Shown piece by piece: positions 1-64,000 of a stretch of DNA of 64,000 nucleotides. The position numbers were made by a program, and so were the translations under genes. The notes under the pieces were generated by a model. That model was not told the origin of the DNA, made no database searches, and worked only from the letters and a program-made list of their open reading frames with translations. Location of the stretch: contig CAWGYA010000008.1 in NCBI GenBank assembly GCA_963826715.1, positions 544,001 through 608,000 of the forward strand. The letters run 5' to 3'. How positions within the stretch are numbered: position 1 is the stretch's first letter; every line of letters starts with the position of its first letter. The DNA is from Candidatus Bathyarchaeota archaeon (GTDB lineage Archaea > Thermoproteota > Bathyarchaeia > Bathyarchaeales > Bathycorpusculaceae).

Positions 1-405
1 ACCCTCCGAGTAGAATTCGCCCGGAACCTTTTGACTACCCACAAGTAGCAGCACATCCTTGCCGGATGCTTTGATCCTACCAACAACATCACTTGTTTGG
101 ATGTTCTCACCATAAGCGGTTAAATGTACAACTATACCGCCATCTGCTTTCCATTCATTAACCGACCGCCTCCAAGGAGTACCCATTTCAAAGTGGAAGT
201 TGCCGCCCCATGCTTTCACGATTTTCAACACTGTCTCCTCTATGTGAGGGTCGACTGTATCAGCTAAAATGAAACCGGACGCCGACAGCGCACGAGCCGT
301 CAATGCTACATGTGTTGTTAACCTTACATCCCGTTGCACTCTGTGCCCCCACCGCAGAATCACGATTTTGGGTTTCTCAATTAGGGGTAAGTTGGAATGT
401 TCCAT
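1..405 (-). CDS. trm56: tRNA (cytidine(56)-2'-O)-methyltransferase, SPOUT family; 3' end runs off the window
   Basis: Not in the ORF track. Manual translation gives MEHSNLPLIEKPKIVILRWGHRVQRDVRLTTHVALTARAL...VVHLTAYGE...LLVGSQKVP, matching the aTrm56 signature. The start overlaps the hflX 3' end and is uncertain. Confidence 0.88.
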   Translation of the reverse strand, partial: MEHSNLPLIEKPKIVILRWGHRVQRDVRLTTHVALTARALSASGFILADTVDPHIEETVLKIVKAWGGNFHFEMGTPWRRSVNEWKADGGIVVHLTAYGENIQTSDVVGRIKASGKDVLLLVGSQKVPGEFYSEG

Positions 406-1627
406 TAAGGTCCTGCACTTTCCTTTTAACCTGTTCCATTATGGAAGGATTGGCTTCTAAGATTATTTGTACTGAGTCATTTGTAAACTCTTCTTTGTGA
501 ATGTCCGTCTTTTTGTGCACCCAAGAAATAAACGACATAGCATTGGGGGTTAGGGGCACACTGAATTGAGCATGTACAAAGTTCTCAAGAATACGCAAAA
601 CATGCCGTTTTAGTTCCTCAAGATTTGTTTCGCACTTGGCCGACAGCAAAATAGGATTTTTGACTTTATCTTTTAGTGATTCAAGTTTTTGCTGGCGTTC
701 TTCAAGCTTTAAGAGGTCAATTTTATTGAGTGCAGTTATCGTCGGAATACTTGATGCGCCTAACTGCTCTATGGTTTCGAGACAGACGTTGTTCTTTTTC
801 TCAATAACATCCAATGGTTCACTTAAATCCACAACAATAATGATTAAGTCTGAAAAGATTGTTTCTTCAAGAGTCGAATGAAACGCCTCTATGAGCCCAA
901 TTGGCAGACGATCAATGAAACCTACAGTGTCGGTTAGGAGGAACTTGCGATTGGAAAACTCAATCATACGTGTCTGGGTTGACAGCGTCGTGAAAAGGCT
1001 TTTATCGACCCGCGCCGTTTCAGCCGTTAAAGCGTTGAAAAGTGTGCTTTTGCCTGCGCTCGTGTAGCCTGCAAGCGAAACTGTTAGAAACCCCAGTTCA
1101 GTGCGCCTTTCCCGCTGCAATACACGTTTTTCGCGGATATGTGAGAGTTTTTTGAGAATGGTTTGGACTTGCAGTTTGATGGCATCTTTGTAAACGTCTG
1201 CCTCATATGCGCCTAGCCCCATAAAACCGGGTTGCTCACTGCCTTTGGATAAGCGAACTTTTTCTCGGGCATGTTTGAGTTCATTTTTGAGAGTGGCAAG
1301 CTGGATTTGAAATTGGGCCTCAGTTGTGGTTGCGCGCCGAGTAAAGATTTCTAAGATAAGCTGAAAACGGTCGATGACTTCAACGCGGGTTGCCTTGGCT
1401 AGATTATAGTTTTGACGTGTTCGCAAAGAATTATCAAAAATTACTTTATCAGCACCTAACTCTTCAACCATAGTTACGAGTTCTTCAACTTTGCCTTTGC
1501 CAATCTGGTAGCGTGAGTCAGGGCGCCTTGTTTGCTCCATGGTACCGACGATTGTGTAGCCCGCAGACTGCGCTAAACTCTTAAGTTCAGGCAAACTTGA
1601 TTGTTCACGATTTAATCGTCGCTGCAC
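377..1627 (-). CDS. hflX: GTPase HflX
   Basis: ELKSLA...GY, IDRFQLILEIF, G1 GYTSAGKST, G3 DTVG, G4 NKID. Confidence 0.95.
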   Translation of the reverse strand: MQRRLNREQSSLPELKSLAQSAGYTIVGTMEQTRRPDSRYQIGKGKVEELVTMVEELGADKVIFDNSLRTRQNYNLAKATRVEVIDRFQLILEIFTRRATTTEAQFQIQLATLKNELKHAREKVRLSKGSEQPGFMGLGAYEADVYKDAIKLQVQTILKKLSHIREKRVLQRERRTELGFLTVSLAGYTSAGKSTLFNALTAETARVDKSLFTTLSTQTRMIEFSNRKFLLTDTVGFIDRLPIGLIEAFHSTLEETIFSDLIIIVVDLSEPLDVIEKKNNVCLETIEQLGASSIPTITALNKIDLLKLEERQQKLESLKDKVKNPILLSAKCETNLEELKRHVLRILENFVHAQFSVPLTPNAMSFISWVHKKTDIHKEEFTNDSVQIILEANPSIMEQVKRKVQDLNGTFQLTPN

Positions 1628-2163
1628 TAAGACGGCTTTCGTTTACTGGAAGCCTCCTCATCTGTTTTGTCCATTTCGATGAGGTCCCCCAAGGTTAACC
1701 CTCCGCTTGCAGCAGCTTTTGAGGGCAAAGTTGTGACTTTTTCGTCGGCAATTGGAACCATCAACTTGATTTTTAGGATATGCTCAAGTTTGCCTGCAAG
1801 TTGGTTGTTTGGCGCCACTTTGCCTGTTTCAACATGTCGTAGCAGGGAGGCTTTTTCATTGATTTTTTTGCCTAAATCCTCATGGGATAAGCCGAGTTTT
1901 TCCCTAGCAGAACGAATTTGGGTTGAATAGTCTTCCACCACTTCTTGACTAATTTGAACTTGGGCAACTGGGGGTTTCTTCATTATGACCGGAAGATGCA
2001 TTGTTGATTTGGTTGGGCTGGCTTGCTGCGGAAAATCGAGTTCTTCATGCAATACAACTTTGCCGTGTTTGGAGCATTCAATGCACACGGTCAATTTAGC
2101 TCCTTCGATGATTGCTCTAACGGGTTCAGAATGGATTTTGCGTCCGCAGACTTCGCATCGCAT
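1627..2163 (-). CDS. mbf1: archaeal multiprotein bridging factor aMBF1
   Basis: N-terminal Zn ribbon (CEVCG...CIEC), HTH (IRSAREKLGLSHEDLG), C-terminal TLGD motif. Confidence 0.93.
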   Translation of the reverse strand: MRCEVCGRKIHSEPVRAIIEGAKLTVCIECSKHGKVVLHEELDFPQQASPTKSTMHLPVIMKKPPVAQVQISQEVVEDYSTQIRSAREKLGLSHEDLGKKINEKASLLRHVETGKVAPNNQLAGKLEHILKIKLMVPIADEKVTTLPSKAAASGGLTLGDLIEMDKTDEEASSKRKPS

Positions 2164-2228
2164 GTTAAATGTTCACCTTTCAGTGACTTTTATTATGTTG
2201 TACTGTTTATACTTGTCGAATTAACTTT

Positions 2229-2717
2229 GTGCTAGGATATGGTGAAGGTATGGAGAATGCAAAAGAAAGAGTCCGAATCATAGCCGATTATCAATTCGGG
2301 CGAGGCGTCGGCTCCAAACTTTTCCCCCATAACATAGAAATCGTGTTGTCGCCACGAACAGGCAGAATACGCTACATAAATCTTGGCGACGAACGACTAG
2401 CGACATTGCGGCCCACTGATGGTCTTCTGTCGCTAAGCATCAAGGCTGCGGAATTCATCACCAAAAATATTCCCGAAGCAAAATGCTTTGTCACTGTCAA
2501 AAACGATGTTTCACCATACATAGCGAAGGGTGGAGACGTGTTTGCTACACATGTAGTGTCGGTGGATAAAGAAATTCGACCAAAGGACGAAGTCATAGCA
2601 ATAGATGAGGACGGTCGCGTTTTAGCTGTCGGGCGTACACTACTCAGCAGCGATGAAATCCGTTCTTTCAAAACCGGCGTTGCCGTTAAAACCAGACATG
2701 GCAACAAAGAAAGTTAA
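2229..2717 (+). CDS. PUA-domain protein (archaeosine tRNA-guanine transglycosylase C-terminal-like)
   Basis: IADYQFG, SPRTGRIR, IRPKDEV, GVAVKTR. True start probably ATG 2250. Confidence 0.85.
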   Translation: MLGYGEGMENAKERVRIIADYQFGRGVGSKLFPHNIEIVLSPRTGRIRYINLGDERLATLRPTDGLLSLSIKAAEFITKNIPEAKCFVTVKNDVSPYIAKGGDVFATHVVSVDKEIRPKDEVIAIDEDGRVLAVGRTLLSSDEIRSFKTGVAVKTRHGNKES

Positions 2718-2760
2718 GTATATCAAGTTGAAGATTAGAATATTGTAAGGTGCAATCTCT

Positions 2761-3126
2761 ATGAATAGACGCATGAATCCCAGAGAGCAAAAACGCATGA
2801 TGCAACGCATGGGCATGAACATGGACAACGTACCCGATGTACAACAAGTCATAATCCGGACTCCATCCAAAGATATCGTCATTGACGAGCCTGAAGTAGC
2901 AATTTTAGCGGTTCAGGGACAGAAGATGTATCAAATTATTGGTGGACAAGTCAGTGAGCAAGCCCCCTCAGCCAGAACAGTGGCAGGCACCTCAGCCAAA
3001 CCAATTTTTAGCGAGGAAGATGTCCAACTAGTAGCAGATCAAACCGGAAAGAGTTTGGAGAGGGCAAAAGAAGCGCTTATCGAAGCCGATGGCGACTTAG
3101 CCAAAGCGATTCTATTGCTTCAGTAA
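2761..3126 (+). CDS. nac: nascent polypeptide-associated complex protein
   Basis: MNPREQKRMMQRMGM, C-terminal UBA-like EEDVQLVADQTG...GDLAKAILLL. Confidence 0.95.
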   Translation: MNRRMNPREQKRMMQRMGMNMDNVPDVQQVIIRTPSKDIVIDEPEVAILAVQGQKMYQIIGGQVSEQAPSARTVAGTSAKPIFSEEDVQLVADQTGKSLERAKEALIEADGDLAKAILLLQ

Positions 3127-3290
3127 TAATTTTGCAATATTTTTCTATTTTTCCGGGAATCCTTCGGAACAATATTTGATCATAATAAAATATCGATACA
3201 GAAACTTATGGGGGTATAAGAGGTAATACCGCTGAATTTAGCACAAAGATACAAGGGGCACCTTTAACCAAAGTCAATTAAAGATCGCGC

Positions 3291-3602
3291 CTATATGACG
3301 AAAGTTTCGTGTACTGTGACTAAGCCGTCATCACCTATAATGTGCTTAAGCTCAACCAACAAAGGCTCAAGCTTTTCCTTCAAATCCACCACCTCAATAA
3401 TCATGGGCATATTCACTACAACCCCTTCAAGGTGCATAGTAGATTTTCCGCGTTTGCCAAATCCATTCACACCCGTCCACACCGTCGCGCCTTCAACCCC
3501 TGATTTAACGAGGAAGTCCATTATAAGTACCTGCAGTCGTTTACCGCCTACTTCATCGTTCTTTTTGATGCGAATCGTTAATTGCCACATTTTCTGTCTC
3601 AA
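3291..3602 (-). CDS. DUF190 PII-like protein
   Basis: GATVWTGVNGFG, P-IIEVVD motif; overlaps the crcB stop, the usual crcB-DUF190 pairing. Confidence 0.88.
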   Translation of the reverse strand: MRQKMWQLTIRIKKNDEVGGKRLQVLIMDFLVKSGVEGATVWTGVNGFGKRGKSTMHLEGVVVNMPMIIEVVDLKEKLEPLLVELKHIIGDDGLVTVHETFVI

Positions 3603-3988
3603 CGTACAAGCCGCTCCATAATTACATCGCCGAGGAGTTTACCACCAATTATTGCGCAAAGCGAGAGTCCAACATTTGTTAATACATTGATTGACATGAG
3701 CATTAAACGGTTGCCCTCCATAAGATTGGTGGTTTCTAGTGCAAAAGAGGACATTGTGGTAAATGACCCGCAGAAGCCCACCGCTGCGAACAGAGTGTAT
3801 TGCGAATTCAAATTCAATGCCACAGAAAGCACCGAGAACAAACCCAAAATGAAACTGCCCATCACGTTAACTATCAAGACATTGAGCGGCAAACCATAAA
3901 ATGCAACAGGAGACTCTACAATACGGTACCGCAAATATGCCCCCACAACCGCGCCGACTGCCAAGAGAGCAAACTCTATCCATTTCAC
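3599..3988 (-). CDS. crcB: fluoride efflux channel CrcB/Fluc
   Basis: GAYLRY, NVMGSFILG, GFCGSFTTMSSF motifs; 4 TM segments. Confidence 0.95.
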   Translation of the reverse strand: MKWIEFALLAVGAVVGAYLRYRIVESPVAFYGLPLNVLIVNVMGSFILGLFSVLSVALNLNSQYTLFAAVGFCGSFTTMSSFALETTNLMEGNRLMLMSINVLTNVGLSLCAIIGGKLLGDVIMERLVR

Positions 3989-4011
3989 ACTATTTACCTT
4001 CCAACTCTGTG

Positions 4012-4076
4012 GTAGGCATTATCAGCATCCAGCTTGGACTGCAGTTCTGGCGGTTGCCACGGCTAATGCCATAGCC
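4012..4076 (-). ncRNA. fluoride riboswitch (crcB motif)
   Basis: Minus strand reads GGCTATGGCATTAGCC-GTGGC-AACCGC...GCTGATAATGCCTAC. P1 is GGCT/AGCC, the pseudoknot is GGCATT/AATGCC, and the AACCGC and GCTGAT...CCTAC blocks are conserved. It lies directly upstream of crcB. Confidence 0.92.
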
Positions 4077-4097
4077 AAACCAAAAATGTCAGGTAAA

Positions 4098-4110
4098 TGT
4101 ATTAAAACCT
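4098..4110 (-). promoter_or_regulatory. probable TATA box for the riboswitch-crcB transcript
   Basis: TTTTAATA on the minus strand about 25 nt upstream of the riboswitch 5' end. Confidence 0.55.
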
Positions 4111-4229
4111 TCCCAATCAACAACCACCACTTGAAATGCCCCATACGTCAGATTCTGCAAATTTTGTTTCCTAAATTAAGCTAATCCTATATAGGACTAA
4201 CTTGAAATATTTCATCTTGGAGCAGAAGC

Positions 4230-5153
4230 ATGGTGGCACAATATGACGTGGCAGTTGTAGGACACTTCTCAGTCGACACCATAGTGTTGCCTACAAGAAA
4301 AACTCCATTCACGGTTCTTGGAGGAGCAGCAACCTACGCGTCTTTTGCCGCACAACACCTCAACGCCTCAGCCAAAATCATCTCCAAAGTCGGCGGGAGG
4401 TTTCCAGAAGCTTATTTATGGTGGCTACAGCAGGAAGGCATAAACATATCCGCCGTAACCCGCAACCCTGAAGAAGCCACGACAAGTTTTGAACTAACAT
4501 ATAGTCAAGACCTCAGCGAACGCACTCTAAAACTCAAAAGCAAAGCGTCATCGTTAATGATTGAAGACATTCCTAAAGATTTTTACGCAAAAGCAATCCA
4601 CTTAGCACCCATCGACAACGAAATCAGCTACGAAGTTGCCGACCAACTCAAATCCTCAACAGACATTCTCTCGCTCGACCCCCAAGGCTTAATCCGCAGC
4701 TTCGACGAGACAGGAAATGTAAGCGACAACGCACTGTTGGATAACAACATTTTCACTTTAATTAATATCTACAAATCTTCCCAAAGCGAAGTCTTTACTC
4801 TAACAGGGGAAACCGAACTTAAACCCGCCATCCGCGCCATCCACGACATTGGCATAGAAACTGTCATAGTCACCCTGGGCGCAAAGGGTTCGGTGCTCTC
4901 TATAGGGGGTTCACAATACAAGATAGCTGCTTTCCCCTCACAAGTGATAGTTGACCCCACAGGGGCAGGTGATGTTTTCATTGGAGCATTCTTAACTGAA
5001 TATTTACGCCAGAAAGAGGCGCTTTGGTGTGCAGCCGTGGGTTCCGCAGCGTCTTCATTGGTTGTGGAAGGCATTGGCTCAACCTATTTCGGAACCAAAG
5101 AAGAAATTTATCGGAGAGCCACCCTACTCTATGAAAAGGAACTTAAGCAATAG
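4230..5153 (+). CDS. PfkB-family carbohydrate/nucleoside kinase
   Basis: GGAATYAS, VTLGAKGS, DPTGAGDVF signature. Confidence 0.9.
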   Translation: MVAQYDVAVVGHFSVDTIVLPTRKTPFTVLGGAATYASFAAQHLNASAKIISKVGGRFPEAYLWWLQQEGINISAVTRNPEEATTSFELTYSQDLSERTLKLKSKASSLMIEDIPKDFYAKAIHLAPIDNEISYEVADQLKSSTDILSLDPQGLIRSFDETGNVSDNALLDNNIFTLINIYKSSQSEVFTLTGETELKPAIRAIHDIGIETVIVTLGAKGSVLSIGGSQYKIAAFPSQVIVDPTGAGDVFIGAFLTEYLRQKEALWCAAVGSAASSLVVEGIGSTYFGTKEEIYRRATLLYEKELKQ

Positions 5154-5191
5154 CCATATAACAGCGTAGTTAGACACTGTTAGTTTGAGAC

Positions 5192-5398
5192 GTGATATGT
5201 TTGGGTCGCATCGAAAAGGGTGAAAAATGCAGCGTCTGCGGCGCGGAAGCAATCCGCTCTATATCCGCTGACAAAGTAAAAGCTGCTGGGATGAAAGCAG
5301 GCAACGATAACCGCGCATATCTCTGCAAAGACCATTATAAAGAATATAAAAAGAAAAGCAAGAAAGAAAAAACCCTAGACAAATGGCGCTACGGTTAA
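5192..5398 (+). CDS. small Zn-finger protein
   Basis: CSVCG...LCKDH pattern, Lys-rich tail, directly upstream of thrS. Confidence 0.7.
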   Translation: MICLGRIEKGEKCSVCGAEAIRSISADKVKAAGMKAGNDNRAYLCKDHYKEYKKKSKKEKTLDKWRYG

Positions 5399-5413
5399 TC
5401 GAGGATAATTGCA

Positions 5414-7318
5414 ATGCGGATTTTGCAACTTCATTCTAACTTTATTGTTTTCAAACCTGTTGAGAAAGAAATTAACATCGCTGAGGAAGCCACGAAAGAA
5501 GAAACCCGTGTTGAAGAAGTTGTTGTACTCTTCACCGCAATCGAAGAAGGCGATACACCAGCGCTGGCGAAGAAAGCCATCGACGAAGCCCGCGCTTTTT
5601 TGGGTAAACTCAAAGTTAATCGCGTTCTCATTTATCCCTTCGCACATCTGAGCAGCAACCTCTCCAACCCCACAGATGCATTAAAGATTATTCAGGAAAT
5701 GGAAAGTTACGCCAAACAAAAAGGAATAGAGACTTTCCACGCTCCATTTGGCTGGAACAAACAATTCACCATATCCATCAAGGGGCATCCATTGGCTGAG
5801 CAATCCCGTAGCTACACTCCCGCCCAAGCAACCGCAAATCCACAGACCCAAGCACCATGTGAAAACAAAAAAGAAGAAGAACAAGTTTCCGAGGCACTCA
5901 AAGCAGAGGACACTATGAAATCTTTCTGGCATGTTCTGCAAACCGATGGCTCACTGGTGTCTACTGAAGAATTCAATTTTAAGGGACATGGCAACCTACA
6001 GAAATTCAGCAATTACGAAATTAAAAAAACCCGCGCAGTTACTCAGATGCCACCTCATGTACAACTGATGAAGCGGCTTGAAATCGCAGATTACGAACCT
6101 GGTAGTGACCCAGGAAACGTCCGCTGGTACCCTAAGGGGCGCCTCATAAAATCTCTTCTTGAGCAGTACGTGAGCCTGCGAGTTGCGAAATACGGAGGCA
6201 TGGAAGTTGAAACCCCAATCATGTACGATTTCAACCACCCAAGCCTCGCCAGCTACCTAAACCGCTTTCCGGCCCGCCAATACGTTCTAAAATCCGAAGA
6301 CAAAGAGCTGTTTTTGCGGTTTGCCGCGTGCTTTGGGCAGTTTCTCATGGCGCACGATGCTCAATTCAGTTACAAACAGATGCCCATCAAACTCTATGAG
6401 CTTACACGCTACAGTTTTCGCAGAGAAAAAAGCGGTGAAGTCGTCGGGCTTAAACGACTTCGCGCATTCACCATGCCCGACTGCCACGCCTTCTGCACTG
6501 ATCTTGAACAGGCAAAAGAGGAGTTTATGACTCGCTTTGAGCTCTGCCTTAACGTGCTTGCCAACATTGGTTTGGTTAGCGAAGACTACGAAATCGCTAT
6601 GCGCTTTACCAAAGACTTTTATGCTGAAAATAAAGACTTCATCGCACATTTGGTAGCTAAAGTCGGCAAGCCGATTCTTGCAGAAGTCTGGAACGAGCGT
6701 TTTTTCTACTTCGCGTTGAAATGGGACCTCAATTTCATAGATAACCAAGACAAAGCGGCAGCGCTCAGCACCGACCAAATCGACGTGGAAAACGCGAAAC
6801 GCTACGAAATCACCTACGTTGATGAAAAAGGAGAGAAACAATATCCGCTTATCTTGCATTGCAGCCCAAGCGGTGCTATCGAACGCGATATCTATGCGTT
6901 GCTGGAGAAAGCTTATCGTGAGCAGATGACAGGTAAAGCACCCATGCTGCCGTTATGGCTTTCGCCGACTCAAGTGCGTTTGATTCCGATTTCAGATAAA
7001 TTCCTTGACAAAGTTGAGGAGTTAGCCCAGCAAATTGCTGCTCACTGTATCCGTGTTGACATTGATGACTCCGCTTCGACGTTGCAGAAGAAGATTCGTG
7101 AGGCTGAGCAAGAGTGGGTTCCATACATCATCGTTGTGGGTGAGAAAGAAATCGAGTCAGGTCTGCTCTCAGTTCGTGATCGTAAACAGAAAGGCAAACA
7201 AGAAAATATGACCACCGATCAAATTATTCTCAAGGTATCTGAGAATATTGCAGGTAAGCCTTTCAAGCCTCTGCCGTTACCTGTGTATATCTCTAAGCGT
7301 CCGCAGTTCCACGGTTAA
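5414..7318 (+). CDS. thrS: threonine--tRNA ligase (archaeal type with N-terminal editing domain)
   Basis: MRILQLHS, IYPFAHLS, APFGW, LRFAACFG, LRAFTMPDCH, LHCSPSGAIER. Confidence 0.97.
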   Translation: MRILQLHSNFIVFKPVEKEINIAEEATKEETRVEEVVVLFTAIEEGDTPALAKKAIDEARAFLGKLKVNRVLIYPFAHLSSNLSNPTDALKIIQEMESYAKQKGIETFHAPFGWNKQFTISIKGHPLAEQSRSYTPAQATANPQTQAPCENKKEEEQVSEALKAEDTMKSFWHVLQTDGSLVSTEEFNFKGHGNLQKFSNYEIKKTRAVTQMPPHVQLMKRLEIADYEPGSDPGNVRWYPKGRLIKSLLEQYVSLRVAKYGGMEVETPIMYDFNHPSLASYLNRFPARQYVLKSEDKELFLRFAACFGQFLMAHDAQFSYKQMPIKLYELTRYSFRREKSGEVVGLKRLRAFTMPDCHAFCTDLEQAKEEFMTRFELCLNVLANIGLVSEDYEIAMRFTKDFYAENKDFIAHLVAKVGKPILAEVWNERFFYFALKWDLNFIDNQDKAAALSTDQIDVENAKRYEITYVDEKGEKQYPLILHCSPSGAIERDIYALLEKAYREQMTGKAPMLPLWLSPTQVRLIPISDKFLDKVEELAQQIAAHCIRVDIDDSASTLQKKIREAEQEWVPYIIVVGEKEIESGLLSVRDRKQKGKQENMTTDQIILKVSENIAGKPFKPLPLPVYISKRPQFHG

Positions 7319-7412
7319 TAAACGCGTTCTAAATGAATCACATGTATCACTGGGATAAGCTATATTTACGAATTGGACAATATGAAAAAGCCATACGAGA
7401 AGGTATAAACAA

Positions 7413-8300
7413 TTGAATAATGAATTGCAAATCTACATAGACGGCAAGTACTACCCTAAATCTGAGGCCAAAATCTCCGTTTATGATCACGGTTTCCTCT
7501 ACGGGGACGGCGTTTTCGAGGGAATCCGTGCCTACAACGGTAGTGTGTTCAAACTCAAAGAACACGTTGACCGCTTATACCGTTCTGCACACGCCATAAT
7601 GCTAAACATCCCATTAACCAAAGAAGAAATGGTGACAGCGGTCGTTGAAACTCTGCGCAAGAACAACATGAAAGACAGCTATATCCGCCTCATCGTGTCT
7701 AGAGGAATAGGCGACCTCGGATTAGACCCACGTAAATGCCCAACCCCCTCTGTAATAATTATCGCAGATACCATTAACATCCGCGCAGGCAACGCTAAAG
7801 AAATAGGAGTCACCGCAGTTTTCACTTGGGTTCGAAGAAACGCCGTGGATGCAACCACCCATGAAATAAAATCCCTCAATTACCTTAACAGCGTGCTTGG
7901 CAAAATCGAAGCAAACGCCTACGGTGCTGATGAAGCCATCTGCCTTGAACCGAATACTGGATTGGTTGCTGAAGGCGTCGGCGAAAACGTCTTCATTGTC
8001 AAAAACAGTGAAGTCCTCACTCCGCCCGGCAGTACAGGTGCACTTGAAGGCATCACCTCCGAGGCAGTCATAAAATTATGCGAAAAACTCAATCTCAAGG
8101 TCACCATAACAAACTTAACCCCATTCATGATTTTCACCGCTGACGAAGCATTCTTTACAGGCACAGCTATGGAAGTGGTTCCAATTAGAGAAGTTAACAA
8201 GCGAGTAATCGGCGACGGCAAACCCGGAGGAGTTACCAAAAAGTTGATGACTGAATTCCAAAAGGAAATCGTTAACTCTAAAAACGGAACAAAAATCTAA
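7413..8300 (+). CDS. ilvE: branched-chain amino acid aminotransferase
   Basis: DHGFLYGDGVFEG, IKSLNY (PLP Lys), LEGIT, FTGTAMEV. Confidence 0.95.
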   Translation: MNNELQIYIDGKYYPKSEAKISVYDHGFLYGDGVFEGIRAYNGSVFKLKEHVDRLYRSAHAIMLNIPLTKEEMVTAVVETLRKNNMKDSYIRLIVSRGIGDLGLDPRKCPTPSVIIIADTINIRAGNAKEIGVTAVFTWVRRNAVDATTHEIKSLNYLNSVLGKIEANAYGADEAICLEPNTGLVAEGVGENVFIVKNSEVLTPPGSTGALEGITSEAVIKLCEKLNLKVTITNLTPFMIFTADEAFFTGTAMEVVPIREVNKRVIGDGKPGGVTKKLMTEFQKEIVNSKNGTKI

Positions 8301-8308
8301 AAAATTTT

Positions 8309-9547
8309 TTAGCCGTAGCCTACGTGACCGCGGCTTCCTCTTTTTACTTTATTTTTCATAAACCCCTCTAAGGCATCATAAGCTTCTTCGAGTTCTTGGA
8401 TGGGCGGTAGGAATACGATTCTGGCGTGGTCTTTGCCATACACTGGGTCGAAGCCTGAACCTTTCACTATTAAGACGCCTGTTTCTTTGAGTAGTTCCAC
8501 GACGAATTCCATGTCGTTGGACCAGCGTTGCCCAATGCCTTCTATTCTAGGGAAAATGTAGAAGGCGCCCTCGGGTTTGGTGGTGGATACGCCATCGATT
8601 TCGTTGAGGCGTTTATAACTGAATTCTCTCCGCTCGTGAAGGCGCTCCACAATATCTTTGACGAAGTCTTGTGGACCGTTGAGTGCAGCGGTTGCGGCTA
8701 TCTGCACAGGTGTATTGGCGCAGATACGGATTCTACATTGCTTCTCCACGCCGTCTTTTAGCGGGGCAAGTTCGTTACCTTCGCCTTTAAAGTACATGTA
8801 ACCCAAGCGCCAGCCGGTCATCTGGTAAACTTTGGAGAACCCATTCAAGCCGACTACGGGCACATCTTTGGTGACGTTGGCGGCGCTTACGAATGGTTTT
8901 TCGTAGGTTAGTTGGTCGTAGATCTCGTCGCTCAGCACTGGCAGGTTGTGTTCGCCTGCGATGTCAAGGATTGCTTTGATAGTTTTTCGGTCATAAACAG
9001 CGCCTGTGGGATTGTTTGGGTTGATGATGACTATGGCGCGGGTTTTCTCCGTGATTTTGCTACGAAGGTCCTCGAGGTTGGGTTGCCAACCTTCTTTCTC
9101 GATAGTTTCGTAGGCAACTGGGGCACCGTCAAAGAATTTGGTGTAGCTGATGTAGGGTGGATAGGTGGGGCCGGGGAAGAGGATTTCATCACCCTTCTCC
9201 ACAATTGCGCCGAGTAGCATTTCTATTCCTTCAGATATACCATCAGTAACAAGTACATCCTCAGCGGTTATGTCGACGTTGTTAACTTTCTTTTCTTTAT
9301 TCGCCACCGCCTGCCTGAGTTCTGGCAATCCCTCTGATGGCGAGTAGTAGTTGTCTTCTTTGGCAATGGCGCTGCAAAGTGCATCTTTGAAGCTCTGCGG
9401 AGTTTTAAAATCAAATGCTGCGGGGTCTCCGATGTTAAGGTAGTAGATTTTTTTGCCATTCTTGATTAAGTCTTTAGTGTGGACTATCACATCGCGTATG
9501 GCGTATTCGATGTTGCTTGCGCGCCTCGTAACTTTAACGCTAGCCAA
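8309..9547 (-). CDS. class I/II PLP aminotransferase (AlaA-like)
   Basis: LNIGDP, INPNNPTG, SDEIYD, NGFSKVYQMTGWRLG. Confidence 0.92.
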   Translation of the reverse strand: MASVKVTRRASNIEYAIRDVIVHTKDLIKNGKKIYYLNIGDPAAFDFKTPQSFKDALCSAIAKEDNYYSPSEGLPELRQAVANKEKKVNNVDITAEDVLVTDGISEGIEMLLGAIVEKGDEILFPGPTYPPYISYTKFFDGAPVAYETIEKEGWQPNLEDLRSKITEKTRAIVIINPNNPTGAVYDRKTIKAILDIAGEHNLPVLSDEIYDQLTYEKPFVSAANVTKDVPVVGLNGFSKVYQMTGWRLGYMYFKGEGNELAPLKDGVEKQCRIRICANTPVQIAATAALNGPQDFVKDIVERLHERREFSYKRLNEIDGVSTTKPEGAFYIFPRIEGIGQRWSNDMEFVVELLKETGVLIVKGSGFDPVYGKDHARIVFLPPIQELEEAYDALEGFMKNKVKRGSRGHVGYG

Positions 9548-9693
9548 TTACCATTACCTGTAACCAGACACTCTAACCATCCAAAAAAATAAACATTCCC
9601 CAAACTCGAAGCCTCTACTAAGGACATGCGCCCAAATATTGAGAGAGACCCCCAAGCTGAATTTTCAAAAAATAAAAGAAAAGTTGAAAAGGT

Positions 9694-11193
9694 CTAATAT
9701 GACCTTGCGAAATAAGCAACTTCTATAGCTGCTTTACCGCACACAAGGCAGCCCGACTGGGGTTTTATCTTCTCAAATGGTAGAACGCGAATGGTTGCTC
9801 CTGTTTCGTCTTTGACTTTCTTTTCGCATTCAGGATTGCCGCACCATACTGCTTTGAGGAAGCCGCCTTTATCTTCAAGCACACTCTTGAACTCATCATA
9901 GCTCTTGACAAAGGTGGTATTGTCTGCGAGTACGGCTTTGGCTTTAGCAAGCATGTTGTCCTGTATTTCCTGTAGCAATTGCTCGACAGTTGTGAGTATG
10001 TCTGCGTCTTTAACAAACGCTTTCTGTCCGGTGTCTCGGCGTACCATTACACATTGGCTGTTTTTGATGTCTCGAGGTCCAATTTCAATACGAAGCGGGA
10101 TTCCTTTGAGTTCCCACTGATGGAATTTCCAACCTGGTGTGTACTCGCCTCGATCGTCGAGAATTACAGTGATGCCTCGAGCTTTGAGGGTCTGCTCAAT
10201 TTCTTTGGTTTTGGTGGCGACGGCTTCTGCTTCTAATCCTTTGAAAGGGATAGGAACAATGACTACCTGTGTTGGCGCCACTTTGGGTGGCATGATTAAG
10301 CCTTTGTCGTCGCCATGCACCATTATCATAGCGCCAATCAACCTTGTGGTAATGCCCCAGCTGGTCTGCCAAACATAATGGTCCTGTTTGTCTTCGCCTA
10401 TGTATTTCACGTCGAAGACTTTAGCGAAGTGTTGACCGAGGTTGTGGCTTGTGCCCATCTGCAGGGCTTTGCCGTCGGGCATAATAGATTCGAGTGCGGT
10501 TGTGTAGAGGGCACCAGCAAACTTTTCGCTCTCACTCTTAGTGCCAACAAGGACTGGGATCGCCAAGTAATTCTCGATAACATCCTTGTACATATTCAGG
10601 GCATACATGACTTCTGCCTTCGCATCCTCGGCTGTCGCGTGGGCCGTGTGGCCTTCCTGCCAGAGGAACTCTCTTGTACGCAAAAAGAGCTTGGTGGCTT
10701 TGGTTTCCCATCGTACGATGTTGCACCATTGATTAATTTTAAGGGGCAAATCTCGCCAACTGCGAATCCACTTGCTAAACATGGCATACATTATGGTTTC
10801 GCTGGTTGGACGCACAGCCAACTTCTCGTCTAGTGGGGTGTCTCCGCCCTGCGTAATCCATGCGACTTCTGGAGTGAACCCCTCGAAGTGCTCAGCTTCT
10901 TTTTTGAGGAACGCTTCAGGGATGAACATGGGGAAGTAGACATTTCGGTGTCCTGAGGCCTTGATTTTTTGGTTGACCACTTCTTGGATTTTCTCCCAAA
11001 CTGCGTAGGCGTCTGGGCGAATAATCATGCACCCTTTGACTGGAGCGTAATCGGCTAATTCTGCTTTGAGGACGACTTCAACGTACCATTCGTTAAAATC
11101 CACGGTTTTTTTAACAGTTACACCAGTATCAGACATTGGACTCTCTTCTTTGCAGTGTATTGCATCTGGATGAATATAAAACCGTAACGCCAA
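9694..11193 (-). CDS. proS: proline--tRNA ligase (archaeal/eukaryal type)
   Basis: RPTSET, LRTREFLWQEGHTAH, QTSWG, C-terminal YFARSY. True start probably ~11136. Confidence 0.97.
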   Translation of the reverse strand: MALRFYIHPDAIHCKEESPMSDTGVTVKKTVDFNEWYVEVVLKAELADYAPVKGCMIIRPDAYAVWEKIQEVVNQKIKASGHRNVYFPMFIPEAFLKKEAEHFEGFTPEVAWITQGGDTPLDEKLAVRPTSETIMYAMFSKWIRSWRDLPLKINQWCNIVRWETKATKLFLRTREFLWQEGHTAHATAEDAKAEVMYALNMYKDVIENYLAIPVLVGTKSESEKFAGALYTTALESIMPDGKALQMGTSHNLGQHFAKVFDVKYIGEDKQDHYVWQTSWGITTRLIGAMIMVHGDDKGLIMPPKVAPTQVVIVPIPFKGLEAEAVATKTKEIEQTLKARGITVILDDRGEYTPGWKFHQWELKGIPLRIEIGPRDIKNSQCVMVRRDTGQKAFVKDADILTTVEQLLQEIQDNMLAKAKAVLADNTTFVKSYDEFKSVLEDKGGFLKAVWCGNPECEKKVKDETGATIRVLPFEKIKPQSGCLVCGKAAIEVAYFARSY

Positions 11194-11591
11194 CGAAATA
11201 GCTCTTAATTTCGATCCTTTGTCTTTTGCTTAAGAAAGGGGGTCTCTGTGAGAACTACAAACTCTTTTAGGGTATGTTCTGCTTGTGGTTGTTGCCTCAA
11301 TCAGCCTGCAAACCAAAAACCCGACGCAGAACCAAAAAAAGCCAAGTGCTACCAAATCCGCTGGTTGTCGTTATGCATTGGAACTTCTCGGCAACAACAA
11401 ATGTAAAAAACAAGAAAGAACAGTTAAACCCTTTACTTGAGCGTTTTTTTGGGGTAGTCTTTGCATTCGTAGATGCGCAGTTGCCGTTGGGGTTCGATAC
11501 GGCAGCGTTTACGCGAGTTTCTTCTGCGCAGAATAGGTGGAAGTTGAAAGAAGGGGCATTTGGAACAGAGTGTACTCATTTTCTGTTTCTC

Positions 11592-12797
11592 CTACCTTGT
11601 CATCATCCGTTTGAACACTGGCAATGCAATGGCTATCATGACGATACCGAACACGATGAGGATTATGAGTTCATTAGCTATTTGAGGTATGCCTGCGCCC
11701 AGCACCATAACTTTTCGTAGAGCACTGGATGCATAGGTTAGTGGCAGGAATTGACTGATGGTCTGCATATACCATGGCATCTGCTGTATAGGGAAGAATA
11801 CCCCGCTCAGGAACATCATCGGGAACATCAAAGTCATCATCAGCATCTGCGCAGTTTCCTGGTCTTTGGTAAACGAAGTTATGACTATCCCTAAGCCCAC
11901 GAAGCTAAACACGCCCAACAGCAGCAACGCAAATACGAGCAGTATGCTGCCTTGTATAGCAACTCCAAATATGCCAATAGCTAGCGCCAAGATTATTACA
12001 CCTTGTATCAAACCTCTACCAGTCTGAGCCAGAGTCTTACCCAGCAGAATTGAGAGCCGATTCACAGGTGCGACCATCATGCCGTCCATCGTGCCGATTT
12101 CTTTCTCCTGTGAAATCGCAACAGGCAAACCAGTCATGACGCTCATCATAACAGTCATAGCCATGATGCCTGGAGCAATGAAGTCAAAGTAGCTCGGACT
12201 GCCTGCAACTACGCCTTGGGTTTGAACGTTGTAGGGTTTCACTATTGCTAATGAGGTTGATGCGTTAAGCGCCGGATTGGCTGCCTGAAGTTGCTGTTGA
12301 GCCTGCATTGTTCCCATACTGTCAAAAACGCTCTCCAATACGCCTTGAATCATTTGGGCTATCTGTGGATTAGAATCGTCCGTTACAATAATTATGGTTC
12401 CCTGCCGACCACTAAATACGGATTCGCTGAAGTTTCTGGGAATCACTATTCCGCCACCGAGTTCGCCCCTTTGTACCATGTCCTTAACTTCAGCCAAGCT
12501 TGAAGCATCCGTAAGAGTCATCATACCGGTTTGATTATTAAGACCCTGGAATATGGTGATGAACGTTTGGCTGGGAAGAGTAGAATTATGAAAACCAACA
12601 TCCTCATTAACTATCGCAATTGGCGAGTTGATGCTGGCACCACTAGATGGGTAAATGAAGCCCACCATAACCATCATGAACAGTGGCATCACTATAAGTA
12701 AGACTAAGCCCAGTCGATTACGGAAAAGTTCAATGAGGTCCTTCTGAGCGATGCGAAGACTATGTTTAAGAATAGTTTGTGCAGTCATTTTTATCAC
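11592..12797 (-). CDS. ABC-2 type exporter permease
   Basis: 6 TM with a large extracellular loop, EKEIGT, FLSGVFFP, PLTY motifs. Confidence 0.9.
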   Translation of the reverse strand: MIKMTAQTILKHSLRIAQKDLIELFRNRLGLVLLIVMPLFMMVMVGFIYPSSGASINSPIAIVNEDVGFHNSTLPSQTFITIFQGLNNQTGMMTLTDASSLAEVKDMVQRGELGGGIVIPRNFSESVFSGRQGTIIIVTDDSNPQIAQMIQGVLESVFDSMGTMQAQQQLQAANPALNASTSLAIVKPYNVQTQGVVAGSPSYFDFIAPGIMAMTVMMSVMTGLPVAISQEKEIGTMDGMMVAPVNRLSILLGKTLAQTGRGLIQGVIILALAIGIFGVAIQGSILLVFALLLLGVFSFVGLGIVITSFTKDQETAQMLMMTLMFPMMFLSGVFFPIQQMPWYMQTISQFLPLTYASSALRKVMVLGAGIPQIANELIILIVFGIVMIAIALPVFKRMMTR

Positions 12798-13891
12798 CTA
12801 ACTCTCCTTTGCGCACCACCGAATCTCCGGTCTGGTCCATGTTCCTGCTTGATTTTCTGGTCTGCACTGTCTCTAACTTCATGCCCTGTAATATGCAGAA
12901 ACACATCTTCAAGGCTGGGCTGCAGATTCGCCATCGAAGTTATCTTGCCGTTTTTCTTTCTAACAACATCAATAATGGAGTCAAAAGCTTCTTCACCGTG
13001 GACAATTACGTGAAGTTGAGTGGAGTTTTCTTGGGTTGCAGCGTCTACACATTCAAGCGTTTTTATCGATGCTGCCATATCAGGGGTTAGATTTGCAATT
13101 TCCAGTTTAATTATCATTGTATCAGCTCCAGAAATAATCTTCTTCAAATTAGTCGAGGTGTCTAAAGCTATTATTTTACCGTGATCAACAATGGCTATGC
13201 GGTCACACAATAAATCTGCATCAAGCATCATATGTGTCGTTATGATGACTGTGGTTCCTTGTTCTTGATTTAGTTTTCTTACAAACTCTCGGATTTCCAC
13301 CGACGATTGTGGATCTAAGCCTAAAGTGGGTTCATCTAAAAAGAGAACCTGTGGCATGTTAAGCAGGGCACGTACAACGTTCATTCTTTGGCGCATACCC
13401 GTTGAGAAGGTACCCACTTGGACTTTCTTCCATTTTGTTAGGTTAACGAGTTCTAGTAACTCGTCAATTCTTTTTGATAGAGTATCTTTTGGGATGTTGA
13501 AGAGACTGCCGAAGAACCGCAGGTTCTCCTCTGCTGTTAAACGGTTGTAGATTATCATTTTTTCAGAGACGATGCCGATTAATTTTCGGACGTCCATATC
13601 ATGTTTAACGGTATCAAAACCGCCGATGATGGCTGTGCCCTTGGTTGGTCTTGATAGGGTGGAGAGCATGCGTAGCGTGGTACTTTTGCCTGCGCCGTTG
13701 GGTCCTAAAAGACCGAAGATTTCGCCTTTCTTGACGCTAAAGGAGATGTCATCAACGGCGGTGAATTTGCCGAAGGTCTTCGTTAGATTTTTTACTTCAA
13801 TTATGCTACCATTATCCATTATAGAGACCATCTTTTCAATAGTATTGACTCCAATATATTGCGGCAAAATATAAGTATTACTTACAAACAT
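12794..13891 (-). CDS. ABC exporter ATP-binding subunit (DrrA-like)
   Basis: GPNGAGKST, FSTGMRQR, LFLDEPT, SLEDVFL. True start probably ~13832 or ~13817. Confidence 0.93.
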   Translation of the reverse strand: MFVSNTYILPQYIGVNTIEKMVSIMDNGSIIEVKNLTKTFGKFTAVDDISFSVKKGEIFGLLGPNGAGKSTTLRMLSTLSRPTKGTAIIGGFDTVKHDMDVRKLIGIVSEKMIIYNRLTAEENLRFFGSLFNIPKDTLSKRIDELLELVNLTKWKKVQVGTFSTGMRQRMNVVRALLNMPQVLFLDEPTLGLDPQSSVEIREFVRKLNQEQGTTVIITTHMMLDADLLCDRIAIVDHGKIIALDTSTNLKKIISGADTMIIKLEIANLTPDMAASIKTLECVDAATQENSTQLHVIVHGEEAFDSIIDVVRKKNGKITSMANLQPSLEDVFLHITGHEVRDSADQKIKQEHGPDRRFGGAQRRVR

Positions 13892-14494
13892 TATACAAAA
13901 GACTCTTTAATGAAACCCGAAATTGAAGATGAAACAACACAGAACTGGCTTAAAGAAGCTCAAAAAGGTTACATCCGTATGGGAGTCCTCATCCTCATCA
14001 ACAAAAAACCATCCCACGGCTACGAACTAATGAAAGAGATCAACAACCGAACCAAAGGTTTTTGGCAACCGACCCCCGGAGGAATATACCCTATCCTCCG
14101 CGACTTAGAAAAATCGTCCTACATCAAAGGCGATTGGCAAACCCAAAAGAACCGCCGACTAAAAGTTTATAAGATAACTACTTCAGGCAATGCAATCCTG
14201 AAACGAGCAATACTTAAGCAAACAGAAATCTTCGATACCATCAGCACTCTCTTCCATGAATTCGCCCGAGATGTCTTAAATGTAGAAGATGAAAACATAC
14301 CCATACCTCCGTCGCCATTTAGACCTTTTCTAGAAGAAAAAACAAGTCACCAAACCCTCGTACACTTGGAGCACGAAAGAAAAAAAGCTGTAGAATCATT
14401 CAAATCCATCAGAGAACGACTAAGAAAAATCAATGAACAAATTGAAGAAATCAAAAAACAAACCCGAATTAACTCGCAAGAACCTCCCAAATAA
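13859..14494 (+). CDS. PadR-family transcriptional regulator
   Basis: HGYELMK, PGGIYPIL, KVYKIT..G. Divergent from the ABC exporter; start probably 13910. Confidence 0.9.
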   Translation: MRQNISITYKHYTKDSLMKPEIEDETTQNWLKEAQKGYIRMGVLILINKKPSHGYELMKEINNRTKGFWQPTPGGIYPILRDLEKSSYIKGDWQTQKNRRLKVYKITTSGNAILKRAILKQTEIFDTISTLFHEFARDVLNVEDENIPIPPSPFRPFLEEKTSHQTLVHLEHERKKAVESFKSIRERLRKINEQIEEIKKQTRINSQEPPK

Positions 14495-14566
14495 TTCTGC
14501 GAGACAAATCACTCCCATTTTTGTGTAAATGGTTTAAATCTGTGAGCTACCTAACATTAAGCAAGT

Positions 14567-14899
14567 GTGAATCATATGTTCCGCATTAGAGTCAACAAAA
14601 TTGAATCCACCCGAGACTTGGACGGAAACCTCGGAAAAAAAATAGAGCTCCTCGAAGAACGTGAAGTCAACCCATACATTGTAAGACCTCAGTCCGACGA
14701 AGCAAAAATGGCACAGGACATCATGCAAGCACTTCAAACTCAGATGCCGTTTTTACCTCAACGCCAACAGATGGCCACCCCGAAAATTATTCTTTTCTTA
14801 ACCGAGCATGAATACGATAGTTTAGACATAAACTTTGATGTTAATCAAGTGTATGAGGTTATCCTTGAGAACCAAACGATTCGCTTCAGGAAAGTTTAA
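14567..14899 (+). CDS. arcadin-1-like protein
   Basis: Pattern RIRVNKI..RDLDGNLGKKIELLEE and PKIILFLTE.EY......DV...YEV.LEN..I resembles Pyrobaculum arcadin-1 (recalled similarity, not searched). Confidence 0.6.
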   Translation: MNHMFRIRVNKIESTRDLDGNLGKKIELLEEREVNPYIVRPQSDEAKMAQDIMQALQTQMPFLPQRQQMATPKIILFLTEHEYDSLDINFDVNQVYEVILENQTIRFRKV

Positions 14900-15221
14900 T
14901 CAACTCATTTCGAATCTGTCGCAGCCCTAAACATTTTGGATGAAATGAGAGAACAAACATCATGTTACTCAAGGAGCGGCATATTTCGTCTAACCCAGAA
15001 ATTTTTCCTTCGTCACAATAGAGCGGTATTGGCTCTTCACCCTTTTCTCTATAATAAACGTAAATAGGGGAGGCTTTCTCCTCGAAGCAGACGATTTCAA
15101 AATCCAAGTTTAGGCGCTTTGCAGCTTGTTCAGCTGCCACTTTTACTGAATCAAGCCGTTTTTTGCTTAAAATCCTTACTGAAGTGTAAACCATCAATTT
15201 CCCTGAATTAGCTTTGAGCAT
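14886..15221 (-). CDS. hypothetical protein
   Basis: 111-aa ORF filling the gap, with an upstream GGTG RBS-like sequence. Confidence 0.6.
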   Translation of the reverse strand: MLKANSGKLMVYTSVRILSKKRLDSVKVAAEQAAKRLNLDFEIVCFEEKASPIYVYYREKGEEPIPLYCDEGKISGLDEICRSLSNMMFVLSFHPKCLGLRQIRNELIKLS

Positions 15222-15389
15222 AACATTCTCACCAAAGTACCGATTTTGTGGAAAACTCTTTTAAGGTGAACCCAAAATCGACCGTTCAAAGAAGCGGAGA
15301 GGTAGCTGAAAGTAAAGCGTTAGTGGCTGTTCATAAGCTACCACAACTACTTAAATTAAGCTTTTACAAAAAGATTTCACAGTGAGAAA

Positions 15390-15851
15390 ATGGAGAATCA
15401 ACAATGGCAACCCCCGCAATGGTGGTATCTAACCGAACGTCCATCAAGCGATAGCGCCTACTTTGAGAATATGTGTCGTGTTATTTTTCAAACGGGCTTA
15501 AACTGGAAGGTAATCGATAAGAAGTGGCCAAACATCAGGGAGGCTTTTGTGAATTTTAATGTAGAAAAAATCGCATATTTCACTGATGAAGACGTGGATA
15601 GACTTCTCAAAAACGAAGACATAATTAGAAACAAAGGAAAAATAAAAGCCATAAAACAGAATGCTCGAAACTTTTTATCTATCCGAAACCGCTTTGGGTC
15701 CTTCCAGAAATACCTCGACATCCAAGACAAAACCGACAATTATGTCCATGTAATTAAGGATTTGGTTAACAAATTCAAGTGGATAGGACCTTCTTCCGCG
15801 AGTCTTTTTCTCTACACAGTAGGAGAACCAATTGAGGTTAGGGAACCTTAA
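15390..15851 (+). CDS. tag: DNA-3-methyladenine glycosylase I family protein
   Basis: FQTGLNW, IIRNKGKIKA, FKWIGP. Confidence 0.88.
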   Translation: MENQQWQPPQWWYLTERPSSDSAYFENMCRVIFQTGLNWKVIDKKWPNIREAFVNFNVEKIAYFTDEDVDRLLKNEDIIRNKGKIKAIKQNARNFLSIRNRFGSFQKYLDIQDKTDNYVHVIKDLVNKFKWIGPSSASLFLYTVGEPIEVREP

Positions 15852-15879
15852 TAAACCAATCTCTACCGAAATTTAACTT

Positions 15880-16179
15880 ATGGCAAAAACCAGATCTCAT
15901 GTATACGTTTCGGGTAGAGTTCAGGGTGTATACTTTAGGCAACATGTCAAGAAACAAGCACTAATTCAAGGTGTTACAGGGTGGGTACGTAACCTTGATG
16001 ATGGAAGGATGGAAGCGGTTTTTGAAGGCGAAGGATCTGCGGTGTTGGCGATGGTGAATTATGTCCGCCATGGACCAAAGGGATCTCAAATAACTAATTT
16101 TTCGGTAGAGTGGGAGACGTTTAAGGATGAATATCAAAGTTTCAAGGTGGTTTATAGAGAAGCTTCAGGGTTAAATTAA
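15880..16179 (+). CDS. acyP: acylphosphatase
   Basis: SGRVQGVYFR, GWVRNLDDG, GP motif. Confidence 0.95.
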   Translation: MAKTRSHVYVSGRVQGVYFRQHVKKQALIQGVTGWVRNLDDGRMEAVFEGEGSAVLAMVNYVRHGPKGSQITNFSVEWETFKDEYQSFKVVYREASGLN

Positions 16180-16199
16180 AATTTAAACCAGACCATGAT

Positions 16200-16743
16200 T
16201 TGCATATGAATATTCTTGGTTTGGTCGGGAGCCCTCGAAAAGAAAGCAACACAGACCTATTAGTTAGCGCAATACTTGCAGGTGCTGCCGATAACAAGCA
16301 TGAAATAGAAAAATTATTCCTCTACAACTGGGACATTGAACCATGTGTGGATTGCGGGGTATGCAAAAAAACTCATAATCAATGTACAATAAAAAGATAG
16401 TATGCAAACGCTCTATCCTAAACTTGAACGAGCAGATATCATAGTTTTTGGGACTCCTCTCTACTGGTATGGTCCCTCGGCAAAAATGAAGCTGCTAATC
16501 GATAGATTGCGACCATTTGTAGCATCAAAAAAATTGGAGGGCAAAAAAGCTATTTTAGTAATCCCATCTGAGGAAGGAGCAGACGTCTGCAAGCTCACAG
16601 TAGGTATGTTCAATTTGTCGTGCAAGTATTTGCACATTGATTTATTAGGAGTTATGCTACCGAAGGCTTCTGAGAAGGCCGAAGTTAAAACCCAACCACA
16701 AATACTAAATGAAGCAGTGGCAATTGGCAAAAACATCACATAA
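16200..16743 (+). pseudogene. flavodoxin-fold iron-sulfur flavoprotein, split by a +1 frameshift
   Basis: GSPRKESNT, CVDCGVC....C in ORF1, continuing as MQTLYP...GTPLYWY in ORF2. Removing one A from the run at 16391-16395 gives CTIKDSMQ and fuses them. Confidence 0.85.
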
Positions 16744-16750
16744 AGCACTG

Positions 16751-17206
16751 CTAAGCTTTTTTCTTGGGTACACGGAAGTGACTGTCTTTGCCTGCACTTA
16801 TATACTCCCCACCCATACCGCGGACTGCTGAAGCGATTTTGGCGAAATTTTCGCTGCCGAGAAATTGTTTAGGTCTTATCAAAATATAGTCACCTTTTTC
16901 TTCAAAGCCCAAGCGTGCTTCAAGTTCTTCAGGGAAGGACATGCGGATGTCGTCGAGCGAGCGTAATTTTGAGCCTGCAAGCGGAATAGAAACTGTCGTC
17001 GATATTGCTGGAGCCCTCAGTGGACTCGGAGCCGGTTTGGGCTTAGTGATTTCCCCAACCGCCAGAGATTTCAATGAAGCAGAAACCGAACGAAGCTCCT
17101 CAGAAACCTTAGCTAGTGTAACTGTGATTTCTTCAACGCGCTGCAAAAGTTGATTCAGTTTATCACTATCGGTACTCAGATGCACTCCCTCTCGAACTCC
17201 TAACAC
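16751..17206 (-). CDS. hypothetical protein
   Basis: Coiled-coil N-terminus and compact C-terminal domain (FLGSENFAKIA...GGEYIS.GK.SHFR). Confidence 0.7.
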   Translation of the reverse strand: MLGVREGVHLSTDSDKLNQLLQRVEEITVTLAKVSEELRSVSASLKSLAVGEITKPKPAPSPLRAPAISTTVSIPLAGSKLRSLDDIRMSFPEELEARLGFEEKGDYILIRPKQFLGSENFAKIASAVRGMGGEYISAGKDSHFRVPKKKA

Positions 17207-17371
17207 CTCGATGCTTATTACTTTTTTCTAGGACAGTATATACGGGGGAACCCTGTAAACAACAGTCGCCACGGGCTTATAACAAAGTTAATTTTCTTTG
17301 CTTCAGACGACAAATTGGGTTGCAGAATAATTGCTGACAACCTCACGATCGCTTAATCTAGTTTTTTAACC

Positions 17372-18430
17372 TTGACTGGACATAGAGGCAAGTATATGAT
17401 TGAAATCGACGGAAGCCAAAAAAGTGGAAGCGGAACCATACTACGCTTAGCCATAGCATTATCCGCAATCAAGGGACAACCACTACACATAACCAACATC
17501 CGACAGAACCGACCCCACCCGGGACTTAAGCATCAACATCTGGAGGCTGTTATAACGGCGGCTAAGCTTTGCAATGCAGAATTAAAAGGTGCCACTTTGG
17601 GTTCACGAGAACTTTATTTTTCACCACATGAGATAGAAGGCGGCAAAATCGAGGCGGTCATCGAAACTGCTGGAAGTATCCCCATGCTTCTAATGGCAAC
17701 GCTCCCAATTTGTCTATTCGCAAAAGCGCCGGTAAGGATACATATAGCAAAAGGCGGAACCGACACCATACACGCACCCACTATTAACTACTTGCGAAAC
17801 GTGCTTCTGCCAACCATTGCAAAAATGGGTGTAGAAGCAGAAATCATCGTTCAAAAATACGGCTACTACCCAAAAGGCATGGGTGAAGCAACCCTAACTG
17901 TTAAGCCCACTTCTATCTTGAAACCCATAGTTCTTGAAAGCTTCGGCAGACTCAGGTACATAAGGGGAGTTTCCATCTGTACTTTTCTGTCTGACCGACA
18001 AGTGGCTGAGAGACAAGCCAAAGCAGCATATAATTTTTTGGCTCAAAATGGTTTCAAAGCCGAAATCCAAGTCATAAACGACAAATCAAACCCAATCCAA
18101 AAAGGCAGCACCATAGTACTTTGGGCAGAAACCGACACCTCACTTGTCATAGGTTCCGATTCCATTGGGCAACTGAGAAAAATGTCGGAGAATGTTGGAA
18201 AAGAAGCCGCCCAAGCCCTTGTCAATGAACTCCGGGCTGAAGCAACTGTCGATGTATTCCTCTCGGATATGCTCATTCCCTACATTGCCCTTTGCGAGGG
18301 CAAATCAGCCTTCCTAACCCGAACAATAAGCGAACACACTGAATCCAACATTTGGCTGGTGGAGAAAATGTTAAACGTTAAATTCAATATCAGCAAAGTA
18401 AACAATCTCTATCAGATAGAAAAAAGCTGA
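17372..18430 (+). CDS. rtcA: RNA 3'-terminal phosphate cyclase
   Basis: IEIDGS..SGSGTILR, NIRQNRP.PGL..QH, GGTD, GYYPKG.G, HTESN. Start probably 17396. Confidence 0.95.
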   Translation: MTGHRGKYMIEIDGSQKSGSGTILRLAIALSAIKGQPLHITNIRQNRPHPGLKHQHLEAVITAAKLCNAELKGATLGSRELYFSPHEIEGGKIEAVIETAGSIPMLLMATLPICLFAKAPVRIHIAKGGTDTIHAPTINYLRNVLLPTIAKMGVEAEIIVQKYGYYPKGMGEATLTVKPTSILKPIVLESFGRLRYIRGVSICTFLSDRQVAERQAKAAYNFLAQNGFKAEIQVINDKSNPIQKGSTIVLWAETDTSLVIGSDSIGQLRKMSENVGKEAAQALVNELRAEATVDVFLSDMLIPYIALCEGKSAFLTRTISEHTESNIWLVEKMLNVKFNISKVNNLYQIEKS

Positions 18431-18436
18431 AAACTC

Positions 18437-19507
18437 ATGCCTAGACCATCTATTTGCATCAAGATCTCTAAATATCAGGGTGAAAAAACCATAACCTTAG
18501 CGACGAAATTGGGGCTAGCTGATAAATCGCTAGTCATCCAGCGGGAAGAAGACAAACTAATCATCCCGCTAGTTAGGGAGCCACAAGGCATCGAATTAGC
18601 GACCTTAAAAAGTCAGGTACCTACATTTGTATTGAATACCGCAGTCTTCAGCGAAAAGGAACTCCCCCCAGAAACTCTAACCCGAGCACTTCAAGACAAA
18701 CTCCCAGCTGATTTGCTTGCTATTGTTCCTCAAGCATTCGACATTATAGGGGACATAGTTGTAATCGATATTCCACTCAAACTCAAACCTCACAAGAGGT
18801 TAATCGGCGAGGCAATTTTACAAACCCAAAAGAACGTCAGAACAGTTCTTGCCAAAGCTGGTGACATAAGCGGCACTTTTCGTATCCGTAATTATGAATT
18901 AATTGCGGGCGAGCAAAAAACCCGGACTATTCACCGCGAATTTGGCTGTACTTACTATGTGGATGTTGCAAAAGCCTATTTTTCGCCTCGCCTTAGTCAC
19001 GAGCATGACCGTGTAGCGTCACTGGTTCAGGAGGGTGAGGTTGTAGCAGATTTTTTTGCGGGAGTTGGTCCGTTCTCAGTGCTTATAGGCAAAAAGTGCC
19101 CTAAGGCGAAGGTTTTCGCTGTAGACCTTAACCCCGACGCGGTGGAGTTGCTCAAGATTAATGTGAGGATTAACAGGGTGGAAAATAGAGTGATACCAGT
19201 TCTCGGGAACGCTAGAGAAATCGCCGCTGGAAAACTCAAAGGATCAGCCGATCGAGTTATAATGAATCTGCCTGAAACTGCCATCGATTTTGTAGATGCT
19301 GCCTGCAACGGAATCAAGCCGATTGGTGGCGTAGTACATTTTTATGGATTCGTGCGTTCACCTGATTCGTTAGAGAACTTGAAGCAGTGCTTCATAGAGG
19401 GAGTGGAGAGCAACGGCAGAAAAATTCAAGCTTTTCTATACGCTAAGAAAATCAGGGAAACTGCACCTTTTGAGTCGCAGATTGTAATAGACGCCAAAAT
19501 TCAGTAA
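18437..19507 (+). CDS. trm5: Trm5/Met-10+ family tRNA methyltransferase
   Basis: FDIIGDI, YFSPRL, DFFAGVGPF, DRVIMNLP. Confidence 0.88.
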   Translation: MPRPSICIKISKYQGEKTITLATKLGLADKSLVIQREEDKLIIPLVREPQGIELATLKSQVPTFVLNTAVFSEKELPPETLTRALQDKLPADLLAIVPQAFDIIGDIVVIDIPLKLKPHKRLIGEAILQTQKNVRTVLAKAGDISGTFRIRNYELIAGEQKTRTIHREFGCTYYVDVAKAYFSPRLSHEHDRVASLVQEGEVVADFFAGVGPFSVLIGKKCPKAKVFAVDLNPDAVELLKINVRINRVENRVIPVLGNAREIAAGKLKGSADRVIMNLPETAIDFVDAACNGIKPIGGVVHFYGFVRSPDSLENLKQCFIEGVESNGRKIQAFLYAKKIRETAPFESQIVIDAKIQ

Positions 19508-19529
19508 ACTGCAGGTATTTTGTTATCGT

Positions 19530-19961
19530 TTAGACTTCCACGATTAAAGTTAAGGTGACCTGTTGTTCTGGGTTTTTTAGTTTTTCCACCACTATTTTTG
19601 ATAGGTCACCGGATGATTTGTCAGCTTTTACGGCTAAAGTTCTATCTGAAATAAACTCGCTTTTTCGTATCACCAAATCGTTTGGATGGTTTAGCACCAG
19701 TTCCGGAGAACCAAAAGCGTTTATTTGCCCCGTTAAACCATCCACTTCGAGTTCGATAGTTAATTTAGCGTTTGGTTGCCGCAGAGCATGCTTGAATTCT
19801 GCGCTTAAATCAGCCACTGCTTTGTCCGCATCTACCGCTACAACGCAGTCGCCCCTTTTTGTTACCTGCCGCTCTTTGGTAATCATAATAGTGGTTGGGT
19901 GACTTGACCGAATGTTCGGGTGCCCAAATGCATGAATCACTTCAACTATTTTTTTGGGCAC
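19530..19961 (-). CDS. DUF371 family protein
   Basis: GHPNI...HPTT..IT.E....RGDC, VIRKS.F...RT. Confidence 0.88.
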   Translation of the reverse strand: MPKKIVEVIHAFGHPNIRSSHPTTIMITKERQVTKRGDCVVAVDADKAVADLSAEFKHALRQPNAKLTIELEVDGLTGQINAFGSPELVLNHPNDLVIRKSEFISDRTLAVKADKSSGDLSKIVVEKLKNPEQQVTLTLIVEV

Positions 19962-20921
19962 TCACTCGCGCACCTCGACTGAATCAACTTTGCCATCGCC
20001 ATCCAAATCAAAACCACTAATAACAACTGCAAATGTATCTTCACCCTTATATTTCTCAAGGGTTTTCTTCCAAAAATTAGTCAAAGCTAGCACGCATGCC
20101 TTGGTCCCAACCGCCTTGTTACCCGCCAAAACAACGATTCGCTTTGAGCTATCCCACGGATTCACAATTTTCGCGACTACACCTGACATGTCAGAGGTAT
20201 AGATTTGACCCGTCTTTTTCGATGATAAGCCGCCCAATAAGAAGCCCTGAGGAGAGGACTGCATGATAAATTTGATGGGTAAATACTCGTTAATTTCCTG
20301 GGTTAAAAGGTTTGTTCCAGGACCACCAACCAAAATGAGATTGTTTTTTTCTTCCTTCTCAGCTTTCACATCAACGTCGAGCTTCACAACAAATTCTGTT
20401 GGCATCTTGGCGAATTGCCCCAAAAAGAGAGTTAAATGCGCCGCATAATGTCCATCGCGAGCGCTAGTTTTAAAGGGACCATGCGGTTGTGGACTCCCCA
20501 CCACGATTTTCCCATCAAATGTACCTTCCCTTATAAATTCCTTGAAGATTTTCTGCAGTTGATCGTTTAAACCCAGCATACAGAGGTTCTGTATAGGTTT
20601 ATAGCCATGAAGAAATTCTATGCCAAAAGCTGGCGAGACGGTTCTGTAGTATTTTGCTATAGCACCTTTCTTTTTCTCTTCGCGCACTACAATTATGGCA
20701 CCTGCTTTAGCGAGTTTTCTCACATGGTAGTACACTTTTTGTTCATGAGTACATAACAACTTGGCTATTTCTATGGGGTACATTTCTTTTTGGACGAGAA
20801 GCGTTAGAATTTTCCAGCTGAGGCTACCTAAGATGGTTTTTAGTTGAGAATTGGTTAACATACTGATTTCTTTGACTTGTTGGATATTACCGTCGTCTTG
20901 GAGGAGATATTTTTTGTCCAT
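19962..20921 (-). CDS. ArsR-like wHTH regulator with a C-terminal alpha/beta domain
   Basis: N-terminal MYPIEIAK...QKVYYHVRKL..AG. C-terminal NLILVGGPGTN and DLDGDG..D..E. Divergent from glmS. Confidence 0.75.
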   Translation of the reverse strand: MDKKYLLQDDGNIQQVKEISMLTNSQLKTILGSLSWKILTLLVQKEMYPIEIAKLLCTHEQKVYYHVRKLAKAGAIIVVREEKKKGAIAKYYRTVSPAFGIEFLHGYKPIQNLCMLGLNDQLQKIFKEFIREGTFDGKIVVGSPQPHGPFKTSARDGHYAAHLTLFLGQFAKMPTEFVVKLDVDVKAEKEEKNNLILVGGPGTNLLTQEINEYLPIKFIMQSSPQGFLLGGLSSKKTGQIYTSDMSGVVAKIVNPWDSSKRIVVLAGNKAVGTKACVLALTNFWKKTLEKYKGEDTFAVVISGFDLDGDGKVDSVEVRE

Positions 20922-21147
20922 AAGCGTTCATCACATTAACGTCGCTGGAACTATAAAAAATTTATTTATAACGGTCAAAAAATTAGAAAACACTATATCG
21001 GTAAGCGCCCTGGTTCTTATGGAATAAACAATAAAACACCTAAAAAAAATTTTTTAGTAGTATAACCTTAATGTTAAAAATCCTTATAACGAAACTCAGT
21101 CCTTCCATAATCAATAGCATATATCGTGACTGAAGGTTTAGAACAGA

Positions 21148-22980
21148 ATGTGTGGAATATTTGGTTGTGTTTTGAAAGAAGAAGACAATGCCGCCCCCCT
21201 AATTCATTCTTCTCTTAAACATCTCGAATACCGCGGCTACGACTCGGTCGGCATCGCCACCATAAGCTGCGGCAAGATCTTCATGAAAAAAGACCAAGGC
21301 AAAATCGATGAGGTCCACAAAATCCTAAACCTTGACGACTTACCAGGCAGCATAGGCATTGGGCACACCCGCTGGGCAACTCATGGGGCTCCCCTGAAAG
21401 TCAACAGTCACCCCCACATGGACTGCACGGGCGAAATTTCTGTCGTCCATAACGGAATCATCGAAAACTTCATCGAACTCAAAGCAGAACTGCAAAACCT
21501 CGGTCACATATTCGTCTCCAAAACCGACACCGAAGTAATGGCTCACCTCATCGAGGAAACCCAAAAACAAAATCCCAAACTCACCCTTCAACAGGCTGTT
21601 CTGGAAAGTCTAAAACGCATTGAAGGTTCTTACGCGTTTGCTATTCTGTCCACACGCGAACCAGACAAGATAATCTGTGCCCGAAACGAAAGCCCTCTGG
21701 TTCTGGGTATAAACCACAAGGGAGTTTTCTGCGCCTCAGACATCCCCGCGTTTTTAGCCGTCACAAACAAAGCCGTGATGATAAACAACGGTGAACTCGT
21801 CATCTTAACTAAAAAAGGCTATGAAATAAAGAAAATCCCCGATGGCAGCTCAATCACCCGAGAACCCATCACTATCGAATGGACTGCAGAGATGGCGGTT
21901 AAGCAAGGATATCCACATTTTATGATTAAAGAAATCCATGAACAACCCGAAACGCTACGCAATACGCTACGTATACAGGACCATTATTTAGATTTGCTGT
22001 CAACTTTCCTCGACCGCGCCAACGAAGTATTTCTTGTAGCATGCGGAACTAGCTACCATGCTTGCCTCGCAGCATCCTACATGTTTTCTAAACTCGCTTT
22101 TCTACCCACCTACCCTGTATATGCATCCGAGTTTCTGGAACAACATGGCAAATCCGTCAACATAGATAGCACCATCCTAGCCGTGAGCCAATCCGGTGAA
22201 ACGGCAGACACAATAGGCGCAGTTACATGTGCGCAACAACGGGCGGCAACAGTACTGAGCTTAACCAACGTTATAGGCTCCACTTTGACCCGAATTTCGC
22301 GTGTCTATATTGGCACGCAAGCCGGACCGGAAATTGGAGTTGCAGCCACTAAGACATTTACTTCTCAACTGTCAGTTTTAGCCCAACTAGCATTAAAGCT
22401 GGCAAAAAAAAGAGGCAAGGTTTCACAGGATGAAATTGACAGCCTTGAAGAAAACTTGCAGAAACTACCGGACATAACGAATATTATAGTTAACACACAG
22501 GAAGAGAAGATTAAGCAAATCGCTAAAAAATACGTTGATTCCAAAGTATTCTTCTTTTTAGGCAGAGGGATCAGCACCGCCACCGCCTTTGAAGGCAGAC
22601 TTAAACTAATGGAAATTGCATATATCCCCTCCATCGCGTTCCCCGCTGGCGAGAGCAAACATGGCCCAATCAGCCTCATCGAAGAAGGCTTTCCAGTAGT
22701 GTTTGTGTGCCCAAAAGACGACACCCACCGAACCATCATCGGCAACATCATGGAAATGAAAGCCAGAGGCGCCTATATCATCGCTTTAATTGAAGAAGGC
22801 GACAAGGATATCCAAGAACTAGCCGACGATTTCATCGAGGTACCCAAGGGCATTCCCTCAGTGCTTACGCCGATTCCCTACGCAGTGCCGCTTCAGCTAC
22901 TAGCTTATTATACGGCATTGGAGAAAGGCTTCAACCCAGATATGCCTCGGAACCTGGCGAAATCTGTTACAGTCAAGTAA
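21148..22980 (+). CDS. glmS: glutamine--fructose-6-phosphate transaminase
   Basis: MCGIFG, LEYRGYDS, GHTRWATHG, SQSGETAD, PRNLAKSVTV. Confidence 0.97.
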   Translation: MCGIFGCVLKEEDNAAPLIHSSLKHLEYRGYDSVGIATISCGKIFMKKDQGKIDEVHKILNLDDLPGSIGIGHTRWATHGAPLKVNSHPHMDCTGEISVVHNGIIENFIELKAELQNLGHIFVSKTDTEVMAHLIEETQKQNPKLTLQQAVLESLKRIEGSYAFAILSTREPDKIICARNESPLVLGINHKGVFCASDIPAFLAVTNKAVMINNGELVILTKKGYEIKKIPDGSSITREPITIEWTAEMAVKQGYPHFMIKEIHEQPETLRNTLRIQDHYLDLLSTFLDRANEVFLVACGTSYHACLAASYMFSKLAFLPTYPVYASEFLEQHGKSVNIDSTILAVSQSGETADTIGAVTCAQQRAATVLSLTNVIGSTLTRISRVYIGTQAGPEIGVAATKTFTSQLSVLAQLALKLAKKRGKVSQDEIDSLEENLQKLPDITNIIVNTQEEKIKQIAKKYVDSKVFFFLGRGISTATAFEGRLKLMEIAYIPSIAFPAGESKHGPISLIEEGFPVVFVCPKDDTHRTIIGNIMEMKARGAYIIALIEEGDKDIQELADDFIEVPKGIPSVLTPIPYAVPLQLLAYYTALEKGFNPDMPRNLAKSVTVK

Positions 22981-23157
22981 CCTCTAAATCCCATTTTCCG
23001 ATAACATTCATAGGCGGCGGAAAAGATGAGTGATATCTTATTGCGTGATATACTCCTTAAACAGTTCTAAAGAATACTACACACCTGCAACTAATGAGAA
23101 CCACCCACGTGGAAAAAGATGTACCGTCAAAAAATTCATCCACACAGATAAACAGAT

Positions 23158-24186
23158 TTAGCCGAACCACTTTTCCAATGAGACCTTGCCCTTCTGCTTC
23201 TTGCTACCCGCAGTCATCCTCTCCACTGATTTTTTGATGCGTTCCTCACCAAACTCCTTCTCAATCGACATAAACTCAATGAGACCTTTCTCGTTTGGTT
23301 CCTTCCATTCAAGGGTATAGACATCTGTAACTTTAGGACTTAAGAACTCTTCACGGATAAGTTTTGGCTCGCACGGAAAAGAAGCCTTTTTAATGAACGG
23401 CAATGCGTTTTCTATGGTGCCATGTTGGCGAATTAGTTTTAGAGCAGTTTTGGGTCCGATGCCTTCTATGCCATCGGGGTTAAAGTCTGTTCCAATTAGG
23501 ATACCCACATCAATGAATTGCTCATAACTTAAGTTACATTCGTTGAGAACCTTTCTTAACTCAATAACTTCAGGCAACACCTCGATAAAGGTCTTTCCAC
23601 GGCGTCGCCGCCCGGAGATAGTAACGTTGCGAAGAAGTTTTGGCGCTCCGAAAAGTAAGCTGTCGTAGTCTTGACTAGCACAAAAGTCGGCGTCGCCTTT
23701 CCTGTTCATGTATGCCGCCTGCGCTTCGCCTTCGCTGGGCGCCTGAATCCAAGGCAGCCCCAGCAAATCTAGGAGTTTTTTGCAGTCAGGCACCATATAG
23801 GGCTTCATTGTGGTTGCGATGGAAGCATACATGCGCATTTTCTCTCTATCACCGCTCGCCTGCGCCTTACCATATTGGACTGTTGCTTGGGCCTTGATTT
23901 GGTGACGTCGCTCAACCTCTTGAGCTTTCAATTCGGGGGACTTGCCGTCAAAAACATAGATAGGTTTCAACCCGAGCTCAACAAGGTTGGTGTTACGGTA
24001 GAATAGACCGCTAAGGTGACTGGTGACGTCGCCTTTGCTGTTTTTCAGCGGGGTACCATCAGGTTGGCGGATGATACTGAGGAACTGGTAGATGGTGTTG
24101 TATGCATCTATAGCTATAATTTTGCCGCCGAGGTCTTCAAGTTTAACGGGGTTTTTAGGGATGAGATCTTTGAAGTTTACACCCAA
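23158..24186 (-). CDS. fen: flap endonuclease 1
   Basis: MGV, IDAYN..YQFL, TSHLSG, APSEGEAQ, SQDYD, GTDFN, C-terminal PIP-like SLEKWF. Confidence 0.96.
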   Translation of the reverse strand: MGVNFKDLIPKNPVKLEDLGGKIIAIDAYNTIYQFLSIIRQPDGTPLKNSKGDVTSHLSGLFYRNTNLVELGLKPIYVFDGKSPELKAQEVERRHQIKAQATVQYGKAQASGDREKMRMYASIATTMKPYMVPDCKKLLDLLGLPWIQAPSEGEAQAAYMNRKGDADFCASQDYDSLLFGAPKLLRNVTISGRRRRGKTFIEVLPEVIELRKVLNECNLSYEQFIDVGILIGTDFNPDGIEGIGPKTALKLIRQHGTIENALPFIKKASFPCEPKLIREEFLSPKVTDVYTLEWKEPNEKGLIEFMSIEKEFGEERIKKSVERMTAGSKKQKGKVSLEKWFG

Positions 24187-24641
24187 GATACTACCACATA
24201 TATGATTAGGTAAAAAAGAAGTTAAAGAGGATTACGAAAATGCCCGACTTACTTGTGCTGCACACTTTTTTTGATGACTCCTAAAGTCTTACGCAAACTC
24301 AACACTCACCCACAACCACAACCTGACACATTTTGCATATGAACCATGTTGGAAGTGGGAGAAAAACGCAGACCCCACAACCCAACAGACCATGAAAAAG
24401 ATTGTAACTACAAAAAGAAGCTTCCTGCAAACGCATTTTTGTGAAAAATTTAGAAGCGCCACAACCACACAAAGACAAAAAAGCAATTGACACTTGTTTG
24501 AGAAGATTCCCCCTCAATAAACAGCAAAAAAGTCTCTATTCGCATCCTCAGCGTTTTTTTCAAAACCGCAATTTTATGCCCGCCCGCTGGACTATTATTT
24601 CCTCGAGAGAAGTGCAGCTCACTTCCAAATCGAAAAGAACA

Positions 24642-25022
24642 TCACTCATCAGAGGGAATATAGTTTTTCGCTAAATCTCTTCGCCGGTTAAGTTGCTCAA
24701 TTAACACTTCACGTATCATGTCACACGCTTGGCTGATTTTTGGGCTTGCAACTCGATAGTAGATGTTTGAGCCTTCCTTTCGGGTTTTGACGAGTTCCCG
24801 CTGCCTCAGTATGGATAAATGTTGTGAAATATTCGATTGGCTGGCACCAATGATTTCAACAAGTGCATTAACGGTTTTTTCGCCGGTCTTTAGGTAGTGA
24901 AGAATTGCTACTCTTATGGGGTGAGCAATGGTTTTTGAGACCTGTGCTTGCATCTCATAGATTGTCATATCTAAGGGTTTTTCCGACATCAAATTGCACC
25001 CTGAATTCGAATATCCTAACAC
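24642..25022 (-). CDS. ArsR/SmtB-family repressor
   Basis: AHPIRVAIL, SQSNISQHL, RKEG..IYY. Start probably 24989. Confidence 0.9.
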   Translation of the reverse strand: MLGYSNSGCNLMSEKPLDMTIYEMQAQVSKTIAHPIRVAILHYLKTGEKTVNALVEIIGASQSNISQHLSILRQRELVKTRKEGSNIYYRVASPKISQACDMIREVLIEQLNRRRDLAKNYIPSDE

Positions 25023-25200
25023 TTTTTTCGCCTATTAAATTTGTATGTAAACACAAACAAAAATGGGAAAAAAGCCCTTTTGCTCTGGATATCTCCCAGT
25101 CAAAACCAACGCCACAACCCAAAGCGGTTAGAAAGTATACAGATTAAGAAAAAATGCAGTAGAGGCGCTACCGCTCTGCCTGCACATAAAAAAAGAAAAG

Positions 25201-25434
25201 CTACTGAACAAGTTCGATTCTACGTTTACCCCGGGCCATTGAAGAAGTGCGGATTTTGCCGCTGACTTCGAGATTAAGCAGCAACCCATTAAAGTCCTTA
25301 AACCCTAAATCTTCATATTCGTGTTTAAGCTGCTCGTATAGGTCATCATCTGTCATGTCGCCTTTCTTCTGCAAAATTTCCAACATGTAGAAGTAAGCAG
25401 GGCGTGTTTTCCAAGTTTTCATTTGCGGCATCAA
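25201..25434 (-). CDS. small wHTH protein downstream of cdc48
   Basis: 77 aa; LL.LEVSGKI pattern; co-oriented with cdc48. Confidence 0.7.
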   Translation of the reverse strand: MMPQMKTWKTRPAYFYMLEILQKKGDMTDDDLYEQLKHEYEDLGFKDFNGLLLNLEVSGKIRTSSMARGKRRIELVQ

Positions 25435-25446
25435 GTATTCCTTCTA

Positions 25447-27618
25447 TTATGCAACTGGGGTTTGTGGCTTTTGTACTTGTCGGATTTGCTGCATGAAACT
25501 CTTGTACCACTTTTCCATATCTGGAGTTATTGAAGGACCCATCTCTTTGAGGGCATCTTGGAAATCTTTCATTGTAACTTCAACGGCGTTCACGTCTCGA
25601 CGCAACGAATGCATCGCAGCCTCACGACATAATGATTCTATGTCAGCGCCAGAATAGTATTTTGTCATAGTCGCCAGCTGGTTAACGTCAACGTCCTTGG
25701 TAATGGGCATACCCTTCGTATAGAGCTTTAAGATCTGAATTCGGCTTTTGTCGTCGGGCTCCGGCACATAGATCAAACGATCAAAGCGTCCAGGTCGAAT
25801 GACAGCTGAATCAACCATGTCAGGTCTGTTGGTTGCCGCGATAACAACGATATCCTGTAAACTAGTTAGCCCATCCATTTCGGTCAGCAGCTGACTAATC
25901 ACGCGTTCTGAAACACCACTATCAGACATACCCATGCCACGACGGGGTGTTAAGGAATCGATTTCGTCCAGAAATATCACTGCAGGTGCTGCCATGCGCG
26001 CTTTTCGGAAGACTTCACGGATGGCTTTTTCGGATTCACCGACCCACTTACTGAAAACCTCGGGACCCTTAATCGAGATAAAATTTGCTTCGCTTTCCGT
26101 TGCGACGGCACGCGCCAACAACGTTTTTCCACAACCAGGTGGACCGTACATCAAAATACCCCTGGGTGGCCGAATACCTAATCGGGTGAACATTTCAGGG
26201 TTCTTGAGAGGCCACTCAACGGCTTCTTTAAGATGCTGTTTGACATCGTCTAGACCGCCTGCATCATCCCAATGGACTGTAGATACCTCGATATAGACCT
26301 CACGCATAGCGGTTGGTGTGACTTCTTTATAGGCTCCTAAGAAATCATCCATCGTGACTTCCATCTTTTCCAATACCGCAGGTGGGATGCGTTCTTCTTC
26401 AAGGTTGATCTGCGGCAGATACCTCCGCAGTGCTTTCATTGCAGTTTCTCTACCCAAGGCGGAGAGATCGGCACCTGTATAGCCATGGGTCATACCTGAC
26501 AGCTTGTTGAGATCAACATCTTCTGAAAGCGGCATACCTCTTGTGTGTATCTGGAGAACTTCGTGACGTCCTTGCTTATCGGGAACACTAATTTCGATTT
26601 CACGGTCGAATCTTCCGGGTCTGCGCAATGCAGGGTCAAGAGCTCCGGGGCGGTTGGTTGCACCTATAACAATTACGTTTCCTCGTCCAGATAAGCCATC
26701 CATAAGGGCGAGAAGTTGAGCAACTACTCGTCTCTCGACCTCACCGGTAACCTCTTCTCTTTTAGGAGCGATGGCATCGAGCTCGTCAACGAAAATAATG
26801 CTTGGAGAGTTTTGTTGGGCTTGCTGGAAGATTTCGCGAAGACGAGCTTCTGATTCACCATAGAATTTGCTCATGATTTCGGGACCGTTGATACTGTAGA
26901 AGTTAGCTTCTGATTCGTTAGCAACTGCGCGTGCTAGTAATGTTTTGCCGCATCCTGGAGGACCATGCAATAGCACTCCTTTGGGCGGTTCGATGCCAAG
27001 GCGCTGGAAAAGTTCGGGGTGACGCAGAGGAAGTTCCACCATTTCTCGAACGCGTTGGATTTCTTCGTGTAATCCCCCAATGTCCTCATAGTTTGTTCGG
27101 GGCAACCCTTTGCCCTCAGGAGCTGGTTCGTTAAGGATAGTTAGGCGAGTTTCGGTTGTTACTTTGATAATGCCATGAGGTCGAGTTTTGGAGACTGTAA
27201 AGGGAATGGCGTGTCCCAACATCATGACCAATGTTGTGTCGCCTTCTACTAGTGTGCGTTCCATGAGACGGTTTTTAACAAAGTTTGTAAAATCCTCATC
27301 TACATTTAGGCGCATATCCACTGGCGCCAGCGTCAACGACAGCGCTGTTTTAACTTTTGCTGGACGAACCACGACGTATTCGTTAATGGCTACGCCGCTG
27401 TTCTTACGGGTGAAGCCGTCAATGCGTATTATATCACGATTTTGATCTTCACTGTAGGCTGGCCAAGCAATAGCACTTGTAGTGCGTTTGTTAACAATTT
27501 CAATTACATCTCCAGCGCTAATGCCAAGTTTCTGCATCGTACGTTGGTCGATACGGGCAATTCCCCTGCCAACATCTCTTTGGCGTGCGTCTCCGACGCG
27601 CAATTGAACTTCACTCAT
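25447..27618 (-). CDS. cdc48: CDC48/VCP AAA+ ATPase
   Basis: N-domain plus two AAA modules (GPPGCGKT twice, RPGRFDR twice). Confidence 0.97.
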
Positions 27619-27758
27619 TCAGAATTTCTCTCCAAATAACTTGTGTCCTTAGACGTGTGGTTGAAAATAGATTGTTATATATAAACTTTAAAGCGTAGCC
27701 ATCAAAACATTCAGTCATTGCTTAAAGAATAATTGAGGGATTTCTGGATAAAACCAGT

Positions 27759-28037
27759 TTAATCTCGGCTAGTTCTGCGGATGTTGAAACTTTGTGCTTG
27801 GCTTACACTAGGAATTTTGCTTAGCGCAGTTTCAAATTCGTCAACGATCCCCATTTTGTCTTCAGGGAATCGCACCTGAACAAGCAGAGCTTTGAGTCCA
27901 AAGGCTACATCTTCGGTGCCCCAGCCCTCAATTGAGCTGTGTTCTGGAAGAATGGCTTTGATTTTCTCTTTGAGAGGCTCAAAATCTTCAACGATGTCTT
28001 CGGGAAAGACCTTGTAGACTACAAGAATAGCGCCCAT
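27759..28037 (-). CDS. ef1b: elongation factor 1-beta
   Basis: MGAILVVYKVFPE...EDVAFGLKAL. The longer ORF-track version is an artefact overlapping the next gene. Confidence 0.9.
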   Translation of the reverse strand: MGAILVVYKVFPEDIVEDFEPLKEKIKAILPEHSSIEGWGTEDVAFGLKALLVQVRFPEDKMGIVDEFETALSKIPSVSQAQSFNIRRTSRD

Positions 28038-28053
28038 ATGTGTTTTCTCCGGC

Positions 28054-28242
28054 TTATGGTCCCTGGAAACCACATTTGGGACATCGATAAAGTCTGCCGA
28101 ATTTTCGGCACTTTCCATCGCGTTTGATTTGGATTTCGCCGCAGTTTGGGCACAGGAACTTTGTGGATTCGCTACCTGGCGGGATTGGTTTTCCGCAACT
28201 TGTACACGTGACAAGAGACAGTTTTTCGGACATAACTGACAC
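28054..28242 (-). CDS. Zn-ribbon RNA-binding protein (DUF1610/HVO_2753-like)
   Basis: CTSCG, FLCPNCGE, YRCPKCGFQGP; conserved neighbour of EF-1beta. Confidence 0.9.
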   Translation of the reverse strand: MSVMSEKLSLVTCTSCGKPIPPGSESTKFLCPNCGEIQIKRDGKCRKFGRLYRCPKCGFQGP

Positions 28243-28639
28243 TTCTTTGCCGAAATATTAACGGGGTTGCTTATAACTGCTATGCTCAAAAAAATAGATA
28301 AACGGGTAAAAACCTGTTTAACTGTTTTTTTGAGAGACAATATTAAGAAATACACTTACAAATCAAGCAATCGACAGTCATTATTTTTTCAATGATTATT
28401 TGAGAGTTCTGCTAAAAATTTTCATGATCACTTTGTCAATAAACAAAAAATTTAAAAGCTATTCGCCATATCCGAAGTACCCACGTAAGTTTATACACAA
28501 AAGTCGAGATTAAAAAATAGTTTAGCAATTAAAATCACAACTAATAAAAAATTCTTAAAAAACGCTGAATTCAACTTGAATTTTATTTTCATTCGTTAAC
28601 CCAATCTAGATGCAGTATCCCAGCATTTTAAGAGTTCAG

Positions 28640-29071
28640 TTATCGGCTATAGTCTCTGCCTTCAAGTTTGCCATTTGGGGACTTCGCTCCACCTTGAGGA
28701 ATCTGGGGCAGCGGAATCGGAGGTGGAATATTTAGGGTTCGAGAAATGAGAACGGATTCAATGAAAACCACGTTCGATATAGATTGCATGATTATTGGTG
28801 CAGGCGGTTTCTTTTGATCGTAATCTTTGAGAATTTGGTTGATTTCCTCTTTTTCACCCAAAACGTATGCAGTACCTTTGAGACTGAGTTGCGCGATAGA
28901 AGGGTTGTATATTATTGAAAGTATAAAAGGCACTTCGAGAGATTCATCCTGCTTCTTTTCCATGCCCACGATGTTAATGTTGGTGTTGATTTGGATGGGG
29001 GGAATGGGCTTATGAATATCCCAGAAGCGTTCAGCTGAGATGTTTGAAATTGAAACATTTACTCTAAGCAT
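28640..29071 (-). CDS. conserved archaeal hypothetical protein
   Basis: 143 aa, co-oriented after S27ae; PPPIPLP C-terminal motif. Confidence 0.75.
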   Translation of the reverse strand: MLRVNVSISNISAERFWDIHKPIPPIQINTNINIVGMEKKQDESLEVPFILSIIYNPSIAQLSLKGTAYVLGEKEEINQILKDYDQKKPPAPIIMQSISNVVFIESVLISRTLNIPPPIPLPQIPQGGAKSPNGKLEGRDYSR

Positions 29072-29115
29072 GATAAGTCAAAAAAGAATAGTGTAGTTGG
29101 GGGATTTAAAACTGC

Positions 29116-29334
29116 TTATTTCTGCTTATAACGCGTAAAACCACAGTGGCCACAAGTATAACGGTCGTGGTGGTCTGCCATAAAGTAGCCAGGACCACAA
29201 CGTTCGCATGTTGGACGCGCACGTGTAACCTTGTTGCCGTCCACTTTATACATTTCATGGACGCCCTTCTCTTCTTTTTTGGAACTTTTTCCCTTCTCAG
29301 CTTTTGCGGGGGCAGCATCAGGCTTCTTGGACAT
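29116..29334 (-). CDS. rps27ae: 30S ribosomal protein S27ae
   Basis: CERCGPGYFMADHHDRYTCGHCGFT. Confidence 0.95.
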   Translation of the reverse strand: MSKKPDAAPAKAEKGKSSKKEEKGVHEMYKVDGNKVTRARPTCERCGPGYFMADHHDRYTCGHCGFTRYKQK

Positions 29335-29645
29335 TATGCGTTCCCCTCGTCTTTAGCTTTCTCTGGTGGGTTATTTCGTTTGCGTATGTATTCGGGTTCA
29401 ACTATGTTCGCTTGGGCAACGGATTCATAAACATTCGCCACACCTACAGTTATGCTGGTTCCAGTTTTAGTACGCATATGTTTTATGAAAATAACATCAG
29501 TCCCAAGTTTCATTTCCATGGCAACGGATTTCCTGACTTCCAGCCTTGGAGGCGTTTTCTCTTTTGGACCCTGAATAATTGTGAAGCCTACTTCTTTCCG
29601 TTTTAGAAGAGGATTATCCTTGGTTGATTCAATTTTGACTTGCAT
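29334..29645 (-). CDS. rps24e: 30S ribosomal protein S24e
   Basis: NPLLKRKEV, TPPR.EV, G.ANVY, EPEYI..RN. Confidence 0.95.
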   Translation of the reverse strand: MQVKIESTKDNPLLKRKEVGFTIIQGPKEKTPPRLEVRKSVAMEMKLGTDVIFIKHMRTKTGTSITVGVANVYESVAQANIVEPEYIRKRNNPPEKAKDEGNA

Positions 29646-29698
29646 TAATCTTCACTTAAGGCGTAAGTTCATACAATGATCAAGCTTATTTAGCTTTT

Positions 29699-30217
29699 CT
29701 AAGCTTTCATCTCTTTTAGGAACTCTTTTACCTGAGCTTTCTTCTCAACCGATGCAAAAACCACCACAATGCCGACACATGGCTGCCCATAAATCACAAA
29801 ACTGTTTTCAGGAGCATACAAAACGGAAGCCAGCGCCAATAAGTCCTCTTCACCATCCACCACAATATGTGTGTGCACATTCGTTTCTAACGCAGCCTTA
29901 ACAGCGGAGAGCGCTTCGTCAGTTATCGTTCCCTGTGGATTTTTTACATAAACCGTTTTCTCTACGGGCGATTCTTTTGGAATAACTTGATTACGTCGAG
30001 AAATGTAATCAATTATACTTAGATGCGGGTGAATATTACCGTCATGAAGGTTCTTAGAAACTACATCACCCACTGACACGATCAAAGGCGGCTTCTCATC
30101 CAAAATCAGTCTTTTAAGTTGGCTCATTGTTTGTTGTCTTGTGCCCTCAATTAAAGTTCCAAACGGTTCTTTAAGAAACACCCGCAAGCGCTCAGTAAGA
30201 AGGAACATGATCTTCAA
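29699..30217 (-). CDS. GTP-dependent dephospho-CoA kinase (DUF359)
   Basis: LKEPFG, SVGDVVS, NPQGTIT, VDGEEDL, YGQP..G. Confidence 0.9.
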   Translation of the reverse strand: MKIMFLLTERLRVFLKEPFGTLIEGTRQQTMSQLKRLILDEKPPLIVSVGDVVSKNLHDGNIHPHLSIIDYISRRNQVIPKESPVEKTVYVKNPQGTITDEALSAVKAALETNVHTHIVVDGEEDLLALASVLYAPENSFVIYGQPCVGIVVVFASVEKKAQVKEFLKEMKA

Positions 30218-30269
30218 TGTTTAAACCTTATAAAATAGAAAGAAACAGCTAAGCTAAGAAGCTATTGCG

Positions 30270-30455
30270 TTAACGAACTTTAAGTGCGTATCTTCCTTTC
30301 TCTTTAATGTTCATTGCCTTAGCAATGCCACTATGCTCGGGGTCAAACATAATCACCAAGCCACTGTAGTCCTCGCTAAAACTTGTAGATTTACATTTTG
30401 GACAAACATTCTCTTTAGTAATGAAATGACAGATAGTACATGCTTTTTCGCTCAT
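30270..30455 (-). CDS. spt4: transcription elongation factor Spt4 (RpoE'')
   Basis: KACTIC, CPKC, DPEHS.IA, GRYALKVR. Confidence 0.95.
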   Translation of the reverse strand: MSEKACTICHFITKENVCPKCKSTSFSEDYSGLVIMFDPEHSGIAKAMNIKEKGRYALKVR

Positions 30456-30467
30456 CCTTCAATTCTC

Positions 30468-31049
30468 CTATGCTGCCTTCTCAGGACTCTCTGGATTCTT
30501 GGCCTCGCCTTCTTGATCCATCTTGAGCCAATCTAGCTTTCCCAGAAAAGGCTGCCTTGCTGTAACACCGATTTTGCCGCTACTGCCTACTCTGCCTAAA
30601 GAAACCGCGGTTATTCGGACACGAACTTGATCTCCCGAACTGAGTTTTCGTTTAGTTTCTTTTCCCAATAGAACACCCTGTTTTTCGTCATAGGATATGT
30701 AATCATCCATAAGTTGCGAAACATGGAGTAAAGCATCGACGGGTCCAATTCGGACAAATGCGCCGAAGTCAGCGATTTCAACTACGTCTCCTTCCACAAC
30801 TTCTTGTATGATAGGATAAAAAGTTAACAGAGAAAAGTTTACTTTATGGTAGGTTGCGCCGTCGCCTGGAATGATTTTACCAATTGGACTAACCTCTATT
30901 CCTGTAACAGCAATAACATAACCTAGTTCTTCATCCACTATACCTTCATACTTATGTTTCACTTGGTCACGACCCACTTTCTCAAGTGGGTTGCCAAATG
31001 TTTCAGGCGGGATGCGAATTGTATCTTGAAGAGTAATCAGTTTGAACAT
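30468..31049 (-). CDS. rpo7: RNA polymerase subunit Rpo7 (RpoE')
   Basis: DTIRIPP..FG, IPGDGA, S1 domain FGAFVRIGP, T.RQPFLGK..W. Confidence 0.96.
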   Translation of the reverse strand: MFKLITLQDTIRIPPETFGNPLEKVGRDQVKHKYEGIVDEELGYVIAVTGIEVSPIGKIIPGDGATYHKVNFSLLTFYPIIQEVVEGDVVEIADFGAFVRIGPVDALLHVSQLMDDYISYDEKQGVLLGKETKRKLSSGDQVRVRITAVSLGRVGSSGKIGVTARQPFLGKLDWLKMDQEGEAKNPESPEKAA

Positions 31050-31526
31050 CTACGATATCAACCCGTCAATGTCAAGACGCGATTTTTGTCTCAGATAAAT
31101 CACTGGCACACTTATATCTCTTAGCCTCTGTCGAAGGTCTCTATCATTCGTAAACACGACTGCACTCCAATTTTTTGCTATTCTCATGATAACATCATCA
31201 GCAGTTTCATCAAAAGTTTCCACAGCCACAAAACTGCATTTTTCAACCAACCGCATCGCAAAACTAGCCTGGCGACGAAGCTTCTGGTCTTTACGACCTG
31301 CAAGCAACTCTAGCTCGCGCTTAATAGGGGAAAGCAGGATGAACTCCACGTTTCTGCCCAATATCCTAAGGGTTTCCTCAAAGATATCCAGTTTAAATTC
31401 TAGGGGTATGAATAACGCATTTGTATCTAAAATGACCTTGAGGGATTTTTTTTTATTCGAAGATGTCACGATGGTCGCGCTCATATTTATGTTGTTTCTG
31501 CACTTTAAGATTTGCCACTTGAGCAT
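31050..31526 (-). CDS. PIN-domain protein (Fcf1/Utp24-like)
   Basis: VILDTN, ADD, TND..L, YLRQK; conserved operon position. Confidence 0.88.
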   Translation of the reverse strand: MLKWQILKCRNNINMSATIVTSSNKKKSLKVILDTNALFIPLEFKLDIFEETLRILGRNVEFILLSPIKRELELLAGRKDQKLRRQASFAMRLVEKCSFVAVETFDETADDVIMRIAKNWSAVVFTNDRDLRQRLRDISVPVIYLRQKSRLDIDGLIS

Positions 31527-31597
31527 TTCAATTCTCTAAGTTACTATTAATTTAAATATGAAGACTTATTGAACTTGGACAGAATAGGTGAGAAGTA

Positions 31598-32029
31598 GTG
31601 CTTCGTGAGAAATCCTGTGGCGCCGTCGTTTATATTAACAATCAAGAGAGAACCAGGTATTTGCTTCTCAACTATGCAGCAAGGCACTGGGACTTCGTGA
31701 AGGGAAATGTAGAGATAAATGAAACCGAACAGCAAACGGTAACTCGGGAGCTACAGGAGGAAACAGGCATAACCGACGCTCTTTTTATCAATGGCTTCCG
31801 AGAATCAATCAACTACTTTTATCGGCGGCAAGGTGCAACTGTAAACAAAGAAGTCATCTTCTTCGTTATGGAATCAAGCATAGATAAAGTTGAAATATCT
31901 TTTGAACATGTAGGCTTCATATGGCTCAACTATGAGCAGGCGATTGAAAAATTAACCTTCAAAAACGCAAGAGACATACTCAAAAAGGCACATGAGTTCC
32001 TTCAAAAAAAAGGTTTAGTTAAAGATTAA
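31598..32029 (+). CDS. NUDIX hydrolase (Ap4A hydrolase-like)
   Basis: EKSCGAVV, HWDFVKG, Nudix box RELQEETG, SFEH. Confidence 0.9.
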   Translation: MLREKSCGAVVYINNQERTRYLLLNYAARHWDFVKGNVEINETEQQTVTRELQEETGITDALFINGFRESINYFYRRQGATVNKEVIFFVMESSIDKVEISFEHVGFIWLNYEQAIEKLTFKNARDILKKAHEFLQKKGLVKD

Positions 32030-33276
32030 GCTTGTTTTATAAGACCATACCCGATGAGTCTCCAACGAGCCGTGATTTTTCTGCTTATGGCAACTCTAGA
32101 ATCAGGCAAAGCACAAATTGGACGCGTCAACTTTACTTTAATGACGTTCTGTTTGATGTTGAGGACTTTGCCAACGTTCAAGGCCGCTCCAATATGAAGC
32201 AACAAGGTTTCGTCAGGATTTATTTTCTCGACTTTCTGGAGCTCTTTAGTTCCAACTACCCTCTCCAGTACATAGGTTTCCAAGGTGAGTTCGGTCAAGG
32301 TCGGAGGTAACAGACCAGTCTTACCTGCGATACTACCTGTTAAACCATCCGCTTTAGAATACGAGGGGTCAAGCAGCGTTCCAACGCCTACCAAACCACC
32401 GCAGGTTGCTTCTTTCACGCTCTGCTCGCCTGCGTGGAGACTTACGATTTGACTGATAAGCGGATCATAGACTACACGACCTTCACGCTCCGCCATAATA
32501 CCGGGACGAATTTCGATTTCTTCGCCCACTGCAAACTTACCTTGTGCAATGGTACCACCAATGATGCCACCTTCCAGACCATCAATTGTTGTACCTGGCT
32601 TGTTCACGTCAAAGGAACGAATGATATACATTAGAGGTGGCAGAGTTGGGTCTCTAAATGGAGTGGGAATTATTGTTTGGATAGCATCAAGGAGAACATC
32701 AATGTTTATGCCCCGTTGTGCCGAAATTGGAATAATGGGTGCATTTTCTGCCACAGTACCTTTAACAAAAGCTTTGATTTCATTGTAGCTTTCATGCGCC
32801 CGTTTCTCATCCACGATGTCGATTTTGTTTTGAACTATGATTATATTTTTGATGCCGCTAACTTCCGCAGCTGCAAAGTGTTCTCGAGTCTGTGGTTGTG
32901 GACAGGGCTCATCAGCTGCGATAACAAGAATTGCGCCATCCATAATTGCGGCGCCGGAGAGCATTGTTGCCATCAAAGCCTCATGTCCGGGTGCATCAAC
33001 AAAACTTATGGCGCGAACGAATGTGGCTTCGGAATTGCATTTTTCGCAGTATGGGTGGATAGTGAAGTCTCTTGGAGGAGGACATTCGCACCGGTAGATA
33101 GGCATATCTGCGTAACCAAGTTTTATGGTAATACCTCGTTTGAGTTCTTCACTATGGCGTGAAGCCCAAGTGCCAGTTAAGGCTTGAACAAGTGTAGTTT
33201 TGCCATGATCAACATGTCCAATTGTGCCTATGTTGACTTCTGGCTGTTTCGGTAATGCTTTCATGGAGCTACTCAT
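32026..33276 (-). CDS. eif2g: translation initiation factor aIF2 gamma subunit
   Basis: GHVDHGKT, EELKRGITIKLGY, DAPGH, NKID, RSFDVNKPG, WRLIGYG. Confidence 0.97.
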   Translation of the reverse strand: MSSSMKALPKQPEVNIGTIGHVDHGKTTLVQALTGTWASRHSEELKRGITIKLGYADMPIYRCECPPPRDFTIHPYCEKCNSEATFVRAISFVDAPGHEALMATMLSGAAIMDGAILVIAADEPCPQPQTREHFAAAEVSGIKNIIIVQNKIDIVDEKRAHESYNEIKAFVKGTVAENAPIIPISAQRGINIDVLLDAIQTIIPTPFRDPTLPPLMYIIRSFDVNKPGTTIDGLEGGIIGGTIAQGKFAVGEEIEIRPGIMAEREGRVVYDPLISQIVSLHAGEQSVKEATCGGLVGVGTLLDPSYSKADGLTGSIAGKTGLLPPTLTELTLETYVLERVVGTKELQKVEKINPDETLLLHIGAALNVGKVLNIKQNVIKVKLTRPICALPDSRVAISRKITARWRLIGYGLIKQA

Positions 33277-33384
33277 AGTATTCTTCTTCTTTCCGCTAAA
33301 TACTGGAATTAATAAAAGGAATTAATTATGGAAGTTTATAAGGTTTAAGCGTACATTATAACAAAAAGTGTTATTTTCTGTCGC

Positions 33385-33762
33385 TTAATCTGCTTTTGCA
33401 ACTGCCGTCTGAGCTGGTCTATCGACGATTTTCAGGTTAATCTGCATGATTTCATCAGTAATTACGCTTCCGCGGACAGTTTTTCGTCGACGTTCTCCTT
33501 CACGTTTAGGGTTGAATCCTGCTCCACCGCTAAGAACAACACTTCGACGTACACCACCGTGAACGTTTGGCCTAATTGGAACGCCGTCTTTGTCTGAGCC
33601 TCCCCTGATTTGCACTTTATGTGCTGGCAAATCGACAACTGCACCATCTAATGTTTCGCCCACTTTTCTTCCAATAAACGGGGCTGCGCGTGCTTCTTCT
33701 AGCTCTACTACTTTGGATGTTCCTGTTTGCGGGTCGGACACTATGACCTTAAACTTTGCCAT
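33385..33762 (-). CDS. rps6e: 30S ribosomal protein S6e
   Basis: SDPQTG, GGSDKDG, GERRRKTVRG. Confidence 0.96.
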   Translation of the reverse strand: MAKFKVIVSDPQTGTSKVVELEEARAAPFIGRKVGETLDGAVVDLPAHKVQIRGGSDKDGVPIRPNVHGGVRRSVVLSGGAGFNPKREGERRRKTVRGSVITDEIMQINLKIVDRPAQTAVAKAD

Positions 33763-34292
33763 TTACTGATTAACTCTCCAGCGGATTATGAAGTTGGATC
33801 TCTCTCTATTAAGTATTTATCTCAGAGACCCCACAAATCAACCCAAACCTCTTTTCGAAAATAATTTCAGATGTTAAATTTGATCTTTGAAATTAGTGAA
33901 AACATGCAACACATATCAAGTAGTAGTTTTTGTCATTCTGATCGCTAATTTTGGCTATAGATGTGGTCGGGTTTGTTTTTCTGTAGAGATTGCATTGATT
34001 AGAATGCAAAGTGTGAGATGAAATTTTATGGGAAGGCACTCAGCATCTCAATAGATTTCGTAAATTATGTTTTGGGAATTTCCTGGAGACATTATTCCCT
34101 GCGACCAAATTTGACTCCGATTGAGTGAGTAATGATTTTGTCGAGAATAATGATTCCCGAAAAGTTAACCTACATAAACGGCACCGGGATAATTTCAAAA
34201 CGCATCTTGCAAAGTCCAATAACCAAAGGCAACTTTGAATATTATTTCGGCTTTATCAAAGCTCGCCTCTCTGCGATTGAAACGCCTAAAAA

Positions 34293-35588
34293 TTGATTTC
34301 AAACGTAATTTTATTTGTTGAGGTAAATGTTTTAATCTTTCCTCGGTGTCGTGCAAGGGCTATGTGGCGGCTAGGTTTCTTCTTTCATGAAATGGCTTTC
34401 GGTTTGTTAAGTGTCTTCATACCGCTCTACCTAATCGCCTTCAAAGACACTAGCTCCCTCGGAGGACCTCTGGTTGCTTTAGGCATCATGACCTCTGCAG
34501 CAATATTTTGCTCTATTCCTGCGTCGTTTCTATGGGGTTATCTATGCGATGCTACGCGACACTACAAAGCATTCATTATGCTTTCATTTTTATCATCAGC
34601 GATCCTCTTGTTTTTGATGACTCTACCGTTTGCCCACAACGCCCCATTATTCGTAGTTCTGTACATTGTCATGCAGGTTCTCCACATTGCGCATGAACCA
34701 CCTAAAAATGTCCTAATAACTGAACATTACAGTAGAAATGACTGGGAGAAATCCTTTGGCTTCTATGAGGGAATAACAGAAATCGGCTTCATTTTGGGGT
34801 TGGGTATGGGGTTAGTGTTAACTATAGGGTTGTTCTCTTTTACGGCCGCCCTTAGTGCTGCGGTTCTTGCAACGTACACGCTATATATTTGTAGCGCACT
34901 AAGTTTGGTCGCGTTTATCTTGGCAGTTATCTTGATAGCGGACCCCTTAATGATTTTTGAGCGAAGACTAGTTGGTATCGAAAGAAAAGTCGATTTCACT
35001 TACCGCGGAGCTCAATCTTATGGGCTAAATTGGAAAGGCTCCATTAAAAGGGAAAATTTTGCTGGTTTTGCCTTCGCTATAATAATGTTTTCGTTGGCCA
35101 CAAGTGTCTTCTCGACGCCACTGCCTATATTCATTAACCAAGGCTTAAACCAACCAATATATATGGTCTATGTAGCTTACATACTAACTTCAATTGGAGC
35201 TACAGTTGGCTATTTCTTAATCCGGGGAAAAGCGCACTCTATCGATTTAAGAAAACAGATGCCCCGTTTTGTGCTGTTGCGTGGCTTGCTAATCTTAGGT
35301 TTAGTGGTCGTTGTCTGGCTTGCTTTCGAACCAGTCTTGATGACAGGGATTCTGCTTGTTTTTCTAGGATTCGCATTCGCTATGTACTTCATAATGATGA
35401 TTTCTCGCTCAATGGAACTTATGCCTCAAGGCAAAAGCGGCATCTTTGACGTACTTGTTGGATTAGGCGCAGGAATAGGCTCATTCCTTGGTCCTTTCTT
35501 GGCGTCTAACTTGAACTATCTACCAACCTTTCTAATAGCAGCAGTTGTATTCTTGGCGGCATTCATAAGCTTCAAAGTTTCTTCTTAA
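34293..35588 (+). CDS. MFS transporter
   Basis: ~12 hydrophobic segments, WGYLCD loop motif. Start probably ~34362. Confidence 0.85.
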   Translation: MISNVILFVEVNVLIFPRCRARAMWRLGFFFHEMAFGLLSVFIPLYLIAFKDTSSLGGPLVALGIMTSAAIFCSIPASFLWGYLCDATRHYKAFIMLSFLSSAILLFLMTLPFAHNAPLFVVLYIVMQVLHIAHEPPKNVLITEHYSRNDWEKSFGFYEGITEIGFILGLGMGLVLTIGLFSFTAALSAAVLATYTLYICSALSLVAFILAVILIADPLMIFERRLVGIERKVDFTYRGAQSYGLNWKGSIKRENFAGFAFAIIMFSLATSVFSTPLPIFINQGLNQPIYMVYVAYILTSIGATVGYFLIRGKAHSIDLRKQMPRFVLLRGLLILGLVVVVWLAFEPVLMTGILLVFLGFAFAMYFIMMISRSMELMPQGKSGIFDVLVGLGAGIGSFLGPFLASNLNYLPTFLIAAVVFLAAFISFKVSS

Positions 35589-36204
35589 CAAAAAACAAAA
35601 ATCCTTATTATTTCATATACAATTGAGTGGCCACATCTGCCTACAAACTATATTTGACGTGCTGGTAAAATGCTCTTTAGATTTTTCCAAACGATTCCAC
35701 TGATAGTGCCTTCTACCCAGGAATTGATTTACAAATTATTTGGTATATCCTTCAAACCCGCAACTTCGTTTCCTTCCCTAACCTAACGATTTACCGATTA
35801 AGGTGAGATGTTTGAATTTCCTTTTTTATCAAAATTTATTTTGGTAAAATGATCAATAATATCACTATAATCGATATTACATTATTCTTAAACGTAAATA
35901 AAGTGGGACTCTATAGATGTTCATCTCTTAGTTGCTCCAATAAATATTGGTTTATATGTTCCCCTTTAGCTGAAACTTCTTTTTTTACTTTTATAAGAAC
36001 AATTTTATTAGAGCATTGTTTTAGGGGTTTCTTTCACTAATGCCTCAAAAATACAAGTATTCCCAGTTGGTTTCTGCATCGCAACTCACGAAAACCATCA
36101 GAGGTGGCGTGATTAATTAAGTATGATACAATCAGTTTCCAGAATATTGCCGACGTGACTTTTAGGGTGGCTTCTGTCCTTGCTCCATAAATCTTTATAT
36201 TTTA

Positions 36205-36432
36205 ATGCTTGTAATTGAATGCTCCATACTCAATAGGAGAACTTTGATGTCTTGGACTGATTGGACAATACTCGGTGCCTTTGTTGGGGGATTTGTGTTG
36301 TTTTTATATGGCGCTAATACTTACAACGCAGTCGTAGGCTACACCGGAGTATACCTCTTTATTGGCTCTATTGCAGCCTACCTTATTATTTTCACATATA
36401 ATGAAGCTACCAAGAAAACAGTGTCTAACTAA
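36205..36432 (+). CDS. small two-TM membrane protein
   Basis: Hydrophobic pair after an AGGAG RBS; start probably 36247. Confidence 0.65.
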   Translation: MLVIECSILNRRTLMSWTDWTILGAFVGGFVLFLYGANTYNAVVGYTGVYLFIGSIAAYLIIFTYNEATKKTVSN

Positions 36433-38036
36433 AAACCGTAAAGTCGCCCATATTTTTCGCTAAGGTAGGCTAAAAATGGTCCAGAATCCAAGTTCCCACC
36501 CGTTGCCAATTTTATAAGTTCTTCAGGATCATAGAGATTGCCTCGGTGGTGAATCTGTTCTTTGAGCCAGTTATTCACGCTTTCCAGTTTTCCCTCAGCA
36601 ATCTCGTCACGCCAATTAGGTAAATCCTTGGTTAGGGCTTGGTTAATTTGTCCGTCATAAATGTTTCCCAGTGCATAGCTTGGGAAATATCCATAGAGAC
36701 CGCTAGCCCAATGCATATCTTGCATAACTCCTTCTGAGTCATTTTCAACTTTAACACCAAGATAGTCAGCATATTTTTGGTTCCAAACGTCTGGCAGCTC
36801 ATCTATCATTATTTTACCTGCCAATAGATCCTGTTCAATCTCGAAGCGAATTATAATATGGATGCTATATGTGACTTCATCAGCCTCTATGCGGATTTTA
36901 GAGCATTTTACCCTGTTTATGGCTTGTATAAACGAGGTTAACTCCAAATTCATGGAAGATGTAACTTGCTCTATTTTCGGAAGGAAGCTTTGCCAGAATT
37001 CTTTAGAGCGCCCAATAACATTTTCGTAGAATCGGGATTGTGATTCGTGAATACCAAATGAACAGGGAGACCCAATAGGCTGGTACTTCCAATCCGCTTT
37101 GAGGTTCTGTTCATAGATGGCGTGTCCCGTTTCATGCAAAACCGAAAACACTGAGCTGACGAAGTTATCGGGGAAGTAGTGGGTAGTAATTCGAACATCA
37201 TCATAGTAACCTGATGTAAAAGGATGTTCGGTTTCATCCACTCTTCCCCCCGCCATATGTGATTTAGTATCGTAGCCTAGCGTATGCGTAATAAGATGAG
37301 TTATTTTGCGTTGAACATCAAGCGACATTGAGCGATTAGTGGTTTCAACGTTGGATTGGCACCGCTCGATTTTTTCTATTATGGACCTAAGTCCAGAAAG
37401 CAGCTGATTGAAAGTTTTAGTTATGGTTTCGGCTGACATATTTGGTTCAAAATTGTCAATTAATGCTTCATAAGGAGTCCTGGTTTTTTTGACCTTCATT
37501 AAGATATCTGCTGCTTCCCTTGTCAAGTCAAGCAGTTTCTGTAAATCTGTCTTGAAGATTCTAAAATCCTTTTTTACTTTTGCCCTCTTCCAAATGTTGA
37601 CGGTTACTGCTTGCTGCATCGCCAACTCACCTATCAACTTCTCAGGCAATGCAGTTTGTTCCTTGTAATTTTTGTCTATAAGGTAAATGTTTCTCTTTTC
37701 GATTTGCCCCAAGTTAGGGTATTGTGGACTATTTTTTATTGCAACTAATAGCTGGCCGATCTCATGGTCCGTACCCAATTTATGATGTAATCGACTAAGT
37801 AAACCTAACTGCTCGCTCCGCTGTTGAACTCCTTTAGGCGGCATCATGGTTTCCATATCCCAGTTGATTATGCCCTCTGCCGTTGAAAGAATGAATACAT
37901 CTTTGGTTTTTGACAAAAGAGCCGTATAAGCAGAATCTTTAGTTTCCCTCAAAACATAAGTCTCCAGCCATGTTTCAAATAAGCTCCCTTTATTTAGCCA
38001 TTTTTGAATGAATATACAGAAAACTATCAGTGCCAT
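36429..38036 (-). CDS. M32 carboxypeptidase (Taq-type)
   Basis: HPF, D(V)RITT, HETGH, HESQ, IRIEAD, GVMQDMHW, GYFPSY. Confidence 0.95.
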   Translation of the reverse strand: MALIVFCIFIQKWLNKGSLFETWLETYVLRETKDSAYTALLSKTKDVFILSTAEGIINWDMETMMPPKGVQQRSEQLGLLSRLHHKLGTDHEIGQLLVAIKNSPQYPNLGQIEKRNIYLIDKNYKEQTALPEKLIGELAMQQAVTVNIWKRAKVKKDFRIFKTDLQKLLDLTREAADILMKVKKTRTPYEALIDNFEPNMSAETITKTFNQLLSGLRSIIEKIERCQSNVETTNRSMSLDVQRKITHLITHTLGYDTKSHMAGGRVDETEHPFTSGYYDDVRITTHYFPDNFVSSVFSVLHETGHAIYEQNLKADWKYQPIGSPCSFGIHESQSRFYENVIGRSKEFWQSFLPKIEQVTSSMNLELTSFIQAINRVKCSKIRIEADEVTYSIHIIIRFEIEQDLLAGKIMIDELPDVWNQKYADYLGVKVENDSEGVMQDMHWASGLYGYFPSYALGNIYDGQINQALTKDLPNWRDEIAEGKLESVNNWLKEQIHHRGNLYDPEELIKLATGGNLDSGPFLAYLSEKYGRLYGF

Positions 38037-38140
38037 ATCGGAGTTTGGCTACCTTAATACATAATCGAAAGCAAGTTATTTATTTGGTTGCAAAAGCTTT
38101 TATTGGTGAAAAAACTGCCTTTTAACGAGGATAATCAAAA

Positions 38141-38818
38141 ATGAGCACTATAGAATCCAGTAAAACGATGGCATTGATTGGCTCCATACTATTGATACTC
38201 AGCTCCGTTGTTCCTTACGGAGGAATCGTTGTAGGCATCATTGGGGTTATTCTCCTACTCATGGCAATCAAAGGTTTTTCGGTTTACTACCGAGACCCTG
38301 AAATGTACCAAAATGCGGTAAAGGGTTTTATATTCTATATAATTGCAGTAATCGCTGCCGGAATAGCAATCATTTTATTGGCTATTGGGATTTTCAGCAT
38401 ACTCTTTGCATTTGTTGGAATAGCTGCCCTAATAGCGGGTATAGTCGTAGCTTTCATATTCTATTTAATGGCTGCACAACGTCTTAGAACAACATTGAAT
38501 GCACTGGCGCAAAGAACGGGCGAACGTAGTTTTGAAACAGCAGGAACACTATTGCGGGTGGGAGCAATACTGAGCATAATAATCATCGGTTTTATCTTGA
38601 TTTTAGTCGCTTGGATATTTGCCGCAATAGGTTTCTTACAAATGAAAACCTCTGGACAACAATCCAACCAACAAAATGAATCTACGCCTCCACCGCCTCC
38701 ACCTCCAACTACTCATACAACTCAGGCAAATCCCTTCTGTCCAAATTGCGGTGCACCCATTAAACCTGGAAGCACTTTCTGTAGCAATTGTGGAAAACCC
38801 CTTAACCAATCCGCCTAA
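38141..38818 (+). CDS. DUF996 membrane protein with a C-terminal Zn ribbon
   Basis: Multiple TMs, F.TAG.L...GA motif, Pro-rich linker, CPNCG...FCSNCG. Confidence 0.8.
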   Translation: MSTIESSKTMALIGSILLILSSVVPYGGIVVGIIGVILLLMAIKGFSVYYRDPEMYQNAVKGFIFYIIAVIAAGIAIILLAIGIFSILFAFVGIAALIAGIVVAFIFYLMAAQRLRTTLNALAQRTGERSFETAGTLLRVGAILSIIIIGFILILVAWIFAAIGFLQMKTSGQQSNQQNESTPPPPPPPTTHTTQANPFCPNCGAPIKPGSTFCSNCGKPLNQSA

Positions 38819-38892
38819 CCTTTTTTTCTTTTGTTGTATCTTCTGTGCAATCACAATAGTTTAAGAACTTAGAAAACGTGCTTTAACTTGAA

Positions 38893-39117
38893 GTGAATGC
38901 TTTGAAACTTTTTTTCAATTACCAAATTAAGGCTAACTCGAACCTTCCAAAATCAGCACCTTTCCCTGAAGAACCACTTGAACAAATGCCAAAGAGTAGG
39001 TTGGTATGCGCAATATGTGGCAAAATTTTTAAAACTCACAGTGAACTCGACAGGCATATGGAGCAGATGCATGGAAACCCAGAAAAAACTCATACTGGAA
39101 GGCACCGCGAAGAATAA
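38893..39117 (+). CDS. small C2H2 zinc-finger protein
   Basis: CAICGKIFKTHSELDRHMEQMH. Confidence 0.7.
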   Translation: MNALKLFFNYQIKANSNLPKSAPFPEEPLEQMPKSRLVCAICGKIFKTHSELDRHMEQMHGNPEKTHTGRHREE

Positions 39118-39127
39118 GCAAAATTAG

Positions 39128-39202
39128 TGCTCCGGCCGGGATTCGGACCCGGGTCGCCGACTCGAAAGGCCGGCATACTTGACCGGACTATACTACCGGA
39201 GC
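39128..39202 (-). tRNA. trnE: tRNA-Glu (anticodon TTC), no intron, CCA not encoded
   Basis: GCTCCGG/CCGGAGC acceptor stem, anticodon arm CCGGC-CTTTCGA-GTCGG, T arm CCGGG-TCCGAAT-CCCGG. Confidence 0.95.
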
Positions 39203-39271
39203 GCAAATGCTGAAAGCACAAGCAGAATACAATTTCCCATGAATAAACCTTACCCTTGCAGAAGATCTCTT

Positions 39272-39820
39272 TTAGCTAATAAGGTTCTTCCGATATGATT
39301 TTTTGGTTGTTTTCGCTTTTGGAGTGAAGAGAAAACCAGTGATTTGCTCGACGAGTTTAGCTTGGTCTCTGCTGATTTTTTCGAGTCCCTCAATTCGTTT
39401 CTCTAAATCGTTGGAAATAATTTTGCCTTCAATACGGTTGGCGCTGCGGAACATGAGCAGCATCTTGAAGACCTCATCGATTGCTTTCTCCTGCTCGCTA
39501 ATTGAGGTGGATTTGGTACCTGCTACAATGGAAAGCAAATCCACGTAGTGTTCTTTAATTTTTAATTCGGCGTTAACGGAGGGGTCGGTTGGGAAGGCAA
39601 TGCTAAGGGGCGTTTGTTTAGCGAGTTCTGCGGCAGTTGGGAAACGGATTATAATATCCCCTCTTATCCAGGAAGCGATGAATTCTGTGACAAATCTCCG
39701 TATATCTTGCTTGGAAAATAGCAGTGAAGGCTCAGTCTTCTCTTCAGGTTTACGTTTGATTCTTACACTGATAATCTTTCTGTCATCCGCGTTATTCGGT
39801 AGTTGATTTGACATTTGCAT
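39272..39820 (-). CDS. hypothetical protein
   Basis: 182-aa ORF with a C-terminal coiled coil; no motif recognised. Confidence 0.6.
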   Translation of the reverse strand: MQMSNQLPNNADDRKIISVRIKRKPEEKTEPSLLFSKQDIRRFVTEFIASWIRGDIIIRFPTAAELAKQTPLSIAFPTDPSVNAELKIKEHYVDLLSIVAGTKSTSISEQEKAIDEVFKMLLMFRSANRIEGKIISNDLEKRIEGLEKISRDQAKLVEQITGFLFTPKAKTTKKSYRKNLIS

Positions 39821-39887
39821 CCTTCCAAATTACAGAGAGCACTATATTATTCTCCTTAGCACTAGTATTTAAGAGACAGCTAGTATT

Positions 39888-41207
39888 TTAGAAGGAAATT
39901 TTTGCGGCTGATGGAATCTTCCCTAAAATCTTGGCGGTTGCCTTTTCTACTTCGGCGCGGTCAGCTTCATTAGTGTAAACTCGGAGAATATTCATGAATC
40001 CTTTGAGAGTTTCAAAAATTTTGGAGCTTTCGCTAAGTCTTTGTAACTTCTTTTCACCTGACTGCCGCGTGAAAGCGGGGATTTCCATTGATTCCATTAA
40101 AACGGCATGATGGTACGGCACAGAGGGGACAGTAGGTACGTCAATAATTACGGATTCCAGCTTTAAACCTGCCTCTTTGGCGATTTCACTTTGCATCTGA
40201 TGCCTATAAGACTCGCGACCAAAGAGATTGGAAATCATTGTGTCTTTCTCGTAGAATGTCCTTTCATAAGCGCATTTAAGCATGCGTCGATTCTCTAAAT
40301 TACCAATAATTTCCTTTGATGCCTTGCATTTTTTAAGCCCCGACCAAACCGTATAGTCATCAAGCAGAAGGTAATCCTCTGGAGTTTTAAACGATGTTAA
40401 ACCAAGTTCCTCATTAGCTTTTTCCATGGCGGACGCCAGCATGATTTGAGCAGCTCTGCCGACTCGATGAAAGTATATGCTTTTGAAGGATTCTATGCGG
40501 GCAATCATGAATGCCTCCAGTGCCGAGAGCGCACCTAGCTCCACCGCCAGGTTTTCACCCATTACATCCAGTGCGTGGATGAGGCGGTACACGTCGATAA
40601 AACCGTATTCAGCACCTGTATGGTATGTGTCACGGACGATGAAGTCCTGTTTGTCAACGTCTACGGCGCTACTGATTATTTGGTCAAGAAATGCGAGGTT
40701 TTTCTTATGTAGTTTTCCAACCGCCAGCCCCGCGACTTCTTTTGGGTTATAACCCAATTTTGAGAGGTTATCGGCTATCACACTATCCTCAATTATCCAT
40801 GCAGTAATGTCCTCATGAGTCTTCTCAAGGTCTTTGATAAGGAGTTGCTCAAAAACGTGGCTGAAGGGGCCGTGTCCACAGTCATGAAGTAAAGCGGAGA
40901 CGCGGCACATGTCTACTTCTTCCTCGCTGACGATTCGAGAAATATTGGGGTTTTCAAGAACCTGCCCTGCAAGGTACATAACCCCGAGACTATGTTCGAA
41001 CCGGGTGTGATTGGCGCCGGGGTATACATACTCTGAGCCAGCAAGCTGCCTTAGCCTCCGCAGCCTCTGCATTGGGTAACTATCGATGATTTTTTTCTCG
41101 GATTCGGTAATATACACGTATCCGTGGACAGGGTCTTTGATTTCACCCCAATAAGCTTTTGGCACAAGTGTTGCCTCAGATGACAGGTTATATTTATGTA
41201 TCTCCAA
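39888..41207 (-). CDS. HD-domain dNTP triphosphohydrolase (SAMHD1/YdhJ-like)
   Basis: DPVHG, QRLRRLRQL, HTRFEHSLG, LLHDCGHGPFSH, DVDKQDF..RD, IYFH. Confidence 0.92.
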   Translation of the reverse strand: MEIHKYNLSSEATLVPKAYWGEIKDPVHGYVYITESEKKIIDSYPMQRLRRLRQLAGSEYVYPGANHTRFEHSLGVMYLAGQVLENPNISRIVSEEEVDMCRVSALLHDCGHGPFSHVFEQLLIKDLEKTHEDITAWIIEDSVIADNLSKLGYNPKEVAGLAVGKLHKKNLAFLDQIISSAVDVDKQDFIVRDTYHTGAEYGFIDVYRLIHALDVMGENLAVELGALSALEAFMIARIESFKSIYFHRVGRAAQIMLASAMEKANEELGLTSFKTPEDYLLLDDYTVWSGLKKCKASKEIIGNLENRRMLKCAYERTFYEKDTMISNLFGRESYRHQMQSEIAKEAGLKLESVIIDVPTVPSVPYHHAVLMESMEIPAFTRQSGEKKLQRLSESSKIFETLKGFMNILRVYTNEADRAEVEKATAKILGKIPSAAKISF

Positions 41208-41227
41208 TTAATGTGTAACGCTAAAAA

Positions 41228-41866
41228 GTGTCGGCGACTGGCATGGTCAAAAAGGGCATATTCCTCGTCATCGAAGGCTTAGATGGAAGCGGTAAAACCA
41301 CACAAGCAGCGCTTTTGGCAGAGAAACTTGCAAAAACCTATGAAGTGCTGCTAACTGCAGAGCCAAGCAGAGGCAAAATTGGATCCTTCATCCGCAACAA
41401 TTGCCTCTATGAGCAATGCCGTCTCCCCACTGAAGCTGAAGCGCTCCTCTTTGCTGCTGACCGCATTGAACACATACAAACCGAACTCAAACCCGCCCTT
41501 GAAGCTAGAAAACTCATAATTTGCGACCGTTATATCTACTCGTCCCTTGCCTATCAGGGCGATGATGACTTAAGTTTAGAGTGGATAAAAACCATTAATG
41601 TCCGAGCTTTAAAGCCAGATTTTAGCTTATTCATCGATGTATCTCCTGAGCGAGTTCTGGAACGATTGCACCGCAAAAAATCGGTAATGGAAACACTTGG
41701 AACCCAGCAGAGAGTCCGCAATGTATACATGCAGTTTGTCAAGAAAGGAGAGCTTATTCGAATCGATGGGGAAAGGGAGAAGATAGTGGTGGCAGATGAA
41801 ATATACTCTAAAGTTATCGAATTACTGGCACCGTTTGAGGATTTTGTGTTGCGCACTAAGCACTAA
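41228..41866 (+). CDS. tmk: thymidylate kinase
   Basis: IEGLDGSGKTT, LLFAADR, DRY..SSLAYQG. Confidence 0.95.
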   Translation: MSATGMVKKGIFLVIEGLDGSGKTTQAALLAEKLAKTYEVLLTAEPSRGKIGSFIRNNCLYEQCRLPTEAEALLFAADRIEHIQTELKPALEARKLIICDRYIYSSLAYQGDDDLSLEWIKTINVRALKPDFSLFIDVSPERVLERLHRKKSVMETLGTQQRVRNVYMQFVKKGELIRIDGEREKIVVADEIYSKVIELLAPFEDFVLRTKH

Positions 41867-42007
41867 TTTTTAAAACGCAGAGAAAAGGGTCAGCCAATAA
41901 TTTATCCACCTATAACTAAATTACTATAGGTTTTATGGAATAGACCTTTATTGGCAGCTAATGATTTGGATTACATGCTAAAATAGTAAAATAAAAAAAT
42001 TTTTGTT

Positions 42008-43138
42008 TTAGTCTTCGCGCCACTTAAACAGCTTAACTGCCAAAACAAAGATAACAATTGTAATCATTGCTAGAACTGCGATGTCGATGAGCGCATTGGG
42101 GATGTTGTTGTAGACCATTACGTTGTTTAAGCCCTCTGTGACGTAGAAAAGAGGTAGCACATGCGCAAACGTCTGTAAGTAATCGGGCATGCTGCTGATT
42201 GGGAAAAAAGTGCCTGCTAAGAACATCATGGGGAACGTGACGATGTTGCCGATAACACCTGCTGTTTCAGGGTTCTTAGTTACGGTGCCAACCAACATGC
42301 CCAGAGCCGCAAACATCATTGGACCTAAGACTAGGAAGGGCAGAAGCCACAGCGATAGCGTTACGTGTGCTCCAAAGACAAAGATGCCTACGCCCACCAT
42401 CAATAGGAAACCTGCCATTGTCAGTACGATGTACCAGATGACTTTGCTAGTTAACCACTCCATCTTGGTCAAAGGCGTCAGTGAAAGTTGCTTGAAGAGT
42501 TTTGATTTCTTGTACTCGCTGGATATGTTGACGAGTGAGAACATGGGACTGGTGAGGATTGAGAAGCCGATTAAGCCTGGAATCAAGAAGTCCACGTAGG
42601 CAGTTTGCTGTGTGTTTACTGTTGCTGAGGCAATGCTGATTATGTTTGGGTTGGCAGAAGTATCATTGGCTTTTATTTGATAATATTTGAGGTTGAAATA
42701 GTTGGCATATCCGTTAACTGTTCCACTAACTATGCCGCTGGTGCTTGACGCTGGGTTACCGTAAACAGTAATGTTCACTTGTTGCCCTGCCAAGTAATCC
42801 ACCGAGAAATTCATAGGAATAACTATTCCGTCCGAAGCTGAATTAGCTGCTAAGTAATCGGCGAAATTCTCTGACGAATTAACTGTAATAACTCTGATGG
42901 TTGTAGATTCATTCAGATTCGCCAGGAAGCTATCTCCGGCATTTTGTCCAAAAGCGCCTGTATCCTGATTCTGCGCGTAAACGTTAACTGGCCCGCCTCC
43001 ACCGCCTGAAAAGATGGCGCCGAAAATCAAAATCAAGATAACTGGAAAAATTAACCCGAAGAATAACCCAAATTTGTTTCTAAGGTAACCTACACTGAAA
43101 ACTTTAAAGTCTGCAAAGATACGTTTTCCGCTTGGCAT
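42008..43138 (-). CDS. ABC-2 type exporter permease
   Basis: YVDFLIPG, FLAGTFFP, LPL motifs; 6 TM. Confidence 0.9.
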   Translation of the reverse strand: MPSGKRIFADFKVFSVGYLRNKFGLFFGLIFPVILILIFGAIFSGGGGGPVNVYAQNQDTGAFGQNAGDSFLANLNESTTIRVITVNSSENFADYLAANSASDGIVIPMNFSVDYLAGQQVNITVYGNPASSTSGIVSGTVNGYANYFNLKYYQIKANDTSANPNIISIASATVNTQQTAYVDFLIPGLIGFSILTSPMFSLVNISSEYKKSKLFKQLSLTPLTKMEWLTSKVIWYIVLTMAGFLLMVGVGIFVFGAHVTLSLWLLPFLVLGPMMFAALGMLVGTVTKNPETAGVIGNIVTFPMMFLAGTFFPISSMPDYLQTFAHVLPLFYVTEGLNNVMVYNNIPNALIDIAVLAMITIVIFVLAVKLFKWRED

Positions 43139-43140
43139 TT

Positions 43141-44181
43141 TTAGCGCCTCCGTTTTTTGTCTGAGGCTGCACCTTTCGGCATGTCTCCCTGTTCGCCGAG
43201 GGGTTCACTTACCAGGTTGATGAATACATCGTCTAAGCTGTCTTGGCGCGTTTGGATGGCGCCCCACTCCAGCCCCGATTGTTCGGCCGCCGCCAAAGCT
43301 GCTAGGGCGTCGATTCTCTTTTGAAGCGGAATAGTAATTACTTCTTTAACGGTATCAAAATCCACATGCAATTCAGTATTTGTTTTAATGTAGTCCGCAA
43401 GTTGTTGGTTACCATGGATTTCTAAGCGTTCCCCTGAACCATGCTGCTGAATGATTTCTTCAGTTGTGCCCATGGCAACGATTTTGCCATGATCCATGAT
43501 TGCTACTCTGTCGCAGAGATGTTGGGCTTCGTCGAGGTAATGAGTGGTTAAGATGATGGTTTTCCCTTTGGCTTTGAGGCCGCGGATGACTTCCCAGATA
43601 GCTCTTCGGGCGTTTGGGTCTAAGCCCGTGGTGGGTTCGTCGAGGAAAAGAAGTTCAGGCTTGTTCACCAATGAGAGGGCAAGACCCATTTTCTGTTTTT
43701 GCCCGCCTGAGAGATTCTCGAAGTTCTGTTTAGCCATATCCTCAAGGAGTACCTCTTTTAGGATGAGGTCGGAGTCGACTTTTACGTTGAAGAGGTTTGC
43801 GTAGTAGTTAATGGCTTCCCGGGGCGCCGTTTTCTCAAAAAACGTGAAGTTTTGGGGTATCACACCGATTCGTTTGTGAAGTTCATAGCCGTTTTTCCAT
43901 GGGTCAAGCCCCAAGATTTTTACATCTCCGCTGCCACATTCACGCAAACCCTCCATGATTTCGATGGTAGTGGTTTTTCCTGCACCATTAGGACCCAATA
44001 GCCCAAAAACTTCTCCTTGCTTAACGTTAAAGGAGATTCCGTCAACGGCTTTTAAATCTCCATAATACTTTTTGAGCTGGAATACTTCAATTGGCATCAT
44101 GTCAGGTGGGTCCTTTGATATGGGAAAGTATATTTCTGTAGGTATTGAGGGAAGAAATATAACTTTCGGCTGTAGAAACAA
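43141..44181 (-). CDS. ABC exporter ATP-binding subunit
   Basis: GPNGAGKTT, LSGGQ, FLDEPT, SLDDVF. Start probably ~44100. Confidence 0.93.
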   Translation of the reverse strand: MFLQPKVIFLPSIPTEIYFPISKDPPDMMPIEVFQLKKYYGDLKAVDGISFNVKQGEVFGLLGPNGAGKTTTIEIMEGLRECGSGDVKILGLDPWKNGYELHKRIGVIPQNFTFFEKTAPREAINYYANLFNVKVDSDLILKEVLLEDMAKQNFENLSGGQKQKMGLALSLVNKPELLFLDEPTTGLDPNARRAIWEVIRGLKAKGKTIILTTHYLDEAQHLCDRVAIMDHGKIVAMGTTEEIIQQHGSGERLEIHGNQQLADYIKTNTELHVDFDTVKEVITIPLQKRIDALAALAAAEQSGLEWGAIQTRQDSLDDVFINLVSEPLGEQGDMPKGAASDKKRRR

Positions 44182-44209
44182 TAACTATTATTGATGATAA
44201 TACAGAAGG

Positions 44210-44719
44210 TTAAGGATTAATTTCCCGAAGAATTTTTCGTTTGACAGTTCCATTGATTTTCCCCAAAAGAAAAGCTATCATGTCCTCAGGATAAATATAG
44301 CGAGGTCCCCGTTCATGCGACACTGCTACCTGAAGATTGCCCTTTTCAAAAGCCACACGCAACATATAGTAATCAAATTTTAATGCTGCACGAGCTACGC
44401 CGCTGCCACGATAGTAGCGTATTGAACAAAAAAAATCTAGAATCCGCACCCGCCCCTTATCGATGAAATCCAGCGCTTTAGCTACTTCTTCTGCATCTAT
44501 GAAGTTAAAATTAACTCCGTCAGCTAATCCGAACTCAAAAATAATCCAGCCATCAGGCACCGTAGGGATAGTGACCTCTTCGAAGCGGAATTCTCTTTGG
44601 TTTACTTCACCTAAAACCTGAATCAACTGCTGCTGAAGGTGTCGAGTTGATGCGTTGGAGTGGTAATTTTTGATATAATGTATATCAGCTGGAAAATTGC
44701 TGTAGGAACCTAAAGTCAA
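44210..44719 (-). CDS. hypothetical protein
   Basis: 169-aa ORF in an operon-like arrangement. Confidence 0.7.
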   Translation of the reverse strand: MTLGSYSNFPADIHYIKNYHSNASTRHLQQQLIQVLGEVNQREFRFEEVTIPTVPDGWIIFEFGLADGVNFNFIDAEEVAKALDFIDKGRVRILDFFCSIRYYRGSGVARAALKFDYYMLRVAFEKGNLQVAVSHERGPRYIYPEDMIAFLLGKINGTVKRKILREINP

Positions 44720-44726
44720 TTTAGGT

Positions 44727-45119
44727 CTAGCTCTTTATTTTCTTGATTTTTTCGACACTATTAAGGAGTTCACTTAGGGCATTGGTGATTTTTTGGAGTT
44801 CATCTATGTCTACTGTCTCCTCGATTCGTCTTTGCAAATCAACTATCTTAGTCATCAACGTGGCTTCCAGTTTATCGTAGGCATCTCTTGATTTAGGAAC
44901 CTGTGCAGGCGACTCGCCCCCTTCCTTTATAACAATTACTTTTTTTTCATCTTTGGCGCACCAGAGCATACCATCTTTGAGGCGGAACAGTGGCGACGAG
45001 CATGCGGGGCATGATAGGTCGGTTAACGTGCTCCCTTGCCTTAGAAGATCGGCCATTCGTTTGATTGGGTCAGTATCTTTATCTTGTTGCATATTGAACC
45101 CCAAAATAAATACCTGCAA
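44727..45119 (-). CDS. UPF0148 / SSSCA1-like Zn-ribbon protein
   Basis: MADLLRQG.TL....CPAC.SPLF......WC; neighbour of UPF0147. Confidence 0.85.
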   Translation of the reverse strand: MQVFILGFNMQQDKDTDPIKRMADLLRQGSTLTDLSCPACSSPLFRLKDGMLWCAKDEKKVIVIKEGGESPAQVPKSRDAYDKLEATLMTKIVDLQRRIEETVDIDELQKITNALSELLNSVEKIKKIKS

Positions 45120-45145
45120 TACATATATAACTTGATAACCGCAAC

Positions 45146-45448
45146 ATGTGTGAAGGGGAACTAATTTATATGGTGCGCAAAAAGAAAACAGAGGAATATG
45201 AAGCGAAAATTAAGCAAGCCTTGATGGTATTAGGCGAGGTTTCAGAGGACACAACTACTCCAAGGAACATCCGCCGGAGCGCAAAAGACGCCGTTAACGC
45301 ATTGCAGGGAACAGAATACACGCCGGCCGTAAAAGCCTCAAACGCTGTTGCACTCCTCGATGAGATTCTACAGGACCCCAACATGCCGCCGTACACACGT
45401 GTGAAATTGTGGAACGTAATGAGTTTCATTGAAGCCATAAAAGATTAG
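45146..45448 (+). CDS. UPF0147 family protein; integration target of the element
   Basis: DTTTPRNIRR, DPNMP.YTR...W. Its last 18 nt are duplicated at 62463-62480. Confidence 0.92.
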   Translation: MCEGELIYMVRKKKTEEYEAKIKQALMVLGEVSEDTTTPRNIRRSAKDAVNALQGTEYTPAVKASNAVALLDEILQDPNMPPYTRVKLWNVMSFIEAIKD

Positions 45449-45548
45449 TATTCGAGTATGTCAGACTACTTTCTTTTCCTAAACAGCAATTAGATCAAGA
45501 CCGTTTTCAAAGCCGACTTCGAGCAGTTTGAATGCTTCTTGAAGGTTT
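45431..45548 (+). repeat. attL-like direct repeat, copy 1 (118 bp)
   Basis: GAAGCCATAAAAGATTAGT...GAATGCTTCTTGAAGGTTT. Matches 62463-62579 with 3 substitutions and a 1-nt indel. Confidence 0.95.
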
Positions 45549-46755
45549 CGGCAACTTTTACGTGGTATTCCTCGTCTGCATTTTGAAAGATCGCTTTTTC
45601 CAGATTGATGTAGATTAGCGTATTTCTTAGGTCTCGGTGACCGAGCAGTTGCTGCACGTGAAGAATGTCTCTTGTTTTATGGTATTCCATGGTTGCCTTC
45701 CAGTGTCTGAAAGTATGCAAGCCGATTTCTTTGAGTCTTGGGTTTTGTAGCTTGAAGGCTATACTCTTGCGCGTTTTGTAGAAGTTCGATTTTAGGCTGT
45801 AGGCGGTTGCAAAGATTTTTTCTGTTTTCTTAGGTTGACGGTTTAGCATGTCGATGAGCTTTTGGCTTATTGGCAGTATGCGTGCTCTGCTTCCTTTCTC
45901 AGGGGTAATGGTTGCTATTTTTCTTTCGATGTCGAGGTCTCTCCATCTTAGTCTTGCTGCTTCGCCGCTTCTTGCACCGGTCTCTTTTAGGAATTGTAGG
46001 AATGTTGCGAGTACTCTGCCGCTTCCTGAGATTAGCGAGTCGATTTCTGCTTCTGTTGGTATGTAAGGTGCGTTATCGACTGGTTTGTATTTTGGCGGTT
46101 GCCATTGGAGATTGTTGAATTTTAGAAAGCTGCCGTATACTATGACGACCATTTGTTTTGTGGCTTCGTTCCATTCTTTGGTTTTTGCTAAGTATTCTTT
46201 GACTGCTTCCGGTGTTAAGTCAGTGTTTTTTGCGAGTTTTCGCAGGACTGCACTGTAGCTTCCGAGGGTGTTGCCTTTTACTCCGTTTTGTCTTAGATTC
46301 CAGAGGAACTCTACGATTTTAGCTGTTTTGTCTGGCTGCGTTGTGCCCTCCCGCTGGGCGTTTTGTTGGGTTTGACTTGTGACCAAGGTTAATCCTCCTG
46401 CCAGGAGGGTCGATGCTCGTCCCTTACGGGATTCACTGCGTTCTTGGCGATTAACTCTTAGGACTGATGTTGTATTTATGGTGTAGGTCGAAGTTCGTAG
46501 CAGTTTTTTTCTCTTGTCGGGTGGGCTGAAGCGGTAGTTGCAGTCTCGACATAACCATCTTTGAACCGGTATGCCATCAAAAAGGTATCTAAAACCTCCT
46601 CTGTAAAGCCTCTGAGAGTGGCATTGGGGGCACTCTATAATTGGCTGCTTAGGGGGTTGGTGCAAGCGGCTATCAACCGACTTCCCATCTGAATCTTGCC
46701 TTCTGCCAAGAACGCCAAAATCAGAATTGTTGAAGCCAACCTCTCCCTCAGCCAA
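45490..46755 (-). CDS. int: tyrosine recombinase/integrase with an N-terminal Zn ribbon
   Basis: CPQC...QRWLCRDC Zn ribbon. Catalytic set ETGAR, PEKG, HTFRH, LGH, TLIY all present. Last ~20 codons appear frameshifted. Confidence 0.93.
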   Translation of the reverse strand: MAEGEVGFNNSDFGVLGRRQDSDGKSVDSRLHQPPKQPIIECPQCHSQRLYRGGFRYLFDGIPVQRWLCRDCNYRFSPPDKRKKLLRTSTYTINTTSVLRVNRQERSESRKGRASTLLAGGLTLVTSQTQQNAQREGTTQPDKTAKIVEFLWNLRQNGVKGNTLGSYSAVLRKLAKNTDLTPEAVKEYLAKTKEWNEATKQMVVIVYGSFLKFNNLQWQPPKYKPVDNAPYIPTEAEIDSLISGSGRVLATFLQFLKETGARSGEAARLRWRDLDIERKIATITPEKGSRARILPISQKLIDMLNRQPKKTEKIFATAYSLKSNFYKTRKSIAFKLQNPRLKEIGLHTFRHWKATMEYHKTRDILHVQQLLGHRDLRNTLIYINLEKAIFQNADEEYHVKVAETFKKHSNCSKSALKTVLI

Positions 46756-46980
46756 TCAACTCACCTTGCATTGAATGGGGTCAGGTGCTGTTTTCTCAAC
46801 TGCTTCATAAACGGCAATATACACTCCCAACTCAGCAACAAACACCAAAGCCCTAACCGTAGGATTCACCGATGTATGCTCCCGCCGACAAGCCTCCGCC
46901 CGAGCAACAGCTAACAAAGAACCCACATCAACCGTCTTCTCGTTAGGAGAAATAACAAGAGCCTTAAGCATAGTTTTCAT
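46756..46980 (-). CDS. small hypothetical protein between replicase and integrase
   Basis: Abuts both neighbours (start overlaps the replicase stop; stop is adjacent to the int start). Confidence 0.6.
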   Translation of the reverse strand: MKTMLKALVISPNEKTVDVGSLLAVARAEACRREHTSVNPTVRALVFVAELGVYIAVYEAVEKTAPDPIQCKVS

Positions 46981-49649
46981 TTAACACCCCATCTGCCAAT
47001 TTGAGGAACCGCAAAAATTTGTCCTTCTTCAAGCAGAATTTTTACTGTTTGATGAATATCCAGACTTAGTTCCTTGCATTTCTCGGAGAGAATTGATGAA
47101 TCTATTGTGCAATTCTCATCTTTTTCTGTTAGAAGGCAATCTTTGATTTTATCAAGATTTTCTTTATTCCATGAAGAAGGGGAAATAATAGCGTCCTTAG
47201 CGTCCTTACTGTTTTTGTCGTCGGACTGTTCGGCATTGATAACATGGATGTATTGGTCGCTTTGGACGCTAACTATACTTATTCTCCTCTTGCCACTTTT
47301 AGAAGAAATTATTTCCCAGCCCAACGCTCTTAATGAGGGTGCTAGTTCATTCAGTTGTCGGGTTAATGCATGCGGTACTTTTGGCCAAGTCTTTTGACGA
47401 GGATTAATTTCAAGTGTTTTTGCATGATTCAAAAGTGTGGTATGCAACTCTGTTGGGGTTCCAATCCATTCTTTGAGTGATTTTTCAATTATTTCATTTT
47501 CTAAGTAATCAAGCAATACAGCTGCAATAGGACTTGCCAAAGCAGCCTCTTCCACTTGGCTTTTGACTTTGCTTTCATAAGCTGTTAAGAAATCTTCTGG
47601 GCTCTTACCTAATGCCTTAGCTATTGAACAACCCCATCGTGTGAAATCTGCCATTCTGAAAAGTCCCTCGGGATTGACGTTTGGATAATTCTTAATGGCT
47701 TTTACAAGGGCATCTAGGAAGCCTCCCAGAATACTCTGTTTTTTAGCATTTAACTCCGCTATAATTTGTTCTTCGGTTTTTCTCTGCTCTTTAGGAATAA
47801 ATTCAAGTGGAACTAAGAAACTGCGATCTAGTAAGTCTCCGCGTTGTGCTGCAATATTTATACCGTTTAAACCTACACATCGTTTAAAATTGTAAATTAT
47901 ATCCTCGTCGTCGGAATAGAGTTCTCGCTTAGTAAATCCACCTCCAGTGGCTGCCTTGCAGAGACTGTCGCTTGTCCAGGTTGGTATACTTGTTAGGTTA
48001 TCGTAAAACGCAAGCCAATTATGGTCAAGTTGTTGGACTCTTTCTCTTTCATCTCTTGACATGCTTAAGAGGTCTATACTCGAGGGATCAAAAATCTCCT
48101 TAATTATCCTAAATAGCCAGCTTTTTCCTGTACCCTGTGGTCCATGCAGAACTAAGATTGGATGAGGTATCAGTGGTATTAGGTAGCTTGCACAAAGGCA
48201 CATCAACCCTAACCGACTATCGTTATCGTCTTTTCGAATATTAAAAAAATCTAAAAGCTGCCATGGATCACCACCTGCAATTGGTGAGATTATTGGAAGT
48301 TGATGTCCATATCTTTTGAAAAGTATAGGTGGGTGATTTACTATTTGCCAACGGTTTGCGTCCACTTTTATTGCTTGCCATTTATCATTAACCATGTCAA
48401 TCCAGAAGCCGTCTTTGTCAGGTGCCACTCGATTATATAGAATGTATTGTGTGCCTTCAATCAGAGCTTTTCCTTGAAGAACACTCAATGCACTGTTTAT
48501 TCCTTCGGCGCTAGGTGCTTTTTGTTCTTTTTTCCACATAAGGTTAGCTAACCAAGTTTTGCATTGGCGGCTGCGTATTGGAATTGTTATGTTAGCCTCG
48601 TTTTGAATTACTCGCATGTAAGGAGTTTTGTGTTGGTCGTGGAAGAAGACAGGGTTTTGAAGGAGACAAATGTCTACTATTTTGTCAGCTTGGCTTTGGT
48701 TCCGGTTGCTTCTGTTTTCTTCTTTGGGCTTGCGGCAATCTTGACAGTTTATTAGTTTACATTCTGTGTAGCAGATGTCTAATTCTTGAAGGGTTTCACG
48801 TCTATACCTGTAGTTGTTTCCTTCAGAGGCCTTAGATATTGTATAGGTTAATCTTTGGTCTGTTTCATCTCGGTCAAAATTATGTACGGGTGAGGGTTCC
48901 CACGCTTGGTTCTCATGGAATATTTTTCTTATTTCATCGTTTGTTCTGCCCGTGAAATGTAGTTCATAAACTAAAGCTACTTTTTCATTATGCCTTAGAT
49001 GTGCCTGCTTCATTAATTTTTCAAAGCACGGTCTAACTGGCGTTGCTTCGATTTCTAAGGGGATAATATTGGTAGCTGTTGGAATTTTTGCTTTTATTAA
49101 GTCCGCTGATAGAAGGGCTTCATGAAACATTTCTTCAGCATTTTCTACGATTGTTGGATCGTTATCATTTTCTCTGGAATAGCCTTCGCTCGGTGCCATA
49201 ATGCATAAGTTGCCCTTTCCTAGAAGTTCCAAGTAGGTTCCTTTAGGCTTCCAACCATTAACAGGTTGCCTTGAATAATAGAGTAGGTGCTGTCCGTCGG
49301 ACCTTGTTTTTTCCAGTTGAGTGACTCTCAAGTTACTAATGGCGTGGAGTGTCTTTTCAAGAATCTCGGGTGTAGCGTTTTCTCCTTTAACGTCTCTATC
49401 GATAGCGCAAAAATATACTTCATCGTTACCTACAGTGATTCTTGTTCCTGTAATAATTCCAAACAAACAATAGTTTTCGATATGAAGAGCCTGAAACTCT
49501 TCAAGTGTCTGCCGTCTGGATTGCCACTGCTTCCAGGAGTTCACAACTGGTCTTTTTTTCCCGTCAGAGTCTACAATAAAAGGTACAATTCCCAAGCCTA
49601 TTTGATGATATTTCTGCGCTTCTAACAGAAGATTATTATCGTTTTCCAT
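46977..49649 (-). CDS. replication protein: bifunctional primase-polymerase + PriL-C-like domain + P-loop helicase
   Basis: KKRP...WKQWQ, GIITG, AIDRD, TRSDGQHLLY (Prim-Pol). RPCF...H.EK..L and DICYTEC (PriL-C-like). LHGPQGTGKS, FYDN, DLLDR (SF3-like). Confidence 0.85.
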   Translation of the reverse strand: MENDNNLLLEAQKYHQIGLGIVPFIVDSDGKKRPVVNSWKQWQSRRQTLEEFQALHIENYCLFGIITGTRITVGNDEVYFCAIDRDVKGENATPEILEKTLHAISNLRVTQLEKTRSDGQHLLYYSRQPVNGWKPKGTYLELLGKGNLCIMAPSEGYSRENDNDPTIVENAEEMFHEALLSADLIKAKIPTATNIIPLEIEATPVRPCFEKLMKQAHLRHNEKVALVYELHFTGRTNDEIRKIFHENQAWEPSPVHNFDRDETDQRLTYTISKASEGNNYRYRRETLQELDICYTECKLINCQDCRKPKEENRSNRNQSQADKIVDICLLQNPVFFHDQHKTPYMRVIQNEANITIPIRSRQCKTWLANLMWKKEQKAPSAEGINSALSVLQGKALIEGTQYILYNRVAPDKDGFWIDMVNDKWQAIKVDANRWQIVNHPPILFKRYGHQLPIISPIAGGDPWQLLDFFNIRKDDNDSRLGLMCLCASYLIPLIPHPILVLHGPQGTGKSWLFRIIKEIFDPSSIDLLSMSRDERERVQQLDHNWLAFYDNLTSIPTWTSDSLCKAATGGGFTKRELYSDDEDIIYNFKRCVGLNGINIAAQRGDLLDRSFLVPLEFIPKEQRKTEEQIIAELNAKKQSILGGFLDALVKAIKNYPNVNPEGLFRMADFTRWGCSIAKALGKSPEDFLTAYESKVKSQVEEAALASPIAAVLLDYLENEIIEKSLKEWIGTPTELHTTLLNHAKTLEINPRQKTWPKVPHALTRQLNELAPSLRALGWEIISSKSGKRRISIVSVQSDQYIHVINAEQSDDKNSKDAKDAIISPSSWNKENLDKIKDCLLTEKDENCTIDSSILSEKCKELSLDIHQTVKILLEEGQIFAVPQIGRWGVK

Positions 49650-49682
49650 TTTTGTGGCTTAACTCCATAGCTTTTTTGATAA

Positions 49683-49919
49683 TCAGGCTGTCTCGTGGTT
49701 TGTCCCTATGCTTGCACTTTGTTTTCTGCTTTTCAAGTCAAGTCTTATTAAATCTCTGAGATAGTCGGCTAGGTTGATGTGTGAGCTTTCAGGTAAGGCG
49801 TTTTTTACTTCTTGAAACATTGACTTGCTTATCCGGGTCGAAACTGCAACTGTTTGCTCTTTTTCTGTTATCAAACGTTTACACCCAATTATACCTGAAT
49901 ACAAATATATGAGCACCAA
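49683..49919 (-). CDS. ribbon-helix-helix (CopG-like) regulator
   Basis: TVAVSTRISKSMFQEV...NLADYLRDLIR; directly upstream of the replicase. Confidence 0.8.
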   Translation of the reverse strand: MVLIYLYSGIIGCKRLITEKEQTVAVSTRISKSMFQEVKNALPESSHINLADYLRDLIRLDLKSRKQSASIGTNHETA

Positions 49920-49949
49920 GAAGAGAATTACCCCTGTAGGTGCTCATTA

Positions 49950-51521
49950 ATGGATTCTAAGACAGCGGAGATAAGCGATAGGCTCAGCCAATATAAGTCC
50001 GCAGAAGACTTAAGCGAGAAAGATAGACAGCGCTATCTCTTAATCCTAAAGTTCATTGGAAAACATGGGATTAAAGGTACATATACCGCTGGTTTGAGAA
50101 AGAACTATGGTTTGAGTAGTCGCTACATAAGAGCTGTTGAAATCTGGTTGAAGGACCATGATTGGATCAAACCAGTCGGAAAAGAACACCATAAAAAAGT
50201 ATGTTTGACCGATAAAGGTCAAGATGCCCTAAGCATTCTTGTACGATATTGCTATTCTCCTTTGACGGAGCCTAAACTGAAGATAGACTTCCCCCTTGGG
50301 GAGGAACAAACAATAGTCGCCTCAATCCCTGACAAGGATGTTTTATCGATCGAGAAGTTAGCGATATTATCGCGGCCTGATGTTAGGGAAGGTATAGTTA
50401 AGATAGCTCATAGCTTGATAGAAAATAATCACAAAAATATCACTCTCAAAATAGAAATACCTCCATTGCATGCTTCCCAATTAACCAGTTTCATAAAACT
50501 AATCGAGCTAGTTTATTGGCTGGTTCTGCAAAAGAGCGATTATAAGGGACTACTAGCTTACGAGCCTATTTCAGAAAATACAGAAAACCAAGAGGTGTAC
50601 ACATCATTTTGGAAAATGTACTTGGAGAAGCATCTCAGCATTAAAGACAATGAAATCTACAGGTCGAGTATCTGGATTTTTGACGGAGTGCCTGATGGTA
50701 GGAAAGAGTCGTTTCAACAGCCTCTTCATGATTTCTTCGTAGAAGAATTGGGCTTTGAGGAAAACAGTTTTAGTTTCTTCCTTGACCTCCTAAGTGAGCC
50801 TCCGATAAGAAAGTGGATAGAGGACAGATTAGCTAAAGATCCCGATTGGTTTATGCCCCAATATTTTTGGAAAAATCCGGGTTATTGGGATAGGTATTTC
50901 TTAGGTTTTGATCTTCCATCTACAACCTTGAACATACTTCAACCATTGATGAAAGATTTGGGTGAATTTGAGTATCTCGAAATTCCGAGAAAGGGAACAA
51001 TTTTTGGTAGTGATAATGCAGATCAATCCGTTCTCGATAAGGCGGTGGCTATTGTGAGGGAAAAAAATGGGGTATGCGTTCAGATTGAAAAACTTCCAGC
51101 TTTTCGAGTCGAGTTTGTAGATCGAATAAAGCCACCTATCTGGCACGAGTTTTCTCTACAAGAAATTACTAACGAGTATTATCAGCTTGAGTTCAATCTT
51201 AGATGCATGACAACAGCAGGTAATTATATGCTTGAGTCAACTATTGATCACCTTCTTAAAATGGATCTAAATTCTGACCTCTTTTATAGAAATTGGCGGG
51301 TGCTATACGAAGTATTTTCAAAAGACCACAGAGATAAAATCCCCCAAAGCAGACTTAAAGATATAATTGAGTTAATTCAAAAAGCCTATGTGAAGTACAT
51401 TCCGGAAGGTAAGCCCACCGTAGATTTGATAGCTGTATTGAATAATTATAAAGTCACCTTGGATCCATCTAAACTCTTACAAGACATAGACAATGGAAAA
51501 TACGATATTAACATAGTTTAA
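49950..51521 (+). CDS. hypothetical protein with an N-terminal wHTH
   Basis: LLILKFIGK...LSSRYI....WL..HDWI......VCLTDKG..AL fits a MarR/ArsR-type wing; remainder unrecognised. Confidence 0.65.
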   Translation: MDSKTAEISDRLSQYKSAEDLSEKDRQRYLLILKFIGKHGIKGTYTAGLRKNYGLSSRYIRAVEIWLKDHDWIKPVGKEHHKKVCLTDKGQDALSILVRYCYSPLTEPKLKIDFPLGEEQTIVASIPDKDVLSIEKLAILSRPDVREGIVKIAHSLIENNHKNITLKIEIPPLHASQLTSFIKLIELVYWLVLQKSDYKGLLAYEPISENTENQEVYTSFWKMYLEKHLSIKDNEIYRSSIWIFDGVPDGRKESFQQPLHDFFVEELGFEENSFSFFLDLLSEPPIRKWIEDRLAKDPDWFMPQYFWKNPGYWDRYFLGFDLPSTTLNILQPLMKDLGEFEYLEIPRKGTIFGSDNADQSVLDKAVAIVREKNGVCVQIEKLPAFRVEFVDRIKPPIWHEFSLQEITNEYYQLEFNLRCMTTAGNYMLESTIDHLLKMDLNSDLFYRNWRVLYEVFSKDHRDKIPQSRLKDIIELIQKAYVKYIPEGKPTVDLIAVLNNYKVTLDPSKLLQDIDNGKYDINIV

Positions 51522-51686
51522 CGAGCGCTTTTTTCCTTGTTTACGGAAAACCCCGTTGTAACTGTCTATTGTTAGCTGCAAAACTTGGCGCAGGGCAATC
51601 AAGTGCTTGGTCCTCCTCAATAGTACAGCCATTGCCTCCATTAGAGACTCTCAAATTTACCCATGTTGGATTGCAGGCGGCAATGC

Positions 51687-54287
51687 CTACAATTCTTTCT
51701 GATCATAACCTAAAATCACTAAGTCTGAGAACTCGGTGGGCTCTAACTTATCGAACTCTTTTTGGGGAATTTTTAGGTACTGCCAGTTATCATTGGTTAA
51801 ATTAGTTGCGTATTCACACCATAACTTCGCTGCCCTGTCCTTATGCTGTACGTCTTGGTCTTCGCGGCCCTTTGTTTCTATAAGGTAGTGATCGCCGTTT
51901 TCTAAAATTGTGATAAAATCGGGTTCATAATACCGAAGGTTTGCTGCCGAATCCGTGTACTCTATTGCAAAGCCGAACCTGCTGGGTAATTTAGCGAATT
52001 TGGTAGTTTCCTTGGACGATTGGAGGAACTTGGCAAATTGCAGTTCAAACGCGTTGTCACAGGGCACACGGTTCAAGACGCATTTGGATGCTCTTAGCGT
52101 CTGCCTTGAAAACGCAAAAGGCGCCATCTCTGACAGCTTTCTAGGCGGACCAACAAGTTCAGGTATCTTTTCTTCAATTATTACAGTCTGCAACGCCTTT
52201 ACAAAAGTCTGAACAGTTACGTATTGGCAAATGTTGCTGCTGATTGCTCTAATTATCGAGGGGTCATCTAGGTTTACTTTCCCTCCAAAAGCTTGCTCTT
52301 CTAGGAACTGCTTGATTTTTGGGACAAGATAAGCGAATTGGGAAGGCAATTTGAGTCTATTGGAGATTTCCTTTGCATAATAAGATATTACTTCTTGGGC
52401 GGTTTGCGCCTGAGGTATCTCATATTGACGCTCTATGAGTTTCTGAAGAGATAGAAAATCGTATCCTTCATACCGGAAAGTTTCTGTTTCTTCTTTGATT
52501 TCTTTTTTGGGGATTTTTGGCGCTTTAAAGGCTTTAACGTCTAGGGCTTGGATATGTTCCGAGAGCGATTTTTTGCGAACAAGAATTGGAGTAAGTAGGG
52601 GGACTTCTATGTCCATGTCAATTTTTTCGGGGTCAACCATTATTGTGACAATCTCCAGTTTTTCTTTTCCCAACTCAAAAGTTCCAAACTTGAGCCCTTC
52701 TATATTTTCCAAGGCTTCAACGAAACTGATGAAAGACTTGTTGCCGATAACGTCCAGCCTTTCGATATATTCCCCAGGCAGATCACGGAACATTAAACGT
52801 AGCCCTCGCCCTACGGTTTGTTCTGGGAGAATTTTAGCTTTTGAAGAGTAGGGTCTAAGACCGACTACTACGGTAACATTCTGTACATCCCAACCTTCCC
52901 GAAGCATAAGAACACTTACAATCGCGTTTACCGGGCTGGTTTCATAGTCAACTTCTCGGGAAGCCTGCCTTGCTACTTCCAGATCCTTTTTTGATACCTC
53001 GCCTTTTTTATCGGTGTGAATAATTAAGAGCTTGTTTTCTCCAAAGTATTCGGGGTAACGTTTTTGGAGGTAATCCCCGACATCATCTGCGTCGGAAGTG
53101 TTATTCATCATAACAAAAAGAATTGGTTTCTTCTTCAGGGGTTTTAGCTGCTCCCGGTATTCCGCCCATCTTTCGACACCCGCCGTTAAATAAGCTCGGT
53201 ATTTTGTACTGGCAATATTGGAACGCGCTTCAGTTATGCCAGAAGCTATACCTTTCAATGGGCGCTTAACTATTCCATCTTCTATTGCCCGCTTAAGAGG
53301 ATAATCGTACACTGTCCATGAAAATATTTCGCCACTGCTAAATCGTGGTGTCGCTGTAAAATCAAGTTGACCTTCAACTCCACCGGTTACCTTACTGTTC
53401 AAGCTTCTGATAATGTCATTCCATTTGAGGTCTTCATCATGTGTGTGATGGGCTTCATCGTTTAAAACTAAAATGGGGGCGCCTCTTTTTATTAAACGGG
53501 ACGTAAATCCTTCGACTGATTCTGCATCGGGTTTGGGTTTAGAACCAAGGACATCCGTCATCTCTTTTGGTTCATCGTTTTCTTGTTCCCGTTCATAGAA
53601 TTGTTGAATGTTTGTTAAATAAAATGCCCCCTCAGACTGGGCTCTTTCTCCTTCACCGCGTACGTAACATTCAAAATCCCAGCTATTTAGGAACTGGGGT
53701 GGTATAACGGGGTCGGCACGAAAAATTCGACCACCAGCAAAGTCTGACCGTAGCCGCTCAAAAACTATAACGTTTGGTGCAATAAGCAGAAAAGTCTTTG
53801 AATACCCCAACGCCCCTTCCAGTATTGCGTTGAAGTATTGCCATGCAATAGCTAGAGACATTACTTTTGTCTTACCGCTTCCAGTTGCCATTTTAAAACA
53901 GTATCTTAAGAAATCATCATATTGCAACAAGTTTAGGTTTTTTGGTTTCAACGCGAATCTTTGAAGCAATTCCTTATGACTTTTTATTTTGGCAACTTCG
54001 AACAAGTAGACAAGTGTTTCCATTGCTTCACGTTGAGCTGTATGGTAAGCAAAAGGTTTACCGTTTGGCAGCCTGTGGTCAGAGTGAAACCAGTAATTTA
54101 GAAGGGTTTTTGTAGTTTCAGTGCACCCCTCGGGTCTATTATAGTTGCTTTCAACCCATTCCTTGATTGCTTGCCTTATTGCAGGAACACATGGACCAGT
54201 TTCAACACTATGAGCAACAATTTTCAATGAACCATTTGTGGAGGCAAGGCTGTACTGCTTGCGATCCAGCTTTTTTAATTTCTTCAT
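51687..54287 (-). CDS. res: Type III restriction endonuclease Res subunit (SF2 helicase + PD-(D/E)xK nuclease)
   Basis: MATGSGKT, NDEAHH, FTATP, LREGWDV, EQTVGRGLR, YEPDF...LIETKG; intact ORF. Confidence 0.92.
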   Translation of the reverse strand: MKKLKKLDRKQYSLASTNGSLKIVAHSVETGPCVPAIRQAIKEWVESNYNRPEGCTETTKTLLNYWFHSDHRLPNGKPFAYHTAQREAMETLVYLFEVAKIKSHKELLQRFALKPKNLNLLQYDDFLRYCFKMATGSGKTKVMSLAIAWQYFNAILEGALGYSKTFLLIAPNVIVFERLRSDFAGGRIFRADPVIPPQFLNSWDFECYVRGEGERAQSEGAFYLTNIQQFYEREQENDEPKEMTDVLGSKPKPDAESVEGFTSRLIKRGAPILVLNDEAHHTHDEDLKWNDIIRSLNSKVTGGVEGQLDFTATPRFSSGEIFSWTVYDYPLKRAIEDGIVKRPLKGIASGITEARSNIASTKYRAYLTAGVERWAEYREQLKPLKKKPILFVMMNNTSDADDVGDYLQKRYPEYFGENKLLIIHTDKKGEVSKKDLEVARQASREVDYETSPVNAIVSVLMLREGWDVQNVTVVVGLRPYSSKAKILPEQTVGRGLRLMFRDLPGEYIERLDVIGNKSFISFVEALENIEGLKFGTFELGKEKLEIVTIMVDPEKIDMDIEVPLLTPILVRKKSLSEHIQALDVKAFKAPKIPKKEIKEETETFRYEGYDFLSLQKLIERQYEIPQAQTAQEVISYYAKEISNRLKLPSQFAYLVPKIKQFLEEQAFGGKVNLDDPSIIRAISSNICQYVTVQTFVKALQTVIIEEKIPELVGPPRKLSEMAPFAFSRQTLRASKCVLNRVPCDNAFELQFAKFLQSSKETTKFAKLPSRFGFAIEYTDSAANLRYYEPDFITILENGDHYLIETKGREDQDVQHKDRAAKLWCEYATNLTNDNWQYLKIPQKEFDKLEPTEFSDLVILGYDQKEL

Positions 54288-56237
54288 CGAACGGTCACCA
54301 TTAGCAGTTTTGTTGTATCATTTCCCAGAAGGTCCACTACCTTGACAACAACACGGTATTCTCCAGGTTCAGTGTAAGTCTTGGACGCTTCAGTTGTTAA
54401 CCTGGGGTTTTCTCTTGTACGGTATTCTTGCCATTCATTATGGAAAGTATCATCTTTATTGTCCCAATCAATAGCCCAGTAATCAACCCACTGAGACCAA
54501 TGCTTAATCTCCTTTTGAACTTCGGCAGGGACATCATCAGCAGGAATTACAAAGTCATTGATTTTAACTGAAACTTTTTTACCTGTGGTCTTGAGGGCGA
54601 CATCTAAAGATGCAAGCTCAAAGAACTTAACATCACCTTGCTCAACGGCTTTCTTGTCGAGCATCTCTCGTGGAATACGTAGGAAATGAATATCAACATT
54701 AGCTTGAGCTGCTTGTTGTCTTGCAAGCTCATTTAGTTCAAATGCAAAATCCCAACCTAAAATGTCAATACCGTTTGTTTTGGGTGCTTCGTTGCCCGCG
54801 CCTATTGAACGCTTAAACTCAGCAACTATTTGCTCTACGTCCAAAGGTGAGATTGGCGAATAGACAGAACCAACATGAACTGAGTATAAATTTTTTGAAG
54901 TGAAGATATAAGTAAAAGTTTAGTGGTTAGGTGGAATATAATTAAAGAATGAAACTAATGTAAGAGGTAATTATAGTCTTGGCTTCATCTAAGAACTCAG
55001 CGGCTTGCGAAGACTGAGATAGTACTTATACAGGTTCTGTATAATGAACGGTCTTACGTTGTTTACATCTGAAATAGCTTTCTAGTAGTATGGATAGCAA
55101 ACGGAATAAGGTCAAGAGTAATATATAGTATTTCTAATGTCTGAGCAACGCAGCAGTAGTAACACTGACACAAAAACAATCTAAAATAAGGTAGCTTTCA
55201 TTAGACGAAGTATTGATTATGCTTATAGTAAAGTTTCAGGTTTCTGGGTAGAATAACGCAGTCTTTATTTAGCTTGAGAGTTTATTGAGTAAATATCATA
55301 TCATATCTAGTGAACTATAGCAAGGCTCTTAGCTTAAAGAAAGTAGAGGTATAGTTTAAGCTGAGGCAATTAGATTAAGAGTAAATGAATATTTGCTCTT
55401 CTAATTTTAACATTTTTTCTTTTGTAAATAGATAGGCTCTTGTTAATACATGAAATTCATATACAGGGATAAGATTAGATGGCGGATTAAAGTTATCTAA
55501 TCTGAATAGGAGCGAGTTTTAGTTAACATGGTTAAAATGTGACTTTTTGTAGCTCTCTTTATATGGTACTTTTGGAGCATTGAATGTGTAATTTTTACTT
55601 TTTGAATAAAAAAATATTCTGTTTGTGACTTTGTTGAATCTTTTAGCATCTGTATGGAAGTTGAAACGTTTTTAAATAATTTCGTTTAGAAAATTTTCAC
55701 GGTTAAAAATCTCGTTTATAACTACTTTTATTTCTGGTCTTATATGGGAATCTAAGTGAACGTATATGTTTTTATTTTCATGTAACAACTAGTGCAACAA
55801 AACAGCGGTTTCATAGAACTATTGAAGATATGAATAGAGATTTTGCGTTTATATATCTCTATACGCTTTTTGTTCAATAATACTTGGTTCTTTGTCGAAT
55901 GTTGTGGTTTCTTCTTTATCTCTTCCTTCATAATCAGGAATGCTTGCGACTAACGAAAAATCTCAAGAGTTGCAAAAGGTGGGTCAATATAAATTAGGTT
56001 AACTTTCTCTACAAATTCTGGTAACGGATTAGGCAGAACATATTTTTTGTCTCTTTATATTAGTCGGTTTCTCTATTCTGTATTTCCTAGTTTGGTTAGG
56101 AATATTTATATGGATTTTTGGCGTTGTTGGGTTGATTCGTTTAGTGTTTCTATTGTTTGTAAGAGGATCGCTATTTATAGGGTTTTTTTTTTGTTTCCGT
56201 TTTTGTCGTATTTTTTGTCTCAGTCTAACTTAACTAA
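54284..56237 (-). pseudogene. mod: Type III Mod adenine methyltransferase; 5' ~1.4 kb heavily mutated, 3' 560 bp intact
   Basis: Manual minus-strand translation recovers NRLI*RDKKYVLP..PEF..KVNLIYIDPPFAT (DPPF 55974-55985), KEPSIIEQKAYRD, IYVHLD, ENFLNEII*KR, Y.TQKPE.LL, LILDCFCVSVTT (degenerate FxGxG, 55161-55175), FAIHTTRK, PFIIQNL, VHVGSV. This joins the intact 54284-54844 ORF. At least 15 in-frame stops and several 1-nt indels. Confidence 0.92.
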
Positions 56238-56363
56238 GGATACACCGCTAAGTTAATCAGCACTTGATTTATTTAAAACTATTAATTAATGGCTCATTTT
56301 TTTCTAGCCTTAAATTATCGAGCACTATGTAATCCTGTGCCAGCTTGTTAATGAGAGTTGAAA

Positions 56364-56847
56364 TCAATTTTGAAGTGTAGCTGGGACATACTGCATGGAA
56401 ACGGTTATTCGCTTTCGGCTAAGACTTCCTCTTATTTCATTGTTTATCCTTGAGTTATCTCTTCCCTTGCTTGCGTGTCCAAATCGGGTTATTTTCCAGT
56501 TTTCCATGTTTCCCCGTAATGATCTGAGGGTTACTTGTTAGGATGAAGAAAGGCATTTTTGTTTGGGAAGAGTAAAGTTCAGCGATAAAGTTTAGGAGTC
56601 GTTTTCCAACGCCGATTCCTTGATAATCTGGCAGCACAACTAAGCGGCTGACACGATAATATTTTGCTTTCATTCTTACGCATGCAACAGCTATGAACGC
56701 AATGGGCTTGTCTTGATAGACTGCGGTGTAGCATCGGACTCCTGCACCAAGACTACCGTTTAGATAGTGATATTGCCGAAACATCTGCCAAAGGGAATTG
56801 CCGCACCGATAGATTTGGAGTTCAACGGGCGGCCGACTTCTTTTTTT
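56364..56847 (-). pseudogene. GNAT/Mom-like acetyltransferase (frameshifted near 56518)
   Basis: W.MFRQYHYL, RVSRLVVLPDYQGIGVG, TSNP. Another frame continues RGNMENWKITRFG...SRKRITVSMQY to a stop at 56364. Confidence 0.8.
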
Positions 56848-57441
56848 CGGCTAAACTCCATCGTGTCAGTGCAGAATACCCAATCGGGATCAAGCCAATC
56901 AACAACATCATAATGGCAGGTTACGGCAATGAACTTCTTTTTAGATCGTCGAACAGCTTTGCTAATGGCAAAAGCGCTCACTTTGGCTATTTCCCTATCG
57001 ACAACACTTGTGAACTCATCAAAAACTATCAGAGGCTTATCTAAGCAGAGTGCTCGGGCAATGTCAACACGCATCTTTTCACCTTGACTAAGGCAATCAT
57101 AACTTTTAAGCCAATCGGGTGGAGAAGCAAACCCTACGCTGCAAAGAGTTTTAGTGATTTCTCCTGTTTCAAGCTCTTCGGGAAAATCATCAAGAACGCA
57201 CTTGATGCGAATACTCAAAGCCTCTGATGTAGGCGTCAGGGAAAAGCTGTTTAGCTATGCTTGTTTTGCCTGAACCACTGCGACCAACAATAACACCAAC
57301 TTGCCAATCATTATCTTCTATGGGTAAGGAGCCTTTGAAATGCTTCTCCAACTTGACTTCAGATAGCGTATAGCTGCCAACAACGCTTTGAGACCTGAAA
57401 CTGTCTGCTTGATCCCACTTTCTTACAATGTCAAAATCCGT
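56760..57441 (-). pseudogene. soluble phage-type ABC ATPase (frameshifted near 57203)
   Basis: Walker A IVGRSGSGKT (57261-57285) in an upstream frame missing from the ORF track; LSQGEKMR, DEFTSVVDR, VTCHYDV..WL.PDW in ORF 56760-57218. Confidence 0.82.
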
Positions 57442-57993
57442 AGCTTATACCCCTCCGATTTTAGCTTCTCAAAAATGCTTTTCTGATTAGCTTCATCTTT
57501 GCATTCAATGATTATCTCGTAGGTCTCAGGAATAGAGAGCGAAAACTCGCGTTCATCTAAATCCTCGGGCAGCTTCTCACCGATTGATTCAAGAAGCGCC
57601 TTTAAATCCTCTTTTTCGCCCGGCTGTATTATGCGAATGTACTCAGCGCTATCAAGCTCACTTGTTGTGTTTGCCCTTGAGCTTGTTTAGGATTTGCCTA
57701 AGCATCCTTCTATCAACATCAGTGACAGATAAACGAAGAACGGGAGCATAGAACTCGCTGTGTTGCTTGCAAATTTCACTGCGCTGCTCGCCATCAACAA
57801 AAACGCCGTCTTTATTGGTTATTATCGGATATGCCCAACCGTATTTTTGGAGACTTCTCCAGATTTGCTCTTGCTGCTTGAGGGTTGTGCGGTTAGGGTT
57901 GTTTTGATCTACTGTTAAAAGACGAATGTCTTCTAAGAGGGGCATGTAGGCTTCTGGGACTTTAAGGGTTATTTTCTTTTCCAAGTAAATCAC
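57423..57993 (-). pseudogene. ParB/Srx N-terminal domain protein (frameshifted near 57660)
   Basis: NNPN, SLQKYGWAYPI, VDGEQR, LNKLKG. After a +1 shift it continues ELDSAEY...YEIIIECKDEANQK..FEKL..EGYKLRILTL*. Confidence 0.8.
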
Positions 57994-58019
57994 TCAGTTT
58001 TTGTTTTTCATTAACGTAG

Positions 58020-58445
58020 TTAGGATAATAGCTCATCAATTAACACCTCGCTTTTGGCAAGCTCATTGGTCAACTCTGAGTGCCGCTTGTATGTATCCTG
58101 TTTCTGCTTCAAGGTTTCTAAACCAAGCAGAGCTAAGAAGCGATCAGTGATGTCTACCATGCGAGAGAGATAAAGGGGTTTTTGGGTTTCGCTTGCAGTT
58201 TGAAAGTGAAGGCTCGCCTGCCGATAGAAAAAATCATAACGGTTAACAACCATAAGACGCGCATGGTCAAAGTCAAAGAGCTGAGTTAAGACGGGTTGCC
58301 AAGTATTGCGGTTTTCTGCATCATAATAGATATTTCACTCTGAAGTTTGATATTTTTCGCTAAGAAACTTCACAATCTCACAGAGGGAAAAGCCTTTAGC
58401 TTCGAGCTTTAAGAATTCGAGGCGTCTTTCAAGCACATCATTCAC
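58020..58445 (-). pseudogene. HTH protein, terminase-small-subunit-like, with one in-frame TGA
   Basis: GTG start overlaps the upstream stop; VLERRLEFLKLEAKGFSLCEIVKFLSEKYQTSE*NIYYD, in frame with ORF 58020-58253; TGA at 58335-58337. The TerS label is inferred from the HTH and gene context. Confidence 0.55.
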
Positions 58446-59164
58446 GCTAAATCCTCCAAAATTGAAACCCCGACTTCAAAATCGCTGTACTCAGTGGTAC
58501 GCCGCAGGATATCACCTTCAAGCTTGACTGATCTTCGTTGCTGGTCAGAGAGAAAATAATAGGGGTCCTCAAAAACCGCAACATGATACTTGCGACAAAT
58601 CTTGAAGTAGGCCTCCACTATCTCAAAAATGTCAGCATCATGCAGAACCGATTGGAAGGACCTTTTGCCGGGGGCTTTGTTCCAGTTGTAGGTTAGATGC
58701 CAATAGAAGCGGAGGCAGACTTTCTCATAATCGCTGGCTTGAGCCTGCAAAACAGCAATCTTTCCGTAGATTACCTCTAATTTTATCATTAGCTGAAAAA
58801 ACAGCTTCTTTTTTGGGTCATCTTTAGCTAAAGCCATATTGATTTGTACTGAATCTTCGGGCATTTCAGTCCATACCCGCCCCAACTGCTCTGCTTCCTG
58901 TCGTGTCTGGGGATAGTTCTCCAGGAGGTACTTGCGGGTTTTAGCGTAGCTTATCAGTATCTGTGTTTCAGCACCCGACATTAAAGAGGTATCACTGCCA
59001 CATGCATCCAAGGTTTCCGGAAAAAGCTGCTGCAAGGTAACGTTTTCTGGAACGATGCCCTGTTGTTTGAGTTTTTCCAGCACTTCAGGGGAATAGATTG
59101 TTGGTTCTGCTTTTTCCCTATCTGGGTTGTATTGTCTCACTTTTTCTTTGAAGTCTTCAAACAT
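58442..59164 (-). CDS. hypothetical protein
   Basis: 240-aa intact ORF heading the HTH-ParB-ABC-GNAT string. Confidence 0.7.
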   Translation of the reverse strand: MFEDFKEKVRQYNPDREKAEPTIYSPEVLEKLKQQGIVPENVTLQQLFPETLDACGSDTSLMSGAETQILISYAKTRKYLLENYPQTRQEAEQLGRVWTEMPEDSVQINMALAKDDPKKKLFFQLMIKLEVIYGKIAVLQAQASDYEKVCLRFYWHLTYNWNKAPGKRSFQSVLHDADIFEIVEAYFKICRKYHVAVFEDPYYFLSDQQRRSVKLEGDILRRTTEYSDFEVGVSILEDLA

Positions 59165-59344
59165 GCCTTAGCTCGAATCCATCTGCAGACTCCCACACCC
59201 TGGAGAAAAGACAACAAAGCGAGTTAGCTCTTAAGACACCACAAAACAAGACAACGATTCTTTAATTATATCGGCAACAAATAAAACTTACGCCAAGTTA
59301 ATTCCTTTACCGCAAGTAATAATACGCTTACTTTATTCTATAGA

Positions 59345-59884
59345 GTGCTTATGAAATCATTGGGTGCCTACTTTAAGTCGGAAACATTCGATATTATGGC
59401 TCTTTTTTTTACAATCGTTACCCTTCTTTCTTTTTCAGTTGTCAGTCTTTATGCATTGTGGGCAGGTCCAATAGACATAATATTGCCATTAAAGATCACC
59501 TTGATTGCCTTTCTCATAATTTTGTATGTGAAACTTATTTTTTCTTTAATAACATCTGTCCGAAGCCGCGATTTAATGGAAATTCTACTCTCAGTTGTTT
59601 TTTTTATTTTACCGCCTTTTATTTTATTTTCTTTAAGCTCTTTTGTTCTTCAGTTTGTATATGAAAATGTAATAATCATAAACCTTGAAAATGTTTTGAT
59701 TGAAAATAAATTGATTTTGACAGCAGGATTAATTCTGATTTTCGGTTCTCTACTAAAAAATATTCTATATTTCCAATCACTAATCAAAGAAAAGTTGTTT
59801 GTAGTAGAAGAATGGAAAACAGATTGGGCCTTATTTGTGGATAAGGTAAAAACCCGATTAAATTACAAACAGAAAGAACCTTGA
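59345..59884 (+). CDS. four-TM membrane protein of unknown function
   Basis: Four long hydrophobic segments; AT-rich. Confidence 0.65.
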   Translation: MLMKSLGAYFKSETFDIMALFFTIVTLLSFSVVSLYALWAGPIDIILPLKITLIAFLIILYVKLIFSLITSVRSRDLMEILLSVVFFILPPFILFSLSSFVLQFVYENVIIINLENVLIENKLILTAGLILIFGSLLKNILYFQSLIKEKLFVVEEWKTDWALFVDKVKTRLNYKQKEP

Positions 59885-59899
59885 GGGCAAGCCTTTCTC

Positions 59900-61933
59900 T
59901 TACACGTCGTTGTATAGCGATAATATGGCGGCCAAACGATACTTCAGGGTTTTGTTATCATTTTTTCTTGTCATAGCATTTACCAGAACATTTGGTTCAA
60001 TTTTTACGCAAATACCTTGACCGAGTGCTTCGTCTATTTTATCGGCATCTTCAATTTGAAATGCCCTGATAAATGGAAAAGCTTCCTTCGCAATAGTGAA
60101 CTCTTTGAGAAGGAACAAATACTTTAGGATCGCTTCCTTTTTCTCTGAATCTGAAAAAACAATTTTTGGATCTACTTGTTTGGCAAGTGTGGTTAGTTTT
60201 TTTATTTCAGCTATGAGCGCTGACTTAGAAGTAGGCTTGTTCTTTGAACCTGGACCAAATACAAAGTAGACTAATAGCATTCGTGTAAGATAATTTGGAT
60301 TGAGTTTATATTTTTCAGCCAAATAGGTCCAAACGATTTTACAATAATAATCCCAATCGCTAAAGAATCCAAAATAGAAGTCAAATGCATCAGCGAACGA
60401 TTCCCATAAAAGTTCAAACGAATCTTCCTGGAAAAATTCTTTTTTTCCTGTTTTAAGCATGGCTTCTCTTTGTTCCTCCATTCGCCGATAGATTTCACCG
60501 TTAGTTTGTTCTAATCTATTAAACGCTTCATGACCAACTTCGTGACCGCTGCCCCACCATTCCTCAGGTTTCATTTTTGTGTTGTTTGGCATGTTTATAA
60601 TGCCACCTTCAACCCAATAGAATTTATGTGCATACCCAAATACGCTACATCCAGTCCATGTTACACCAAAGGTTTTCAAATAGTAATTGACTAATGCTTC
60701 GTGTGACAAGAGAATTTTTAGGCTACCACCATATGATTCAAGGTTGAGATTTTTCAAACCCAACAAATTTGGAATTTGAATCCCAGAACAGCGTTGCTGA
60801 AAAATGAGGCGAAGACTATCAATTACAGTGTCATATAATTCCATTTGTTCATGATAAGCTTCTTTGTCTACTTTAATTACGGAAGAGGCAGCTTCATATA
60901 TTTCCAATAATTCCGAAAAGAAGGGAGTTAAGTCTTTTAACAAATATTTTGCAAAAGGATCTGTAGCAAGAGCTAGAAAAACATTATAATAATACCCAAA
61001 GTCATCCAGCATTTCAGGGGTTTTTGCGAGACACTTAGTAATCTTATCATCGGGTGTCGTTCCGGTCCATGTGATACTCGATAACCTACTAGCGGTATCA
61101 GAACTATGCCTAATTATGGTACTTGTAGAGTATATTGAAAAACGTTCGTTTTCAGATCTGATTTTCAATAACAGTTCAATTAGCTGTTTTAATGGAAGGT
61201 CGAATCTTGCAGTTACGTCATGAAAGCCAAACGTACTTGAAACATCTTTTCCCCCGTTGGTTCTAAGTTCTTCAAGTATTTCTTTTTCAGACCCTCCAGC
61301 CAAACTAACAAGTAATAATGCCTCGACGTTTTCTTTTGAATCCAATTGACCTGCTTTGATTTTGTTGTAGCTTACGCACGGTATGGTTGTTATATCCAAA
61401 AGAGGTAACTTTAGTTTTTCAATATTACTTTTAATTTCTGTAACAGCCTTGCTCACCTCATTAAAGCTTTCGCATGGAACCATGCAGACTATTTCCTCTA
61501 AACCCAATCCCCCAAAAACAAAAATGGGCAAGGTCATTGATTTGGATAGATAATTTGTAATTATCTGTTCAGTCTCTGTCCTATTTTCTTTTATTCCGTC
61601 CCAATCAAATCGCACACAACAGACACCCATAACAGCGGTGTTCAATGGCAATACTTTCTCTTGTGTTCCTTTTGGAACCCATTTGTACCCACAAATAGTA
61701 TTTCTATCTATAATGAATGGAAGAGGGTTTTTTCTGAGTCGGTTAATAAGGTGAAACTCGGTATTTTCCTCTATAATTACTATATCATATCTGCCTAAAC
61801 CCTTAAATAAGGTGGATTGTGGGCTAAATTTCGCGATACGGTCGAAAAGTTCGCGTTCTTTGCCCGGAACTGTCTGCAGTAACTTTATGGTTAAAACTTT
61901 GTCGCCTAAGAAACAGGCATCAATTAGTTCCAC
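59900..61933 (-). CDS. protein with three Lrp/AsnC (RAM)-like repeats and an HExxH metallopeptidase-like domain
   Basis: LFKGLGRYDIVI, VFGGLGLEEIVC, SSTFGFHDVTA repeats; GHEVGHE followed by ESFADAF. Confidence 0.6.
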   Translation of the reverse strand: MELIDACFLGDKVLTIKLLQTVPGKERELFDRIAKFSPQSTLFKGLGRYDIVIIEENTEFHLINRLRKNPLPFIIDRNTICGYKWVPKGTQEKVLPLNTAVMGVCCVRFDWDGIKENRTETEQIITNYLSKSMTLPIFVFGGLGLEEIVCMVPCESFNEVSKAVTEIKSNIEKLKLPLLDITTIPCVSYNKIKAGQLDSKENVEALLLVSLAGGSEKEILEELRTNGGKDVSSTFGFHDVTARFDLPLKQLIELLLKIRSENERFSIYSTSTIIRHSSDTASRLSSITWTGTTPDDKITKCLAKTPEMLDDFGYYYNVFLALATDPFAKYLLKDLTPFFSELLEIYEAASSVIKVDKEAYHEQMELYDTVIDSLRLIFQQRCSGIQIPNLLGLKNLNLESYGGSLKILLSHEALVNYYLKTFGVTWTGCSVFGYAHKFYWVEGGIINMPNNTKMKPEEWWGSGHEVGHEAFNRLEQTNGEIYRRMEEQREAMLKTGKKEFFQEDSFELLWESFADAFDFYFGFFSDWDYYCKIVWTYLAEKYKLNPNYLTRMLLVYFVFGPGSKNKPTSKSALIAEIKKLTTLAKQVDPKIVFSDSEKKEAILKYLFLLKEFTIAKEAFPFIRAFQIEDADKIDEALGQGICVKIEPNVLVNAMTRKNDNKTLKYRLAAILSLYNDV

Positions 61934-61964
61934 GGAAGCCCCTCGACGTAATTACCCTAGGTAC

Positions 61965-62171
61965 TTACTCTGCCAAAGCCTTATCTAATCCCTTAAGCGT
62001 GTTTCCGTAACCCATTTTCATCAATGCTTTTTCTGCGCGTTCAACGTTAAATTCTTTTCTGGGTACAACGGCATAGCTACGTCTAAATTCCTTTCGCAGG
62101 AGCGCTCTTTTGCAAGTTACTTTGAGTTTTTGGACTTTGTAAATGTCTAACGCCATTTTTTCACGCGCCAC
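61965..62171 (-). CDS. small basic protein upstream of the HExxH gene
   Basis: 68 aa, Lys/Arg-rich, 31 bp upstream of the 677-aa gene, with an upstream TTTTATA. Confidence 0.55.
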   Translation of the reverse strand: MAREKMALDIYKVQKLKVTCKRALLRKEFRRSYAVVPRKEFNVERAEKALMKMGYGNTLKGLDKALAE

Positions 62172-62462
62172 TTTTTTTTCAATTCACTATATTAATTTGT
62201 TTGTCTATAAAAGGTTTACATATTTAACAAAGTTGTTCAAAGAACAAAAGGTTTTCGGTACACAAATTTTAGAGAGAAAATTACTTGAATGAACTTTTAC
62301 GAATTGTATTTTTGGGAAGACGAAACCAATATGAGTCAACACAATGCGACCTTTATACAGATGGGATATTAAAGTCTATTTTATTCTAAATAGTTATTAT
62401 CAAATTAGGGCGTCAATCTAAAAAAGGGGTTATGCGGGAGATTTTGCCATTTTAACCTTATA

Positions 62463-62579
62463 GAAGCCATAAAAGATTAGTTTCGAGTATGTCAGACTAC
62501 TTTCTTTTCCTAAACAGCAATTAGATCAAGACCGTTTTTAAAGCCTACTTCGAGCAGTTTGAATGCTTCTTGCAGGTTT
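62463..62579 (+). repeat. attR-like direct repeat, copy 2 (117 bp), including a relic integrase 3' end
   Basis: Near-identical to 45431-45548. Minus strand encodes VENLQEAFKLLEVGFK and, in another frame, LLFRKRK*. Confidence 0.95.
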
Positions 62580-62868
62580 TCTACATTGTTTAGTTTAGAC
62601 AACTTAGCAATAGACAATTTGAAGAATAATTTATCTAAAGATAGCACAAAACAAGACAACAAGTAACTTGTACACATGATAAGAAGCAAAATAATGGCTT
62701 ATCGAGAGGTTTGCTGGGGCTCTGGACCAAACTTTAGGAGAAAAGATTTCAAATGCAAACACGATGAACTATGGCATTTTCACCGTAAACCAGAGTCCTC
62801 TCAGCCCTAAACTCTTTTCCAATTCTTTTAAACTATAATAAAAAAAAGAAAGATTGGTTTTGACCGTT

Positions 62869-64000
62869 CTAAGGTCGTTTTCTCAGTAGCAGCAGCGTCA
62901 GTAGAGCAAATCCTATTACTATTACAACAATTATCCCAGCAACGGCAGGAACAAAGTACGTCTCCGATAGCGATTCAGGTTGAGATGTTGGCTCTGTGGT
63001 TGGTTCAGGAGCTTCGTTGACTACAAAAGCTGTCTGTGCATAGGATGGATAGTATGATTTTGATCCTTCAAATGAAGCTATGACCGTGTATTTTCCGGGT
63101 ATGTCAGGTGTCCATTCAAGGTTATAGCAGCCAGTAGCATCGCTAATAGCAGTGCCAATATTGCGGTAGTTTCCGTTGGCATCCATGACGTCAATAGTAA
63201 CCGAAACACCAACAGTGTTCATAGGAAGTTCAAATTGTTTGTAGACATGCAGCATCCATTCACTTTGGCTCTCATCAGAAACAGCAGGAACACCAGTAGG
63301 GAAACGCATAGTCAAGGCAATGTCGTTAGTGCCGGGAGATACATCTGTAACAGTACCACGTATCATAAGTGAGGAACCAGACGGAACCCCTACATCGGGT
63401 GCGTTGACGGTAAGAGCGCTTGGACCTTTACCAACAGCGTAAACGCGTTGATCATAAGTATCCATAGTCACAAATACGCTATCACCGATAATTCCGCGTC
63501 CGCCCCAGCGAGTTTGTCGGAATAAGCCATCAGCAGTCCATATTTCTTCTCCAGTTGTTGCATTTAGACAGATAAACGGTGCACCACGAGGTCTAGGATT
63601 AATAGGTGAGTGCTCAGTATGGCCAAGATAGATTTTGTCGTCAGTGATAAACAATGGTTTTAGCCACCAAGTATCTTGGAACAAATAATCAGTGTATTTC
63701 TGTTTAGCTTCGTATTTCCAAAGTAACTCTCCTGTTTTAACATCAAAGCAATATGCGATTCCGCCAACGCTTGCGGTATATAGTTTACCATAAGCTATGC
63801 AACGAACATCTGAAGCTGAGTCGTCAACTGAGTCTAAGTAATGGGTCGGTTCAGAGGGGCCCCAAAGGAACTTGCCTGTCGTCAGATCGAATCCAAAGTG
63901 TTCTCTAGTCTCTTTTACCAGGAATACTGCAGCGTAGTCTTCTTGACTCCAAGCCATCCAACCGGCGCCAAAGCCGCTTATCGTTACTAGATCGTCCTCC
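62869..64000 (-). CDS. PQQ-type beta-propeller surface protein with a C-terminal membrane anchor; 5' end outside the window
   Basis: Repeated D..TG..LW blades, GTVTD.SPGT, VPAVSDES..EWM..VY.Q, Pro/Thr linker, TM + RKRP. The frame stays open to position 64000. Confidence 0.88.
   Translation of the reverse strand, partial: EDDLVTISGFGAGWMAWSQEDYAAVFLVKETREHFGFDLTTGKFLWGPSEPTHYLDSVDDSASDVRCIAYGKLYTASVGGIAYCFDVKTGELLWKYEAKQKYTDYLFQDTWWLKPLFITDDKIYLGHTEHSPINPRPRGAPFICLNATTGEEIWTADGLFRQTRWGGRGIIGDSVFVTMDTYDQRVYAVGKGPSALTVNAPDVGVPSGSSLMIRGTVTDVSPGTNDIALTMRFPTGVPAVSDESQSEWMLHVYKQFELPMNTVGVSVTIDVMDANGNYRNIGTAISDATGCYNLEWTPDIPGKYTVIASFEGSKSYYPSYAQTAFVVNEAPEPTTEPTSQPESLSETYFVPAVAGIIVVIVIGFALLTLLLLRKRP

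Follow-up and report, generated by a model that had tools for sequence, protein, structure and literature searches.

Strand-specific loss of guanines across the 5' part of a Type III mod gene in a Bathyarchaeota genome: hypermutation or misread DNA

As sequenced, the mod gene of a Type III restriction system in a Candidatus Bathyarchaeota archaeon has lost about half of its coding-strand guanines over a bounded tract of 1,405 nt, while the adjoining res gene is intact. The guanine specificity, the confinement to a single strand, the burst character, the boundaries of the tract and an equal effect at synonymous sites are shown by the comparisons below. Either this is a guanine-directed hypermutation burst of a kind new to archaea, or it is a very unusual sequencing error. 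Our preferred explanation, held tentatively and at somewhat less than an even chance, is that one or two bursts of hypermutation, directed at the guanines of a single strand, destroyed a functional mod; taking all in-vivo routes together, we consider an origin in the cell slightly better than even.

The guanine-depleted tract and its spectrum

The window is the whole 64,000-nt stretch of DNA that was analysed, and all coordinates refer to it unless another contig is named. The features of the mod-res locus are as follows.

54833..56237, minus strand: guanine-depleted tract, 1,405 nt at the 5' end of a Type III mod pseudogene, from the start codon to the last G-loss codon
55516..56237, minus strand: 5' sub-tract, lost G replaced almost only by A (conserved sites and change point)
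54833..55515, minus strand: 3' sub-tract, T in place of most lost G and A or C in place of the rest (conserved sites and change point)
56162..56189, minus strand: C-loss patch of 28 nt, coding-strand C altered instead of G (codon comparison with P0122)
54284..54832, minus strand: undamaged 3' end of mod, inside a 186-aa ORF (54284-54844)
51687..54287, minus strand: intact res, 866 aa (PF04851, 3.5e-16; PF19778; PADLOC REase_III, 1.6e-28)
56270..56277, minus strand: TATA-like box TTTAAATA (pattern match only)

Translated with X at the stop codons, the tract matched PF01555 (N6_N4_Mtase) with E = 3.1e-9, and frameshift-aware protein-to-DNA alignments showed that mod is colinear, first residue through stop codon, with protein P0048 and with the intact allele P0122. 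The hidden Type III Mod that the initial annotation had read on the minus strand is thus confirmed. Its start codon, TTG, is read as TTA, and the start of res overlaps the mod stop codon on the same strand. Among the marks of a Type III Mod, the PF01555 domain, the colinearity and the adjacent same-strand res are all present, but the open reading frame is absent: many stop codons and 6-7 frame breaks make mod as sequenced a pseudogene, with no ORF for an active enzyme. The truncated 186-aa mod product is on record from one contig only. The tract is also AT-rich. On the minus strand of 54845-56237, G accounts for 11.8% of the bases versus 21.7% in the whole window, and C for 19.2% versus 20.7%; across 55541-56237 the share of A climbs to 44%, and across 54845-55540 T reaches 36%.

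The spectrum of change was read at conserved sites, defined by at least 90% consensus among 68 distinct homologue CDS. G was retained at 51 of 110 such sites in the tract, the lost G having become A (31), T (21) or C (7), compared with 65 of 66 in the intact 3' part of mod (Fisher test, 8e-15). The other bases were largely retained in the tract (A 99/100, T 118/121, C 51/59; A and T together 217/221), so that the strand-specific loss of coding-strand G claimed earlier is borne out. Alignment to the closest intact Mod gave a spectrum with the same bias to G: 104 of the 464 aligned tract codons differ from P0122, and 88 of these need G changes only (single-base explanations: G 88, C 13, T 5, A 3). 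The inferred G changes number 110 (48 G>A, 52 G>T and 10 G>C), which corresponds to ~1 change per 9-12 nt and to the loss of ~43-55% of G. Synonymous G is lost as well as nonsynonymous G, that is, there is no pattern of selection, as judged by codon usage only: G is the third base of 3 of 41 K, E and Q codons in the 5' sub-tract, and of 73 of 226 in res and the intact part of mod.

The two halves of the tract differ in the replacement base. In the 5' half, 25 losses at conserved G gave A 23 times, T once and C once, while the 34 losses in the 3' half gave T 20, A 8 and C 6. The best change point lies at ~55515 (upstream A 29 and T 5, downstream A 11 and T 43), close to the switch from A to T previously placed at ~55550/55540. 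Six codons that are one base short break the frame (at ~55967, 55371, 55225, 55151, 55077 and 55021), and there is a complex indel at 54881-54884; five of the six short codons and the indel fall in the 3' sub-tract. On our reading of the alignment, the bases that remain in four of the six short codons are those of a G-containing codon minus one G (aa 91 G, 290 K, 339 E and 364 A). In the C-loss patch (56162-56189), eight codons in a row differ, by ~6 C>A and 2 C>T changes in all, and the patch contains eight of the 16 differing codons that a G-only change does not explain.

The loss depends on sequence context. G beside another G was lost in 71-74% of cases and G beside A or T in 25-37%; both neighbouring bases affect the loss, and a single-sided motif is absent. 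Among pairs of sites with an identical 5-mer, 52 of 137 were discordant, as expected at fixed trinucleotide context (P = 0.41), and the 5-mer therefore adds no determinism beyond the trinucleotide in the mod tract. Neither is the replacement base in the tract copied from the nearest unmutated neighbour.

Both boundaries of the tract are sharp. At the 3' end, 1 of 9 conserved G sites is retained in 54901-55000 and the five conserved G sites from 54899 to 54886 all read T; downstream of 54880, conserved G is retained except at 54862 (T). Further G-loss codons at 54862 and 54835 move the end of the tract from 54845, as given in the initial annotation, to 54833. At the other end, the 128-nt spacer 56238-56365 is without G depletion (G 22, C 20). 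The last base of the TATA-like box is 32 nt from the mod start codon, and by the usual spacing from an archaeal TATA box to the transcription start this candidate would put transcription start ~10 nt upstream of the start codon. The tract thus begins, within resolution, at about the start codon or predicted transcription start. A sigma-70-type promoter scan, the model of which does not cover archaea, gave matches at shuffle level. We also considered damage extending upstream into the GNAT gene and rejected it, as 56238-56520 is without G depletion; no near-identical GNAT allele was found for comparison. Direct or inverted repeats of any note are absent from the flanks of the tract, as are Rfam families from 44000-64000.

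The intact allele, the surrounding element and the search for recurrence

The intact 653-aa allele P0122 (PADLOC MTase_III, 4.3e-103) is encoded by a different public contig, 16,960 nt long. All 182 aligned codons 3' of the tract are identical to P0122, and the res pieces of this sister contig match the res of the window at 462/462 and 405/407 residues, in agreement with the earlier statement that the neighbouring res is undamaged. The remainder of the sister contig shows few differences, of mixed type. Taken together, the identity of mod and res and the mixed type of the differences elsewhere argue for a burst, not drift. P0122 gives the protein-level state that preceded the event, which makes the case unusually clear-cut. 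Since DNA of the intact allele was not located, the spectrum rests on protein P0122 and the 68 more distant CDS. Neither mod allele is on record from the Logan source, and one metagenome scan did not return the contigs of P0122 or P0048. The tract as sequenced is found on one contig, with no independent copy on record.

Other copies or relatives of the gene are distant. A 2,017-nt query of the mod region matched only itself in the genome, with no DNA paralogue, and a search of 60 relatives gave no DNA match to mod. Across 120 genomes of the genus, counting G000, the most similar protein in any genome other than G000 was 74% identical (G085), and seven viral-contig loci showed at most 65% identity over the full length. 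Of 80 metagenome mod loci, 75 carry a CDS without interruption and the remaining five have 0-1 stops; there was no comparable tract at any other mod locus examined.

To search the genome for other G-loss tracts, ORF-free stretches were ranked by skew; 12 were fetched and eight (L099-L106, with L107-L110 outside the scan) were compared with Pfam in three frames of the G-poor strand, with the mod tract as positive control. None of these eight held a hidden gene, the only other matches being intact flanking genes, and the scan found no second G-loss tract among them. Plain G/C composition did not discriminate such tracts, and a period-3 score was dropped, as the known tract was outside the 30 highest-scoring stretches listed.

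The region around mod and res appears mobile-element-like from its gene content:

46977..49649, minus strand: primase-polymerase/helicase-like protein, 890 aa (PHROG DNA primase, 1.1e-10, residues 8-155)
45490..46755, minus strand: tyrosine recombinase/integrase (PF00589, 1.6e-19)
39888-41207: HD-domain dGTPase-like gene (matches far under curated cut-offs)

The 890-aa protein also has weak DUF5906 and VapE-like matches, both under the Pfam cut-off, and neighbouring proteins of 523, 677, 240 and 179 aa had no match in Pfam, NCBIfam, PADLOC or PHROGs. The tract was considered as the end of an integrated element and this was rejected, as element-like genes lie on both sides of it. Elsewhere, the genome encodes one Y-family polymerase and one CDA-fold deaminase gene (C8:704838-705200), the latter of a generic family whose profiles also match 12 of 14 control genomes. 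No reverse transcriptase (PF00078) was found in this 96%-complete genome.

Possible origins of the tract

For guanine-directed hypermutation we propose the following course of events. The coding (non-template) strand would become single-stranded from about the transcription start over ~1.4 kb, in an R-loop or a long single-strand gap. Guanines on the exposed strand, chiefly those in G runs, may then be damaged to non-instructive lesions, and a putative error-prone polymerase would copy the damaged strand; one Y-family polymerase is available in the genome. Across the first ~720 nt the copying enzyme would insert T at the lesions, which yields G>A, and across the following ~680 nt it would insert mostly A, which yields G>T. 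An occasional G, or no base at all, would account for G>C and the one-base deletions, and replication would then fix the changes. A preference for GG is known for guanine oxidation and for N7/O6 alkylation. No single lesion explains the clean switch from G>A to G>T. Type III Res acts only together with Mod, so that loss of Mod would disarm Res and a destroyed mod allele would be viable. Stated more generally, it is possible, but we think doubtful, that archaea undergo in vivo a transcription-anchored stripping of guanines from the non-template strand, over ~1.4 kb in discrete ~700-nt patches, that silences a mobile-element restriction-modification gene in one step, or else that dense strand-specific hypermodification is misread by sequencers.

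The strongest rival, which we rank second and also place below an even chance, is technical: mod would be intact in the cell, and either dense modification of one strand was misread by a long-read basecaller or a few poor or damaged molecules were beyond polishing. The assembly looks long-read based (it has a 1.29-Mb contig, and a perfect 793-nt tandem duplication is resolved within a contig), the Logan source has neither allele, the sister contig reads mod as intact, and the tract is unique in the genome as far as scanned. Raw noisy reads, on the other hand, have an error profile unlike this tract, where A and T are nearly untouched and only ~7 indels occur in 1.4 kb. The flanks match the independent sister contig at all aligned 3' codons of mod and at the res residues given above, and the tract sets in at the start codon or transcription start, a landmark that instrument error has no reason to follow. 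Modification-mediated errors in nanopore R10.4.1 data are strand-specific G-to-A and C-to-T changes at modified sites that survive polishing, according to the portion of PMC11610603 available, and the G>A of the 5' half fits such miscalls, which gives some support to the reading of misread modified bases in the initial annotation. The G>T of the 3' half does not: as that portion describes them, these errors are sparse, scattered over motif sites and without G>T, whereas the mod tract is contiguous, affects about half of all G over 1.4 kb without 5-mer determinism, and includes G>T, G>C and the 28-nt C-loss patch, which are outside the described error mode.

It is improbable, in our view, that cytosines of a single-stranded template (plus) strand were deaminated in the manner of kataegis or APOBEC, with replication or with uracil excision and bypass to follow. 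The strand coordination is strong, plus-strand changes in the 5' half are almost all C>T, C beside C (GG on the minus strand) is preferred, as it is by APOBEC3G, and one CDA-fold gene is present. But C>A predominates among plus-strand changes in the 3' half, which also includes deletions, the sole deaminase found among the families searched is the generic one, and a transcription bubble or R-loop exposes the coding strand, not the template strand. In the part of PMC11230362 available, C>T and C>G are the outcomes of uracil and abasic-site processing. The single-strand mutagenic event put forward in the initial annotation stands in part: the burst pattern, the hits at synonymous sites and the amino-acid identity outside the tract agree with it, but cytosine deamination covers only the G>A half, not G>T, G>C or the deletions.

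An equally small chance is given to a severe shortage of dCTP or dGTP during error-prone resynthesis of a single strand over ~1.4 kb, by repair synthesis or a non-proofreading enzyme such as the primase-polymerase of the element, or to a damaged external single strand recombined into the locus. A, T, C or a deletion at G would all fit misinsertion or skipping at one template base, the sharp boundaries would fit a patch, and the primase-polymerase-like gene of the same element and the HD-domain dGTPase-like gene could be relevant enzymes. However, no PF00078 reverse transcriptase was found, a pool shortage would have no cause to strike a single 1.4-kb patch, replacement bases do not derive from the neighbouring base, and the switch from A to T needs an extra assumption. 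Slow decay of a pseudogene under biased mutation pressure would suit a plainly non-functional, AT-rich gene, but it can be excluded to near certainty by the G-only differences inside the tract, with A and T retained and both boundaries sharp, and by a sister allele identical over 182 mod codons and ~867 res residues, as the initial annotation had anticipated in finding neutral decay a poor fit.

If the tract is real, it would be the densest strand-coordinated prokaryotic mutation cluster known to us, and one directed at guanine, not cytosine; a single event could then destroy a gene with its neighbours untouched, such an event could disarm a restriction system, and these uncultured archaea would have either long single-stranded intermediates or a novel G-directed activity. 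Misread modified DNA would point to local, transcript-anchored hypermodification of the chromosome, likewise a novelty. Should the tract be simply an artefact, a public genome record with a 1.4-kb block of ~10% error inside otherwise exact sequence is a useful warning.

Comparison with known systems of clustered mutation

No prokaryotic case of dense strand-specific G loss was found in the literature abstracts and listings covered. Clusters from damage to single-stranded DNA, including kataegis in yeast and cancer, resemble the mod tract in being strand-coordinated over a bounded stretch, and they are far sparser; to our knowledge the density seen here has no precedent and is far above that of clusters ascribed to damaged single-stranded DNA. 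The strand-coordinated change of one base that marks kataegis and APOBEC activity is present in the mod tract, and C>T or C>G in a fixed 5' context is absent. In the portions of PMC6786661 and PMC4728370 available, mutation clusters are attributed to lesions that arise in transient single-stranded DNA and become fixed when they are bypassed, and the clusters so described hit cytosines, whereas the mod tract, in an archaeal host, hits coding-strand guanines at the density given above and is divided into one half with G>A and one with G>T.

RIP in fungi is similar in that dense point mutation silences a gene-sized stretch and leaves many stop codons. RIP needs a duplicated sequence and makes only C>T/G>A changes in a CpA context; unlike this, the mod tract has no second copy in the genome, half of its changes are transversions, and the 110 inferred G changes include 52 G>T and 10 G>C. 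Retroviral G-to-A hypermutation, by APOBEC3G or low dCTP, turns many G to A on one strand in a GG context and converts TGG to stop codons, and the mod tract shares the one-strand G>A, the GG preference and the TGG-to-stop changes. However, retroviral hypermutation requires reverse transcription, for which no PF00078 was found here, and gives neither a G>T half nor deletions. Diversity-generating retroelements alter one specific base at about half of its positions in a bounded tract, as is the case here. They are adenine-specific, depend on a reverse transcriptase as well as a template repeat, and leave the reading frame open, whereas the mod tract retains A at 99 of 100 sites, has a broken frame, and comes from a genome in which PF00078 and a second copy were not found.

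In immunoglobulin somatic hypermutation the mutated domain extends 1-2 kb into the gene from close to the transcription start, and a start near the transcription start is what it shares with the mod tract. Somatic hypermutation is driven by AID, affects both strands, is far less dense, and diversifies its target, while the loss of guanines in mod is confined to one strand and destroys the gene.

The mod-res locus and its surroundings

The window (G000:C8:544001-608000) belongs to a 2.64-Mb genome of 8 contigs that is 96% complete, and contains a Type III mod-res pair:

51687-54287, minus strand: intact res, directly after mod (PF04851 at 3.5e-16, PF19778, PADLOC REase_III)
54284-56237, minus strand: Type III mod gene, of which only the last 186 codons form an ORF
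56277-56270, minus strand: TATA-like box TTTAAATA, a pattern match, with 32 nt between box and start codon

A long ORF is absent from 54845-56237. The minus strand of this stretch contains 11.8% G, compared with 21.7% in the whole window, with C unchanged; A rises to 44% in its upstream half and T to 36% in its downstream half. We refer to 54833-56237 as the tract, and to its upstream and downstream parts, in the coding-strand sense, as the 5' and 3' halves. Because Res of Type III systems needs Mod for activity, loss of Mod should be tolerated.

Judged by gene content, the region around mod resembles a mobile element: it encodes an integrase, a primase-polymerase/helicase-like protein and a ParB-like fragment. 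The gene just upstream of mod (56366-57330, minus) codes for an ABC-type ATPase whose end is a GNAT acetyltransferase (phrog_11143 match), and breaks close to 57220, 56837 and 56517 divide it among several frames; many of its homologues are also recorded as mere 145-aa pieces, and P0133 is a fused form. A 111-aa ORF (57658-57993, minus) matches phrog_620 and phrog_498, a ParB-like N-terminal domain that frequently occurs in fusions with phage DNA methyltransferases. Since no methylase domain follows this ORF, it may be what remains of another methylase gene.

Guanine loss measured against Mod homologues and a sister allele

Using the intact C-terminus of mod as a query among longer proteins, we found at least 120 Mod proteins, mostly of about 655 aa; many homologous Mod proteins are recorded as Candidatus Bathyarchaeia. 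Among the matches listed, P0048 was the most similar in the variable middle part, and frameshift-aware protein-to-DNA alignment against it showed that the tract is fully colinear with Mod, in agreement with the hidden minus-strand Type III Mod of the initial annotation. For the substitution spectrum, one metagenome scan provided 80 loci, 75 with an uninterrupted CDS of 600-720 codons; the 68 distinct CDS were codon-aligned, and sites at which at least 90% share a base were scored.

Retention of conserved bases (coding strand) in the tract and in the intact 3' part of mod
Consensus G: tract 51/110; intact 3' part 65/66
Consensus A: tract 99/100; intact 3' part 59/61
Consensus T: tract 118/121; intact 3' part 63/63
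Consensus C: tract 51/59; intact 3' part 30/32

The loss is thus specific for G and for one strand, as had been claimed from the sequence alone: retention of conserved G differs between the tract and the intact part (Fisher P = 8e-15), and that of conserved C does not differ significantly (P = 0.48). The 25 conserved-G losses in the 5' half became A (23), T (1) or C (1), and the 34 in the 3' half became T (20), A (8) or C (6).

When the 186-aa product was looked up by exact match, its 90% cluster proved to have one other member, P0122, a 653-aa Mod on a 16,960-nt contig of another public assembly (the sister contig). Downstream of 54833, P0122 and the window are identical at 182/182 codons. 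Across the tract (56237-54833), 464 codons could be aligned, 360 of them identical and 104 different. In 88 of these 104, G changes alone suffice to turn a codon for the P0122 residue into the observed one (changes of C, T or A alone: 13, 5 and 3). We infer 48 G>A, 52 G>T and 10 G>C changes; the mod start codon, expected to be TTG, is TTA. Over the first 470 residues of P0122, the next most similar protein shares 82% identity.

Elsewhere on the sister contig, res is in two pieces (P0124-P0125; 462/462 and 405/407 residues identical to the window res), and the primase-polymerase-like gene (window 46977-49649) is in three (P0151-P0153; 404/404, 218/222 and 223/225 identical). For the 677-aa gene of the window (59900-61933), the sister contig has a 545-aa product (P0158; 533/545 identical). 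The few differences in these genes show a mixture of types or coincide with frame breaks; the broken genes reflect either different courses of decay in the two lineages or indel errors in the sister contig. By these identities, the two contigs are very close relatives, and the tract stands out as heavily changed within sequence that otherwise matches. The changes have the character of a burst, and slow decay, which the initial annotation had already considered a poor fit, is excluded by the near-identity of allele and flanks to a degree that leaves it almost no credence.

No second copy of the tract sequence was found in the genome. The suggested search for similar tracts came back empty: with the tract itself as positive control, eight other one-base-depleted ORF-free stretches of the genome gave 0 hidden Pfam genes in three frames of the G-poor strand. 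The five metagenome loci failing the CDS filter had 0-1 stops, and seven viral mod loci had no stops in their matched parts. As far as tested, the tract is not recurrent. In three ORF-free stretches, C8:6335-6783 (L101), C7:246851-247201 (L109) and C2:111678-112220 (L103), one base makes up only 7-8% of one strand and A or T exceeds 42%; L101 and L103, both among the eight scanned, revealed no hidden Pfam gene on their G-poor strand. On the viral contig L096 (6260-9650), a mod homologue aligns in two parts, residues 1-125 and 123-653, separated by about 1.4 kb, which suggests an insertion inside the gene.

Anatomy of the tract

The reported order of G>A followed by G>T holds. The best change point for A versus T replacement lies at ~55515 (upstream A 29 / T 5, downstream A 11 / T 43; Fisher 2e-9), splitting the tract into patches of ~720 and ~680 nt. 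At codon positions 1 and 2, where 221 ancestral G are inferred, 125 remain and 96 have been lost. The losses are clustered (84 runs, 105 expected, P = 0.002) and depend on the neighbouring base (chi-square P = 1e-6 on the 5' side and 4e-5 on the 3' side).

Loss of G according to the neighbouring base
Neighbour G: 5' side 71%; 3' side 74%
Neighbour C: 5' side 61%; 3' side 39%
Neighbour T: 5' side 35%; 3' side 30%
Neighbour A: 5' side 25%; 3' side 37%

Pairs sharing a 5-mer context had discordant outcomes in 52/137 cases, matching the prediction from trinucleotide context alone (P = 0.41). Across the tract, the nearest unmutated neighbour did not serve as the source of the replacement base. Synonymous sites are affected too: only 3/41 unchanged K/E/Q codons in the 5' half end in G, compared with 73/226 in res and the intact mod part (P = 6e-4), and four-fold sites have moved towards A (50%) in the 5' half and towards T (58%) in the 3' half. 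The process is therefore blind to coding. Six codons one base short and one complex indel break the frame; in our reading of the alignment, the remaining bases of 4/6 short codons would fit a G-containing codon minus one G. At 56162-56189 (minus), eight consecutive differing codons call for coding-strand C>A or C>T rather than a G change; strand polarity is reversed over this short patch, where the coding strand would be expected to be C-rich.

Both ends are sharp. Upstream, G shows no depletion: the 128-nt spacer before the start codon has 22 G and 20 C, and the next 155 nt have 34 G and 29 C. Counted from the TATA-like box, the archaeal spacing rule would put the mod transcription start ~10 nt ahead of the start codon; as far as G spacing can resolve it, the tract starts at this predicted transcript start, on the non-template strand. 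The 3' boundary falls inside mod: conserved G is kept at 1/9 sites in 54901-55000, all five conserved G sites in 54899-54886 read T, and downstream from 54880 G is kept except at 54862 and 54835. No notable feature was found at this boundary.

Origin of the tract and known systems

The reading we prefer, tentatively and at less than even odds, is damage to guanines on an exposed coding strand followed by error-prone copying in vivo. For this we infer a single-stranded state, a lesion and a polymerase. The coding strand would be exposed from the transcription start as an R-loop or a long gap, its guanines, G runs above all, would be damaged, and an error-prone polymerase would copy it. Insertion of T opposite the lesion would give G>A, of A G>T and of G G>C, and skipping would give a one-base deletion; the two patches could be two events, or one event finished by two polymerases. 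The genome has one Y-family polymerase gene, and no PF00078 reverse transcriptase was found in it.

Technical misreading of an intact mod is a serious contender, itself short of an even chance. A 1.29-Mb contig, and a perfect 793-nt tandem duplication that a contig resolves, suggest that the assembly was built from long reads, and the truncated 186-aa product is on record from the window's contig only. Nanopore sequencing has a strand-specific G-to-A and C-to-T error mode at modified sites that survives polishing (PMC11610603) and can give more than 50% alternative base at some motif positions (bioRxiv 10.64898/2026.01.14.699587). However, the density of the tract is far above this sparse, motif-bound error type, half of the tract is G>T, A and T are almost perfectly kept with few indels, and the 5-mer context is not deterministic. 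Moreover, the flanks agree exactly with the independent sister record, and the tract begins at the predicted transcript start. The 793-nt duplication (C8:309561-311146, 100%) is one of two arranged head to tail, the other being C8:59165-60725 (781 nt, 99.7%); each is resolved inside a contig, and both may be real or assembly artefacts, serving here just as a hint of long reads.

Other in-vivo routes are together unlikely. A deaminase is individually improbable: the suggested scan did find one CDA-fold gene, but it is generic, its profiles matching 12/14 control genomes. Synthesis from a starved nucleotide pool or of an imported strand is equally improbable; only for the pool shortage is it of note that an HD-domain protein, weakly similar to dGTP triphosphohydrolases, adjoins a thymidylate kinase gene (39888-41866, ~13 kb from the tract). 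The initial annotation is confirmed in its observation and partly supported in its interpretation.

The tract fails the defining tests of APOBEC-type kataegis, of RIP and of DGRs, and a literature search at abstract level found no prokaryotic counterpart. If real, the tract is a new form of localised strand-coordinated hypermutation, and the systems that it works most like are damaged-ssDNA clusters and retroviral G-to-A hypermutation.
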